From NCBI RefSeq assembly GCF_963921235.1, contig NC_086097.1, positions 166,844,001-166,908,000 on the forward strand: a DNA stretch of 64,000 nucleotides, read 5' to 3'. This stretch comes from Mobula hypostoma. Lineage: Eukaryota. The notes under the pieces were generated by a model. That model was not told the DNA's origin, made no database searches, and worked only from the letters and a program-made list of their open reading frames with translations. The position numbers were made by a program, and so were the translations under genes. Below are positions 1-64,000 of the stretch, piece after piece. The number at the start of each line of letters is the position of its first letter. The stretch's first letter is position 1.

Positions 1-774
1 TAAATATACACCCATCAGTATTGTGGCTACTGTGTTTACTATTAAATTTAGAGTGTGTAACTAAAGCAATGTTCACATGGACTGTGACCATGTGGCAAGC
101 TGCCTTGTATAACTCCACTTTTCTGTATCATATTCTTTCTTCAATCTATTCACTTCCATGATCTCTGAGTGACACTGGTAAAATGATGAATTATAGTCAG
201 TCCAAGTATCAACTACATAACACAGTAAACAAGATATTTTTTCTATTCAGCTCATATGACTGCAGACAATGCTAAATGAGCTTAAAGGGGCTGCTTCTTG
301 ATAGTGAATCTGACTTTAATGGCACCATTTACCATAACTGTGTGTCTGAATCCCAACGCATTGGCAGATTATAATGTCCTAATCCCAGGGCTCAGTTATG
401 ACACAGATTGAGCCTCAAAAATTGAAAGATGTTTCAAAAACGTATTTTAGTATTTCTGACACAATACCTTCTTCTAATTAGGTGTTTGGTACTGAAGATG
501 AGGGGGAGGATCATAAGGGAGAGGTGTAGGGTCTGGAAGGACAGAGAGAGGAGGGTGAGGTGATGCAATAATGCCAAGAGGAGATGTTTGTTTTGCTTGT
601 TGCAGCAAAACAAGGGGCCATAAATAAAAGATAGTCACGAGTAAGCCCAACAGGAAAGTTCAGGGGAAACTCATTCAGAGTCAAATGAAACTAAAGATGC
701 TGGAAATATTCAGTAAGTCAGGCCACATCTGAAGAGGGAGAGAGTTAATGCTTCAAACAGATAACTTTCCATCA

Positions 775-1250
775 TAACAGATACAATGTTCAACAGTACA
801 GCACAGAACAGATCCTTCAGCCAATACTCTGCACTGAGCACAATGCCATTTTAAACTAAATCTCTTCTGTTTGCTCATGATCTATATCCATCCATTCCCT
901 GCATATTCACTTGCCTATCTAAAAACCTCTCAACATCACTATTGCACCGACCTCTACAATACCCCCCACCCAACACCAGCAGCCCATTTCAAGCACCCTC
1001 AGTGCCCCACACTTCATCTTTAAACATTCCCACTCTTATCTTAATGCAGATCCTCTAGAATTTGACAATTCAACCCTGGAAAAAGAGATTCTGCCTGTCT
1101 ACTCCATCATTGCCTCTCATAAGTTTGTAAACTTCTATCAGGTTTCCCATCAGCCTCCAACACTGCAGAGTTTGTCCAACCACCTTATAGCTCAAACCCT
1201 CTAATGCAGGCGGTGCCCTAGCAAGCCACTTTTGTCCCCATTTCCAAAGC
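775..1250 (-). mobile_element. CR1 LINE 3' fragment (degenerate)
   Basis: Minus ORF fragment ..LMGNLIEVYKLMRGNDGVDRQNLFF matches the CR1 ORF2 C-terminus (RGDLIEVYKIMRGIDRVD); CR1-type 3' UTR follows. Confidence 0.8.
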
Positions 1251-2306
1251 CTACGCATCCTGCTCAGGCTGATGTCTTCCCAGCACTCTGAACAGTTCTG
1301 ATGAAAAGTATCAACCTGAAATGTTAGTGCACTCTCCTTTGATGCTGTTAGATCTGCTGAGTGTTTCCAGTATTTCCTGCTTTAATTCAGATGCCCAGTA
1401 ACTGCCATTTTATTTTTTTTATTTGTAGAAAAACAGGAATGTGGAACTTGCTACCACAAGGAAAAGATAGAAAGAACTGATCCACTAAGAGTAAATCAAA
1501 AGAAAATCTAGATAGGTTCAAAAAGAGGATTGAGAATTGACGGACATCTGATAAGGGGAGTCACAGCTGAGCGAAAGGAAACTCCCTTGAAAGTTAAATA
1601 GCAACAGAGACCTGCTGAAAGGGCGTTATCTCTGTATATTTCATTTTATGTCACCTATGCACCTATTCTTAAAAGTTCTAAAAAAATTGTTTAAAAATAA
1701 AAATTCACTGTTACTTCTGAAGTGATTTTCTGCCTTAATCTTAGCCAGGCTGGATGCAAAGAGATTTCAGATACAGAATTTTCTATTCAATTATATAAAA
1801 TAACACACCCTCAATGTCTCATCTCTTCTCTCTTTATATATGACCACTCTGGAACGTATATTCTGAAGGGCTCATTGATGTACTGTAAACCTGGAAAGCG
1901 CTTGCAAATACATTTAAGTATTACCTTAATCCATGTAAAAGCAAATATAAGAGCACGTTGTCTCAAACAATAAGCAATCCAGCTTTTAGAACAACTCTCA
2001 TAAATCTGACCTACATGCAAAACTGTCGCTGAACACATTGAACCAAATTTTAACCTATCAAATGTCTAATTCATTTTCTGAGTATGACTGACCTAAACAA
2101 TATTGTATGGAAGATATATCAGAGTATGTTCACGTTACTGTATGCAAAACAGACAGGAAGTGGCTACAGACACATAAACCGTGTGGTCTAATACAAAGAA
2201 TCAAATTTAAAAGTATCCCCTTACAGATTCTGAAGAACATCCTGACATTACTGAGATTGAATATGAACGTTCTCCGTATGGAGTATGGTATTCTAAAGGT
2301 ACCTAC

Positions 2307-2441
2307 CCTTCTTTCATCTGTTGCGTAATGCGCTGAATACCACAGACTACGTCTCACTTCAGCAGTGACTGGTGAATCATTTCTAAGCAGGTCCTTTTCT
2401 CCTTCTTCCTCATTTTCATTGTTGTCTTCCTCTTGGTTATT
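2307..2441 (-). CDS. PIEZO2: PIEZO2 coding exon, 135 bp: NNQEEDNNENEEEGEKDLLRNDSPVTAEVRRSLWYSAHYATDERR
   Basis: RRSLWY..HY.TDER matches PIEZO2 (RRRSLWYATHYPTDERK). Acceptor gtttacag|AAT, donor AGG|gtaggt; in frame with the previous exon. Confidence 0.92.
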
Positions 2442-2558
2442 CTGTAAACGTGATTTAACAAAGTAGGATTTTACAAAGTTATCATCTATGTTGGCAAGTA
2501 TTCTGAAGTTCTGTAAATATAGCAGAATTTAAAAAGGATCTAGTGCTTTCCTGATGTA

Positions 2559-2725
2559 TATGATGAATAAACCCTTCTCAGGCTTCCAAGTTTTGATGAC
2601 AAACTCTGCCATCTTCATCAGGGAGGACGCATCAAGGATGAATACAGCAGAGCTTGTCATTAAAACATTGGTTAAAATTGATACCAGTACCTAGCTGGAT
2701 GCCCAAGGAGAGTTTATTCATCATA
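2559..2725. mobile_element. Short palindromic element with a decayed hammerhead-like motif (second Penelope-derived family)
   Basis: Terminal inverted repeats TATGATGAATAAAC...GTTTATTCATCATA. Minus strand 2621-2591 reads CTGATGA-A-GATGGCA-GAGTT-TGTCATC-AAAA; a decayed inverted copy follows on the plus strand. Confidence 0.6.
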
Positions 2726-2759
2726 GCAGATATTCATTTATGAAAGAACTGGCTAAAGA

Positions 2760-3010
2760 AATTCCTCCTCAACTCTGTTATAAAAGAATGCCCCTCTATT
2801 ATGAGGCTGTCCCCTCCAGTCTTAGACTCTCCCACCATAGGAAACAACCTCTCCTTAAGCACTCTGTCAAGGCCTTTCATCATTCGATAGGTTTCAATGA
2901 GGTGATCACTTAATCTTCTGAATTCTAGTGAATACAGGCCTCAGACGCTCTTCATATGACAAGCCATTAAATCCTGGAATCATTTTCATGAACCTCCTTT
3001 GAAACCTCTC
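2760..3010 (-). mobile_element. CR1 LINE 3' fragment
   Basis: Antisense match to the CR1 ORF2 C-terminal region seen at 26480-26970 (gaattcagaaga..., attgaaacctatcgaatg). Confidence 0.75.
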
Positions 3011-3019
3011 CAGCTTCAT

Positions 3020-3585
3020 CGCATTTCCTCTCCACCTCTGATTTGGATTGAACCTCTTCACCTGGAACAGTTCTGGGTAGCCTCCAACCTGATGGCATAT
3101 GACCTGTCAGTCCATGGCTTCCTCTACTGCCACGATAAGGAGCAACACCTTATATTCAGTTTGATAGCCTCCAACTTGACGACATGAACATCGATGTTCT
3201 CAAACCTCTGGTAATTGCCCCCTCCCCGCTTCACGAAACATCATTCCTGTTTAACTCCCTCACCTTATCTCCTTATTTGCCCACTTGCCCATTACCTCCC
3301 TCTGGTGCTGCTCCCCTTCCCTTTCTTCCATGGTCTTCTACTCTCTCCTAACAGATTCGCCCTACTCCAGCCCTTTATCTCCAGCTCTTTACCTCACCCC
3401 TCCCCCTCTCCATTTTGCCCATCACCTACCACCCTGTACTTCTTCCACCCCTCCCCCCTATTACTCCTCCTCCTTACTTCTCCCCTTCCTTTCCAGTGTC
3501 CATGAAAGGTCTCGGCCCAAAATGTTGGCTGTTTACTCTTTTCCATAGATGCTCCTTGGCCTTCTGAGTTCTAAGTGTGTTGATC
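3020..3585 (+). mobile_element. Penelope-like element 3' fragment (GIY-YIG end plus pseudo-LTR)
   Basis: DLSVHGFLYCHDKEQHLIFSL..LQLDDMNID resembles the C-terminus at 44938-45390. Pyrimidine-rich UTR and decayed hammerhead at about 3495-3532. Confidence 0.8.
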
Positions 3586-4455
3586 TGGAACAGTTCACCA
3601 GGTTCTGAATTATTTGAATTTTTAGCCCAGTGAGTCATGTAAATGCAAGGGTGGAGAGATAGGTTTTTTGGAATATAGGACAATCAAAGCCTACGGGGTC
3701 AGGCAGGAATGTGGAATGGGAGCCAACGGAATATTCCTTCCATTCTTATCTTTGAAACCAAAGATGCTAAGAATGCCAATATTTTCTACAACTATGTGTT
3801 GCTTGACATTTCTTCACAAATAATTGTTCAGCCATGGTTCATGTGGAATAAATAGTGCAGTGGAAAGCTGAAGTCATAGTTATACAAATCAAAGAAGCAC
3901 ATTGGGAGGAAAAGTCCCTTTAGAGGTTCTTATATCATCAGACAATGTGCATTTTCAATATACCAGGTTACATGTGGAAAGCTTTATATCCTTAGTAAAG
4001 ATATAGATATTGTGTTTGAACTAGATCATTTGTAGGAGAAACTATGGCTAAATAATCCTGAGGTTTTATAGCACAGGAGCTGGCCCTTCTGCTTATGAAG
4101 TTGTGCCAAACTAATTAAGTAATTACCAATATTAATTGGTTATGGTTGCCCGTCGTATCTGACAATAGCAGGAAACCTGTGTGGGAGAGTTTTTAAAGTG
4201 GAAACCTGTTACATTAGGGCAATTGCACTGTCTTGGCCGCAGAAGTCCGGGTCCAGTGTTAAGAGTAGTCATCACACCTGGGGATCTTTCTTAGTTACAG
4301 TGAATGACCAAGACTTTCCAACCTCCCCTTTTAGCCCATACTCTCTAATTCAGCCAGCAACCTGGCAAACCTCTCCTGCACCCTCTCCAACCTTCCAACC
4401 TTTCCACATCCTTCTTATAATAGGGTGATCAGAATAGAATTCAATTTTCTAAAAT

Positions 4456-4742
4456 TATATTTATTTTTATCAATACAGTTATGGATCAGGCTCTTCTGGA
4501 CCGAGCCATGTTGCTCCAGCAACCCCTGAAAACCCCAGTAAACCCCAGTTAAGCCTAATCTAATCATGTGACAATTTACAATGACAAATTAACCTACTCG
4601 GTACGTCTTTGGACTGTGGGAGGAAACTGGAGCACCAGGAAAATCCCACACATCCAGAGACTCCTTACAGGCAGCGCCAGAACTGAACTCCGATGCCCTG
4701 AGCTGTAATAGCGTAAAGCTCACAGCTACGCTACCATGTGCC
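4456..4742 (-). mobile_element. tRNA-derived V-SINE (HE1-like)
   Basis: Minus strand: head GGCACATGGTAGCGTAGC with B-box-like GGAGTTCAGTTC; V-domain GGTGCTCCAGTTTCCTCCCACAGTCCAAAGACGTAC; A-rich tail. Confidence 0.75.
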
Positions 4743-4858
4743 CAATATATGCAGCCAATATACACCAGACCTTTGAAGGATATATAAAATTTCTGATATT
4801 GAGATCATGGCTCTTCAATACACAGGAATTAGTTCCATAAATTTTGAACATTGCTCAC

Positions 4859-5027
4859 CGTTACAATCGGTTCCTGAAGCCAGAGGCGGATGAGCGTTGC
4901 CAACGTATAATACAATAATAACAGCATTATAGGATTGACGTGTTGGGGCCAAGACATGTTGGGATTGGCTATAATCTTCCACGTTGTTGTGCAGTTTGTC
5001 TGAATCACTGGTGTTACACCAAACAAC
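4859..5027 (-). CDS. PIEZO2: PIEZO2 coding exon, 169 bp: (R)LFGVTPVIQTNCTTTWKIIANPNMSWPQHVNPIMLLLLYYTLATLIRLWLQEPIVT
   Basis: VIQT.C..TWKII.NP and YYTLATLIR.WLQEP match PIEZO2. Acceptor tcacag|G, donor ACG|gtgagc (phase 0). Confidence 0.95.
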
Positions 5028-6261
5028 CTGTGATAAGAAGAAGACGATTACCCCATTATGATGGTAAAACTGCAATATTAATGATGTTACAATTAGATTT
5101 TCATCGAAAACAAGAGAGTATCAAAAATTAGCAAGGGGCATGACAAAGTGAAGTAGTTGCAATGGACAGGAGGGTTGAAGACTAGAGGAAACACAGTTAA
5201 GATGTAAAATAAAGCAACAATGACTTGAAGAAAGCCCTTTTCATGCAGTGAGCCTCACACTGTATAATTCATAGCCGGAAAGGGTGAGGAAAACAGCTCT
5301 AATTCATACCTTCAAAGGGATTTGTATAGCTTCTCCAGGAAGGAAGAGGTGAAAATAAGTCACCAGAAAATGGGAACTGGGTGGTTTGCTTGCAGCTACC
5401 CAAAAGTTCAGAGGATGTAACAATTTTATGATTTGTTGAGGTATTTAAGACAATTGAGTTGTAAAATGAATTTCTTTGCAGGTATGTTGCATGCATATGG
5501 AAGTTAAGGCTGGATTGATACTTCGGTCAGTTACATAACCTGATTGAATACAATCCTTTTTAAGTAACAGTCTACTTATAATTCCTTATGGATTTTTTTA
5601 ATTAATCAGAGATCAAAGCCAGAACAAAGGTATATTTTCTGATGAGTGCTGGATGAAGAACTTCAAGGCACGGAGTTATCCTCCACGATATGTTGGTAAC
5701 GCACAAAATGCTTCATTGTCTGATTATTCTTGAATCTTTATCTGTGGGCTGGGGCAACCATAAAGGCCTCTCTTTTCTCATCTAAATGAAGGCAGCTCTC
5801 TGGCGATGAAACACTCAGTCACTAACACACAGTCCTAGTTTACAACTCAAATTTGTTACGGAGCTTAATGTGGGGACAGAGGGTGCAATAAATTACAAGG
5901 TCAGTCTTTCATCTCTTGATCTTTGGTTCAAACCCAAATGAATGTGATTTTCCTCCCATGAACATTAAATATATGAACAGTAGAATAAGTTGACCACTTA
6001 CTCTCTCAGTCACAGTAGATAAGGTGATAAAATTATCAAATGAGAAATCCTGCCCCGAGGAGCTTTAAAATGAGAACCTCCTTCGGATGAAGTTCAATAT
6101 AATGCCAAGAATTTTATTGTATTCATAATTAACAAGTAGACTGTTTACATTCGTTTGGCTGATTTGAGCTAAGATACACTAGTTCAACCTGGGCTCTTTG
6201 AATAATCAAACAGTGAAGTCTGGACATCCAAGTGAGCCAGCTCCATTTTCTGATGTCACAA

Positions 6262-6630
6262 GAAACTGCAGAGGCTGGAAGCTGAAGCAGAAATCGAAAT
6301 GCAGGAGGAACTCAGCATGTCAGACAGGCATATGTGGAGAGAAATGGACAGTTAACATTTTCAGTCAGGACCCTTCATCCAAAACAGTATAAAGAAGTGA
6401 CAGGTAGTTGAGGCAAGAACTGGAAATTGATAGGCAGATGCAAGTGAGGAGGAATGATAAGCAGATGGAGGAGGGAAGTGTGGAAATTGTCACAGAAGCT
6501 TAGAGTGATAAGTAGAGGTAACAATGGGCTACAGATGATGGAATCTGATAGGAAAGGAAGGTGGAGCATAGAACAAAATAAGGGGGTGGGGTGGGCAGAT
6601 GGGAAGAGTAAAGGGAGAGGACCCAGTGGA
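6262..6630 (-). mobile_element. Penelope pseudo-LTR fragment
   Basis: Antisense of the conserved pLTR tail (ggaggaactcagc..., acccttcatc) followed by the purine-rich antisense UTR. Confidence 0.7.
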
Positions 6631-6924
6631 AGGGAGGTGGTGATTTTTTGTTCTTTAAAACAATATTACAAATTGGGCTCCATTTGCAATTTTTTCCTAA
6701 TATTTGTGTCATGTGGATAAACCAACAATGTTAACAGGAACTGTAACATTTCCACCCTGATTTCATAAAACATTAGTGATAAGAAGACAGAGCAGAGATA
6801 AAGGTCCTTTAGCCACCAAGCTGACCATCAACCAGTCATTGACACTAAACCTATTCTATCAAACCCTCCCCAGACCCTACCACTCACCTACACACAGGCT
6901 GCAATTAAGCAACAATAATCTTTA

Positions 6925-7120
6925 GCAGCACACAAAAAAACTGGAGGAACTCAACATGTCAAGCTGCATTTAAGAAGGGAAATAAACAGTCGATACAGAG
7001 GGTCTCGATCTAAAAAATTGTGTGTATATTTCCCTCCATAGATGGTTACAAACCAAGAGTTCTTCCAGCCTTTTTGTACATTGCTCCAGGTTTCCAGCAT
7101 CTGTAGTCTCCTGTATCTGC
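6925..7120. mobile_element. Decayed fold-back Penelope pLTR element
   Basis: Minus pLTR tail (ctggaggaactca...aaacagtcgat) joined to a plus pLTR tail (agggtctcg...ttccagcatctgtag). Confidence 0.6.
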
Positions 7121-7169
7121 TGAACCCACAAATCCTTGTTTGCTCTAACAAAGACATGTTGTTGTTTAC

Positions 7170-7383
7170 CTTGCATAGAAGTCACCCGGTGGGACAAGTT
7201 CTTGAAACAATTGCAGTTGGTAAAGGTAGAGTCCAATTAGGTGTCCTGCACTGAATATAGCCATCAATACACACAAACAGCTGAATATCAGCGGATCAAA
7301 CTGTTTCCCACAGGACCACCACGTGCATAACCCCAAAAATACAAAGAAGTATACACCTGAGGTCAGAGATGGTAGTGTTATAC
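7170..7383 (-). CDS. PIEZO2: PIEZO2 coding exon, 214 bp: (G)ITLPSLTSGVYFFVFLGLCTWWSCGKQFDPLIFSCLCVLMAIFSAGHLIGLYLYQLQLFQELVPPGDFYA(R)
   Basis: LPSLTS.VYFFVFLGLCTWWS and AGHLIGLYLYQ match PIEZO2 transmembrane helices. Acceptor tttttctgcag|GT, donor AG|gtaaac (phase 2). The preceding intron is only 198 bp. Confidence 0.96.
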
Positions 7384-7581
7384 CTGCAGAAAAACAAATA
7401 AGCCAAGTTCTGAATGAGAGAGACATAACAGAGAATGAGTGATAACATATTTTTAATCAATATCATCTGTCTTCTATGATTCAACATTCAGCATGTTTAA
7501 AATGGAGCAAATGAGGACAGCAAATTAATCATTTACAAACAGCACAAGGATTGAGTGGATTTTGATTATGCCCATACCAAC

Positions 7582-7786
7582 CTGTTAAACCAAGTAAAAT
7601 GGTAACAACTACTTTTCCAGTGGTTGTTATGATATTGCCAATAAATTCTTTTAATAGTGATGCGTATGTTGCTATTCTGCGAAGAATATTTTGCCTAGTT
7701 CCCTCTTCCATTTCTTCAACCATGTTTGTGACTTCAAAATCTTCCTCATAAATTAGAGCTTCATCCAGTTCAAGCTTTTCCTCTTC
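7582..7786 (-). CDS. PIEZO2: PIEZO2 coding exon, 205 bp: EEEKLELDEALIYEEDFEVTNMVEEMEEGTRQNILRRIATYASLLKEFIGNIITTTGKVVVTILLGLT(G)
   Basis: EALIYEEDF and LKEFIGN.ITT.GKVVVTILLG match PIEZO2. Acceptor ttttttcttccag|GAA, donor ACAG|gttggt (phase 1). Confidence 0.95.
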
Positions 7787-7819
7787 CTGGAAGAAAAAAA
7801 GTCATTTTAATCAACTGCA

Positions 7820-8200
7820 TGCAGGGAGACCTATCATGGGCACCACCCTCCCCATCACTGGTAACACCTACAGGAGGCGCTGCCTTCAAAAAGGCAGCAT
7901 CTGTCATCAAGGATGGGCCATGTGCTCCTCTTTCTGCTACCATCAGGCAGGAGGTACAGAAGCCTGAAGTTGTACACCACAAGGCTCTGGAACAGCTATC
8001 TTCCTACATCCATCAGGCTCTTGAAGTGAACTGCACAATCCTAACCTAAATTCAGTAATGAAACACTACAGACCACCTCTTGCATAGCAATGGATTTGTC
8101 TTTCATTGGGTCTTTGTTTTTTTTTGCACTGAGGGTTTGTTTTCTGCACAATTTGTTTTCCACTGTATGATACACTTTCCTGTGTGTTACCTGTGATTCT
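7820..8200 (+). mobile_element. Rex1/Babar-like LINE 3' fragment (degenerate)
   Basis: KKAASVIKD..HA..SLLPSGRRYRS..TTR..NS.LP..IRLL-type C-terminus, as at 28916-29155. Confidence 0.65.
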
Positions 8201-10994
8201 GATGAAAGATTTTCGATGAACTGTACCTCAAGGTACTAAAGTACATAACTACGCTTAATTTAGGATTACTTTTTCTAATTTATAGGGCTCTCATCTCAGT
8301 TTGTACAATATAGAACTGACTGATAACAAGCATGAAGATTTATAGGTGTATCTCTTGACTGAACTCACATCTGAGCGACAATGACTGCAATAATTAACCA
8401 CCATATTATGTAAATTGAAGTCACCCATTGCTCCAGTTCATGGTTGGCCTCCATTGTCCCTTTTGCTGAAAATGTGTGAATGCTGTAATAGTGTGTAAGC
8501 AGATTCCGATCAACCCCAATATTTATATGGCTCCACTGCTTGTTGATCCTCACTGTCAACATTTATACATAGAGTTGAGGCATCAGAAGTTAGTGATGGT
8601 CAAGGTAACCATTCGCTCAGCAAGTGAAATTTAAATTTATTCTCGAATGTTAGTAACATAACTGTAGCTTCCAAAATTCAACTCCATTAACTTCAAAAGC
8701 GTGAATTGACTTCAGAAGTTCAAAAGTCATCTTTATAATGAAGATAAAGAACACTTCGTTTCAGTGATGACTACAAACTGACTTTGTTCCAAAATTTGGC
8801 TCAATGAAATCCATTGGAACTGAATTTCAGGGGCAGAATACAGAGTCACTTCTTAGATATTTAGCAATAGAGAAGTGGTGATCAAGAGGGAGAGGGAACT
8901 CTCTCCCAAATTTTTAAGTAGCAGCTTTCTAGAAACTATTGAAGTAGTTTGATAAATATAAATCTATATTATACCCATGTTGCTTTGTTTCATAAAAATA
9001 ATCAAACAAAATGTTTCATAAACAGGGCTTGATAAGCTGCCACTAAAAGTTCTCTAAAGGTTCCAGGCATAAGCTTCATATATTTAAAATAAATTTCTCC
9101 AGAGCTACTTCAATTCTCCAGAGTAATTTAGCTAAAGGGCAGATCACACACATGGAAAGGGCTTCAATGTCTCTCTATAGAAATAATGGCACCTTGACTA
9201 ACATTTCCCTACATCTAATATTTTGTGAGAAAACAGAAATGTACAAACATGTAATTGAGATCAGCTGAACTCCGTACTGATCTTCTGTAAGTCCTGCTCC
9301 AATGATTATAATATATCAGAGGAATTTAACAACCTGTTCGGGAAGTTTTAACAAACCGATTCTGGATAGTGAGTGGTGAGTGGCAATGGGTGCTGCTGAG
9401 AATTCTCTCTTATCACTTAAAAAGGAAAGACATGACTTGGCAGTAGGATACTTTACAGGAATGAACTTCATCCTTGCCTGTAGTCGTAACACATTGCACT
9501 TGATTCACCAAATTAAGTTCTATTTAAGACAGAAGAATTTTATCTATAAAAGGCTTTAAAAGTGTTTATTTTGTACAGTAGAATATTGAAGTTTGAGTTT
9601 AAATTTTCAAATTTAAAAAAGAAACATTTCCTGCACGTTTTTTCTGCGCCTGTTTTAATTGTTTTCAGAGTGTGCATAAGTGAGGGTCTTGACCTGAAAT
9701 GCTGACTGTTTACTTTTTTTCCATAGATGCTGCCTGGCCAGCTGAGTTCCACCAGCATTTTGTGTGTATAAGGGGATTAGGTTTTATTTGATTGCTAAAA
9801 TGCTCCCTCTATTCACTAAAAGCTCCTATTCATTCAGAATGCTTCATCTTGTCCTTGCTGCTTCTGCGAAGTTCCACTGTAGTCATGGGTCTTGCGCTCT
9901 CTATATTCAATATTGTCATCTTCATTTCAAACACTTCAAGGAGAGATTATCCTACATTAGTGAGCTCTTGTTGCCACTGACACCTACCCCTATCTCCTCC
10001 TAGGTGAACTGTTATGTACTGGACCAATAGGTCAGAAAGCAGATTAATGTTCTGGAGACACTCAAAACCACATTTAAATTTTACTTCAATATCCAGAATA
10101 AATTGATGGTATCAATAACTGACTGCAAAGAGAAGGAAAGGAATCTGTCTTACTTACACGGCGTGGAGCCTCGGTATAACTCCAGATCCCAGCATTATGA
10201 TTAACTTTCTAAGTACACACTAAAATAGATTAGTTCAAGCCAACCGGCAATGGGCACCTAATATTTTTCTTAGATTTGCCTCCATTCTGCAAGGAATAAA
10301 AGACAACATGACACAGCGTGCTTGCCATTTCGATCTTCCACCAGCTGACAGGATGGAAAAGGGTGACAGGCATGAGGTAAAACCTTTGCCCAATTCTTCC
10401 TTCCAAGCCCTACAGAACCATGGGGATACCTTATCCCCTCCAGTCGTTGGAAGATTGCTTACTGTACTTTCTCAAGAGAGACTGGGATGGGCAATAGATG
10501 TCTGCAATATATTTCATCTAATTGGTTTTTGTCAGCACTTATTTAAGAATAGTTCTACATATAGATCTTATAGAAGTCATTCCCTTTGAAATTGTGTACT
10601 ACATCATAACTTAGAACAATCTGCCTTCTGATTTGCCATGAACAACAGTAACTGAGTGAGTGTATTTTGTTAAGCATGCAATTACATATTTTTAAATACA
10701 TTTTAAATGCTCGATTATTATTGGAAGCAGCTGTATAACTGAAGCAATTCTAGGAGGAATGATCCTGATGCTAGAATAAACGAACTTGGTTTAACATTGG
10801 AAATATTGCATAAAATGTACTGTACCTTTTTTTTTTACAATAATGAGATCATATAAATGATGATTCTCTATAGTAGTTTAATGAAAAGCCTGATTCCCTT
10901 CTGCTGTTGGCCTTTCAGTTCTGGAGAATTATTTGTAAAATTAATCGTATCTATCTATAAAAATCGCCGATATTAACTATGTGTATAATAATGA

Positions 10995-11195
10995 TAAATA
11001 CAAGAAATTCTGCAAATGCTGGAAAGCCAGAGGAAAGCATACACAATGCTGGAGGAACTTAGCAGGTCAGGCAGCAGCTATGGAAAGAAATAAACAGCTG
11101 CTGTTTCAGGCTGAGACCCTTCATCAGGACTGGTATTGCAATTGGAAATGAGTGCAGTCCTGATGGGGGTCTCAGCCCAAAATGGCAACTGCATT
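10995..11195. mobile_element. Fold-back Penelope pLTR element with two inverted hammerhead-like motifs
   Basis: Minus copy (..tttcaggctgagacccttcatcaggactg, about 11103-11132) and plus copy (cagtcctgatgggggtctcagcccaaaatg, about 11156-11184) separated by about 23 bp. Confidence 0.7.
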
Positions 11196-11327
11196 ATGTG
11201 TCGCTCCTTATAATAATCATGCAGTTAAGGTATGACATAACTGAACTATCTTGGTTAGTTCATTATTTATCTACTCAATTATTTTCCCTCAAGCCATCAG
11301 GCTGATAAGCACCTCCACTCATTAACC

Positions 11328-11920
11328 CAGACATCCCACCTCTCCCAGAAGTTCCGGGAGTCTCCCGCATATTAATAGTGGCTCTCTGATGCCCGCAGAT
11401 TATATACAATATCACTGATATCAATTTTCTGAGAGCGAGTGAGAGAAAGCAAGAGAGAGCGCGAGAGCGACCACGAGACAGCGCGCGAGTGAGAGAGAAA
11501 GCGAGAGTACGTGAGTGAGAAAGCAAGTGAGAGTGTGTGAGCAACCACGACAGAGAGAGAGCGCGCGAGTGAGAGCGCGCCATGGCAGAGTGTTCCAAAA
11601 AAAATATAAAACGTACATCACCCCAGACTACACTAAAGTGTACCCCTGTCTAATAGGGGTCAAAATAATGACAGTGCTGTTCGCTGCACTGTTTGCAACA
11701 GTGACTTTTCTATTGTCCATGGTGGGTTAAGACTGTAAAAGACATGTTGAGGTGAGTTTAACAGGTGTCATTCATTCATTAGCGTAGCTAACGTTATTTA
11801 AACTAGCTGGCTAGCTGCTAAGGAGCTACTGTATTGCAGACATCCCACTTCTCCCAGAAGTCTCCCGCAAATTGATGGTGCTACCTCCCTGAAATGAGTT
11901 TTTGCAGGGTGGGATGTCTG
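11328..11920 (+). mobile_element. Non-autonomous TIR DNA transposon (hAT-like, 6-bp TSD), inserted in a Rex/Babar 3' remnant
   Basis: TIRs CAGACATCCCACC...GGTGGGATGTCTG; flanks ttaacc/ctaacc; internal GA-rich tract; a closely similar inverted copy lies at 48583-49111. Confidence 0.85.
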
Positions 11921-12685
11921 CTAACCCACCCCACCAGCACTACCTACACATCATCTAGCACCACTTTATGTGCATACAACCAGTCTTTGTATATAACAGT
12001 TAATTGTACATTGTGATTTATATTTACATTTTTTTTTGTCTTTTTTATATTTATATTTTTTTGTGTTCTTTATGCTTATTGTGTTTTTTAAATGCTGCTT
12101 TGGAACTAGAGTAACAATCATTTTGTTCTCCTCTACTAAAGAAAGGCAACAGACAATCTGATTCTAAACAGACCTGATTCTAAAACTATTGCACACCTAT
12201 CACGTCCATCACACCTTTGCCATATTTGTCAACTGGTCTAAAATTTAATTCCTTCACTCAGCAATTCGTGTGGATCCTGTCAGTGGGTGGTAAGACAAAT
12301 AGTCTTGATATAAACAGCTCAGAGAGACATATTTCAACAGTAGTTATTCATAGACATCGACTAGAATGCAAGCCCAAAAATGGTTTCATCACGAATTACA
12401 GTAAAATGGTAGACGACTTATCTGACGCCTTAACAAAGACCCATTCAACAAAGTATCAAACTCAGCATTCTGACAAACTTGGTTCAAGGAATACTTTCTC
12501 TATCCCTGCGTTCTTAAAATAGTACCAAGACGTCAATATTTTCCTCATTAAAAGCTGGTCTTGTTTTTGATATTTGTTTTAGGGAATAGCATCCAAGGTT
12601 TACCTGGCGTCAGTGAAAGTACAAATAACATTTCTTCCTTTTTTTTTATCACCGTGACGTATGAAAACTCATTTCCATAAGTCCA

Positions 12686-15220
12686 CAAGACATAGGATCA
12701 TTCAGATCATTCAGCCCATTGAGTCTGTTCCACCATTCCATCACTGTTGATTTATTATCCCTCTCAATCCCACTCTCCCGTCTTCTCCCTGTAACCTTTG
12801 ATGCCCTGACTAATCAAGAACCTATCAACCTCCACCTTAAATAGACTCATGATTTGGCCTCCGCAGCTGCCTGTGGTGATGAATTCCATAGATTCACTAC
12901 CCTCTGGCTCAAGAAGTTCCTCATCTCGGAATGTCTTTCTAGTCTGTGGTGTGCCCCCTGGTCCTAGGCTCACCTACAAGAGGAAACATTCTCCCTACAT
13001 CCACTCTATTCAGACCTTTCAATATTCAATAGTTTTCAATGAGATTCCCCTTCATTCTTTCAAGCTCCAGGGAGCACAGGCCCAGAGCCATTAAACGCTC
13101 CTCATACGTTAACCATTTCATTCCCAGAATTGTATTCGTGAGCCTCCTCTGGACGTTCTGCAATGCCAGAACATCTTTTCTCCAATAAGGGGCCCAGAAC
13201 TGCTCACAATACTCCAAGTACAGTCTATTCAATGCTTTATAAAGCCTCAGCATTGCTGTTATATTCCAGCCCTCTTGAAATGAATGCTGACTGTCTGGGT
13301 AGGCTTATTGTCCTCGTCTGCTCCTGCCTCACTGAACTCATGTCCTCATACCTTGGTTCAATCCCTTCCCACCTACACCTGCAACACTTCCCATGCTCTC
13401 AAACACCTTTGTTACTTTCAATTCACTAACCCTGACCACCTCAATTTGACCCCCATCAAGAAGGCCTCAAAGCTCTCCACTTCTTTCTTAACAAAAGAAC
13501 AAACCAATTCTTCTCCACCACCACCACCATTCTCCATCTGGCAGAACTGGTCCTCACCCTCAACAATTTTTCCTTTGTTTCCTCCCAATTTCTCCCAACT
13601 CGATGTATAGCCATGGGCATGCACGTGGGCCCCAGCTAAGCCTGCCTCTTGTTGGCTATGTAGAAAAGTCCATGTTCAAAGCATTTCCTGGTAATGCTCC
13701 CCAACTTAACCTCCTCTAAAATTGATGACTGCATTGGTGCTACTTCGTGCACTCATGCTGAGCTCTTCAATTTCATCAACTTCAACTCCAATTCCCACCC
13801 TGTCTAAAATCCACTTAGCCCATTTCTGACACCGCCCTACTCTTTCTCGATCTCTCTGTCTCTATCTCTAGAGACAAACTGTCAACCAACATCTTTTATA
13901 AACTTACCACTTCCCACAGCTATCTTGACTATACCTTTTCCCACCATATCTCCTGTAAAACTGCTATGCTCTTTTCTTAGTCCCTTCATCTCTACCGCAT
14001 CTATTCTCAGGATGTGGCTTTCCTTTTCAGGACATCGGAGTCCTGCACAAGGATTCCCAAGCACCTTTGCATCTCTAATTTTCGAATTTCTCCCCCATTT
14101 AGAAAATAGTCTATGCCCTTATTCCTTCTAACAAAGTGCATAACCATACCCTTTCCTATTTAATATTCCATCTGCCACTTCCTCGACCATTATAAGTCCC
14201 CCAATCTAAGTCCTCCTGCAGGCACCTGCTTCCTCAGTGCTACTTGTCCCTCCATCTATCTTCATATCATCTGTAAACTTGGCCATAAATCCACTAATTC
14301 AAATCACTCATTTAAAACATGAAAAGAATAAGTTCCATCACAGACCCCTACAGAACACCACTAGTTACCAGTGGCCAACCAGAAAAGGTCTCTTTTATTC
14401 CCACTCTTTACTTCCTGCCAGTCAGCCAATCTTCTATCCATGCTAATATATTCCCTATAAATACCATGGGACCTTATGCTGTTAAGCAACCTTATGTGCA
14501 GTACCTTGTCAAAGGCCTTCTGAAAATCCAAGTAAAGAATATCCTTTGTCTATCCTGCCTGATATTTCCTCAAAGAATTCCAACATATTTATCAGACAAG
14601 ATTCCTCCTCAAGGAAACCATGCAGACTATCTTCCCAAACACTAGTCAGACTAACTGGTCTATTATTTCCTTTCTTCTGCCTACCTCCCTTCTTAAAGAG
14701 TGGAGTGATATTTGCAAACTTCCAGTTCACCGGAACTATTCTGGAATCTAGTGATTCTTGAAAGATCATGACTGAGGCCTTTACAATCTGTTTAGCTACC
14801 TCTTCAAATACTTGGGTATAGTCCATCTGGTCCAGGTGATTTATCTACTTTCAGACCTTTCAGCTTCCCAAGCACCTTCTCCCTAGTAAAGGTAACAACA
14901 CTCCCATCTGAATTTCTGGCGTACTGCTAGTGGCTTCCATAGTGAAGACTGATGTGAAATACTTATTAAGTTCCTTTGCCATTTCTTTGCCCCCATTACT
15001 ACTTCTCCTGCGTCATTTTCCAGTGGTTCTATATCCACTCTCACCTCTCGTTTTCTCTCTATATATTTGAAAAAAGGTTTGGTGTCCTCTTTCCTATTAT
15101 TGGCTAGCTTCCCTTCATATTTAATCTTTTTTCTCCTTATGGCTTTTTTGGTTGCCTTCTATTGGTTTTTACAAAGCTTCCCAATCTTCTAACTTCTTAC
15201 TAATGTTTGCTATATTGTAA
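12686..15220 (-). mobile_element. CR1 LINE, ORF2 RT region and 3' end (decayed, interrupted)
   Basis: Minus ORFs NWKFANITPLFKKGGRQKKGNNRPVSLTSV and MLRLYKALNRLYLEYCEQFWAPY; CR1 3' tail at about 12686. Confidence 0.9.
13290..14040 (+). mobile_element. Penelope-like reverse transcriptase fragment nested in the CR1
   Basis: DCLGRLIVLVCSCLTEL (cf. PGRPIVS), LAELVLTLNNFSF, AMG..GPS.ACL.VGYVEKSMF, IDDCIG and FLDLSVSISRDKLSTNIFYK are PLE RT motifs across frameshifts. Confidence 0.85.
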
Positions 15221-15419
15221 CTATATCCAAATGCAATGCCAAAAATGCTTGATTCCAATGCATATCCTGGGTGGAATTCTCTAGCACAAAACGTCAATCA
15301 AGAGTTTTCATCCCCACTGTGTTGTGACGACACTAAGTTACAGAAGGAATGATGCAAAGGGAGGGGAAATAGGGGGATCTATTGATGTTGCTGTGGGGGG
15401 GGGGCAAACAAGAATTGGT

Positions 15420-16100
15420 CTTAGTATTGTCATTGGTTTATTATTTTTACATATACCAAGACACAGTGAACAGCTTACCTCGCATACTGTTTATACCTAT
15501 CAAATCATTACATCCGGCATTGAGCTAGAATAAGGCAAAACAATAGCAACTTTTTGAAAGTAATAATGTGCAGAATAAAGTGTCAAAGTACCAAAAGAGT
15601 GAAGTGCAGGTAGAAGATAAAATTAAAGATCTTTACAAGATCAATGGTAAAGCCCAGAATCCATCTTATCATACACGAGGTCCATTCAAGACTCTGATAA
15701 CAGTGGGATTAAAGCTGTCCTTGAGCCTGGTGCTGTGTGCTTTCAGGCTTTTGTAACATTGACCCAATGGGAAAGGTCAGAAGAGAAAATGCCTGGGGAG
15801 GGTTGGGTTTTTATTGTGCTGGCTCTTCTTCTGAGGCAGTGAGAAGTATAGATAGAGTTCAGAGAGGGGAGGCTAATTCCTGTGAGGAGCTGGGCTGTAT
15901 ACACACTTCTCTGCCTTTTCTTGTTGTCACTTGTAGAACAGTTGCCACACCAACCTGTTAAGCATCCAGACAAAATGCATTAATAAAAACTGACAAGAGT
16001 CAACTGCCCATGCTAAATTCCTTTCACCTCCTGTGGACGTAGAGGCATTAGTGAGTTACCTTGGCTGTGACATCAATGCGGTTGGACTCATACATGCTAT
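15420..16100 (-). mobile_element. Rex1/Babar-like LINE 3' fragment
   Basis: Minus ORF SGCLTGWCGNCSTSDNKKRQRSVYTAQLLTGISLPSLNSIYTSHCLRRRASTIK. Confidence 0.75.
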
Positions 16101-16119
16101 TGAAAGGTGATAATGATCT

Positions 16120-16770
16120 GCACCTTGGACCCTGTGAGAGGCTAGTGCAGAAACTGCTGGGACCCCCACAGAGATATTTAAAACATCCTTAGCCATGGAT
16201 GAGGTGCCGGAGGATTGGAGGATAGCTAATGCTGTTTTGTTGGTTAAGAAAGGCTCTAAGAATAAATCAGTAAGTTATAGGCCAGGGAGCCTGACATCAG
16301 TAAGGGAAAGTTATTGAAAAGTATTCTTAAGGACTAGATATTTAAGCATTTGGATAGATAGGGACTGATTAGGGATGATCGGCATGGCATTGTGCATGAT
16401 AAGTCATGTCAAACCAATCTTATAGCGTTTTTTGAGGAAGTTAACAGGGAAGTTGATGAAGGCAAAGCGGTGGATGTTGTCTACATGGACTTTGACAAGG
16501 TCCAACATGGGAGGTTGGGAAAGAAAGTTCAGCCGTTTGGCACTCAAGGTGAGGTGGTAAATTGGATTAGACGTTGGCTTCGTGAACAAAGCCAGAGAGT
16601 GGTAGTAGATGGTTGCCTCTCTGACAGGAGGTCTGAAACTACCGATGTGCCACAGTGATCTGTGCTGGCTGGGTCTTTTGTTATTTGTTATCTCTAACAA
16701 TGATCTGGATGATTATGTGGTTAGCTGGATCAGCAAAGTTGTGGATTTGGGGTGTAGTGGACAGTGATGC
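16120..16770 (+). mobile_element. CR1 LINE RT fragment
   Basis: KSCQTNLIAFFEEVNREVDEGKAVDVVYMDFDKVQHGRL is a CR1 RT motif. Confidence 0.9.
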
Positions 16771-17064
16771 CACAGGATTAGGTTTTAGTAGTCGCATTGC
16801 TTGAGGAATTTATTGACTAAAACAGTGAATGAGTTTGGAAATGGCTTGTAACAGCCCAAAGGAGATTCGCAGAGGCAGCTACTATCACGGCATTTCAGCA
16901 GGACTTGGATGAGCCTTACCATTGAAGACCTCGGGCCCATTGCTGGAAAAAAGCCTGCTATATAATTCGTTGACAGTGACTAAATATTATACAGTTACTT
17001 TATTTTAATTTATTTATCTGTGGAACAGACCTCAGGTCTGGATTTAGATTAATATGAGAAGTTA

Positions 17065-18010
17065 ATAGAACATGGAATGGTACAACAAATACAGGCCCTT
17101 TGGATCACAATGCTGTGCCAAACTTTTAACCTACTCTATAAAATATATCTTTTCTCCCCTGCATAACTCTCTGTTTTACTTTCATCTTTAGATGTAAGAG
17201 TCGCTTAAATCTCCCTAATGTATCCCCTCCCTCTGTCACCACCTCTGGTAGTGGGTTCCATGCACAACACTCTCTGAGTTAAAAAGCATACATCTGACCT
17301 TCACCCCCCCCCACCCCCAAGTCTTTCTTCCAATCTCCTTAAAATTATGCCTTCTCCTATGAGGCATTTCTGCTGAGGCAAAAGGGAGCTGGCTCTCCAC
17401 TCTATACAAGCCTTCAGCATGGCACCTCTTATTCCTTGCTCCAAAGAGAAAAGTCCCAGTTCATGCAACCTCTCCTCATAAGACATGCTCTCTAATCCAC
17501 GCCACATCTTGCCAGATCTCCTCTGCACCCTCTCTAAAGCTTCCGCATCTTTCCTACAGTATAATAAGACAACCAGGGCTGAAAGTAGTTCTCCAAGTGG
17601 GTTCTAACTAGTGTTTTATAGAGCTGCAATATTACCCTATGGCACTTGAACTCAGTCCCCAACTAATGAAGGCCATCAGATCATACAATTTCTTAACACC
17701 TCCCCATTAATTTGAGCAACAGATTTGATAGATGTATGGACATGGACCCCAACATCTCACTGTTCATCCTCAATGCTAAGAATCCTGTTATTAACTATGT
17801 ACTCTGCCTTCAAGTTCAATCTTCCAAAGTGTATAACTTCATACTTTTCCAGATTGAACTCCGTCTACCACTTCTCAGTCCAGCTCTGGATCCTATCAAT
17901 AACCCACATTAATCCATGGCAAACTTTAATGCTATCCACAACACCACCAAGCTTGTACCATCTGCAAACTTACTAACCCACCTTTCCACTTCCCCATCAA
18001 AGTCATTTAC
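17065..18010 (-). mobile_element. CR1 LINE 3' fragment (decayed)
   Basis: Minus ORF GLESMSYEERLHELGLFSLEQ; antisense KFADGTKL at about 17950-17975; CR1 3' UTR. Confidence 0.8.
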
Positions 18011-18289
18011 AGTATCAAATTCACAAAGAGCAGGGATCCCCTCACAGATGCCTGAAGATCTGTGGGCAGTGAAAGGAAGTTTCTGGCTGCACTCTGAATA
18101 GAAGAATGTAGGGAGTAGAAATAAGCCTATCAGCCTCTCAAACCTGCTTCACTATTCAATTTGCTCTTAGCTGAGCCAACCTGGACTTCATTTTTTCCTC
18201 TGCTCTCTCCCCATGACCCTAAATGATAAAGGTATCTGAACGAGCTGAGGAAAATGGAACTAACTGGACTGGTCATTCTTCTGCATTCC

Positions 18290-18550
18290 AGTGCATAAAG
18301 CCTTAACCTATTCAGCCTTTCCTTATAACTCAGATCCTCATGTCCGGCAACATCTTTGTAAATTTTCTCTGCACTTTTTCGAGTTTACTGGTATGTTTCC
18401 TGTAGGTAGGTGACCAGAAATGCACACAATACTCCAAATTTGTCCTAATCAACATCTTATATAACTTTGAGAAAACAATATAACTCCTGTATTCATTGTC
18501 CTGATTTATGGAGGCAAACGTGCCAAAGCTCTTTTTATTACTCTATTGTA
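18290..18550 (-). mobile_element. CR1 LINE internal fragment
   Basis: Antisense of LEYCVHFWSPTYRKH (ggtgaccagaaatgcacacaatactccaa). Confidence 0.7.
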
Positions 18551-21017
18551 ATAATGCATTGATTCTGGAATAAATTAAATCCATGAAAAATTTCTTCAAG
18601 TACTTTCAGATAATCAAACCAAGTATCTAAAAGCTACACTGACCATAGAGGAACTCTGCATTGTGGCTTACTTAAAGACTGCAACATAGCCAAAGTCAGA
18701 AAATCATTCAATTCCCTTTCCATTTTTCCTTACAATATAGAAGCAGCCATCACCACACAGATTGTCCACATGGATACATTTACTCCCTTCTTGACCATAA
18801 AGAGCCAAGTCGAGTTTCTATTGAGTCTACACTTTTCTGAGATAAAAGACATAGGGCTTCAAATCTCTTAGTATAAGTGAGATCCTTTAATCAATGCCGG
18901 TGGCTGCTAGCTGAGCCTCTGCAGGGGTGTCCAAATCACCCAAGTGGAGTAAGGTGTGAGAATGCTTAACTGCATACAGTATATTAAATTAAGCTGAACT
19001 ATCACCATAAAAAAGAGACAAAGACAGGAAAACAGGGATGGTTGGAACAATACATAAGTATTCATCCTTGTTTTCTAATCCACACTGCTTTTGACCAAGC
19101 TTCTATACCAAAACTTACAAATTTTACCCTCCATCTAGAAAAAAAAATGAAAAATGAATAAAAATAAAATATCATTTACTGTTTTATTTCTTTGGGAGAA
19201 AGTATTAATTGCTGACTTTATAGGCTTGTTCCTCCATAGTATGTGTGCTAATCAAATCCACTGGATGGCAGAAGAGTCAAACCAATTCAATGGAGAGTCC
19301 CTTGTGTTTACTAGACATCACTTTCTTCTTGGGAGAGCTAAGACAGTTACTATCAGTGATTCGTTACTTATCAGTATGATGGATACTTATATATAAATGC
19401 ACTCAGTTGAAGATCCTAATATTACATTTAGTTTCAGCACATTTCAGCATGTAGCTTTGCCAATACAGATCATCAGGTGTGTGCAGTTCTGAGCTTATGC
19501 TACAGAAGGAATACATATTAAGAACACATAAAACAGCTGACTGATCAGGACTTGCTGGAACTTGGTCAGCACCCTGTTCGGTGTAGGTTCATATTTTCCA
19601 AATGAGAGTTAGCTTCTCAACTGGAAACTGCTCCGGCCAATGGTGTGAGTGACAGTGGAGTAGGTCAATGGCAGCAGCTTCAAAATGTGACACATAAGGC
19701 AGCTAGTAACCCCATTCTCTCTCAATTGAAATGCCTTTGTAAGCAGACATGAATCTAGGTTGGACAATGACCGAAGATCTCAAAGAGAAGGCAGTAATAT
19801 TGGAATGGAACTGAAACATTTTCCATAGATAAAAGATGACAAATCCAGATGTGTCTCAAATCATGGAATCCAGTGTGCTTTGAATTATTTTAGGTGGGTG
19901 AAACTTTTGCCTCTTTTCCCTATCTTTGATTCGATCAAGAGATGGAGATGACCATCCCACAGTGGCAAGATTCTCTAAAAATCAAGTGTACTCCAGATAA
20001 TATTTTCATTAATTTAACAGAATTTTTTTCACAGACCATGAAGTTATTTCCACATTAGTACTGTACAAAAAAATCCTTATTGGGTCGTAACTCAAGATGA
20101 TCAAGTCCCTTATACCACACCTTGCTGCAGGAGTAAACCTGCATAATTAATAATCATTGAATAAATAAGCACAGTAGATTCTTTAATGAAGAGTGAGCTG
20201 TTGATGACGCTGTCTGTGTATCAAGGAAATTTCTTCATCATATTAAAGTAACAATTATAACATTAGCTTATAGTGCTGAATAGAAGCCAAGATATAAGTG
20301 ACTTGTTTTAAATGGTAAGCTTGCAAGCAACCAATTCTATCTGAAGGAATGGAATGCTCTCGTTCCATAATCCTCCTCTGTGGAATTGACAGAAAGTGGG
20401 TGAAAGCAGATTAGTTCAGTAGCAAATGTAATCTATACAGTTTAAACACAATAGTTTTCTTTGGCACTGTTTGCTGGCCACTGGATATGTTAGCTATTGC
20501 ATGTTTCCATTTGCACAAATATTAGATCCAAGAAAAATGTTACTATTATATTGGAAGAGATGGTCAGAGATGGACTGCTACAACATAATCATATTAATGT
20601 GCTGTATTGAACAAAAGAAATGCCAATTTACTTCACCCACTACAATATTCAGCCAAATTGGACAATGGAACGGGCAGTTCCATTTTGACTTAGCAATACC
20701 TCAGCATCAAGTCATTACCATGCTCAGTACGAGCTGAGAAAGTATCATAGAGGATAGCTCAATTATTTCATAGCCTGATAGACCAGGAATGAGGGAAAAT
20801 GGCTAAATCTGGGCTTTGAGCAAGTTCAGAAAACAAATTCATAGATTAAGTAAATGTCACATAAATCTGAGAAGGAATAAACTGACAGGGAATTATATGA
20901 AATAGTAAAACTGAGAAAAGAAAAAAATGCTTGACGTTTAGTTTTAGAGAATGCGGGTGATAGAGATTGTCCTAGGTTTTATACACCCACTGTGGCCCTC
21001 TGTTCAAACCACAGGAG

Positions 21018-21488
21018 TGTCAGGATTCTGGAGCAGGGATCCAATCACAGACGCTGTACTGTGCACACAGTGATATTAATTGTGCAACAACTCTCAAGGT
21101 GCAAACAAACTCAGCGTCAAAGTTCAGGCAGAGATCAAAACATCCAGAGAAATCCAAAAACCAGAATTGGGAAACAGGCAGAGTCGATATTCCGACGGAC
21201 AGAGTTCAGATACGAATGCTGGAAAGGCTCAGGAAAACTCAACTGGCACAATCTGGCAACAAACAGGTGAAGACACAGGACTGAAATACACAGAGAGGCA
21301 GATGATAGGTGGAGCACAATGAGACACAGGTGGCAGCAATACAGGTAATAATGAGAAACAGATTAGAGACGGAGTACTCAGTAATACAGGGGTCGGAGTA
21401 GAGCAGGAGCACGTGGTAATACAAAACCACAGACTGTCTGCAAGGGGGAAACACACAAAAAGACAGAGTTCAACTGGAGGTACTGACA
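21018..21488. mobile_element. Solo LTR (Gypsy-type)
   Basis: Inverted termini TGTCAG...CTGACA; flanks aggag/agggg form a 5-bp TSD with one mismatch; 471 bp with no coding content. Confidence 0.7.
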
Positions 21489-22139
21489 AGGGGTTCAACA
21501 GAATACTCTATATAGTTACATGCATTTTGTTTTAGAAAGTAGGCTAAGAATTTAAATGGTACCATGAGTGATATTAACTTTATATAGATAAGCTAAAATA
21601 AAGTAACTATAAAATCATGGATGTTAAATTTCTGAAACATATATCAGATTTTTTTAGATGAGTATGTTGAGGAGCAAACTAGGAAACAGGTATCCTAGAC
21701 TGGGTATTGTGCTATGAGTGAGGTATAGATAATTTATTGGACAATACTAATTGCACGGGAACTGAGGAAGCAGAAGATTCGACCATCTCCGAAGGCTCTG
21801 AAGTCACATAACCTAAACCTGATTTTTATGTCAGGTGTATTTAATTATGAATTTACGACCCCCAGCTGCAAAAGTAAAGAAGTATGAGAGGGACTGAATT
21901 CATATCTCCTGATCAATGGTCCATGCCTATAGACATTTGTCCAATACCTTAATCACATGCCTGTGCTATCATAAAGACTTCATGTTCTGTGTATTTATGT
22001 TTTTTGTTATGAAGAGTGATATCTATTGTAAAAGTGCAGCTGATTTTGCTGCATTCTGGTTTTCAATGGAACGTAACTAAACAACAATATGTCCAACTTG
22101 GCACTTCATCTCAATGGAAAAGAGAGGGAGAATCTATGT

Positions 22140-22725
22140 GTACATTAACAAAGATTGGTGCACAAACTCAAGTGTAGTTTGCAATCACTGTTTGGGGGCA
22201 AATGAACATCTTACAATTAAAGGCCGGGCACATTACCTGCTCAGGGAGTTTACTGTTGCATTCATCACCACTGTATAACATCTCCCCCCACCCCCCTCCC
22301 AGGTGAGCAGCCACTGTCTGTAACAGCAGCAGACAGGGAAGGACTCTGCATACAGTCAAACCCCATAAGTCTGCAGGGCCAGACAACATCGCAAGCAGAG
22401 TATTCATGGAGTATGCACACCAATTCACTGACATCTTCATGGACACCTTTAACACATCTCTCATCCAAGCTGCTATCCCCATATGCTTCAGATCTGCCAA
22501 CATCAACTCTGTAGTAAAGAACTCTTACACATTCAGAACTAATTATCTACCATCCAGTGGTACTGATGCCGATCATCATAATTTGCTTTGAACAGTTGGT
22601 AATGGAACCAAAGAAAAACTCCATTCCTGCTACAATGGACACTCACCAATATGCTTACCAACAGAACCTCTCTATGACAGATGTCATATCACCTGTCATG
22701 CACTTGGCCCTGACACACCTGGCCA
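22140..22725 (+). mobile_element. Rex1/Babar-like RT N-terminal fragment
   Basis: PHKSAGPDNI, EYAHQFTDIFMDTFNTSLIQAAIPICFRSANI, CFEQLV, DTHQYAYQQNLSMTDVI..HLALTHL. Confidence 0.8.
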
Positions 22726-23340
22726 CTTATGACACTCCTCCATTTACCAGTACATCTGCGCTCACTCCACCTTCCTGCCAATATAATAGTGATAGAGATT
22801 TTCTTGTCCTCATCTTCCACCCCATCAGCCCCTTCCCATTCTGACATGTCAGTCCATGGCCTCCTCTTGTGCCAAGATAATACCACCCCGAGGGTGGAAG
22901 TGCAACACCTTATATTCCGTCTGGATACCCTCCAACCTGATGGTATTTCTCCTTCCGCTGAACAAAATTCCCCCCTTCCCTTCCTCTATTCTTCACTCTA
23001 ACCTTTTATAACTTCTCAACCGCCTATTACTCCCTCCCAGGTCTCCTTCATCTTCCTTTTCTCCTATTGTCCACTCTCCCCTCTTATCACATTCTTTCTT
23101 CTCCAGCCCTTGACCTTTCCCACTCACCTGGCTTCGCCTATCCCCTTCCAGCCAGACTCTTTCCCATTCCCACACTGTTTAATTCAGGCATCTCCGAATT
23201 TCCCTCTCAGTCCTGAAGAAGGGTCTCAGCCTGAAATATCGACTGTATCCTCTTTTCCATAGATGTCTCCTAACCTGCTGAGTTCTTCCAGCATTATGTG
23301 TGCATTGCATTTCCAGCATCTGCGGACTTTCTCCTGTTTT
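22726..23340 (+). mobile_element. Penelope-like 3' fragment with pseudo-LTR and hammerhead motif
   Basis: SHSDMSVHGLLLCQD...VQHLIFRLDTLQPDG; hammerhead-like motif at 23208-23245. Confidence 0.85.
23208..23245 (+). ncRNA. Putative minimal type I hammerhead ribozyme (Penelope pLTR)
   Basis: CAGTC-CTGAAGA-A-GGGT-CTCA-GCCT-GAAA-TA-TC-GACTG: perfect 5-bp stem I, intact core, palindromic ATAT stem III. Confidence 0.65.
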
Positions 23341-24049
23341 TCACCTGTATCAGAATGCTGTTTCTCGATTTCAGTTTGTTCCACAGACCTTGATGAGCAA
23401 ACTCCTGCTCCTCGGTCTGAATAGACCTCTACACAACTTCCAAACCAACAGACCATTGGCTTTCAATTGAAAGTATCACTGTAGTAACTGCAAAAACACT
23501 GAAGCCTTATATCTAGGTGAACTGCATTTTTGTAATTTGTTAATATCTTTATGATTCCAATCTTATTACTGTATTAAATTTCTTAGATAAAAAGGCAAAC
23601 ATTTAATTAGAAAGATTCAATATTACTTCTCATTGGAATGGTCTGTACTTCCCCAGTCGAGGTTTATTGTTGCTTCATAGATACAGTATTTGAGCTAATG
23701 AATGCAAAATATGAATGCACATTTAGAAGAAATATGAGAACTGAAGTGGGCTACACAAAGCTGGCACTTTTATTGATTTACAATTATGTTGGAAATTACT
23801 GATAACCAACTTTATTGAGGCAACACACAAAATGTTGTCGGATCTCAAAGCTTTGTTCTAGATGTCATCATCTTCTGTCTCCTGTGTCTCTGTCTTTATT
23901 TGGAAATACCTACAGTAATGTAGGCCCTCTATTTATTTACAAGATCGAAGGAGGTCAGTTTGGCCCATCTACAACGCATCAACTCTCCTCCGGAGATCTC
24001 TGAGACCCTATCAAATTCACTCATCAACTCACTGGGGAGGGAATGACGA

Positions 24050-24215
24050 TAGCCAACTAACCACCAATCTGTACATCTTTGGAATGGGGGAGAAAACTGC
24101 AGCACCTGTGGGGAAACTCACAGGAGGAGTGTGCAAACTACACAAAGACGGCATCCAGGATTAGGACTGAACCCATGTTGTTGAACCTGTGAGGCAGCAG
24201 ATCTACCAGTGGCAC
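24050..24215 (-). mobile_element. V-SINE fragment
   Basis: Antisense V-domain acatctttggaatgggggagaaaactgcagcacc and decayed tRNA-like head. Confidence 0.6.
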
Positions 24216-25589
24216 TGGTAACTAATTTCTTTCTTCATAGAATCACTGAAATTTATGACATAGGAAGCTGCAGGCTGGCACACAACAAAAAAAATTCTAT
24301 TTTTACCAGCCTTACTTCCAATCCTTTTAGATACAACTCTTTCAATGCTCATCCATGCATAACATGCTTTATGTTCCCTGGAACTGTTTTAAAGTTGGAG
24401 GGATGTGCAGATGGAATAGTGTGATAACGATGAGCTATCTTGGGGAAGTAGCAATGAAACTTACTCTGAAGTTCAATCTTTCTGTAAGTTAGATACTTGT
24501 TTCCAGATACAATTGCTTTCTGGATGACCTGTGCAAATAACTGTGTTGGAAACAAGTCTTGAGGGACTTTCACAAGGTGAGATTATAGAATGGCACTTCA
24601 CCTTCTTCCTTAAAGAAATAGAAGTATTTTTTTCTAGCAATGGTTTTAAAATGCTCTGATGGACCAAAGCTCTTGAGTAGATGTTAAAGAGATTTGAAAT
24701 CCTAATGATTCTACCATTAGATTTTTAAACGTGTGTTCCCCATCCATCTGCTTTTCAGAAAAGAGTGTTCCACATCCTGGAATGAGCATTCACTTATCTG
24801 GAGTTGAAGTTCTAAACTTACTACATATGAATTTAATCCGCAGGCTTTCAGTTGAAAGTATTGCTGTAGTAATTGCAAACACACTGAAGCATTCTATCCA
24901 GGTGAATAGCATCTTTGTAGCATATTCATAATTTGTAAATATCTTTATGACACCATCTTTGTTTTAAATTACCATTAAGAGTAACCGACTGCCAGCTGGA
25001 GAGCTCACACTCGACTCTTTGCCAGTCTGAAACAAATTGCATCCCCACTGAAAAGATGCCTCCAAGATTTTTTTCTTTGAAACAGTAGACTGTAACCAGA
25101 ACAACTGAAATAGGCTGCAGTGATCTCAGTCTTTAGACATGAGGGAGGCTGCCTGAGCTTTTGAGAATTTCCAAGATCTTCTATTTTCCTTCAGATTTTC
25201 CAGAATTTTTTGTTTGAAAACAGAACAGCCACTTTAGTTCAGCTGTTAACAAAGTTGAAACAGTAATAAACATAGAGGAAGTACAGCGTGCCAAAATACC
25301 CTGATCTGTGATATGGTTTATAAACCAGGAACATCCATGACCCTGCTTTAGAGTGGGTCTGTTAAGGGCAACATAGGACTTGCAGTCACTTGAACCAGTT
25401 CTACCATTCAGTCAGACCCAGAGGTAGGTGCTTGACCTGAAAAATCAACTGTCCAATTCCCTCCATAGATTCTACAAGATCCACTGAGTCTTTGTCTCCA
25501 GTTCTTCTTACGTTTTTGTCTAGAAAAGATCTATTCATTTCAAGTCAAGAAAGTGCACCACTTATTCATGTGTATATCAGACATAAACA

Positions 25590-26040
25590 TAATCTAATCC
25601 AGGTCAGATCAGGTTAGTCATCATACCCACGTTAAATCAGGGCGGTGATTGTACCCAGGTTAGATCAGGGCGGTGATCGTACCCAGGTTAGATCGGGGGC
25701 TGATCGTACCCAGGTGAGATCTGGGCGGTGATCGTACCCAGGTGAGATCAGGGGGTGATCGTACCCAGGTGAGATCTGGGCGGTGATCGTACCCAGGTGA
25801 GATCAGGGGGTGATCGTACCCAGGTGAGATCCGGGCGGTGATCATACCCAGGTGAGATCAGGGGGGTGATCGTACCCAGGTGAGATCAGGGGGGTGATCG
25901 TACCCAGGTTAGATCAGTGTAGAGATCTTACCCAGGTTAGATCAGGGCGATGATTGTACCCAGGTTAGATCAAGGAAGAGATTACACTCAGGTTAGATAT
26001 GGGTAGTGATTGTATCCAGTTTAGAGCGGGATACTGATTG
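25590..26040. repeat. Minisatellite, 27-28 bp unit (TGATCGTACCCAGGTGAGATCAGGGCGG-like), about 15 copies
   Basis: Direct tandem units, near-identical at 25640-25920 and decaying at both edges. Confidence 0.95.
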
Positions 26041-26479
26041 TATCGGGTGCAATTGTCTATTTGGGGAAATAACAAGGTATTACCATGTGCAATTCATCTT
26101 GTCATCGGCATTTCGCCATCTCTCATATTCCCAATGATGCTATTTGTTGAACAGCACACTTTACTTCCACTACCAAAATTAATTGAATACAACTCAACCA
26201 TACACCCACAAAGAAGAAATCAAAGCACTGTGATAGAGGTATCGAATGAAAGGTCTTCTTTCCGACATCTATTTCTTCAACACAGCATCTGCAAGCCAGC
26301 TTCCATTTCCATTGCAATCAACCACTTCACTGGTTGTTCCACAACTACAGTTGTTCAAATATTTTTCCATTATAAAATGTAGAACAGTAAACAATAAAAG
26401 AATATTATTAAATTCCCAAGATGTAATAATATTTCTAATTCCTTTCTTTCAGAGTTAAAACAGAGAAAGTGGATAAAGA

Positions 26480-26972
26480 TTCAAAAGGTACACAAATGAT
26501 TCTAGGATTGAATAGCTTGTCATATGAAGAGCATCTGATGGTCCTGGGCCTGTATTCACTAAAATTCAGAAGAATGGAAGGTGACTTCATTGAAACCTAT
26601 CGAATGGTGAAAGGCCTTGATAGAGTGAATGTGGAGAGGATGTTTCCTGTGGTGGGAGAGTCTAAGGCCAGGGGACACAGGCTCAGAGTAGAAGAACGTC
26701 CTTTTAGAATGGAGATGAGGAGGAAACTCTTTAGCCAGAGGGTGGCGAATCAGTGGAATTCTTTGCCACAGGCAGCTGCGGAGGCGAAGTTTGTATGTAC
26801 TGTATACTTAAGGCCGAGGTTGATAGATTCTTGATTGGTCAGGGCATGAAGGGATACAGGGAGAAGGCAGGAGATTGGGGCTGAGAGGAAAATTGGATCG
26901 GCCAGGATGAAATGGTGGAGCAGGCTCAATGGGCCAAATGGCCTAATTTTGCTCCGATATCTTATGGTCTTT
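26480..26972 (+). mobile_element. CR1 LINE 3' end
   Basis: GLNSLSYEEHLMVLGLYSLKFRRMEGDFIETYRMVKGLDRV..RGHRLRV..FSQRVANQWNSLP; tail tcttatggtctt. Confidence 0.92.
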
Positions 26973-27198
26973 ATTCTTAAAGCACAGCAATGAGTGTCAT
27001 GCACATATAATGCATAAATCCCACTCAAACCTTTTTGGGTGATTCTTATTTCTTTGGTTAGATTCCAGTAAGTTAGGATCATTCTGTTGCATTGCCCTTT
27101 TGGAACTGATCTCCCAATTTTTCTTAATTGCCACTGTTACATATAAGTTTATCCAGTAGAAAATAGTATCAATGGTGGAGGTGCCCTCACCCACAGCT

Positions 27199-28221
27199 CC
27201 TTCATCTCTCGGACATCTGTACTCACCCCATCTTCCCACCACCTTAACAACCGCTTGTCTTCACCTACTTTCCCCACAAGCCTCTGCATCAGACATGTCA
27301 TTCTCCACAACTTCCACCATCTTCAACAGGATCCTACCATCAAACACATCGTTACTTCCCCCACTCTCTGCAGGGATCGCTCCCTCCGTGATTCTCTTTC
27401 CTATTCGTCCCTCCCTACTAATCTCCCTTCCGGTACTTAACCCTACAAGTGGAAGAAGTGCTACATCTGTCCATTCACCACCTCCCTCGTCTCCATTCAG
27501 GGCCCCAAGCAGTCCTTCCAGGTGAGGAAACCCTTCAGCTGTGAATCTGTAGGGGTCATCAAGTGTATCCAGTGCTCTCAATGTGAATTCCCTCTACATT
27601 GATGACACCCGACGTAGACTTGGGAACCACTTTGTGCAGTAGCTTTCCTCCATCTGCAAAAAGATGGATTTTCTGGTGGCTAAGCATTTTAATTCCAACC
27701 CCATTCTCCATCTGACATTTCGGTCATGGCCCCCTTTATTTCCACTTTCAGGCTGGAGAAGCAACACCTTATGTTCCATCTGGGTAGCCTCCAACCAGAT
27801 GGCATAACATCGATTTCTCCACCTTCCTGTAATTTTCTCCCTCCCCTTCTCTTTTCTTCAATTCACTGCTCTGGTCCCCCTCTTATCTCTTCTCTTCTAT
27901 TTGCCTAACATCTCCCCCTGGTGCCCCTGCTTCTACCCTTTCTCCCACAGTCCACTCTCCTCTCCTATCAGATTTCTTCTTCTCCAGCTGTTTAACTTTT
28001 CTACCCAGCACCTTCTCACTTCTTACTTCATTCTTCTCCCCCACCCATATGGCTTCATCTATCACATTCTATCTCGTACTCTTTCCCCTCCGCCCACCTT
28101 ATTCTGGCTTCTTCCCTCTTCCTTTCCAGTCCTGATGAAGGGTCTCTGCTCAAAACGTTGACTCTTTATACATTTCCATAGAGGTTGCCTGACCTGCTGA
28201 GTTCCTCCAGTACTTCGTGTG
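27199..28221 (+). mobile_element. Penelope-like element 3' part (GIY-YIG, pseudo-LTR)
   Basis: LCIRHVILHNFHHLQQDPT; IQGPKQSFQVR; LYIDDTRRRLGNHF; LEKQHLMFHLGSLQPDG; decayed hammerhead at about 28127-28163. Confidence 0.88.
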
Positions 28222-28656
28222 AAGTGCTCATTTTGGTACCTCTTCAAGGTGTTTGGGGTTCAGCCTCCAGAATCCTTGCCAGGCCTGACACCCTTTGGGT
28301 GAAAATGATTCTTGAATTCTCTAATCTTGAACAGGATTTTGAAACTATATCTGTTGGGCCATGGACAGGCACTTCAATAGGCAAAGCACAAGGTCCCAAA
28401 GTGAACAATGGGCAGGACGTTGATTCCCAATCTACATCCTCAGCCCTTGCACTTCCTCTGCTCTGTACTCTGTTCTTCTTTTTACTACCTCGATGAAATT
28501 ACGTATGGCATGGTCCATCTGGATGACATACAAAACAAAAAGTTTTCCACTGTATTTCAGTACATGTGATAATAAGAAACCTATCCAATCAGGTGCAAGC
28601 CTAAACTCCTTTCTCAGATTCACATGGCCCTTAATTCCTTAATCTGCCGAAAATTT

Positions 28657-29633
28657 CAAGTCGAGTCAAGTCACTTTTTAGTCATTTCAACCATAACTGC
28701 TGGTACAGAACATAGTCAAAATGAGACGACGTTTTTCAGGACCATGGTGCTACATGAAACAATACAAAAACTACACTGAACATCATAAGAAAAAACACAA
28801 AAACTACACTAGGCTACAGACCTATCCAAGACTGTATGAACTGCACAAACCAGTGCAGGCACTACAATAAATAATAAACAAGACAATAGGCACAGTAGAG
28901 GGCAGTAGGTTGGTGTCAAGCCAGGCTCTGGGTATTGAGGAGTCTGATGGCTTGGGGGAAGAAACTGTTACATAGTCTGGTCGTGAGAGCCCGAATGCTT
29001 CGTTGCCTTTTGCCAGATGGCAGGAGGGAGAAGAGTTTATATGAGGGGTGCGTGGGGTCCTTCATAATGCTGTTTGCTTTGTGGATGCAGCGTGTGGTGT
29101 AAATGTCTGTGATGGTGGGAAGAGAGACCACAATGACCTTCTCAGCTGACCTCACTATCCGCTGCAGAGTCTTACAATCCGAGATGGTACAATTTCTGAA
29201 CCAGGCCGTGATGCAGCTGCTCAGGATGCTCTCAATACAACCTCTGTAGAATGTGGTGAGGATGGGGGAAGCGGGGGAGATGGACTTTTCTCAGCCTTTG
29301 CAGAAAGTAGAGATGCTGCTGGGCTTTCTTTGCTATGGAGCTGGTGTTGAGGGACCAGGTGAGATTCTCCGCCAGGTGAACACCAAGAAATTTGGTGCTC
29401 TTAACGATCTCTACGGAGGAGTCATCAATGTTCAGTGGAGAGTGGTCGCTCCATGTCCCCCTGAAGTCAACAACCATCTCTTTTGCTTTGTTTACATTCA
29501 GAGACAGGTTGTTGGCTCTGCACCTCCTCTCTGTATGCTGATTCATCATTCTTATTGATGAGACCCACCATGGTCGTGTCATCGGCGAACTTGATGATGT
29601 GGTTCGAGCTGTGTGTTGTAGCACAGTCGTGGG
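28657..29633 (-). mobile_element. Rex1/Babar-like LINE 3' part (RT C-terminus and tail)
   Basis: THDCATTHSSNHIIKFADDTTMVGLI; NNLSLNVNKAKEMVVDFR; KFLGVHLAENLTWS; LLPSGKR.RSIRALTTRLCNSFFPQAIRLLN; (GACTT)n tail. Confidence 0.9.
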
Positions 29634-30283
29634 TTTTTTCCCACCTACACTTTAAATATCTCAGCTCTAAACAGCTCACCTGGGAATTGGCTTAAGAATT
29701 TGGGTCACTGTGTTAATAGTAGCAGTCTTTAGATACACAGGACAGAGATACACAGAGCCAACACACGGAATTGTTCATTAATTCACTGGAGCTCCTGCAT
29801 TGGTTTACGGGACGATGTACTGACTGGTGTGAAGTGGTACTGGTCTCCGTGGACTATAGCAGATTCAAGGAAATACGTTGGATGTTTGTGTGTCATTGGC
29901 AGGAGGAAATGGATACATTTTGATGCTGGGATAAAGTTGGGAGGGTGACAGGTGATCGGTTACAGAAAGATTTTGGAAGGGTTAAAACTGGATCGGATTG
30001 ATGGATGGATGTATAGATAGTTTATTGATCCCAAAGGAAATTACAGTGTCACTGTAGGATTACAAGTACATGGATATACAAATATTTAAAGAGAAGAATA
30101 AAAAAACAAGTTACCTCAAAATAAAGATTTACAAGTTCACACTGATAAGACTGTAATGCAAAAATTACTGTAATATATTATACAGTAATGGGTACACATT
30201 CACATTGTCCAGATAAGAACTGATGGCAGTATTGCACCTGTTACATACTTCATGGATATCTTGTGATTGTCTTATGAGGATGA

Positions 30284-31041
30284 TGTAATGGTTCTTGCGG
30301 AGGTCACATGATGTAATTTTCCCGCCAGTGAGGTCACTTGATGACCTGTTCAGGAGACCCCTGGTGACATAGTTAGTTTTCAGTTAGCTTTGTGTTAGAT
30401 ACTCCGTTTTGCCGCGTATTAGGCTTATGACACAGTTTTGTTTTAAAGTGGAGTTCTACTTTCTGTTGTAAGTAGTATTGGAGAGTGAAGACCTTACCAA
30501 AATACAGGAATTTGCCAAGTCAAGTAAAGCTGATATCGTTTGGCAATTTTGGAAAGGATCGACTTTTATTGAATCTTCGTTTAAGTAAAAGTGACCTGCA
30601 ACTGAGATATTCCCCTGTTAAAGTAGGAAGGATAGTGCAGTGTCTATTCGCCAAAGGAAAAGGTCAGTTCCTTTAAACTGTTTTATTTCCGTCGTCGTGA
30701 ATCCTGAGGACAAGGCAGGTTCCGGCTGGGATCAGCAGTAACAACACATCTTCGAGGAATTCTTTACTTCAGGGAAGTCTCTCCTAATTGACTGCATAAA
30801 TCTCTTGGACTTTCGAATTTACCATTCTAAGAACTGTGTTCAAATTTACCACTTTAAGAACTGTTTTCGCATTTACCCTTTTAAGAACTATTCCAGAGTT
30901 GCCATATAGCAGCTAATTTCCGGTTAAGTCAGTCGTTTCAATATATTTCGCTATATTCTTGAGCAGAGTTTAATAAATGTTTGTTTGTTTTTTTTATAAA
31001 ACCTGACTCAATTGATATTCATAGTTGCCAGTCTCGTGACA
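30284..31041 (+). mobile_element. Probable solo LTR
   Basis: TGTAATG...CGTGACA termini, AATAAA at about 30972, internal short tandem repeats (tttaccattctaagaactg x3), CpG-richer than flanks; no clear TSD. Confidence 0.55.
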
Positions 31042-31564
31042 CACCGTATTGCACAGGGTGCTGTATAAATTAAGGGCAGAAAGAAAGTGATCCAGAGAAT
31101 GTCAATTGGGAGTTGGTGAGAGCTTACAGCAGAGACCCAGCACACTGTGCACGTTTCCTTGGATGCCAACATGACAGGCAGCACATTTCCACTACAGACA
31201 GCCCACCATGAAAGAAACCCTTTTTACTCAAGTAAACAGGCACGTATCAACATATTTGCACCAAGTAACTTTAAACTTAATACGTCTTGCAGCTTCAGTG
31301 CAGTAACATGCTTACCTTGGAAGTAAGTCTCAGAATAAATTCTAAGGAGTCTCACTGGTTCTCTGGTGAGGTCACTTTGAGAGCTGTGACTAGGGTCACG
31401 GAGCATCAACAAAAACAATTAGCATTTATATAGCACCTTCAATTGAATAAATAATCTGAAGGTATTTCCCTAAATCAAGATCAAAGAGGTAGGTTTTTAT
31501 GGAGCATCTTAAAGGAGTAAGTAAGATGGACAGGTGGAAAGAATCAAAGATGGAATCAAAAGAT

Positions 31565-34500
31565 GGGGCCTCAGTAACAGTCAGGAGAGGGAAGGGCAGG
31601 AGTCAGAGGCTAGAGAGTACCCCTGTGACTGTACCCCTTAACAATAAGTACCCCTGCTTGAGCACTGTTGGGAGGGGGAAGGAGGAAGAGGCAGTTGGCT
31701 CACAAATAGAGAAAGCTTGGAGACAGTGCGAGAGGAAGGATAGGCAGGTGATAGAGAAGGGACGCACTCAGGCCAATGGTTTGAGATATGCCTATTTTAA
31801 ATCAAGCAGTATCATAAACGAAGTGGGTGAGCTTAGAGCGTGGATCAGTACTTGGAGCTATGGTGCTGTGGCCATTACAGAGTCTTGGATGGCTCAGGGA
31901 CAGGAATGGTAACTTCCAGTGCCAGGCTTTAGATGTTTCAGAAAGGACAGGGAGGGAGACAAAAGAGGTGGGGGTGTGGCACTGCCGATCAGAGATAGTG
32001 TCACAGCTGCAGAAAAGGATGAAGTCATGGAGGGATTGCCTACAGAGTCTCTGTGGGCAGTAGTTAGGAACAGGAAGGGCTTAATAACTCTACTGGGTGT
32101 TTTTTATAGACAGGGACATTGAGGAGCAGATGAGGAGACAGATTCTGGAAAGGTGTAATAATAACAGGGTTGTTGTGGTGGGGGATTTTAATTTCCCACA
32201 TATCCATTGGCATCCCCCTAGAGTGAGGGGTTTAGATGGGGTGGAGTTTGTTAGTTGTGTTCAGGACGGTTTTTTCACACAATATTTATATAAGCCTACA
32301 AGAGGAGAGGCTGTACTCGATCTGGTTTTGGGAAATGAACCTGGTCAGGTGTCAGATCTTTCAGCGAGAGCGCAGTTTAGAGATAGTGATCATAATTCTA
32401 TCTCCTTTATCATAGCATTAGAGAGAGATAGGAACAGACAAGTTAGGAAAGCGTTTAATTGGAGTAAGGAGAAATATGAGTCTATCAGGCAGGAACTTGG
32501 AAGCATAAATTGGAAACAGATGTTCTCAGGGAAACATATGGAAGAAATGTGGCAAATGTTCAGGGAATATTTGCGTGGAGTTCTGCATAGATACGTTCCA
32601 ATGAGACAGGGAAAGGATGGTAGGGTACAGGAACCGTGGGGTACAAAGGCTGTTGTAAATCTAGTCAAGAAGGAAAAAAGAGCTTACGAAACGTTCAAAA
32701 AACTAGGTAATGATAGAGATCTAGAAGATTATAAGGCTAGCAGGAAGGAGCTTAAGAATGAAATTAGGAGAGCCAGAAGGGGCCATGAGAAGGCCTTGGT
32801 GGACAGGATTACGGAAAACCCCAACACACTCTACAAGTATGTGAAGAGCAAGAGGATAAGACATGAGAGAATAGGACCAATCAAGTGTGACAGTGGAAAA
32901 GTATGTGGAACTGGAGGAGATAGCAGAGGTACTTAATGAATACTTTGCTTCAGTATTCACTACGGAAAAGGATCTTGGCAATTGTAGATATGACTTTTAG
33001 TGGATGGAAAATCTTGAGTATGTAGATATTAAGGAAAAGGATGTGCTGCAGCTTTTGCAAAGCATCAAGTTGGATAAGTCACTGCGACCGGACGAGATGT
33101 ACCCCAGGCTATTGTGGGAGGCAAGAGAGGAGACTGCTGAGCCTCTGCTGATGATCTTTGCATCATCAATGGGGACGGAAGAGGTTCCGGAGGATTGGAG
33201 GGTTGCGGATGTTGTTCCCTTATTCAAGAAAGGGAGTAGAGCTAGCCCAGGAAATTATAGACCAGTGAGTCTCACTTCAGTGGTTGTTAAGTTGATGGAG
33301 AAGATCCTGAGAGGTAGGATTTATGAACACTTGGAGAAGCATAATATGATTAGGAATAGTCAGCATGGCTTTGTCTTATGAGTCTAACTGAATTTTTTGA
33401 GGATGTCACTGAACACATTGATAAAGGTAGAGCAGTAGATGTAGTGTATATGGATTTCAGCAAGGCATTTGATAAGGTTCCCCATGCAAGGCTTATTGAG
33501 AAAGTAAGGAGGCATGGGACCCAAGGGGACATTGCTTTGTGGATCCAGAACTGGTTTGCCCACAGAAGGCAAAGAGTGGTTGTAGGTGGGTCATATTCTG
33601 CATGGAGGTCTGTGACAAGTGGTGTGTCGCAGGGATCTGTTCTGGGACCCCTACTCTTCATGATTTTTATAAATGACCTGGATGAGGAAGTGGAGGGATG
33701 GGTTAGTGAATTTGCTGATGACACAAAGGTTGGGGGTCTTGTTGATAGTGTGAAGGGCTGTCAGAGGTTACAGCGGGACATTAATAAGATGCAAAACTGG
33801 GCTGAGAAGTGGCAGATGGAGTTCAACCCAGATAAGTGTGAGGAGGTTCATTCTGGTAGGTCAAATATGATGGCAGAATATAGTATTAATGGTAAGACTC
33901 TTGACAATGTGGAGGATCAGAGGGATCTTGGGGTCCGAGTCCATAGGACACTCAAAGCTGCTGCGCAGGTTGACTCTGTGGTTAAGCGGCATACGATCCA
34001 TTGGCCATGATCAATCGTGGGATTGAGTCTGGGAGCCGAGAGGTAATGTTGCGGCTATTTAGGACCCTGGTCAGACCCCACTTGGAGCACTGTGCTCAGT
34101 TCTGGGTTCCTCACTATAGGAAGGATGTGGAAACCATTGAAAGGGTGCAGAGGAGATGTTGCCTGGATTGGGGAGCATGCCTTATGAGAACAGGTTGAGT
34201 GATCTCAGCCTTTTCTCCTTGGAGTGATGGAGGATGAGAGGTGACCTGACAGAAGTGTATAAGATGATGAGGGGCATTGATCGTGTGGATATTCAGAGGC
34301 TTTTTCCCAGGGCTGAAATGGCTAGCACGCGAGGGCACAGTTTTAAGGTACTTGGAAGTAGGTACAGAGGAGAAATCAAGGGTAAGTTTATTACGCAGAG
34401 AGTGGTGAGTGCGTGGGATGGGCTGTTGGCGGCGGTGGTGGAGGCGGATATGATAGGGTCTTTTAAGGGACTCCTGGACAGATATATGAAGCTCAGAAAA

Positions 34501-34607
34501 ATAGAGGGCTATGGGTAACCCTAGGTAATTTCTAAGGTAAGGACATGTTCGGCACAGCTTTGTGGGCCGAAGGGCCTGTATTGTGCTGTAGGTTTTCTAT
34601 GTTTCTA
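31565..34607 (+). mobile_element. CR1 LINE, near-complete ORF2 (APE endonuclease and RT) with an ORF1 remnant; frameshifted
   Basis: VAITESW, VVVGDFNFPHIHW, LDLVLGN, SDHNSI (endonuclease); NYRPVSLTSVV, YMDFSKAFDKVPH, GVSQGSVLGPLLF, FADDTK (RT); tail ttctatgtttcta; ORF1 piece VPLNNKY..LSTVG. Confidence 0.97.
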
Positions 34608-36659
34608 CTTAGCTTAGAGTGATGGGGCTGCAAACAAGACTGCTGATGGTGAAGTGATTGGGATTGGAAGAGCAAAGATTTCTCAGAGGACAAACAAATC
34701 AGGTGATGAATAGCGATGAAATGAATCCCAGAAGGTGGTAGGACAGGTAGATCAGGTGGTTAAAATCAAAATGACAAAACCTGAAACAAAAACCAAAAAT
34801 GATGGAAACACTAGAATGTCAGACTGGATCTATGGAAGGAGAAGCAGTGTTAACACACCCACTCTGCAACTTGCTTTCTTTCTTTCCAGTTCTGAACAAA
34901 GGCCTTTGCTCCAAAACATTAGTTCTGTTTTACAGTGGTTTGTAGAACAGACAAGATATGTGCTTTTAATGTAAGTGACATGGAATTCAAGAGCAGGGTG
35001 GATATACTAGAACTGAATACAGCATTAGTTAGGCCACAGCTGGCACATTGCATATACTTCTGGTCACCATATCACTGGAAAGTTCCAGTGACTCTAGAGA
35101 CAGTGTAGAGGAGATTTATGCAGGTGTTACCAGAAATTTTGAGTAAAATAGAGACTGAGGTCAGTAACAAGTTGCATTGATTTAAGTTAAATTGTCTGAA
35201 AATTTTAAAGAGGGAACTGAGGAAAATAATTCATTCACAGCAGTTCTCACCATATTTAATATAAACAGTGCCTGGATGAATAGTTGAAAACCCATAACCT
35301 TCAGGGCTGTGGGATAAGACCTAGGCAATGTGATTAAACCAAATTCCACCACTGACTGGCAGGGACCCAGAGGGCCAACTACTCATCCAGTCTCCATGTT
35401 TCTATAGTTCTGTGGCCATAGGGTTGGAAGGTGGTTCGAGATACAGTAAAGGTTTAAAAGGGAAAGTTGGCACCTGGATTGGCCTGCTCAAGGACTGGAC
35501 TGAAGGGCCCATTTCCATGTTGTATTACCCTGTGACTCTATGAGCAGAAGTGATGGAAGACTTTTCAAAATTCTGCTTAATTAGAAGCCAATATAACAAA
35601 CGGGGGGTTGTGGGTCAATGCAGATCAGGAAAAGGCAGCAAGATTTTGGATGAACTACAGTTTATGGAAAATAGAGGATGGACGGAACGTTGATCATGGC
35701 ACCGTTGGAAGAGTCAATTCCAGATGGGCATGATGGAGGTTTCTGCAGCAGAGGTAAGCAGGGACCAAGACATTGTGGTTCAGAAAACTGGACTCCACAG
35801 TAACCCCCTCAACAGACATGCATGGAATACTGTTTCAGCTGCAGTGGATAAGCAACACACCAATGCCAAACAAATTAGAAATAATGTCAGAAAAATATTC
35901 ACAGTAAGAAAGATCATCCAAAACAATGGACTCGGATAGGTTTAGTGGAGCCAAAAACAGTAATAAACAGCTGGATGCCATCCTAGGGATTTTTTTCTCA
36001 CATAAACTGAAGTATTTAATGAGCAATCGTCTGTTTTTCTTTGTTTTCTTAGTTGTATTCCCTTGTGCTCAATTTCTTTTTGTCTTCTCTTCTGTTTTTT
36101 CTTTCATACTTTGATCCTTTCTCTCCCTTTGTTCAAGTTTCAACAAATGTTCAGCCACTGTGTGAGTTCCTGCAACACTGACATTCCCATAAAGCAGAGA
36201 GCTTATGTTATAGTAAACATTCTCCCCGTAAAAAAAGTTGTGCACATGAGGCAAGAGTATTAGTAAATACTCCAGAAGTGACCAAAGTCTCCATTTCAAA
36301 GACTAATGCCTGTGGACTATAATTATTGTACTAGACAGAAGCAATAAAATTGTGTTGCACATCATCTTATTTTCTGGGGCACCATTTTATAGGCTAAATC
36401 TGAAAACTAAATTGTAACTTAGAAAGGAAGTGCATTAAATCAATTTTATATTTCAATTTTAATCACTAGAAATTTAAGCTTACACTGTTAAACGAGTTGC
36501 CTTTACTAAAACCTAACAGGGAATGGCAAAAACAATTCAAAATGCAAAAACATTTGATGCTCGAGACTTATACAACATAGAAAGTGTGCCCTCTAGTCCA
36601 TGAAATCTGTACCAACGTTAAATTAACACTATTTTATTCTCCACGCATTCCTATCTACT

Positions 36660-36780
36660 AGACAGATATATGGAGGAATTTAAGGTGGGGGCTTATATGG
36701 GAGGCAGGGTTTGAGGGTCGGCACAACATTGTGGGCCGAAGGGCCTGTACTGTGCTGTACTATTCTATGTTCTATGTTCT
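36660..36780 (+). mobile_element. CR1 extreme 3' end (5'-truncated)
   Basis: ggcacaacattgtgggccgaagggcctgtactgtgctgt-(ttctatg)n, the same tail as at 34550-34607. Confidence 0.85.
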
Positions 36781-36784
36781 CCTA

Positions 36785-36985
36785 AAAGATTCCACACTCA
36801 CCTGCACAGGAGGAGTATTTTGCAGTGGCCAATCTATCACCCCCTACATCTTTGGAACATGGAAGGAAACGAGAACACCCAGAGGAAACCCACACAGCCA
36901 CAGGAAGGACCTGCAGACTCCACACAGACAGCTTTGGAAGTCAGATTGAACCTAGGTCACTGAAGCTAGGAGGCAGCAGCTTCGT
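36785..36985 (-). mobile_element. V-SINE fragment
   Basis: Antisense V-domain acatctttggaacatggaaggaaacgagaacaccc..gcagactccacacagaca. Confidence 0.65.
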
Positions 36986-37789
36986 GTCAATGGCATGGGA
37001 AACACAACTTTGATTAAAGATGCTCCTCTTCACTTTCTATGTTACAACAATGAACACACTTCAGAAAGTAGTCCATAGGCCTTAAAGCACTCTGAGGCTT
37101 CTTAAGAGTATTTAATAAGTTCTATGCAAATGCAAGAATTTCTCTTTAGTGTAGGAAAAATAAGCATCATCCTTATACTGCAAGTCAGTCAATGTGGCAT
37201 TTATTGATGCTAAATAAGATGAAGTTCACACATTTAAACTTCCTTTAGAAATAGGATGTCTGTTACACTCACCCATTTCTAGACTCAATAATTACCTCGT
37301 GCATTTTTCGTTAGATGGCAGATGGAGATTTGTCATTGCAATGCTGCATTAGACTCTCCCAGCAGCATAGAATTTATTAATTTACACTTAAAGTAAAAAC
37401 AAAAAAATGTTACACTCAGCAGGATGAGCAGCATCAGTAGAAAGAGAAAAAGTTAATAAATGGTCATATACTTGACCATGAACTATTTCTCTTCCCACAG
37501 ATAGTCTGACTTGCTGCATGTTTCCAGCATTTCCTGTTTTTATTTCAGATTTTCTTCAGCCAGTTTTTTTTGTTTTTGTTTTGATTCTCATGTATAGATT
37601 TTCTTTAGACAAACTGAATTCTTTAACTCAATGAGTCAGCTGACACCAACCAAAATCTGCAGCGACAAGGAAGACAGCTTCAAGCAGCATCACAACTAAA
37701 CTGCAAATGTCACAGCTACTTCAAATGCATGCCTATTAACCATCAGCTTTTAATGCAACATATAAACAGGGGGCCAGCAATACAATAGC

Positions 37790-38066
37790 TTTATTTTATT
37801 ATTTATTTAGAGATACAGTGCACAGTGGGCCCTTCTGGCTCTTTGAGCCGCCCAGCCCCAGAAACCCCCTAGGCCAATCACAGGACAATTTACAATGACC
37901 AATTAGCCTACCAACTGATACGTCTTTGGAGTGTGGAAGGAAACCAGAGCACCTGGAGAAAACCCATGCATTCCACTGGGAGGATGCACAGACTCAGGAA
38001 AGAGCTCTGAACTCCGACACCTCAAGATGTAATAGTGTTGCTTTAACTGCTCCGCTACTGTGTTGC
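37790..38066 (-). mobile_element. tRNA-derived V-SINE (same family as 4456-4742)
   Basis: gacaatttacaatgaccaatta..cgtctttggagtgtggaaggaaaccagagcacc..ctgaactccga; (TAAA)n tail on the minus strand. Confidence 0.75.
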
Positions 38067-38150
38067 TTTGCAGCTCATGGGTTTTGAAAAGAAGGTTCTT
38101 TAAAGTCTCAGGAAACAGGATGTAGGGAAAGCAAAGAGAAAGAAAATTAC

Positions 38151-38313
38151 CAGTTCTTCACTCTGGAACTCTGGGTTGTACTGTGCCATGTCCTCTGTTG
38201 GTGGTTGCTGAACTAAACTTTTACAGACGAGCCATGTAGCCAAGCCAGCAACAAACATTCCAACATCTGGAGCAAAGAGTCTAATAATGTTCCCAGCATC
38301 TGCCCCACTCACA
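38151..38313 (-). CDS. PIEZO2: PIEZO2 coding exon, 163 bp (probably equivalent to human exon 5): (S)VSGADAGNIIRLFAPDVGMFVAGLATWLVCKSLVQQPPTEDMAQYNPEFQSEEL
   Basis: Peptide resembles recalled PIEZO2 LKGADAGNGIRVFVPDIGMFIASLTIWLLCRNIVQKPVTDEAAQSNPEFENEEL. Minus-strand acceptor ttcttcacag|T and donor CTG|gtaatt; ends in phase 0, matching the next exon. Confidence 0.95.
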
Positions 38314-39974
38314 CTGTGAAGAAAGAAGATATGCATCTTAAGTAAATATGAATATTTTTACTGTAACATAGCATTCTGGTTAGACATACTTGCATTTTAC
38401 ATAGAGCATTAAAACTTGGTTGAAAGTTTCTAGCAGTATAAAACTGGCAATACTGCTAATCTGGCACTAGATATAAAACTGAAACAATAGTTCCTGATCC
38501 AAGTAAAATGACCATAATCTTGATTACAAGCTTTCATCTAACACTCAAAAGCTTCATGAATCAGCTGGAATCCTTTTCTTTGAGGTACTTCCATCTGTTA
38601 TTTTTTCTAGAACCCCACACCAGACAGTATTCCCAACCAATATAGGGCAGTATTGCTAACCGATGGGCAAAGTGCACTGGCAGATTACAACCAAGCAGTA
38701 ACAACATTCCAATGTTCCTCTTGTTTTCCCAATGCCTTGCAGCAGCAGGTTACAGATGAGTATGGAACCATGTTGGGATTTCTGAGAATGTCCTACAAAA
38801 GGCCATTGAAATTCCAACATATTCCCTTCAGCACAAACCTGTTGGAAAGATACAAGTAGTTAATTGCAAACATGTTTGCACCAGACTATTCTAATAGTTC
38901 TTTGACTAGCTCGACCAAAAAAAAATCCTGCTTATTACTTAGTTGTTTGTGGGATCTTGGAGTATAGATGGCTGGCATTAGTGGCACGGCACGTAGTCTT
39001 ATGGGGAAAGGTTGACAAGGTGGACTTGAAGAGAATATTTTCTCTTGAGAAAGAACTGGAACAAGGGGTCAAAGTATACAAATATTTGGTCTCCTAAGTA
39101 AGAGAAGCAGCATTGTTTCACTCTGCAATAGAATCAAAGCCTTTGAATATATATCTTTGATAATCAAGAGGGTGAAAGATTACTAGATAGACAGGAATCA
39201 AGATTTGAGGTTACAGTTAGATCAGCCATGATCTTATTGAATAGAAAAGCAGGCTCAAGAGGCCAAGGGGCCATTTTGTATGTTCACATTACATATTTCT
39301 TTTATACCTTAGATTACAGCAGCAACTGTACTTAATCCATATGGTCCTTCACCAGCTATGAATTAGTTCTGAAGGGTCCAGAGGACATTAGGGTGTGGTA
39401 GAAATGGGAGTTGGCATCACATGTAGAAATAACAATGATATTCCAGGGACAGACACAAATTCTTCTTCATCATATTTTATTACTTAACTGATGCAAAGAA
39501 ATATCTGAACAAGGGGTGGAAGTAGAACACATTTTTTTTTAAATTTTGTATTTATTTATTCAAAAACAGTGCATTGGCTAACATAAGACATACAGCATAA
39601 AGAAACTACTGCCCACCCAGCTGATGCCCGTAGTTATACTGCTCGCTCCAGGTCTCTAGTCATTCTGCATCTACTCTATCAGTATAAAGCTCTGCTCCTT
39701 TCTCCTCATACCTTTGTCAAACATCTCCTTAAATATGTAAAGAATGCAATTATACAAGATATTTCCAATCTTAAGATGCCCCAAAGTACTACACAACCAA
39801 TGGTGTACTCTTTTGAGGGAAATCTAACATCTAATTTGCATGCAGCAGATAACCTTAACAGCCGCTCTGATAATGGCCAGCTAACCCATGTGCTTTAGTG
39901 ATTGCTAGAAAAGGAAAGGTAAATTGGAAAGAAACTAATATATGGCCTCAACTTGCAACAGATAAGAAACCAAT

Positions 39975-40730
39975 CATAAACATGAGAAATTCTGCAGGTG
40001 CTGGAAATCCAAAGTAACACACACAAAATGCTGGAGGAACTCAGCTGGTCAGACAGCATCCATGGAAACAAACAAACAGTTGACATTTTGGGCCGAGACC
40101 CTTCCTCAGCACTGGAAAGGAAGGGGGAAGATGCCAGAATAAAAAGGTTGGGGGAGGGAGGGGAAGGAGGACAAGCTAGAAGGTGGTGGGTGAAGCCAGG
40201 TGAGTAGGAAAGATAAAGGGCTGGAGAGTAAGGATAAATCACAAACACAAGAAAGTCTGCACATGCTGGAAATCCAAAGGAACACACACAAAATGCTGAA
40301 GGAACTCAGCAGGTCAGACAACATCCATGGAAAAGAGTGAACAATTGATATTTCGGCTGAGACCCTTCCTCAGCACTCAAGAAGGGTTTCATCCTGAAAT
40401 GTTGACGTTTGCTCTTCTCCATAACTGCTGCCTGACCTGCTGAGTTCCTCTACCATTCTGTGTGCGTTGCTTTGGAGAGGAAGTAATCTGATAGGAGAGG
40501 AGAGCGAACCATAGGAGAAAGGGATGGAGGAGGAGACTGAAGGAGTGATGATAGGCAGGTGAGAAGAGGTACGAGGCCAGAATGCAGAATGGAAGAAGTG
40601 GGGGAGGAGGGAGAAATTTTTTTTTACCTGAAGGAGAAATGTACATTCATGCCGTCGTTAGAGGCTACCCAGAAAGAATATAAGGTATTGCTCCTCCACC
40701 CTGAGGGTGGCCTCATCGTGGCACAAGAGC
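39975..40730 (-). mobile_element. Penelope-like 3' end interrupted by a nested fold-back pLTR element (40235-40472)
   Basis: Antisense GIY-YIG end at 40630-40730 and pLTR tail at 39975-40112. The nested insert is flanked by tggagagtaagga / tggagaggaagta. Confidence 0.8.
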
Positions 40731-42496
40731 AATAGTTTTGAACAATAACCCAGTGAGAGTACATTGCACGATTCAACTGACCCAACCCTCACAGGAGAAT
40801 GAGTGATGTTCTAAGTTAATATTTCATTCAGTCGCCAAGAGTGAATAGCATTTTCTTGAATATTCAATCATTATGTGAAATCAAGACCTTCACATATATA
40901 TTGCAAATGTTAATAAAGTGCTTGGTTTTAATACAGAAGTAAAAATCAACAGAGCTGGGAGATGAAGCATATTTTTTTTAAAGGAAACCAAAAGAGAACA
41001 AACTGCCCTTCACACTAAAAAGACGTATTCATTTCTCCATCTGTTTTGCAATGTGGACAAATATTGGCAAGATATCTTTCACCCTGTCTGCTGCAAACAC
41101 AGCAATAAAAATAGTATGAGTCATCCACAAACATTCACACAAGATTTCACAGTCCCGTCTGGATAAGATTTCCTTGAGCCCACAGAATAGCAGTGTTATG
41201 CTTAACTACTGAGTCTGCAAAAGAGCTGCACATAACAGTTATTGTGCACGAGCTCAGGCTCTGTTGTGCTTAACATATTCTGCTCCTATCGCCCATTCTC
41301 CAAGTGCTTCCCCATGGAGTGCTCTCCTCTCCACTGTTGCTAAATTGAAGTTATTCATGATGGTAATGGATAAGGAAATTATTGGCTGCTTATTCCCACA
41401 TGCATTTCCGAGTCATAGAGCAGCATTTCTGGCTAGATAAGGAATAGGGAGTATGTGTCATGGAAGCCCTTGAATTTTATATTTCAGTCATGACTAATAT
41501 CCAAACCATTGAAATGCATTCCAAGAAATAGAAAATATAGTTTTCAGGGAGGGTAAACTGAAAAGTTCAAGTTTAATTGTCATTTAACCATACAATGAAT
41601 GCAGTCAAACAAAACAGGTCTCCTCCAGGGCCAAGGTGTAAAACATAGTACCAACAATCAGACACAACATATACAGCACACACAGAACATATAGAAAATT
41701 AACACATCTAAAAAAATCCACAGTAAATCAAACTATTGTTTCATGATATGTTAAATTTTGGCTTTGCTTATCACCTGTTTTGAATTAGTGTAAATGGAGG
41801 AAATTCATGTGTTGAATTGGAGATGCAGCCATTATAAAACGTTGAACTGCATTTCATGGCAAGGGTCAAGAGAGAAGAGTAAAAAAAACTAAAGAAATTC
41901 ATCAAAGCACAATTGTGTGCAAAGCCAACTGGTGCCTAAGTTTGATTCCTGGCATTTGTTTCACATCTCAACTGTTGACTACTTCTAAGGTGAAGATTGA
42001 AATAGATACCCCTCATGGACTGAGTCTACATTCTCCAGTGAGCGTGGTCAGTTCACATCACAACATTGCCACTTTACTTGCGTGATTGACTCAGAACTTA
42101 CTAAGAAACAGAAAAACCTTTGTAAGACTTTGATTATATTTGCTGTTGTAGTACACAGCATGTAGAAATGGCAAATTTCCAGAATGCATTCAGTAAAAGT
42201 TCTCTGATGGGGGTAATCTTAATTTAGGACACCAAGTGGGAATCTTATTTGGTAAGACCATTTTGTGGCCTTGAACCACTGCAATCCTTCTGGTGAAAAC
42301 CTTCCATAGTGTCATTGAGTGAGGAGTTCCAGGATTCAGACCCAGCAATGATCAAGGATCAATGGTATAACTTCACGTCAGGATATGTAACAAGAACATT
42401 GAGGTTGCAGAGTTCCAATGATTCTGGATTGTGATGGAGGGAGAATCACAACGTCAATACCTTTTAATATCAAGGGTTGGCTCCACTGTTTGAGAT

Positions 42497-42965
42497 AACC
42501 ATATATAATCATATAACAATTACAGCACGGAAACGGGCCATCTCGGCCCTTCTAGTCCGTGCCGTACTCTTACCCTCACCTAGTCCCACCGACCTGCACT
42601 CAGCCCATAACCCTCCATTCCTTTCCTGTCTATATATCTATCCAATTTAACTTTAAACGACAACATCGAACCTGCCTCAACCACTTCTGCTGGAAGCTCG
42701 TTCCACACAGCTACCACTCTCTGAGTAAAGAAGTTCCTCCTCATGTTACCCCTAAACTTTTGCCCTTTAACTCTCAACCCATGCCCTCTTGTTTGAGTCT
42801 CCCCCACTCTCAATGGAAAAAGCTTATCCACGTCAACTCTATCTATCCCCCTTATAATTTTAAATACCTCTAGCAAGTCCCCCCTCAACCTTCTACACTC
42901 CAAAGAATAAAGACCCAACTTGTTCAACCTTTCTCTGTAACTTAGGTGATGAAACCCAGGTACTC
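42497..42965 (-). mobile_element. CR1 LINE 3' end (young)
   Basis: LNKLGLYSLECRRLRGDLLEVFKIIRGIDRVD..TRGHGLRV..FFTQRVVAVWNELP; (ATATGGTTAT)-type tail. Confidence 0.95.
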
Positions 42966-43106
42966 CAAAATCCTAGATAGTAATTGTTTAGCACTTTTGC
43001 GGCACAAGCATTACTTACCAATTATAATGAATTTTAGCAAGAAAGTGACTGTAACTTGCTAAGAAGTTGCAAATGGAACTGAACAACTGAACAATTGTTG
43101 AACATC

Positions 43107-43202
43107 AAGCAACACACATAAGAGTTGCTGGTGAACGCAGCAGGCCAGGCAGCATCTCGAGGAAGAGGTACAGTCGACATTTCGCGCTGAGACCCTTCGT
43201 CA
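43107..43202 (-). mobile_element. Approximately 96-bp mini element: hammerhead motif plus pLTR tail
   Basis: Flanked by direct repeat gaacatc (43100-43106, 43203-43209). Minus strand reads CTGACGA-A-GGGTCTCAGCGC-GAAATGTC-GACTG. Confidence 0.7.
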
Positions 43203-43559
43203 GAACATCTGCACTTCAAACCTTATGATGGACAAAACGTTATTGATGAAGCTACTGAAGGTAGTTTATCTTCATCCATAACTTGAGAAACTCCTGCAGA
43301 GATCTCCTGGGACCAGGATGATTTACCTATGACAACCATAGCCATCTTCCTTCGTGAAGAGTACAACTTTAATCATGGTAAAATTTCCTCCCTGATAGCT
43401 ATTTATTTCAGTTTTACTTTTCCATTATAGAAAATAAAAAGGTGAGAGGACAAGCTGTTTAAACAATTTAAATAATTCCTTGGGTTGACACAAAGTGACT
43501 AATTTTTTTGTAGACAAATCTCAAAGGTACAGTTGTGTGGATAATAGATTATTCAGCCC

Positions 43560-44705
43560 ACCACATTACATATATTGCTATTTTTTTTAACCCAAACACA
43601 GTAATCCCATTTGCCCATATTAGGACTATATTCAGTGCTGCCTTGACTATTTGTCAATTTATACGTCCCTTAAAGCAGTGATTACATCTGACTCCATCAC
43701 CTCCACAAATCAACTGCTCAGTGCAAATTTAAACGCAAACAACAGGAATTCTGCAGATGCTGGAAATTCAAGCAACATACATCAAAGTTGCTGGTGAACG
43801 CAGCAGGCCAAGCAGCATCTATAGGAAGAGGCGCAGTGAACGTCAACTGCGCCTCTTCCTATAGATGCTGCTTGGCCTGCTGCGTTCACCAGCAACTTTG
43901 ATGTATGTTGCTCAGTGTAAAACAATTTTTCCTCAGTTCCTCTTTCAAATTCCTTTCTCTCACCTTAAAACTATGTCCTCATATTCCTGATACCTCTTCC
44001 AAGGGTAAAAAAATTATTATGATCTACCTCACCTTTGCCTGTTATAATTTTATGCATCTTAGTCAAGTCGCCTCAAAGATTTTTTGCTCCAGGTACACAC
44101 TCTCTCTCTCTCTCTCTCTCTCTAAAAAGAGTTATTCATTCTAAGCTACATCCTAGTGAATCTCCTCTGCTTTCTCTCAAGCACAAACTTATCCTTCCTC
44201 TTGGGTGATGACCAGAATAAATGCAATACTCCATGTGCTTTAGCATAACTTCTCAACTTGTGTTGACATTTTCAAGTATTGATGAACTTGAACCCTAAGG
44301 TCACTCTATTCAACAACATTTCTTCATGTCTTACCATTCACTGCATAAGTCCTACCAATGTATTGTCTCATACTTATCAGGATTAATTTCCATCTGCCAA
44401 CACTCAGCCCAACTCATTTCAGCTTTAGACAACCTTCCACACTATCCACAACACTCCCAATTTTCATGTAATCCAATAATTTATTAATTGTACCTCCTAG
44501 GTTCATATCCAAATCATCAATATATACCACAAACAACAAGATCCAGCTTGATCCCTGTGGTATCCCAATGGTCACAAGCTTCCTATCAGTAAAACAATCT
44601 TCCACCACTATCCCATGTCTCCAAATTCTCAATCCAGCAGCTAACCTTGGATTCCATGTGCCTTAATCCTCTGGATTATCCAGTATGTAGTACCTTGTCA
44701 AGTCC
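43560..44705 (-). mobile_element. Old CR1 LINE 3' fragment (host of the 43731-43912 insert)
   Basis: Minus ORF VTIGIPQGSSWILLFVVYIDDLDMNL..KIGSVVDSVEGC. Confidence 0.8.
43731..43912. mobile_element. Fold-back Penelope pLTR element with perfect 67-bp arms
   Basis: Arm 43771-43837 is the reverse complement of 43846-43912; flanked by tgctcagtgcaaa / tgctcagtgtaaa. Confidence 0.9.
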
Positions 44706-44710
44706 CAAAT

Positions 44711-45827
44711 GACATCTCCCCCATTTCACGCACATCTGCTCTCACTCCATCCTCCCGCCACCCCACTAGGAATAGGGTTCCCCTTGTCCTCACCTACCAC
44801 CCCACCAGCCTCCGGGTCCAACATATTATTCTCCGTAACTTCCGCCACCTCCAACAGGATCCTACCACTAAGCACATCTTTCACTCCCCCTCTCTGCTTT
44901 CCGCAGGGATCACTCCCTACGCGACTCCCTTATCCATTTGTCTCCCCCATCCCTCCACACCGATCTCCCTCCTGGTGCTTATCCTTGTAAGCGGAACAAT
45001 TGCTACACATGCCCTTACACTTCCTCCCTTACCACCATTCAGGGCCCCAAACAGTCCTTCCAGGTGAGGCGACACTTCACCTGTGAGTCAGCTGGGGTGA
45101 TATACTGTGTTCGGTGTTCCCGATGTGGCCTTTTATATTTTGGCGAGACCCGACGCAGACTGGGAGATCGTTTCTCTGAACACCTACGCCCTGTCCACCA
45201 GAGAAAGCAGGATCTCCCAGTGGCCATAGTTTTTAATTCAACGTCCCATTCCCATTCTGATATGTCTATCCACGGCCTCCACTACTGTAAAGATGAAGCC
45301 ACACTCAGGTTGGAAGAACAACACCTTATATTCCGTCTGGGTAGCCTCCAACCTGATGGCATGAACATTGACTTCTCAAACTTCCGCTAATACCCCACCT
45401 CCCCCTCGTACCCCATCCGTCATTTATTTATATACACACATTCTTTTTCTGTCTGTCCTTTTTTTTTCCCTCTGTCCCTCTCACTATACCCCTTGCCCAT
45501 TCTCTGGGTTTCCCCCCTCCCCCTTTTCTTTCTCCCTAGGCCTCCTGTCCCATGATCCTCTCATATCCCTTTTGCCAATCAACTGTCCAGCTCTTGGCTC
45601 CATTCCTCCCCCTCCTGTCTTCTCCTATCATTTTGGATCTCCCCCTCCCCCTCCCACTTTCAAATCTCTTTCTAGCTCTTCTTTCAGTTAGTCCTGACGA
45701 AGGGTCTCGGCCCGAAACGTCGACAGTACCTCTTCCTAGAGATGCTGCCTGGCCTGCTGTGTTCACCAGCAACTTTGATGTGTGTGGCTTGAATTTCCGG
45801 CATCTGCAGATTTCCTTGTGTTTGCGT
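44711..45827 (+). mobile_element. Young Penelope-like element, 5'-truncated: intact GIY-YIG endonuclease domain and pseudo-LTR
   Basis: PGAYPCKRNNCYTC..FTCESAGVIYCVRCSRCGLLYFGETRRRLGDRFSEH..EEQHLIFRLGSLQPDGMNIDFSNFR* (ORF 44938-45390); hammerhead at 45691-45724. Confidence 0.95.
45691..45724 (+). ncRNA. Putative minimal type I hammerhead ribozyme (best-preserved core)
   Basis: GTC-CTGACGA-A-GGGT-CTCG-GCCC-GAAA-CG-TC-GAC. All core nucleotides are present, stem III is the palindrome ACGT, and predicted cleavage is after C45721. Confidence 0.75.
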
Positions 45828-46293
45828 ATACAATTAGAAGTGACATTTTTGATCCTTCGGTTAAATTTGAAGAGACCTGGAAGCCATTTATTCAACATTT
45901 TCATATGATGTTAAATTGACTTTTTCCGAATCCTTCTTATTAACTTAAAATATATGAATAGAGGAGTGGAGTTGACGATATTATTGAATGTATTCCATTC
46001 AAGATACTGGTCCAGCCTTGTTTTGTTCCATTTGCTTTCTTTTTGGGTTTGTATTTAGTTTTATTTTTTTGTTTTCTTTGGGGGGGAGGTTTCTTTGCAT
46101 TATTTTTTTCTTTTTATTTCTTTTTTCTTTATGATTAACTATATTAAGAGTTTGGAAGTCTATTACACCTGTATTATTTGAAGTCTTTTTGTACATGTTT
46201 ATCAACAATAAAATAATTCCAATCTCTGTATCAATATTGTTATTCTGTTTATAATTTTGGAAAATTAGTAAAAAGATTTAAAAAGAAAAGAAA
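45828..46293 (+). mobile_element. L1/Tx1-like LINE extreme 3' end
   Basis: IRSDIFDPSVKFEETWKPFIQHF resembles the fish L1 ORF2 terminal KF.K.W.PF motif; T-rich UTR and A-rich tail follow. Confidence 0.55.
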
Positions 46294-46299
46294 CCTCAC

Positions 46300-47330
46300 A
46301 TACTTTTCTTGACCTCATGCACAGATTACCCCACGGATCCCCAAAAAGACTAAATCTTTCCGTGACTACACACTTTCTTTGAGATACAGAACGTATTGGG
46401 ATTCACCTTACCCTTTCTTGCCAGTGATTTCTTTTTGCCCGCCTAATTTCTTTCTTCAATTCTCTCTATAGTCATAGAACATAGAACAGTACAGCATAGT
46501 TTAGGCCCTCCAGCCCAAAATGCTTTGCCGAACTGTTGCTAGTGCTGAACTAATCCTGTCAAAGGGATTCGGCCCAATACGTCAGCTGTACTCTCCATCA
46601 TTCTGTGTGTGTTGCTTGGATTTCCAGCACCTGGAGATTTTCTCTTGTTTTTGTTGTTAATTCCTCAATAGATGCCCTCAATCCCAGTTGCCTATCCCGG
46701 CCATGTCCTTCCTTTCCATCAAGCCTTCAATATCCTTTGTCATCCAAGGTTTGCTAACGTTGCCACCTTTGTCTATCATTTTGGCAGAAGAGCTCTCACC
46801 CGATTCTCCTTTAAAGGACTTCCAAATGTCTGTTGTCATTTTACCTGCAAGTATCTGTTATGAATCTACTTTCAACAGGCCCTCTCATGCTATAGAGTTC
46901 AGTCTTTCCCCAATTCAAGACAACTTGAGGACCAATTTATCCCTTTCCATAACCACCCTGAAGCTTACAGAATGAAAGTCACTGTTCCCAAAGCGTTCCC
47001 TCGCAGACACTTCATTTCCCAGTTTCACTGGGGAGTCAACATGCAAGAGTGTTGTCTAGCAACACACAGGTTGAGTACAGCCCATCTTCAGTGAGACTGT
47101 CTCAGAAAACTTCCTTGGAAGCAATTAGCAAATTCCAACTCATCTGAGTCCCTTGCACTATGGTAATACAAATCAATGTTGAGAAAGTTAACCTCCCCCA
47201 CCTACTATTGTAACCATATTGATGTTTCTACGATTTGCCTACATATCTGTTCCTCTAATTCACACCGACTGTTGGGGGCCTGTAGCACAATCCCAGTAAA
47301 GGGATTGCCACTCTTTTATTCCTCAATTGA
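46300..47330 (-). mobile_element. Highly decayed CR1 endonuclease/tether fragment with small inserts
   Basis: Antisense similarity to 32100-32900 (e.g. gagaaagttaacctccccc is the antisense of a GD.NF-type motif). Confidence 0.5.
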
Positions 47331-47369
47331 AGTCAGAGAGTTATGTAGCATTGACGGGTTGGTTTAATT

Positions 47370-47730
47370 ACCTTAGAAACTGCTGATCTCCTGAGTTTTT
47401 CACGTACAGCCGTCTCTAGCATCAGAGAATCGCATGACAAACACCACACATCAAGTGAGCAGCAGTTCTGTTGTTGAAAATGCCTTGTTAATGAGAGAGG
47501 TCAAAGGAGAATAGCCAGACTTCCTGTCAGGTTGAATGGTCAGAATGGCCATTCAATGTGACAGGAAGGTGACAGTAACTGAAACATCCATGCGAAAGAG
47601 CATCTCTGAACACACAACACATTGAATCCTGAAGTGGCTGGGCTACAGAAGAAGACCATGAACATACAATACAGTCAGTGGCCACATTATTAGGTACCTC
47701 CTGTGCCTAATGAAGTGGCTACTGAGTGTA
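47370..47730. mobile_element. Tc1/mariner-derived non-autonomous fragment
   Basis: End cagtggccacattattaggtac...gtgcctaatgaagtggctactgagtg-ta resembles a CACTCAGTGGCCACTTTATTAGGTAC Tc1-type TIR followed by TA. Confidence 0.55.
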
Positions 47731-48582
47731 TAATTTCCTCAACTTGCACTCGTGTTATGTTTACTTTTGTTTATTTTCTTTTGTAAATTGTGTTTAATAT
47801 ATATTTGCTTGAGATTGTGATTTACATTTGTCATGTTTGTAACGTGCTCAGCTGTTGCTGCAAAAAACTAATTCTTATGGCAAAAACTGTGTACATTCAC
47901 CTTGTCTATGCCCCTCAATTTTACATACCTTTCTAAATCACCCTTTGACATTGATTAGTCCAAGTTAAATTCCACAGCTGCTACAAGGGGATTCAATGGC
48001 TACGAGATACAAGTCCAATATTTTGCCATTGCATCCTTGTTGGGGCTACACTCATGGGAAAAGATTTTTAAAAAATCCCACAAGTCTGTAGACAACTCAG
48101 TGACATAGTCACCTGCCGACCCGTTGTACTGAGCTTGAATGGGAGGCAAATAACTGGACTGTGTTCTGCCCAGTGACCTCTTTGTTTTCTACCTGTCTCT
48201 GCAAAAGACTCTATACAGGAAAAAACAATTCAGCAGAAAACATGGGAAACTGATCAAAGCATGCTGAGGGTCTTCTTAATAACAATTAACTTTACAATTA
48301 TCTTTTCCCCTAACAGGTTAATAATTATCAACTGCTACTGTGCGTCGCCCAGTTTTTAACTCTAACTTTCTGCTCCTTTTGTTTCTACAGTTATAAAAGC
48401 CAAATTCAGTTTGGAACCATAACATCATAGCCCCGTACAACATAGCAATAGGCCTTTTGGCCCATTCAGACCAAGATATTCTGTATATTCAAGTTAATTC
48501 TATTTTCCAGCACTTGATCCGTAGGCCTCTAAACTCTTGTCATTTATATATCTGTCCATATAGTTCGTAACTGTATCTAATA

Positions 48583-49111
48583 CAGACAACCCACCCTGCA
48601 AACACTCATTTCAGGGAGGTAGCACCATCAATTTGCGGGAGACTTCCGGGAGAGGTGGGATGTCTGCAATAGAGTAGCTCCTTAGCAGCTAGCCAGCTAG
48701 TTTAAATAACGTTAGCTATGTTAATGAACGAATGACAGCTGTAAAACTCATCTCAACACGTCTTTTACAGTCTTAACCCACCATGGGCAATAGAAAAGTC
48801 ATTGTTGCAAACAGTGCAGCGAGCAACACTGTCATTATTTTGACCCATTAGGCGGGGGTACACCTTACTGTAGTCTGGGGTGACGTACGTTTTATATATT
48901 TTTTTGGAACACTCTGCCATGGCGTGCTCTCTCTCTCTCTCGTGGTTGCTCTCTCTCGCTCGCGTGCTCTTGCTTGCTTGTGCTCTTGCTTTCTCTCGCT
49001 CGCTCTCAAAAAAATTGATTTCCGTGATATTGTATATAATTTGTGGGCATCAGGGAGCCACTATTAATATGCGGGAGACTTCCGGAACTTCTGGGAGAGG
49101 TGGGATGTGTG
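48583..49111 (-). mobile_element. Non-autonomous TIR DNA transposon, second copy of 11328-11920
   Basis: CAGACAACCCACC...GGTGGGATGTGTG termini; perfect 6-bp TSD ctaata (48577-48582, 49112-49117). Confidence 0.88.
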
Positions 49112-49629
49112 CTAATATACCTGACTCAACCACTTCCACTCTCTGCTGGTTTATGAGCTAACACAGCAGCAATTTTCACTATTTTATTCAGTTTAAAATG
49201 AATGTTGTCAATACTTGAAAAGATAGGAAAGAAATCTGGCACTTATAGCTCCTCCAGAAAGAGACTCCGTATTTTTGTTCTCCAGATATGCAGATAATGA
49301 TTTGAAGATGAGTTTTCTGCGGATTTGAACTCATTGGGAAAGAGAAATCAGTAATATAAAATCTTGCAATGGACAAAGAAAACTCCTAGCCTACAGGTAA
49401 CTACAGCATGCCTGAATCTCCTCAAGCTTTCACCCACCTCGTCAGTCTTTGAATCCAAACACATCTTGGCTCTGTGCTCACAATAAAGGGCCTTATACAT
49501 GAATTTCCTGCAATAAAGTTGGTTCAAAACAGATGTAAAACTTTAAAAGTTCAGCAAAAAATGAAGTAATGTTTTATGGTACAGTATTTCAATATGACTT
49601 AATTTGCGCTATTTTAAGGTTAAGTCACA

Positions 49630-52600
49630 AAAGAACTAGAAGTAAGATGAGGAGATAGATTTCTGCCGAATGAGAGTATTGCCTGGATGGGGAGAGGGGA
49701 GAAGGGAGAGGGGGAGGGGGGAGGGGAGAGGGGGGGGGAGGAGGGGGGGAGGGAAGGGGGAGAGGGGAGAGGGGAGAGGGGAGAGGAGGGGAGAGAGGGC
49801 GGGAGAGAGAGCGGGGGAGAGAGGGGGGGAGAGAGAGGCCATTCCCCTCAATAATAAGTATATCACATTGGATACTGTTGGGAGTATGGGGGGTGGGGGA
49901 GTGGAGCCACAGCAACCATGAGTCTGGCACTGACACTGGCTCTATGGCTCAGAAGGGAAGTGTGGAGAAGTGGAGTAGTAGGGGATTCCATAGTTAGAGG
50001 AGCAGATAGAAGATTCAGCTGACATGAAAAAGAAACCTAGTGCCAGGGTCAGGGATGTCTCAGGTCAGGTCCATTGCATTCTAAAAGGAGAGGGGTGGAC
50101 AGTTGGAAGTCATAGTACATCTTGGTAACAACGACACAGGTAGGAAGAGGGATGAGGGCCTGAAGAGAAAATATAGAGAGATAGGGAGAAAGCTGAAAAG
50201 CAGGACCTCCAGGGTAGTCATCTCCAGATCACTACCTGCCTGTGCCACTTGTCAGTGAGAGAAAGAACTGATAATTTGGCAGATGAATGTGTGGCTGATG
50301 AATTCACGCAGGGGGCAGAATTCAGATTTCTGGATCATTGAGATCGCTTCTGGGGAAGGTACAGCCTGTACAAAAAAGACGGGTTACACCTGAACCCGAA
50401 GGGGAACAATATCTTTGCAGGCAGGATTGCTAGAGCTGTTGGGGAGGGTTAAAATAATTTGGCAGGAGGATGGGAACTGGAGGGATAGGGTGAAGGATAG
50501 GGCAGTCAGTGTACGAGTAGATGGAATTTGCAGTGAGATTGTGAGGAAGGATAGGCAGATGATAAGGAAAAATTACAGTCAGTGGGATGAATTGAAGTGT
50601 AACATGGGAGCAAAATTAAAAAAGGTGATGTATACAGGACTGAAATGGTTACATTCGAATGCATGCAGAGTATGGAATAAGGTAGATGATCTTGCAACAC
50701 TGTTAGAGAATGGCAGGTACAATGTTGTGGGCATCACTGAGTCGTGGCTGAAAGAAAATCATAGTTTGGAACTTAACATCCAAGGATACACATTGTATAG
50801 AAAGAACAGGCAGGTAGGCAGAGGCGATGGGATGGCTCTGGTGGCATAGAATGAAATCAAATCCTCACAAAGAGGTGACATAGGATAGGAAATTGTAGAA
50901 TCCTTGTGGGTGGAGTTAAAAAACTGCAAGGGTAGAAAGACCCTGATGGAAGTTATATACAAGCCTCCAAATAGTAGCCAGGACCTGGGATACAAATTAT
51001 GATGGGAGATAGAACAGGCCTGTAAAAAGGGCAAGATTATAATAGTGATGCGGGATTTCAGTATGTGGGTAGATCGGGAGAATCAGGATGATGCGGGATC
51101 TTAAGAGAGGGAATTTGTAGAATGCTTACAAGATGGGTGCTTAAAGAAACATATGGTTGAGTCCACTACGGGAGAGGCAATTCAGGATTGAGTGTTGTGT
51201 AATGGACCAGATTTGATTGGGGAGTTTAGGAGAAAAGAACCCTAGACGGCCGTGATCATAGTATGATAGAATTCATCCTGCAGTTTGAGAGGGAGAACAT
51301 CAAGTCAGATGTGTAAGTATTACAGCAGAGTAAAGGGAATTACAAAAGCATGAGAGAAGCTGGCCAAAGTTGATTGGAACTGGACACTAGCAGGAATGAC
51401 AGTAGAACAGCAATGGCTGGTGTTTATGGGGAATTCAAAAAGCTCAGGATAGATACATCTCAAAGTTGAAGAAGTATTCTAAAGGGTGGATGAGGCAACA
51501 GTGGCTGACAAGGAAAGTCAAAAACACCATAAAAGGAAAAGGGACGGCAGCTAGTAGAGCTAAACTTTATGACAAGTTGGAGGATTGGAAAGCTTTTAAA
51601 AACCAGCAGAAGGCAACCAAAAAGCCATAAGAAAAGAAAAGACAAAATATGAAGGTAAGCTAGCCAATAATATAAAGGAGGATTCCAAAATATTTTTCAG
51701 CTATATAAAGAGTAAAATAGAGGCTAGGGTTGATATTGGACCACTGGAAAATGTGCTGGAGAGGTAGTAAAGGGGAACAAAGAAATGGCAGATGAACTTA
51801 ATAAGTGTTTTGTGTCTTTCTTCACAGTGGCGGACACTAGTAGTATGCAAAAAATTCAAGAGTGTCAGTGATCAGAAGTGAGGGTATTTGCTATTTACTA
51901 AGGAGAAGGTGCTTGGGAAGCTGGAATCTCTGAAGGTGGATAAGTCATTTGGACCAGATAGACTATTCCCTAGGGTTCAATTCTATTAATAAGGGATGAA
52001 GTTTCAGGGTGCTTGGAAGCATTTGATAAAATAGACCGAAGTCAGTATAGTTTCCTTTAGAGAGAATCTTGCCTGACAAATCCATTGGAGTTTTCTGCAG
52101 AAATAAAAGGCAGAAAAGGCAAAAGAGACTCAGTGGATGTTCTTTACTTGGATTCTCAGAAGACCTTTGACAAAATACTACACATGAGGTTGCTTAACAA
52201 GATAAGAGCCCATGGTATTACAGAAAATATACTAGAATTGATAGAAGATTGGCTGACTGGCAGGAGGCAAATTGTGGGAATATAGGGGGCCTTTCCTCAT
52301 TAGCTGCCCGTGACTAGTGGTGTCCGAGTTGGCAACCACTTCTTTTCATTTATTTCTCAATGACTTGGATGCCAGAATTTACAGCTTTGTGGCTAAACCA
52401 AGTCTGCAGATTCTAAGAGATGGGTGGGGGCAGTGTCGAAGAAGGGATTCTGCTGAAGGACTTAGATTGGGAGAATGGGCAGATGGAATACAGTGTAGGG
52501 AAGCATACGGCCATACAGTTCTGTAGAATTAAAGCATAGATCATTTTCTAAATGGAAGAAAAATTAAAAAATCATAGGTGCAAAGGGACTTGGGAATCCT

Positions 52601-53212
52601 TGTGCAGGATTCCTTAACTTGCGTATTGAGCTGGGTGGTAATGAAGACAATTGCGATGTTGGCATTCTTTTTGAGAGGACAAGAATATATTATGCTGAGG
52701 CGTTATAAGGCTTAGGTCAGCCAGCACACGGAGTATTGTGTGCAGTTTTGGGCCCCTTATCTATGAAAGGGATTGCTGGCATTAGCGAGGGTCCAGAGGA
52801 TGTTCAGGAGAGTGATTCCAGGAAAGAAATGGTTAACAAAGAGAAGCATCTGCTGGCTCTGGGCTTGTACTCACTGGGGTTTAGGAGAATGAGGGGGGAA
52901 TCTCATTGACACCTATCAGTTCTTGAATGACCTAAATAAAGTGGATGTGTGGAGATGTTTCCTATAATGCGCAAGTTTTAGTCAGAAGATGGTGAATCTG
53001 TGGAACTTGTGACACAGATGGCAGTGAAGTCCAAATTACTGAGTGTATCTAAACAGAGGCATTTAGGTTTTTTATAAGTCAGAGCGTCAAATGTTATGGG
53101 GAAAAGGCAGGAGAATGGGATTGAAAGGGACAGTAAATCAGTCATGATGGAATTGCGGACCAACTCGATGGGCTGAATAGTCTAATTCTACTCCTACGTC
53201 TTATGGTCTTAT
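49630..53212 (+). mobile_element. CR1 LINE, decayed near full-length (ORF1 esterase region, ORF2, 3' UTR)
   Basis: IPLNNKYITLDTVG, VVGDSIVRGADRRF and DGLHLN (SGNH ORF1); VGITESWL, VDVLYLDSQKTFDKILH (ORF2); tail cttatggtcttat. Confidence 0.93.
49689..49837 (+). repeat. G-rich polypurine low-complexity tract inside CR1 ORF1
   Basis: About 150 bp almost exclusively G/A, with many G3-G7 runs. Confidence 0.9.
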
Positions 53213-54144
53213 TATCTGTGTGGATGGCAAGCAAACAAAAGCTTTTCATTTTATCTTGGTATGTTAACAATAATAAACTAATAATAACTACAAAAGAAAT
53301 ATTGCAAATGCGGGAAGTTTGAAATAAACACAGAAAGTGCTGTAAATACTCAACTGATCAGGTGGCATCTGTGGGGATACAACAATTTAGTTCATCAGAA
53401 GTCAGAATAATTAAAGATAAATAGCATTTAAGATGGAGAGGAAAGTTTGGAAATGGTGGAATGACCGAGGCAGGGAACTAAAGAGTGGTCTGAGGTGATG
53501 AAAGGCAGGAAGGGCAAAATGATGGAGTGATGGGCAGTACAAGATGAAAATGCAGAATTATTACCTGAATTTACCAAAGGAAGTTGAAAGGAATGCTGCA
53601 TATCCAGAGTGAAAAGGATGTACTGATGATTATCTTAAATTGATGTAGAGTTTAGAAGGCAGAAATAAGCCAAGTAAAACTCAGAAGATGCTGGAATAAT
53701 ATTAAGTTGTCCTGATACTTCTGTTTCTATCTTTAAATATAATACTTTGCCTATCCATAGTATTTTCTTGATCAATCTAAATTCTAATATCATTATAAAT
53801 TTAATATCCTTGCTATGGGCTGTGCCCAAATTTACACATTAAGTGCCAGGTCAGCACAGAAATGGGACTTTCAGCCCAAGTTGATCTGACTATCCATTTC
53901 ACTGCTTACCCTATTTGCCTGCATTAGGGCCATATTCCAGTATTCCTTTCCTATCTGAGCACCTGTCTATTTCAGTGCTCTAGTTACATCTCCATCTTCA
54001 ACCTCCTCTGGATGCTCATTGGAAATGAACATCATTGAAAAGCCCCTTCCTGAGATTTCCTTCACATCTGGTACACGTGGCAATCAAAGTCTCAACAAAT
54101 TATGCAGCAGGGGAAAGAAGCTGTTAAGTTTATCAGGTTTTAGT

Positions 54145-55187
54145 ACGCTGGAGGAACTCAGCAGGTCGGGCAGCATCAGTGGAAATGATGAGTCTACGTT
54201 TCAGGTCGGATCCCTTCGTCAGGACTGAAGAATGAAGGAGACTGGTCTTTCAACCGAACCTACAAGCATTCTTCAAGGATTTGAAGAATGCTTGTAGGTT
54301 CGGTTGAAAGACCAGTAATTTGAAAGGCAAAGGGGTGGGGGAGGGGAAGCATCGACATCATGGGCAGGAAAACAATGGGTAGTAGAAGGAGGTGGAACCA
54401 TGAGGTAGGTTATAGGCAGCTGGGGGAGGGGGCAGAGTGAAATAGGAATAGAGGAATGGAAGGGGAGGGAATTACCAGAAGTTGAAGAATTCTATGTTCA
54501 TACCAAGGGGCTGGAGACTCCCTGGACGGTATATGAGGTGTTGCTCCTCCAACCTGAGTTTAGCTTAGTTAACTCTTTGATTCCTTCAACACCTTTGCAT
54601 TGACAACAAGCTTCCATTTCTTGTTTACCTTCACCAAACCCACTAACTCACTGCTAGATTTACTTGGTTCTCCGCATTTGAATGTCCATCTGCTATAATA
54701 TTTATATGTCAGTGAAATCTTTCAACATCCCCCTCTCTTAGTTAACCTTCTCCACTCAGGTTGAAGGAGCAAAACCTCACATACTGTCTAGGTAGTCTCT
54801 AGCCCCTTGGTATGAATATAGAATTCTCCAACTTCCGGTAATTCCCTCCCCCTCCCTTCCTCTATCCCTATTTCACTCTGCCCCCTCCCCCAGCTGCCTA
54901 TAATTTACCTCATGGTTCTGCCTCCTTCTTCTACTACCCATTGTTTTCCTGCCCATGATGTCAATGCTTCCCCTCCCCCACCCCTTTGTCTTTCAAATTA
55001 CTGGTCTTTCAACCAAACCTACAAGCATTCTTCAAATCCTTTCCCCTCCTTCATTCTTCAGTCCTGACGAAGGGTTCCGGCCCAAAACGTCGACTTATCA
55101 TTTCCAATGATGCTGCCCGGCCTGCTGAGTTCCTCCAGTGTACTGTAAGTGTTGCTTTGATCCCAGCATCTGCAGATTATTTTGTGT
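54145..55187. mobile_element. Large fold-back Penelope insertion: inverted GIY-YIG-end/pLTR arms around captured host DNA
   Basis: TSD ttaagtttatcaggttttagt (54124-54144, 55188-55208); minus arm 54145-~54560; plus arm ~54755-55187; hammerhead-like motifs at about 54191-54227 (-) and 55059-55095 (+). Confidence 0.92.
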
Positions 55188-56069
55188 TTAAGTTTATCAG
55201 GTTTTAGTTCTTTCAATTTTCCCATCACTTACATCTAATCTTCTACCCCAGTTTGTCTATGACATCAAAATGTTCTTGGATCTTCTCTGATCTCACACCT
55301 ACAGGAATTTAGCATGTTTTAATGTCTGAACTCACATTTACAGGAATTCAACATTTCAACTCTTTGATTCCTTCAACACCTTTGCATTGACAGCAAGCTT
55401 CCATTTCTTGTTTACCTTCGCCAAACCCACTAACTGACTGCTAGATTTACTTGGCTCTCCGCATTTGAATGTCCATCTGCTATAATATTTATATGTCAGT
55501 GAAATCTTTCAACATCCCCCTCTCTGTTTGCCAAACCCTGTACGTTTGTTAAATCTATTACTCACCTCATCTTTCACCCCGCAATGTAAATCATATTCAA
55601 AGGTCTTTATTTCATTGTTGGTTTCTTAAAATATCTCATACCTGCTTGCTCAGATCAATTACACTGAAATATAGTTTTAAAGTATTTGCAGATATATGGT
55701 TGAAAGCAAATAAATCACACTTTGGCAATGCATCAGAGGTGAGATGTCTTTCACTTAAGCAGCCAACTTTTTAACTACTAAGCTAAATTGATGGTGTTTC
55801 ATGGCAGCAAACCATCAGGAACTGGAAATGGTGTGAAACTCACCACAGATTTTCTTTGGAAATTTAATTGAAACAAATTTTTAATAACTTTTTGCTAAAT
55901 ATTGGCATTATTTTCTGTGATTTCCATCTATATTCATCAAACTAAGAAGGAGACATAAACCAGGCAAACAGGCCCTTTAGCCCAGTGAGTCCATGACAAT
56001 CATTAACCACCTATTTACACTAATCTTACGTTAATCACTTTTATGTTCTCCTCATATTCTCATCAGCTA

Positions 56070-56300
56070 ACCCCAAATTCTACAAACCAGCTGTAGCACA
56101 GGGCGAATTTACAGTGACTAATCAACCTAACAATTTGCACATCTTTGGGAGGAGGGGGGAGAAAAGAAAGTATTAGAGGGAAACCCATATAGTCACAGGG
56201 AGAAAGTGCAAACTCCACCCGGACAGCACCAGAGGAAAGAATTAAACACAGCTCTCTGAGGCTGTGAGGCTGCAGTTCTACTTGTTGGTGGCACAGTGCC
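56070..56300 (-). mobile_element. V-SINE fragment
   Basis: gcacatctttgggagg..ggaaacccatatagtcacagggagaaagtgcaaactcca. Confidence 0.65.
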
Positions 56301-57150
56301 GGCAGCGCAGGAAAATGGAACACCTTCCCACTGTGGGAACTAACATTGGATATGCACAAAATCATGCAACAAATTTTAGGTGTTAATAAATGAAGCTGAT
56401 TGAGTTGCTGCAATGAGATTTTTTTTATTATTAATGTGCTGTACTTGGAGTTCAGTTTCCCTTCAAATGCTCCAAATTTTATGTTAGAGGATAGATAAGA
56501 TGCAATGTTAAAGGGAAAAAATATTTGTGCAGGTTGGAAGATTTTGGGACTTAAGACTTTAGATTACTGCCTGGAAGCAACAGATGATAGAAAAGCTTTG
56601 TAAAACTGTTCCTGCTGAAGGATCTCAGCCCGAAATGTCAACTGTACTCTTTTCCATAGATGTTGCTGAGTTCCTCCAGCATTTTGTGTGTATTGCTTGG
56701 ATTTCCAGCATCCGCAGATTTTTTCTTGTTTTTAGAAACCGTTCCTGTTTGCTGGGGCATCTGCCCTGTCCTGGAATTGTTATGCCTCAGGGAGCACTCA
56801 TGCTTTGATGATGCATGTTGAGAAAATTAAGAAGTTAAAGTGTCAGGCATCTTCTGATAGGTCCACTTAAGATTGCCTGGTGCAGGATGCAAATAACCAG
56901 ACTGGACAAAGAGAGTCTCCCGAGCTAGCTGGTGACTGAGTTCACAAACAAAGTGTCACTTTAGCATAATAAATATAGTTTACATTGTGGCAAAAAAGCC
57001 AAATGGTAAAATTGCTGTAGAAATCCAAACAGATACTGGAACCAATCAATAAGGATTCATGTCAAAGAAACATCATAACACAGTAATAAGGGAGAGGCAT
57101 TCTGTTGTGTATTTAGTATTTCAGTAATATTTGAGTAATATTGTAAATAT

Positions 57151-57390
57151 GTAACACACATTAAAGTTGCTGGTGAACGCAGCAGGCCAGGCAGCATCTA
57201 TAGGAAGAAGTACAGTCGACGTTTCGGGCCGAGACACTTCGTCAGGACTAACTGAAAAAAGAGCTAGTAAGAGATTTGAAAGTCGACTGTACCTCTTCCT
57301 ATAGACGCTGCCTGGCCTGCTGCGTTCACCAGCAACTTTGATGTGTGTTACTTGAATTTCCAGCATCTGCAGAATTCCTCGTGTTTGCGT
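57151..57390. mobile_element. Young fold-back Penelope pLTR element inserted in the Gypsy LTR
   Basis: TSD ttgtaaatat(gt) at 57141 and 57391; about 70-bp arms 57151-57220 and 57282-57351; hammerhead on the minus strand at 57213-57250. Confidence 0.9.
57213..57250 (-). ncRNA. Putative minimal hammerhead ribozyme
   Basis: Minus strand TAGTC-CTGACGA-A-GTGT-CTCG-GCCC-GAAACGTC-GACTG, with one stem II mismatch; same orientation as the PIEZO2 pre-mRNA. Confidence 0.65.
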
Positions 57391-59139
57391 TTGTAAATAT
57401 GTTGTTGCTTAAGCATTCTTTGCTTGTTTAAATAATTCATTAGGGGTTATATATAAAAGTATGTAAATGGCAAACATCTTCACACCACTGCGTCACATGT
57501 GTATGTCTTACTTAAAGTAAAAGTGAATGTACAGGAGTTATTTCCCGGCTCACTTGTTTTCCTTTCAATCAGTCTTTATGTTTTGGAGTTACAAAACATT
57601 AACAGTGGCAACAAGTAAGTTTTAACTAAACCCAAGATGACTTCCTACCTGTTCAAGGACAGTGAGATGTTTGATTTTTAAAAAAGTGCAATGAGAAATG
57701 GTTGAGCAAAATGAGAAATAAAATGAGAAATGGTTGAGTGCAGCATGTATTTTTCACAAGAGGAAAGACAGCCAAGTTTTTAAAAAGGCAAAAATTGGAA
57801 GTACTTGCGAGTTCATAAACAGTGAGTACCGTGTGATAATAATCATAAATTAAAAAAATAGAAATGGCTGGCTACATTGGAAAGATAGACACATTTGATT
57901 GCACAAGAGGTAACTGGATTTTGTATACTTAACAGATTGAGCAGTATGTTATAGCAAATGGAATAGATGATGAGAAGAGGGTACCAGTTTTCCTTAGTAC
58001 ATTGGATTTAAAGGCATACAGTTTGCTTAGAAGTTTAACTGCGCCAACCAAACCAGCTGAATTGAGCTTTGAACCAAAACCCCTATTGAATGCAGAACAC
58101 TTTAGGTTTCATAAGTGGAATCAAAAGGAAGAGGAGTCCATTTCAGCGTACATTGTTGCATTAAAGTAGTTGTCTGAGAATTGTCAGTTCAGTAATGGGC
58201 TTAATGATGTACCAAGAGATCATTTAGTTTGTGGAATCTTGCAAGAATGCTTTCAAAAGTGGCTCCTAAATGAAGTACAACTCACATTTAAAAGAGCAGT
58301 TGAAATTGTTGTATCAATGGAAACTGCAGACAGAAATGCAGTTGAGTTGCAGTTGAGTTGCAGTCAGGAATGAAAATGAGCATGAACAAAATTGAAGTGT
58401 CTGAACTGGAACTTGCCTGGCTAAACAAATTGTGTTACCATTGTGTGAGGAGTTCAAATTGAATAAACCAATGCAGACTTAAAGGTGAAACTTGCAACAA
58501 GGTAGGACACATACAAAAAGCATGTCGAGATGACAAAAATAAATGAACTGCGCAGGGAAGAGATAAAAATAAAAAATCAAGTTGCAGTTTCAACATAGTA
58601 CTAATCTGCCTACTGTTGATGAAAAATCTGATAATGATGAAAGTGACACCGGACTTGAGAGTTACAGTGTGAAAACTAATCATAGACAAGCAATATGGTT
58701 TACACTAGAGTGAATGACAAATTAATTAAAATGGAATTAGACACTGGTTTGGGTGTTTCAGTCACTCCACAAGAGTTTGAATATACTAAACTGAAGCCTT
58801 AAGATATCCAGCTAAGAACTTATATTGGAAAAAAGATAACTCCTATGGGAACGACATTTGTAGCAGTGAAATACAACAGCCACCAAGCCACATTAGGCTT
58901 TTATGTGATAAAAACATTGTGAGTACATGAGTGGCTAAGACAACTACAACTTGATTGGAGATTCACCCACCAGTTGCATGCCACATCCTCAGTAATAGAG
59001 TCAACTGGACGTGAACTAAAAAAGACAATGGATGATTCCACAGCAATGTTCAAGGACCCTACTCTCCATTTCTCATTGGCCTGCAACTGGCTCTTCCTCT
59101 CCTTCTTCTCATTCAGTCACCTGAGGTTGCTTTCCCGAC

Positions 59140-59455
59140 TTAAGTGCACCTGAGTGTTGATGATGCTTCACATAAAACATGGTGTGTATCACCTGGGACA
59201 CATCCTCTTCTTGGTGCTACCACTGAGGATGTGGTACAGGAGCTGGAAGATCCACATTCAATGATTCAGAAACAGCTTCTTCTCCCCACCCTTGGATTTC
59301 TGAACAGTCCCTGAATTCTACCTCAGTATTCCTTTCTATTGCACTGTTTGTTTAATTTTGCAATTTCTAGCAATTTTATGCCTTTGTAATGAACTGCTGC
59401 CACTAAACAACAAATTTCCCTTCATATAAGTCAGCGATAATAAATCTAATTCTGA
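59140..59455 (+). mobile_element. Rex1/Babar-like 3' remnant
   Basis: cacctgggacacatcctcttc..ctaccactgaggatgtggtacaggagc..ttcagaaacagcttcttc; tail gataataaatctaattctga. Confidence 0.55.
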
Positions 59456-61189
59456 ACCCGAACTCCCAGCTGAAAACCACAGTCATACGGAGAACATGCC
59501 AACTCCACACAAACAGTATCTGAGGTCTTTAATCGTTACTGAATATTGATTGTTCTTATTTAATTACATAATCTCCTTGTTTAATTCAATCCCTACCCAC
59601 AAAGCTCAATGAAAATTAAGATATTATTTCACTTCAATCCTACATAGAATAGAGCAACAATAAAATTCTCCTTTGCATTTGACTTAATTGTACTCTCTTT
59701 TTATGGCTTCATGTACAACATTTCACTATGCAATTGCATTTCACAAATTGCAACTTCTAACCAGTAAAAGTGAACTTTCAAGGAGAATCCATTGATCTGC
59801 AGTTGCTTGGAATGCAGCTTATCGGTAACATAGCTACAATTTAAAATGGCACTAATTATTCAATCTTAGAAACCAATTGAAGGTGTGGAAAGCCAAAACA
59901 CAACTGAAAACAAGTTCAAAATGTTGAATGTCATAGAGTGTGTGTTTGAAATGGAATGCTATAAACTGTTAGAATTTGCAAATGAGAAAATCCAGCTCAA
60001 CCAATAAATCAAGAGTTAGCTGTACATTCTTGTAAAAACACTTCATTATTCACCAACACTAACAAAAGCTATTTGTTTCTGATTAACAAGATGACTGTGT
60101 AGAGAAGTATTCCAAAAGCACATACAAAATTCATTCGGGATTATAATATGCTCTTAGAAAGTACATGAGGTGAAATAACAGAAACACTTCAATTTTTTTT
60201 AGCTTAGACATTGTATGATAAGATTGTGTGCCATGCATAGTGGCTTAATAAACTACCTCTATTATGAGCTATCTGAATTACCAAGTGAAGACAGATCCTA
60301 AATTGAGGAACTAGAGAAAGCAAGATCTCTTGTAATTTACACAATGTCTCAAAACGTTTCAAAGTAAGTGATATTCCTCAGAATGTGTCACATTCATTTT
60401 CCACATGTGCAGTGACAATGCTGAAGAGCTCCAAACTCCATGGAAAGCTAATCCTGATCTTCATCTATAGAATGTTGAAGACACTGCAAGTTGGCATTAT
60501 TTTCCTGTGCTCTGATGAACCGGGATGGATGAAAGTCCCGAGTTTATTGAAAAGTCAGAGTCAAAGCTAAACAGAGATTTGAATTTTGCTACTGCAAAAT
60601 CTAAACCTTCACAATGTACACATGAAAACATCTTTGAAAACGATTTTCCATAAAATCACAATCTTTGATTCTTTGTCAGTCTTCTTTGCATTTCTCGGCT
60701 CTATGAACAATTAATATAATTCTGGTTTTCCCTTTAGTGATGTATCTCTCACTTTTTATATTTTTATGCAATTCTCCTCCATCTGCTTCCACGAACCATT
60801 CAAAGCCTGTATATTGGCACCTCTAATTTATTTCACCTAAACTTGAATTGAATATACTCTACAAAGTCAGAAAATGCCAGAAACCCTCAGTAGGAGTGGT
60901 AGAGTCTATGGGAAGAAAAGCAGACTTAATATTTCAGGTCAAAAATCTGCTGAATACTTCTAACATTTTCTGTATTCAGATTTCCAGCAAATGCAGTTTT
61001 CATATATTACAAAGTATTATTGATATTAAAGGATAATTTGTTGATGATAGCAGTGAAAAAAAGCCCTTATAACACAATTGAACATCCTGGGGCAGACCAA
61101 ATGCCTTAAAGCCAGTGAAGTGTTTACTGAAGTGCAGTTACTATTGAGATTTAGAAATAATGACACAGCAAGATCCAAGAGTCAACAAT

Positions 61190-61830
61190 GTTAGTGAGGT
61201 CACATTTAGAATATTGTGTTCACTTTTGACCACCCTGCATAGGAGAATTTAAGTATTGCGCTTTTTTTTGGATTGCCCTGCCATAGGAGAGATGCTATTT
61301 AGCTGGAAAAACTGCAGAGGAGATGTATGAGGATGTTGCCAATACTTGAGTCTCTGAGTTACGGAGAGAGGTTGAGCAGGTTTAGTTTTTTTCATTAAAG
61401 CGCAGGAGAATGAGAGGTGATCTTACGGAAGTGTATAAAATTATGAGCAGTATAGAGTGAATGTATGATTGTTATTAAGTACAACCTTAGGATGAAAAGG
61501 TCTAGTGGCTATTGATTCCCCTTGTAGCAGCTGTAAAATTTAAATCTGACCAATCAAATGGATGATCTTGTACAAGTGTGCAAAATTATGAGGAGCACAG
61601 ACAGTGGTAATGTGCAGTCTTTCTCTCATGATTGGGGAATCAAGAGTAACCAGGCACTGGTTTAGGTTAGAGGGGAAAGGTTTAATAGGAACCTGAGGGG
61701 CATTTTTTCCAACACCAGAGAGTGGTCAGTATATGGAATGTGCTGCCAAACTAGTTGAGGTAGGTACACTAACAACTTGTAAAAGGTACTTGAAGAATTC
61801 AGAATTGAAAGGAAAGGGACATACAGGCAA
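61190..61830 (+). mobile_element. Decayed CR1 3' fragments
   Basis: ttagaatattgtgttcacttttgaccaccc..., aggagaatgagaggtgatcttacggaagtgtataaaattatg (RRMRGDLTEVYKIM). Confidence 0.75.
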
Positions 61831-61899
61831 ATGCATTTAACAAAAAGTATTTCTCCTATGTTTACTAAAAGCACACTGCACTTCTACACCCAGCAACCT

Positions 61900-62180
61900 C
61901 TTAAAAACAATGATGTGACAATGACCAGCATCTGAAACTGTTGTCTGGAGAACAAATAGGCACCAAGTCATAGAGAACTCGCCCAGTCTTCTTTCAATGA
62001 AGGCACAGCATCATTCAGGTCCACGAAGAGGCAGATATTTAACATATTATTTGAAGGCAAGTACAACAGCAGAGCTCTCACTCAGTATTGCACTATTGCG
62101 CTGAAGTAACGACTAGGTACTCTGCTCCTCGGAGTGAGACTTCAGTCCAGACTTGAAGGCGAGAGCCAAAGTTGACACCT
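61900..62180 (-). mobile_element. Possible ancient Deu-SINE (SacSINE1/AmnSINE1-like) remnant
   Basis: ctcagtattgcact..ggagtgagacttca..aggcgagag..agccaaagttgacac resembles the antisense Deu-SINE 5' region; recognised by eye only. Confidence 0.35.
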
Positions 62181-62929
62181 AATCACAAATTTGCTCTGAG
62201 CAGATGGGGAGGGTAATAAGAGGGGCCACGTTATGTAATGCTCTAGAGAACAGAGTTAACAACAAATGTTGAGAATAATTAGCATACTTCAATGAGTGCT
62301 CAATGCACAATAGGGTAATTGTTCATGGAAGGAGTTGCAATATACTCTGGCATCTATCTCAGTCTGACACTTAAGACACAGTTATAACAGATACTATTTA
62401 TAAAACTGTCTGATCACACTGCCAACATTGAAGCAAATTTCCTTTAAAGATAGTTGCACACACTTGTTAACATGCCAGGGACTTCGAACAGATATTCTAT
62501 TCATTGCTCTGTGATTTCCAAGGTATAAACCATTGACTTAACAACACAAGAACCACATCACAATTATAGAGCACAATACACAGTTGCAGCAAAAAATATA
62601 CCTCGGGATTGCCTGACCCAAATTAGCATAAAAAAACAGTAAAACAATTCACTACTAAGACTGATAAATGCTAATGTGACATTTTATCTCAACTTTAGAA
62701 TTAATATATTTGAGTGAATAGCTGTTGGAGGCATGGATAACTACGAGAAAATAGTTGGGCCACGTAGTTTTTAATATAATTAATTAAAATTAATTTGCAG
62801 CTCTTCAGAAAATGAAGCAATCTATGCAGCAAGACCAAGATAACATTGAACTGTTGTATTATCAGTGTCAAGTAAGTGCCAAAAACTGCTGTATATTTTG
62901 AACAATTCTAACCACTTATCCTTGCTATA

Positions 62930-63562
62930 CAATAGCATTAGCCATGCTGGATACCCCACCATCAACAGCCTTGGGGTCACCACTGACCAGAACTTCAAAT
63001 GTACCATCCACGTAACTACCATGTCTAGAAGAAAGTCGGAAAGCTTGCTCTCCTGTAATGAGTGTCTCATTTGAATCTCATGACATCCCAGATTCTTTCT
63101 GCCATCTACAAGCTAAAGGTATGTCAGAAGCATGATAGAACACTCTCTATTTGCATAATTGAAGCATCAACAACTCATCTGAAACTGTGCACTATCTAGA
63201 GCACAACAGCCCTCATTCACCTCCCTAAACATTCATTCCCTAGAGCACTAACACTCTATGGAAGTAATATATACCATCTTCAACATACACTGCAGTTACT
63301 TCTCTCAGGTCCTCTGTATGCACCTCCCAATGACAGTACCAAGAAAGGCAACATGCACAATGTCCTGACATAGAATATTTATTCCTTTTCTTTATGAACA
63401 CTAAGTCTAAAATCTAGAATTCACTACCCAACAGCACTGTGGGAATACGCTCAGCAGAAAGACTGACGATATTTTTGAAGCCAAATCACAATCTCCTTTT
63501 CAAAAACAACTGAGGATGGACATTAAATGCCAGTAATGCCCACACCCTTAAAATTGAATAGA
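62930..63562 (+). mobile_element. Old CR1/L2-clade LINE 3' fragment
   Basis: PTINSLGVTTDQNF.C..HV; IYKLK.MSEA; terminal gatggacattaaatgcc..atgcccacac..attgaata. Confidence 0.55.
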
Positions 63563-64000
63563 TTTTAACAAGTGGGTACACCCCTCGAAAGATAGCACAC
63601 ACTGTTTGCAGTTCTCCTCACTGCAGCCAGATGAATCAGGTTATAGAATACCTATTATATTGAAATTGAAAAGAATACTTAAACAAGCTGATCTGACTAA
63701 AATGTGTAGCTGACAATGGGCAGACACAAATTTCTTTAATTGGTGCCAATGTGTTTCAATGCAACATAGAACTTGCTTCATTTTTGGAAAAGACCACGTT
63801 TACTCCAAAAGCACAAATTGAAATTACATGTAATCAAAACACTCAACCTGTGCAGAAAAACAGCTTCCAGAAGCAGACTAACTTTCCTTCAAGCTGAAAA
63901 GTGTGTCATTGGCCCAACAATTGCCCATTAACTACATTACATCAGAGCAGAAACCACTACATGCTCCCATCATTACTCACGTCATTCATTCAGCAAATAA

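Follow-up and report, generated by a model that had tools for sequence, protein, structure and literature searches.

A minimal hammerhead motif on a truncated, Neptune-like Penelope element copy in a PIEZO2 intron of Mobula hypostoma

The closest described systems are hammerhead-bearing Penelope-like elements (PLEs). Minimal hammerheads (min-HHR) have been described for Xena, Poseidon and Neptune elements in fishes, and minimal Penelope hammerheads show no cleavage as monomers and low cleavage as dimers (PMC4209133). The hammerhead of PAc, a Poseidon element of the green anole, cut only in the presence of protein (Frangieh et al. 2024, PMC11167929), and retrozymes have been reported in one cartilaginous fish (PMC7229834; bioRxiv 10.64898/2026.07.22.740005). 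What the hammerhead does in Penelope elements is described as still unclear (PMC8557442). The stretch of DNA analysed here, a window of 64,000 nucleotides, contains such a motif on a truncated copy of a Neptune-like Penelope element. We consider it probable that the hammerhead serves the element's own RNA and that the template for copying is mostly uncut RNA.

Anatomy of the focal hammerhead and its element

PIEZO2 runs through the window on the minus strand, with an exon match at E 4e-34 to PIEZO2 against 1e-18 to PIEZO1. The focal copy lies in the PIEZO2 intron 5' of the exon match at 38193-38387 and, since the gene is on the minus strand, is antisense to the PIEZO2 pre-mRNA. The genome (G000) holds three Piezo-family genes (C1:166.8-167.1 Mb, C2:226.1 Mb and C55:46.5-46.6 Mb). 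The features concerned are as follows:

7163..7453, minus strand: PIEZO2 exon match (others at 4859-5056 and 38193-38387)
44713..45827, plus strand: 5'-truncated copy, young subfamily of a putatively Neptune-like Penelope element, ~1.1 kb of the 3.5-kb unit
44872..45390, plus strand: open frame remnant with cysteine linker and GIY-YIG endonuclease end
45391..45688, plus strand: pyrimidine-rich pseudo-LTR (3' UTR), 3' end TTTCAGTTAG
45689-45726, plus strand: minimal type I hammerhead motif, C3 = 45694
45691-93, plus strand: hammerhead strand GTC, then core CTGACGA at 45694-45700
45701, plus strand: extra A between CTGACGA and stem II
45702-45713, plus strand: stem II GGGT/GCCC with loop CTCG
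45714-17, plus strand: core GAAA, then CG, TC
45722-24, plus strand: closing GAC; predicted cut after C45721
45727..45827, plus strand: 3' tail; its end, at +106 from the cut, is the longer of the two 3' ends known in the family
45740-47 and 45798-805, plus strand: 3' tail arms AGATGCTG and CGGCATCT

The sequence and parts of the hammerhead at 45691-45724, with the predicted cut after C45721, are as given in a preliminary description of this DNA, and its identification there as a minimal type I hammerhead in a Penelope pseudo-LTR is borne out by core, stems and element context, which all agree. The motif has the core CUGANGA / GAAA / UH, the extra base after A9, the G10.1-C11.1 pair and the loopless palindromic helix III of metazoan PLE minimal hammerheads, and in full elements (L185, L186, L182) it is found in both pseudo-LTRs. 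All testable features of this class are present, self-cleavage itself being a prediction. The focal stem I has one mismatch (GACAG against GACTG in the family), and the tail arm at 45798-805 is CGGCATCT, not CAGCATCT. Rfam, proposed there as a check, returned 19 matches with E up to 10, none of them to a hammerhead family. As a monomer, the motif is predicted to fold as a hairpin pairing GACG with CGUC and spanning about -33..+5 from the cut (-11.8 kcal/mol, against -3.6 kcal/mol for the hammerhead frame; energy models describe hammerhead cores poorly). The GIY-YIG remnant at 44872-45390 matches Pfam PF01541 at E 4e-4, below the cut-off, and lies 300 nt 5' of the hammerhead. TTTCAGTTAG, at the pseudo-LTR end, is the start point of most short family copies. 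No target duplication was detected for the focal copy (44713..45827).

Directly before stem I, all subfamilies carry a pyrimidine tract with a CAG end (45677-45690), which resembles an initiator and a 3' splice site alike; in D. virilis, an intron ends at the corresponding place (PMC4209133). At 45741-45791, the young subfamily has a 16-codon frame whose ATG lies 20 nt past the cut; in the older subfamily the frame from that ATG runs into the main frame, as read from cluster lines. The 3' tail had also been thought to fold, which was not upheld, its predicted fold being no better than shuffles (z -0.35 to +1.26). An alignment of 14 tail copies gave 10 pairs at -5.7 kcal/mol, two of them with two-sided change in one sequence each, which is weak support. 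Outer and inner tail arms are kept across subfamilies, with changes mostly one-sided. Both 3' ends come after a similar GTGTT(T)GC word, and by analogy with PAc the tail may act as a start signal of the element protein.

The full unit measures 3.5 kb and consists of pseudo-LTR, hammerhead and tail, followed by a 1,043-codon RT/GIY-YIG frame that is open from +58 past the cut and has its first ATG at +139. Its best-preserved forms are found at the following loci:

L185:2867-5995, minus strand: unbroken 1,043-codon frame between two hammerheads
L186:4455-7562, minus strand: unbroken 1,036-codon frame between two hammerheads
L182:1453-9453: tandem array of three hammerheads at 3,510-nt spacing, with an inverted 5' piece

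As the L185 and L186 frames are unbroken, the family has probably been active recently. The array, which is near-identical in its repeats, takes in L182:1453-9453 and L181:8663-10000 (G000:C40:573.6-584.5 kb), and both of its units share a frameshift before the RT. Together, the intact frames and the three-motif array offer natural constructs for a cleavage test. The element protein has RT and GIY-YIG matches in a single frame, the GIY-YIG being C-terminal and both Pfam scores below cut-off. Between RT and endonuclease lies a CX4CX2C linker (residues 910-918), which conforms to the CX2-5CxxC linker of Neptune/Nematis elements, and the partial tandems, inverted 5' copy and one-sided tail of those elements are all found here. 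The nearest named homologue, from the bamboo shark, is 71% identical. The family is accordingly designated Neptune-like on a putative basis, that of the linker motif rather than a tree including named elements. Related elements at L270, L274, L279 and L282 carry hammerheads with a 6-bp stem II and four-base helix III palindromes (AATT, AGCT).

Four subfamily groups in the genome, with mean identities of 93%, 90%, 81% and 70%, all keep the core. The expectation that the core would be better conserved than its flanks stood against distant relatives but not within the genome, where the upstream pseudo-LTR differs and the 3' tail is mostly conserved about as well as the core; because the tail is also kept, within-genome conservation alone fails to single out the core. 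Eighty metagenome loci with related proteins yielded 18 descriptor matches, against one in reversed sequence. Most of the 18 adjoin an end of the frame and their flanks are unrelated, the compared elements being only 35-55% alike in protein. Nine hand-picked motifs of equal length (four from this genome, five of the 18 metagenome matches) align without gaps and with an invariant core. In this alignment 88.9% of cells pair, against 19-47% in slid controls, a percentage inflated because the motifs were picked by a descriptor demanding pairing. The covariation anticipated for the stems was found as compensatory change in stems I and II, with 15 cells changed on both sides across the nine motifs and none of 500 shuffles as high. 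The real evidence for the fold lies in its fixed place beside the frame and its varied pair types.

Copy number and intron placement

A search profile built on 30 genomic copies and refined once gave 27 family pieces in the 64-kb window (1 per 2.4 kb), 9 above the earlier list, all 17 copies of which were recovered on the strands given there. Besides the focal copy, these comprise:

23206..23339, plus strand: older-subfamily piece, palindrome changed to AUAU; apart from the focal copy, the sole piece in the window whose core and stems are both intact
43094..43208, minus strand: short young copy in sense to PIEZO2, beginning at the upstream edge of the ribozyme; all core letters kept, stems damaged
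43726..43912, no single strand: two short young copies meeting head-to-head in the ACGT palindrome, one with a long and one with a short tail
57149..57392, no single strand: head-to-head pair of young copies, short and long tail, 12-13-bp target duplication
Older pieces (20 within 690..56730), first ten: 769(-), 1291, 3497, 6379(-), 6994(-), 6996, 9683, 11133(-), 11155, 25407
Older pieces, other ten: 28127, 37477, 40114(-), 40381(-), 40369, 46548, 53379(-), 54232(-), 55055, 56610

As had been described, few cores are intact: 7 of the 27 window pieces have all 11 core letters, and two (45694 and 23213) also have stems I-III. The head-to-head pair at 43726..43912 has a 12-13-bp target duplication and lacks a full core, and the minus piece of the pair at 57149..57392 has an intact core with a stem II mismatch. 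A candidate microRNA at 43797-43888 was rejected, the Rfam matches being sub-threshold and produced by the head-to-head hairpin. With a loose core pattern, the window yields 19 matches where 7.7 would be expected, and none of 100 shuffles yielded as many. The window also contains longer older-subfamily copies of the same Penelope family (27193-28230, 13287-14033, 22729-23339 and 54146-55196), 64-81% like the young one, the last of which is a head-to-head pair. Among other repeats are a broken LINE at 32088-34010, which matches endonuclease and RT, two other LINE-like frames (26439-26834 and 42580-42972), and a 67-bp palindrome at 47667-47733 with a sub-threshold microRNA match and a similar word in L058 near 6620. 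This palindrome presumably represents the ends of a small DNA transposon.

The surmise of a very large motif population holds for the genome (3.48 Gb), where one exact 34-mer occurs 6,605 times and its control not at all. In 1.594 Mb of intronic DNA, the introns of PIEZO2 and three teneurin genes, there are 404 pieces (1 per 3.9 kb), 81 core-intact and 35 fully intact. If the sampled introns are typical of the genome, this extrapolates to ~0.88 million pieces and ~76,000 fully intact motifs; the first 1.264 Mb contains three exact 34-mers, against 2.4 expected from the genome count. Reversed sequence gave no profile matches, against 324 in real sequence, and the structure descriptor scan proposed earlier likewise gave 43 real matches and none in reversed sequence, so the matches are not due to chance.

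Sense and antisense pieces are about equally frequent in these introns (201/203 for all pieces, 38/43 with intact core, 17/18 fully intact), in a test that covers four genes and has limited power for the fully intact copies (sense share interval 0.31-0.66). Were intact motifs to cut pre-mRNA, sense copies would be rare, and they are not; this suggests that in the four genes intact sense copies are tolerated in introns without harm to host transcripts. A special tie to PIEZO2 is not supported, given the equal density and absence of strand bias in the three teneurin genes. These data also bear on the idea that the host adopted the ribozyme to regulate PIEZO2 RNA. One intact motif does lie in a PIEZO2 intron, and conserved intronic hammerheads of amniotes are mentioned in PMC7229834, but the focal copy is young (about 91% like its sisters), has a mismatched stem I and shares its density with the teneurin introns. 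It is also antisense to the pre-mRNA, whereas a host-adopted intronic hammerhead lies in sense. Adoption is therefore highly improbable.

Insertion ends and the template RNA

Statistics on insertion ends rest on the 1.594-Mb sample, in which 221 matches included 96 young pieces, 76 of them tail-bearing and off locus edges. The 3' ends are bimodal, falling at +58..+78 or +100..+117 (about +66 and +102 from the cut) in 71 of the 76. Head-to-head pairs combine one short and one long tail in 19 of 20 cases, one of the 19 running past +200, and repeats of 11-17 matches flank 38 of the 54 insertions examined but none of 54 controls. By analogy with PAc, ends and duplications fit a scheme in which the element protein would start reverse transcription at two internal sites and prime on both target strands.

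The 5' ends of the same 76 pieces lie at -45..-1 in 42 cases, at 0..+2 in two and further 3' in four. Among solo copies, 14 of 31 end at -45..-28, the ribozyme's upstream edge and not the cut, a rate of 0.029 per nt against about 0.001 elsewhere (~30x). The scarcity of starts 3' of the cut is no detection artefact, since test pieces planted with a start at +1..+30 were recovered in 31-40 of 40 trials. Many of 98 older copies also start at the motif edge, as judged by eye without a formal count. Full-length copies reach 5' to -127, -396 and -905, and some templates must therefore read through the edge. At 6 of 7 variable sites, short copies carry the same variants as long ones and carry them about as often, and variants are linked across the edge (mean r2 0.40 across, 0.43-0.46 within). 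As 5' ends avoid the cut and variants stay linked across the edge, it is likely that the copies come from RNA intact at the cut site, with uncut RNA as the main template.

Under the 2014 proposal, efficient cleavage in the cell would instead release unit-length or circular RNA as the real template, with the stumps as by-products (PMC4209133). That the core and compensated stems are retained between elements whose proteins are only 35-55% alike argues for selection on a catalytic fold, tandem arrays put two motifs on one transcript, and a circle would let copying pass through the cut site. A circle, however, leaves the ends at -45..-28 unexplained, only 2 of 76 young pieces start at 0..+2, and intact sense copies are tolerated in introns; in the anole element, moreover, mutating the ribozyme does not abolish insertion in vitro, and the accessible account has no reads with ends at the cut (PMC11167929). 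Release by cleavage is thus an unlikely source of the template, though the missing copies of cut RNA could reflect its destruction rather than rare cutting.

If most copies derive from uncut RNA, the 5' end of this template, whether made by initiation or by release, probably lies 28-45 nt upstream of the cut, and such RNA would give rise to a mass of 100-150-bp stumps. The ribozyme alone is predicted to be silent as a closed hairpin, and to cut only as a dimer or with protein help, on tandem transcripts; the dispersed stumps would be decaying passengers.

More tentatively, the transcript itself may start at the hammerhead's upstream edge, with internally primed reverse transcription running off its 5' end to leave about a million stumps of 100-150 bp. 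The genome would in that case be a fossil record in which the PLE hammerhead is dispensable for making the insertion template and harmless in host pre-mRNA, and its role would be directly testable. No cap mark was seen as a consistent extra G at 24 solo junctions, of which only ~8 have a clear duplication, and the solo ends are ragged over about 18 nt; a capped start at -35 is therefore a candidate only. The same ragged ends without a cap G would be expected if the pile-up at -45..-28 were not an RNA 5' end but a hot spot of RT drop-off or joining, where the ribozyme hairpin gives way to the pyrimidine tract. The motif does fold as one hairpin (about -33..+5), and roughly half of the solo copies run on past the edge, across which variants are linked. 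A block would, however, be expected at the hairpin's 3' foot (+5), yet just 1 of 31 solo copies ends at +1..+30, and the edge sequence TCAGTT is one that we take to resemble the initiator consensus. Drop-off, too, is a possibility to be held with some doubt.

Several other routes to these ends were rejected. A splice model, which puts a 3' splice site like that of D. virilis at the 5' ends, would predict a shared upstream exon, of which there is none, and where the duplication is clear it mostly abuts the element. Strand transfer between RNAs at -35 is contradicted by variants staying linked across the edge in 49 long copies. For one-strand A-to-G scars, a single 1,977-nt piece passed the filter, and its 9 versus 4 of 64 changes are not convincing. 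As to expression, contigs from four sequencing runs of presumed type cover the stretch, and none of the 15 joints listed, out of 203, has GT..AG ends; such contigs are incapable of showing transcript starts or ends and speak neither for nor against expression.

The short copies could also be an independent non-autonomous element, a SINE or retrozyme, amplifying from its own masters. Short pieces outnumber long ones (42 versus 24) and carry their own target duplications, and a 2026 preprint derives retrozymes from pseudo-LTRs (bioRxiv 10.64898/2026.07.22.740005). At L194:249-638, two short young copies stand head-to-tail with an inverted third, the only retrozyme-like arrangement among the 76 pieces. 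Against this, variants are common to short and long copies at 6 of 7 sites, 5' ends are heterogeneous and no arrays of short units beyond that pair occur among the 76, which makes independent amplification quite improbable. The focal copy, being single, likewise lacks the head-to-tail array of a non-LTR retrozyme.

Comparison with described systems

The motif class, described in 2014, and the insertion anatomy are already published, and the finding itself is therefore ordinary. No publication on this family or on 5' end clustering was found in the accessible literature. With the min-HHR of metazoan PLEs (Cervera and de la Pena 2014, PMC4209133), the motif shares the type I core, the extra base between 9 and 10.1, G10.1-C11.1, the loopless palindromic 15.2-16.2, the short helix I, the place in the pseudo-LTR, and the occurrence in thousands of copies, scattered singly or closely paired on opposite strands. 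The accessible text of that report names no shark or ray and, unlike the present work, contains no analysis of end positions or intron strand. Copy numbers given there, ~4,000 in the coelacanth and 9,000 in Xenopus, are lower than those found here, with 6,605 exact 34-mers and ~76,000 fully intact motifs by extrapolation.

The EN+ PLEs of the Neptune/Nematis group (Craig et al. 2021, PMC8557442) have the same order of RT and C-terminal GIY-YIG, the same cysteine linker, and the same partial tandems, inverted 5' copy and 30-40-bp tail on one side; the clear 11-17-bp target duplications seen here are a difference from the accessible account of them. Non-LTR retrozymes (PMC7229834; bioRxiv 10.64898/2026.07.22.740005) are likewise small, abundant type I hammerhead repeats related to pseudo-LTRs. 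They form head-to-tail arrays, for the most part with canonical hammerheads, and their depletion in introns has been reported, whereas the pieces described here show no strand bias and are stumps that lie dispersed or head-to-head.

PAc is the closest counterpart in insertion behaviour (PMC11167929). It also has two internal RT start sites that yield two 3' ends, extends both target strands, uses uncut RNA as its main template and carries its hammerhead at the pseudo-LTR/ORF junction. It belongs to a different clade, Poseidon, with no cysteine linker reported in the accessible text, and its ORF starts inside the hammerhead rather than opening at +58 with a first ATG at +139. The work on PAc is biochemical, that on the present family sequence-based. 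The useful part of the present analysis is its scale and the in-genome statistics that bear on the role of the PLE hammerhead: insertion ends avoid the cut, introns appear to tolerate intact sense copies, and both start sites are in use in head-to-head pairs. Such counts agree with the sole in vitro study, done in another clade (PMC11167929).

Follow-up and report, generated by a model that had tools for sequence, protein, structure and literature searches.

Host DNA at the center of an inverted Penelope insertion: a local copy probably acquired after integration

Introduction

How did a piece of host DNA come to lie between the two arms of an inverted Penelope insertion? The question is raised by a locus in the window, as the whole 64-kb stretch of DNA analyzed here is called, in which two head-to-head 3' ends of a Penelope-like element flank a direct copy of DNA from just downstream of the insertion. 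A sequence-only reading of the stretch had proposed that the reverse transcriptase (RT) or a repair polymerase switched template to this downstream DNA during integration, before making the second arm. The structure is real, and the central copy of downstream DNA is confirmed. Its best explanation is probably a succession of two events, namely an inverted Penelope insertion and then a staggered break of the hairpin loop, patched from about 790 bp away.

Anatomy of the locus and its host gene

The two arms are bracketed by a 21-bp target-site duplication, the copies of which are identical at all 21 positions (Table 1). The final 3 nt of the left copy also match the 3' end of the left arm, so that there is a microhomology at 54142-54144.

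Table 1. Features of the inverted Penelope insertion and of the source of its central piece (positions in the window)
Feature	Position	Strand	Basis or remark
Left copy of the 21-bp target-site duplication	54124..54144	+	Sequence comparison; single copy at the empty site, organism C
Left Penelope arm, without the 43-nt tail	54142..54564	-	Peptide match, family contigs, core motif scan
Snap-back inverted duplication, 36 nt, left arm only	54241..54276	.	Pairs with 54281-54316, 4-nt loop
First copy of the 9-bp direct repeat, TTAGTTAAC	54565..54573	+	Directly after the left arm
168-bp templated copy of 55358-55525	54571..54738	+	4 mismatches
Second copy of the 9-bp direct repeat, TTAGTTAAC	54738..54746	+	
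7-nt filler before the right arm	54747..54753	+	
Right Penelope arm, full 3' end	54754..55187	+	Includes the 43-nt tail, 55145-55187
Right copy of the 21-bp target-site duplication	55188..55208	+	Junction also in organism B (contig from 55167)
Ancestral single-copy source of the captured piece, presumably intronic	55358..55525	+	Unbroken, flat depth in organisms B and C

The window falls within the 5' part of PIEZO2, and its repeat content suggests that the host is a cartilaginous fish. Two exons were recognized on the minus strand, one at 7172-7381, which matches amino acids 237-305 of the solved PIEZO2 (E=8e-32), and one at 38217-38312, which matches amino acids 112-141 (E=1e-8). For the upstream exons, motif searches on the minus strand of the window yielded no convincing match, which suggests that these exons lie beyond it and that the focal site is within an intron. 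The two exons support the earlier description of the source as intronic.

The Penelope arms

The earlier assignment of the arms to Penelope is supported by a peptide of the left arm, which shares 22 of 27 amino acids with the last part of a GIY-YIG ORF at 44872-45387 (E=1e-14). This ORF matches PF01541 at E=3.8e-4 and 21.1 bits, slightly under the cut-off of 22.6. The left arm contains the last 30 codons of the GIY-YIG ORF, the 3' UTR and a hammerhead-like core at 54222 on the minus strand. The right arm has an in-frame stop at 54800 and a hammerhead-like core at 55064. The core pattern matches both arms; an Rfam search of the window returned ten matches, all under their gathering scores, with no hammerhead among them at E<=1. 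The insert is 5'-truncated and contains no RT. A 43-nt 3' tail is present on the right arm and missing from the left one, which is the arrangement of an inverted pLTR with a tail on one arm only.

This anatomy is that described for Penelope, in which an inverted 5'-truncated copy occurs and a tail of 30-40 bp is optional on one arm (PMC8557442, PMC3846280, PMC11167929). The focal insert resembles the inverted-pLTR insertions of Penelope/Poseidon elements (Arkhipova et al. 2013; Craig et al. 2021; Frangieh et al. 2024) in its head-to-head truncated and inverted copies, the tail on one arm, the GIY-YIG C terminus, a putative hammerhead-like core and the target duplication. It differs from rotifer Penelope insertions, the duplications of which are 8-10 bp long (PMC3846280), in having a duplication of 21 bp and a center that is a copy of the neighboring intron. 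In the rotifer, host DNA found between pLTRs, or as a spacer before the 3' pLTR, was moved to a new site, and the available text of that report describes no local source for it (PMC3846280).

The arms differ at 29 of their 384 ungapped paired positions (7.6%). In the coding part, 8 of 10 differences are non-synonymous or nonsense, compared to 80% expected. At one CpG the two arms have decayed in opposite directions, and the base at 54362 is common to both arms and absent from the family contigs. To judge from these substitutions, the arms appear to have started from a single template and to have decayed neutrally over a long time. Editing by ADAR or APOBEC was considered as the source of the divergence and rejected, for there is no one-way bias and 7 of the 29 differences are of the CpG type. 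A 20-nt motif of the arms was sought in metagenome contigs; the one locus found agrees with the window over no more than 21 nt and was taken as chance.

The left arm also contains a snap-back, in which a perfect 36-nt inverted duplication replaces 4 nt of the arm. With its partner it spans 54241-54316, and it is the third template-switch-like event within the focal insert.

The captured piece and the 9-bp repeat

The central piece is a direct copy of the downstream sequence, identical at 164 of 168 positions (E=7e-80); the sequence-only reading had counted about four mismatches, and there are exactly four. The source begins 149 bp past the right target duplication, where that reading had placed it, and 787 bp past the start of the central copy. 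No third copy of the 168-mer is present within the 64-kb window.

The 9-bp motif noticed earlier at both junctions of the captured piece was found there and nowhere else in the window. The two occurrences of TTAGTTAAC, at 54565 and 54738, compare with an expected frequency of about 9e-6 per site. The captured piece overlaps the first 9-mer by 3 nt and the second by 1 nt, so that the net gain is 164 + 9 = 173 bp. The family contigs diverge from the window after 54564; the first 9-mer therefore starts exactly at the end of the left arm. Neither junction of the captured piece carries a poly(A), an A or T run, new element sequence or a tail. The left flank was considered as the origin of the short filler at the center and rejected: the best local score, 16, is reached by 4.3% of 3000 random windows, which is not significant with four windows tried.

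Contigs of three organisms

Fifteen runs were screened for the stretch. Twelve of them, from three organisms, A, B and C, hold part of it, and the contigs of four runs were examined: X1 from organism A (possibly the window's own sample), X5 from organism B, and X9 and X11, which are one sample of organism C. The share of the window's words found was 0.80 in A, 0.50-0.53 in B and 0.09 in C.

The empty orthologous site, which the sequence-only reading had asked to be inspected, was found in organism C. There, 53500-54144 lies on one 2.36-kb contig that then resumes at 55213, with one copy of the 21-bp sequence and without the insert, and the target duplication around the inverted arms is thereby borne out. 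As the 168-mer is present in this organism only at the downstream position, the downstream copy is the ancestral source, and the direction of copying that had been proposed, from the downstream flank to the center, is correct. Over the source, B and C have a flat depth, which supports a single-locus origin of the 168-mer.

In organism A, two 123-nt contigs of run X1, 54576-54698 and 55363-55485, match the central and the source variant without difference, and their ends are exactly as expected for a 31-mer bubble formed by two copies. The central variant has a depth of 8.7 and the source 9.7; the flanks have 9.1 and 11.6. Since the variants are as deep as the flanks, they represent two loci and not alleles. 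No contig across the two central junctions is among those listed for A, so that the placement of the central copy is taken from the window's assembly. Own-copy pieces of the arms are absent among the contigs listed even for the run of A, which indicates that contig cleaning removes records here. The family contigs accumulate on the arms and not elsewhere.

These data make it extremely improbable that the central piece is an assembly artifact, a dispersed repeat, a normal part of the Penelope consensus or the product of copying in the reverse direction. Inverted Penelope structures are known to trouble assemblies (PMC8557442), and the lack of a listed contig over the central junctions of A, as well as the possible identity of X1 with the window's own sample, would be in line with an artifact. 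However, both variants occur in read-derived contigs of A at flank-like depths. A repeat is contradicted by the even depth that B and C have over the source and by the family contigs, which are confined to the arms and leave the window after 54564. Reverse copying is contradicted by organism C, which has the source without the insert.

Organism B carries the Penelope insertion, since both of its junctions are present in contigs of run X5. One contig ends at 54167, 23 nt inside the left arm; a second begins at 55167, 21 nt inside the tail of the right arm. This second contig passes through the source without a break and reaches 56500. Its depth over the source is 42.8, a mean that is blind to a collapsed copy. 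The depth is zero at 54584-54690, with about 84 in 100 of the run read, and the region of the bubble arm, 54576-54698, has zero depth in X5, X9 and X11. The zero depth in B is by itself not proof, because such holes occur also in run X1 of organism A (55226-55332). The junction at the center of B is not among the best 15 of 246 joints. The unbroken source contig and the zero depth at the center indicate that organism B most likely has no central copy.

Relative age of the capture

The flanks of A and B differ at 26 of 2201 positions (1.2%) and those of A and C by about 7.7%. The captured pair differs at 4 of 168 positions (2.4%), compared to 29 of 384 (7.6%) in the arms (Fisher p=0.018). Without the CpG-type changes, the counts are 3 of 164 and 22 of 370 (p=0.044, the denominators being approximate). 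The divergence of the arms equals that of the A and C flanks and is far above that of the A and B flanks (p=3e-11).

One of the four captured-pair differences can be polarized. At 54649 the central copy keeps the ancestral base, and the counterpart in the source, 55436, is changed in A. Organisms B and C and the central copy agree at this position, so that the change arose on the source of A after A and B split. The other three differences, at 55393, 55420 and 55455, are unpolarized, the bases of organism C not being among the rows listed. Organism B appears equal to the source of A at these three positions, for which no row is present among the best 40 of 221 substitution rows, even though rows of B rank above some of those 40.

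If the capture were as old as the arms, 11.7 further differences would be expected and three are seen (P(<=3)=0.003, or 0.02 at the non-CpG rate). A capture at the split of A and B predicts 1.0 difference (P(>=3)=0.08). A capture at twice that age predicts 3.0, and is the best fit by divergence alone (P(=3)=0.22 versus 0.06). The captured piece would thus be much younger than the arms, by divergence about three times, unless the arms began unlike each other or mutate faster. Both exceptions speak against a later patch. The GC content of the arms is 48-49% compared to 38%, and the arms may mutate faster; furthermore, they may come from two slightly different templates. On the other side, human inverted-repeat loci of up to 100 bp have a lower, not a higher, substitution rate in their arms (PMC7897504), which favors a later patch. 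The 21-bp duplication has no differences and the 36-nt snap-back also has none (P=0.06 at the arm rate), so that neither shows an age.

Capture during integration as an unlikely alternative

The timing in the sequence-only reading, a template switch before the second arm was made, is not borne out, given the younger divergence of the captured piece, its apparent absence from organism B and its own 9-bp duplication. The remainder of that interpretation stands: the Penelope identity, the direction of the copy, its single-locus origin and local templated synthesis are all supported.

A one-step origin, in which the Penelope RT or a repair polymerase copied the downstream flank during integration and then made the second arm, with the piece lost or hidden in B, is unlikely, and yet it retains some weight because the center junction of B was not seen directly in the contigs. 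It has precedents in L1. Templated insertions of less than 250 bp occur during L1 integration, with 22 cases in one study (Zumalave et al., bioRxiv 2024.08.27.596794) and three in another (Mendez-Dorantes et al., PMC11702581), and the focal piece resembles these and the insertions of Nam et al. (PMC10191854) in being a non-element piece below 250 bp with a template near the target. Only 149 bp separate the source from the target duplication, and the snap-back is another instance of template switching in the same insert.

However, the L1 templates are typically within 15 bp of the site (bioRxiv 2024.08.27.596794), closer than the focal source, and the focal piece has a 9-bp repeat of its own and appears younger than the insertion. 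The equal age of piece and insertion that characterizes the L1 events was not found, to judge from the divergence tests (P=0.003-0.02) and the apparent absence in B, which are not watertight. A single step would need three additions. The arms would have to be hypermutable or unlike from the start, B would have to have lost the piece separately, and a 9-bp repeat would have to arise without a second cut. Hypermutable arms would be at odds with the human inverted repeats, the arms of which mutate less (PMC7897504).

An insertion and a probable later patch

The two-event origin, which remains the probable one, can be laid out as follows. Shortly after the A/B lineage had separated from C, the insertion of a Penelope-like element into the PIEZO2 intron would have given a 5'-truncated copy, an inverted tail-less second copy and a 21-bp target duplication. 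The structure of this product and the empty site are observed; the chemistry is inferred. The result would have been a hairpin-prone palindrome, its arms about 400 bp long and its loop about 21 nt. The loop would have broken much later, close to when A and B split, with a 9-nt stagger and 3' overhangs. Through the 3-nt microhomology, the left end would have annealed about 790 bp downstream, to the minus strand, and been extended by 165 nt, and the extended end would have rejoined the right end through the 1-nt microhomology. Fill-in would have duplicated the 9-mer. The spacer would have grown by 173 bp, which should stabilize the palindrome. The product, the direction and the relative youth of the copy are observed, whereas the break, the enzyme and the template are inferred.

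Local DNA, copied by SDSA/MMBIR-like synthesis, is somewhat the more probable template. Nascent PIEZO2 pre-mRNA copied by a reverse transcriptase has a little less than an even chance: the minus strand is also the strand of the PIEZO2 pre-mRNA, so that it is equally compatible with an RT working on nascent RNA and with DNA synthesis.

When the copy and one 9-mer are removed in silico, a long stem is predicted with the remaining 9-mer in its loop, which would place the site of the capture in the loop of the inverted repeat. The loop comprises 21 of about 870 bp, and a random site would fall there about 2% of the time. It speaks against two events that the piece could instead have been present in organism B and been deleted between the 9-bp repeats.

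Cunningham and coworkers are said to have described in 2003 a revision of experimental palindromes by breaks at their center, mostly with small central deletions. The focal locus would be similar in that the center of an inverted repeat was broken and repaired and the repeat became less perfect; it differs in being a natural locus with a gain of 173 bp from a local template. The work of Cunningham and coworkers is also mentioned in PMC3300023.

Another possibility is that a Penelope or LINE endonuclease later cut the AT-rich loop, with a 9-bp target duplication, and that nascent PIEZO2 intron RNA was reverse-transcribed in trans with no element sequence. Duplications of at least 5 bp mark the endonuclease-made class 1 of the templated sequence insertion polymorphisms (TSIPs; PMC5110952). 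A Penelope protein cuts both strands of AT-rich DNA, its own pLTR included, and primes without homology (PMC11167929), and the rotifer Penelope duplications are 8-10 bp long (PMC3846280). The polarity of the minus-strand pre-mRNA is right for priming from the left end, and co-insertion of local pre-mRNA has been seen once for L1 (PMC10191854). Nevertheless, this origin is very unlikely, since there is no poly(A), new element sequence or tail at either junction, and an endonuclease blind to structure would, by the above arithmetic, rarely choose a site in the 21-nt loop.

Comparison with other repair products

A later patch of the kind proposed resembles the TSIPs (Onozawa and Aplan 2016, PMC5110952), which are germ-line patches from an intact donor with microhomology at the junctions. 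The focal donor, unlike theirs, is not distant but less than 1 kb away, and the site is in the loop of a palindrome. The 9-bp repeat, considered as a product only, agrees with the duplication of at least 5 bp in class 1, but the poly(A) with an upstream signal of that class is missing (PMC5110952). Class 2 is matched by the microhomologies of 3 and 1 nt and the lack of poly(A), but not by its freedom from duplications and its distant donors. The repair patches of class 2 are typically without duplications (PMC5110952), which speaks against a patch as the second event. Insertions templated by Pol theta are 3-30 bp long and copied from within about 30 bp (PMC7165422); the focal tract is 168 bp long and comes from 787 bp away.

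Both ingredients are of kinds already known, namely L1 templated insertions and TSIPs. The literature searched, which was mostly without subscription journals, yielded no report of a local patch at the center of a Penelope fold-back. The focal product is an inert one-off scar; it is non-coding, with no sign of function or spread, and the onward mobilization that the sequence-only reading had envisaged for the captured piece left no trace. The locus means that host DNA between inverted Penelope arms need not have been captured during transposition and can be the scar of a later repair. It is a dated example, from three species, of a natural palindrome revised by local templated gain and not by deletion. 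As a single non-coding event it would gain weight if such patches were found to recur genome-wide.

A broader conjecture, which at present is quite unlikely to be right, is that the centers of Penelope fold-backs are recurrent germ-line break sites, patched locally under a short duplication, possibly by the Penelope endonuclease and RT acting on nascent host RNA. If it were true, the very high copy number of fold-backs in the lineage would turn such patching into a general source of local micro-duplications, and would offer a natural and datable data set on how palindromes are revised in the vertebrate germ line.

Other fold-backs and repeats in the window

Inverted Penelope structures of this kind are routine here: a bracketing repeat is present in all four local inverted pairs that were examined in the window, matching at 21 of 21, 12 of 13, 12 of 12 and 10 of 11 positions, the last possibly by chance. 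Only the focal pair has a spacer copied from unique flanking DNA, with a score of 156 versus 9, 9 and 21. The limits of the spacer with the score of 21 were set by eye, and its match probably comes from a neighboring Penelope copy.

Two fold-backs, at 43715-43921 and 57141-57402, are younger miniature head-to-head structures, each with one tailed and one tail-less arm. They have bracketing repeats of 12-13 bp and spacers without a match in the flanks. An older cluster of tandem and inverted Penelope 3' ends occupies 39972-40483. A longer Penelope copy at 44645-45830 combines a near-complete GIY-YIG domain (PF01541, E=3.8e-4) with a 3' end.

Directly upstream of the source of the captured piece, at 55286-55354, is an old tandem pair of 30 nt, the units of which are 83% alike at a spacing of 39; the contig of organism C has an 11-nt gap at 55337, within this pair. 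At 25599-26042 is a tandem array whose units, 77-83% alike, recur about every 84 nt. Large LINE fragments, which we take to be CR1-like, are present at 32088-34596, where endonuclease and RT frames were recognized by eye.
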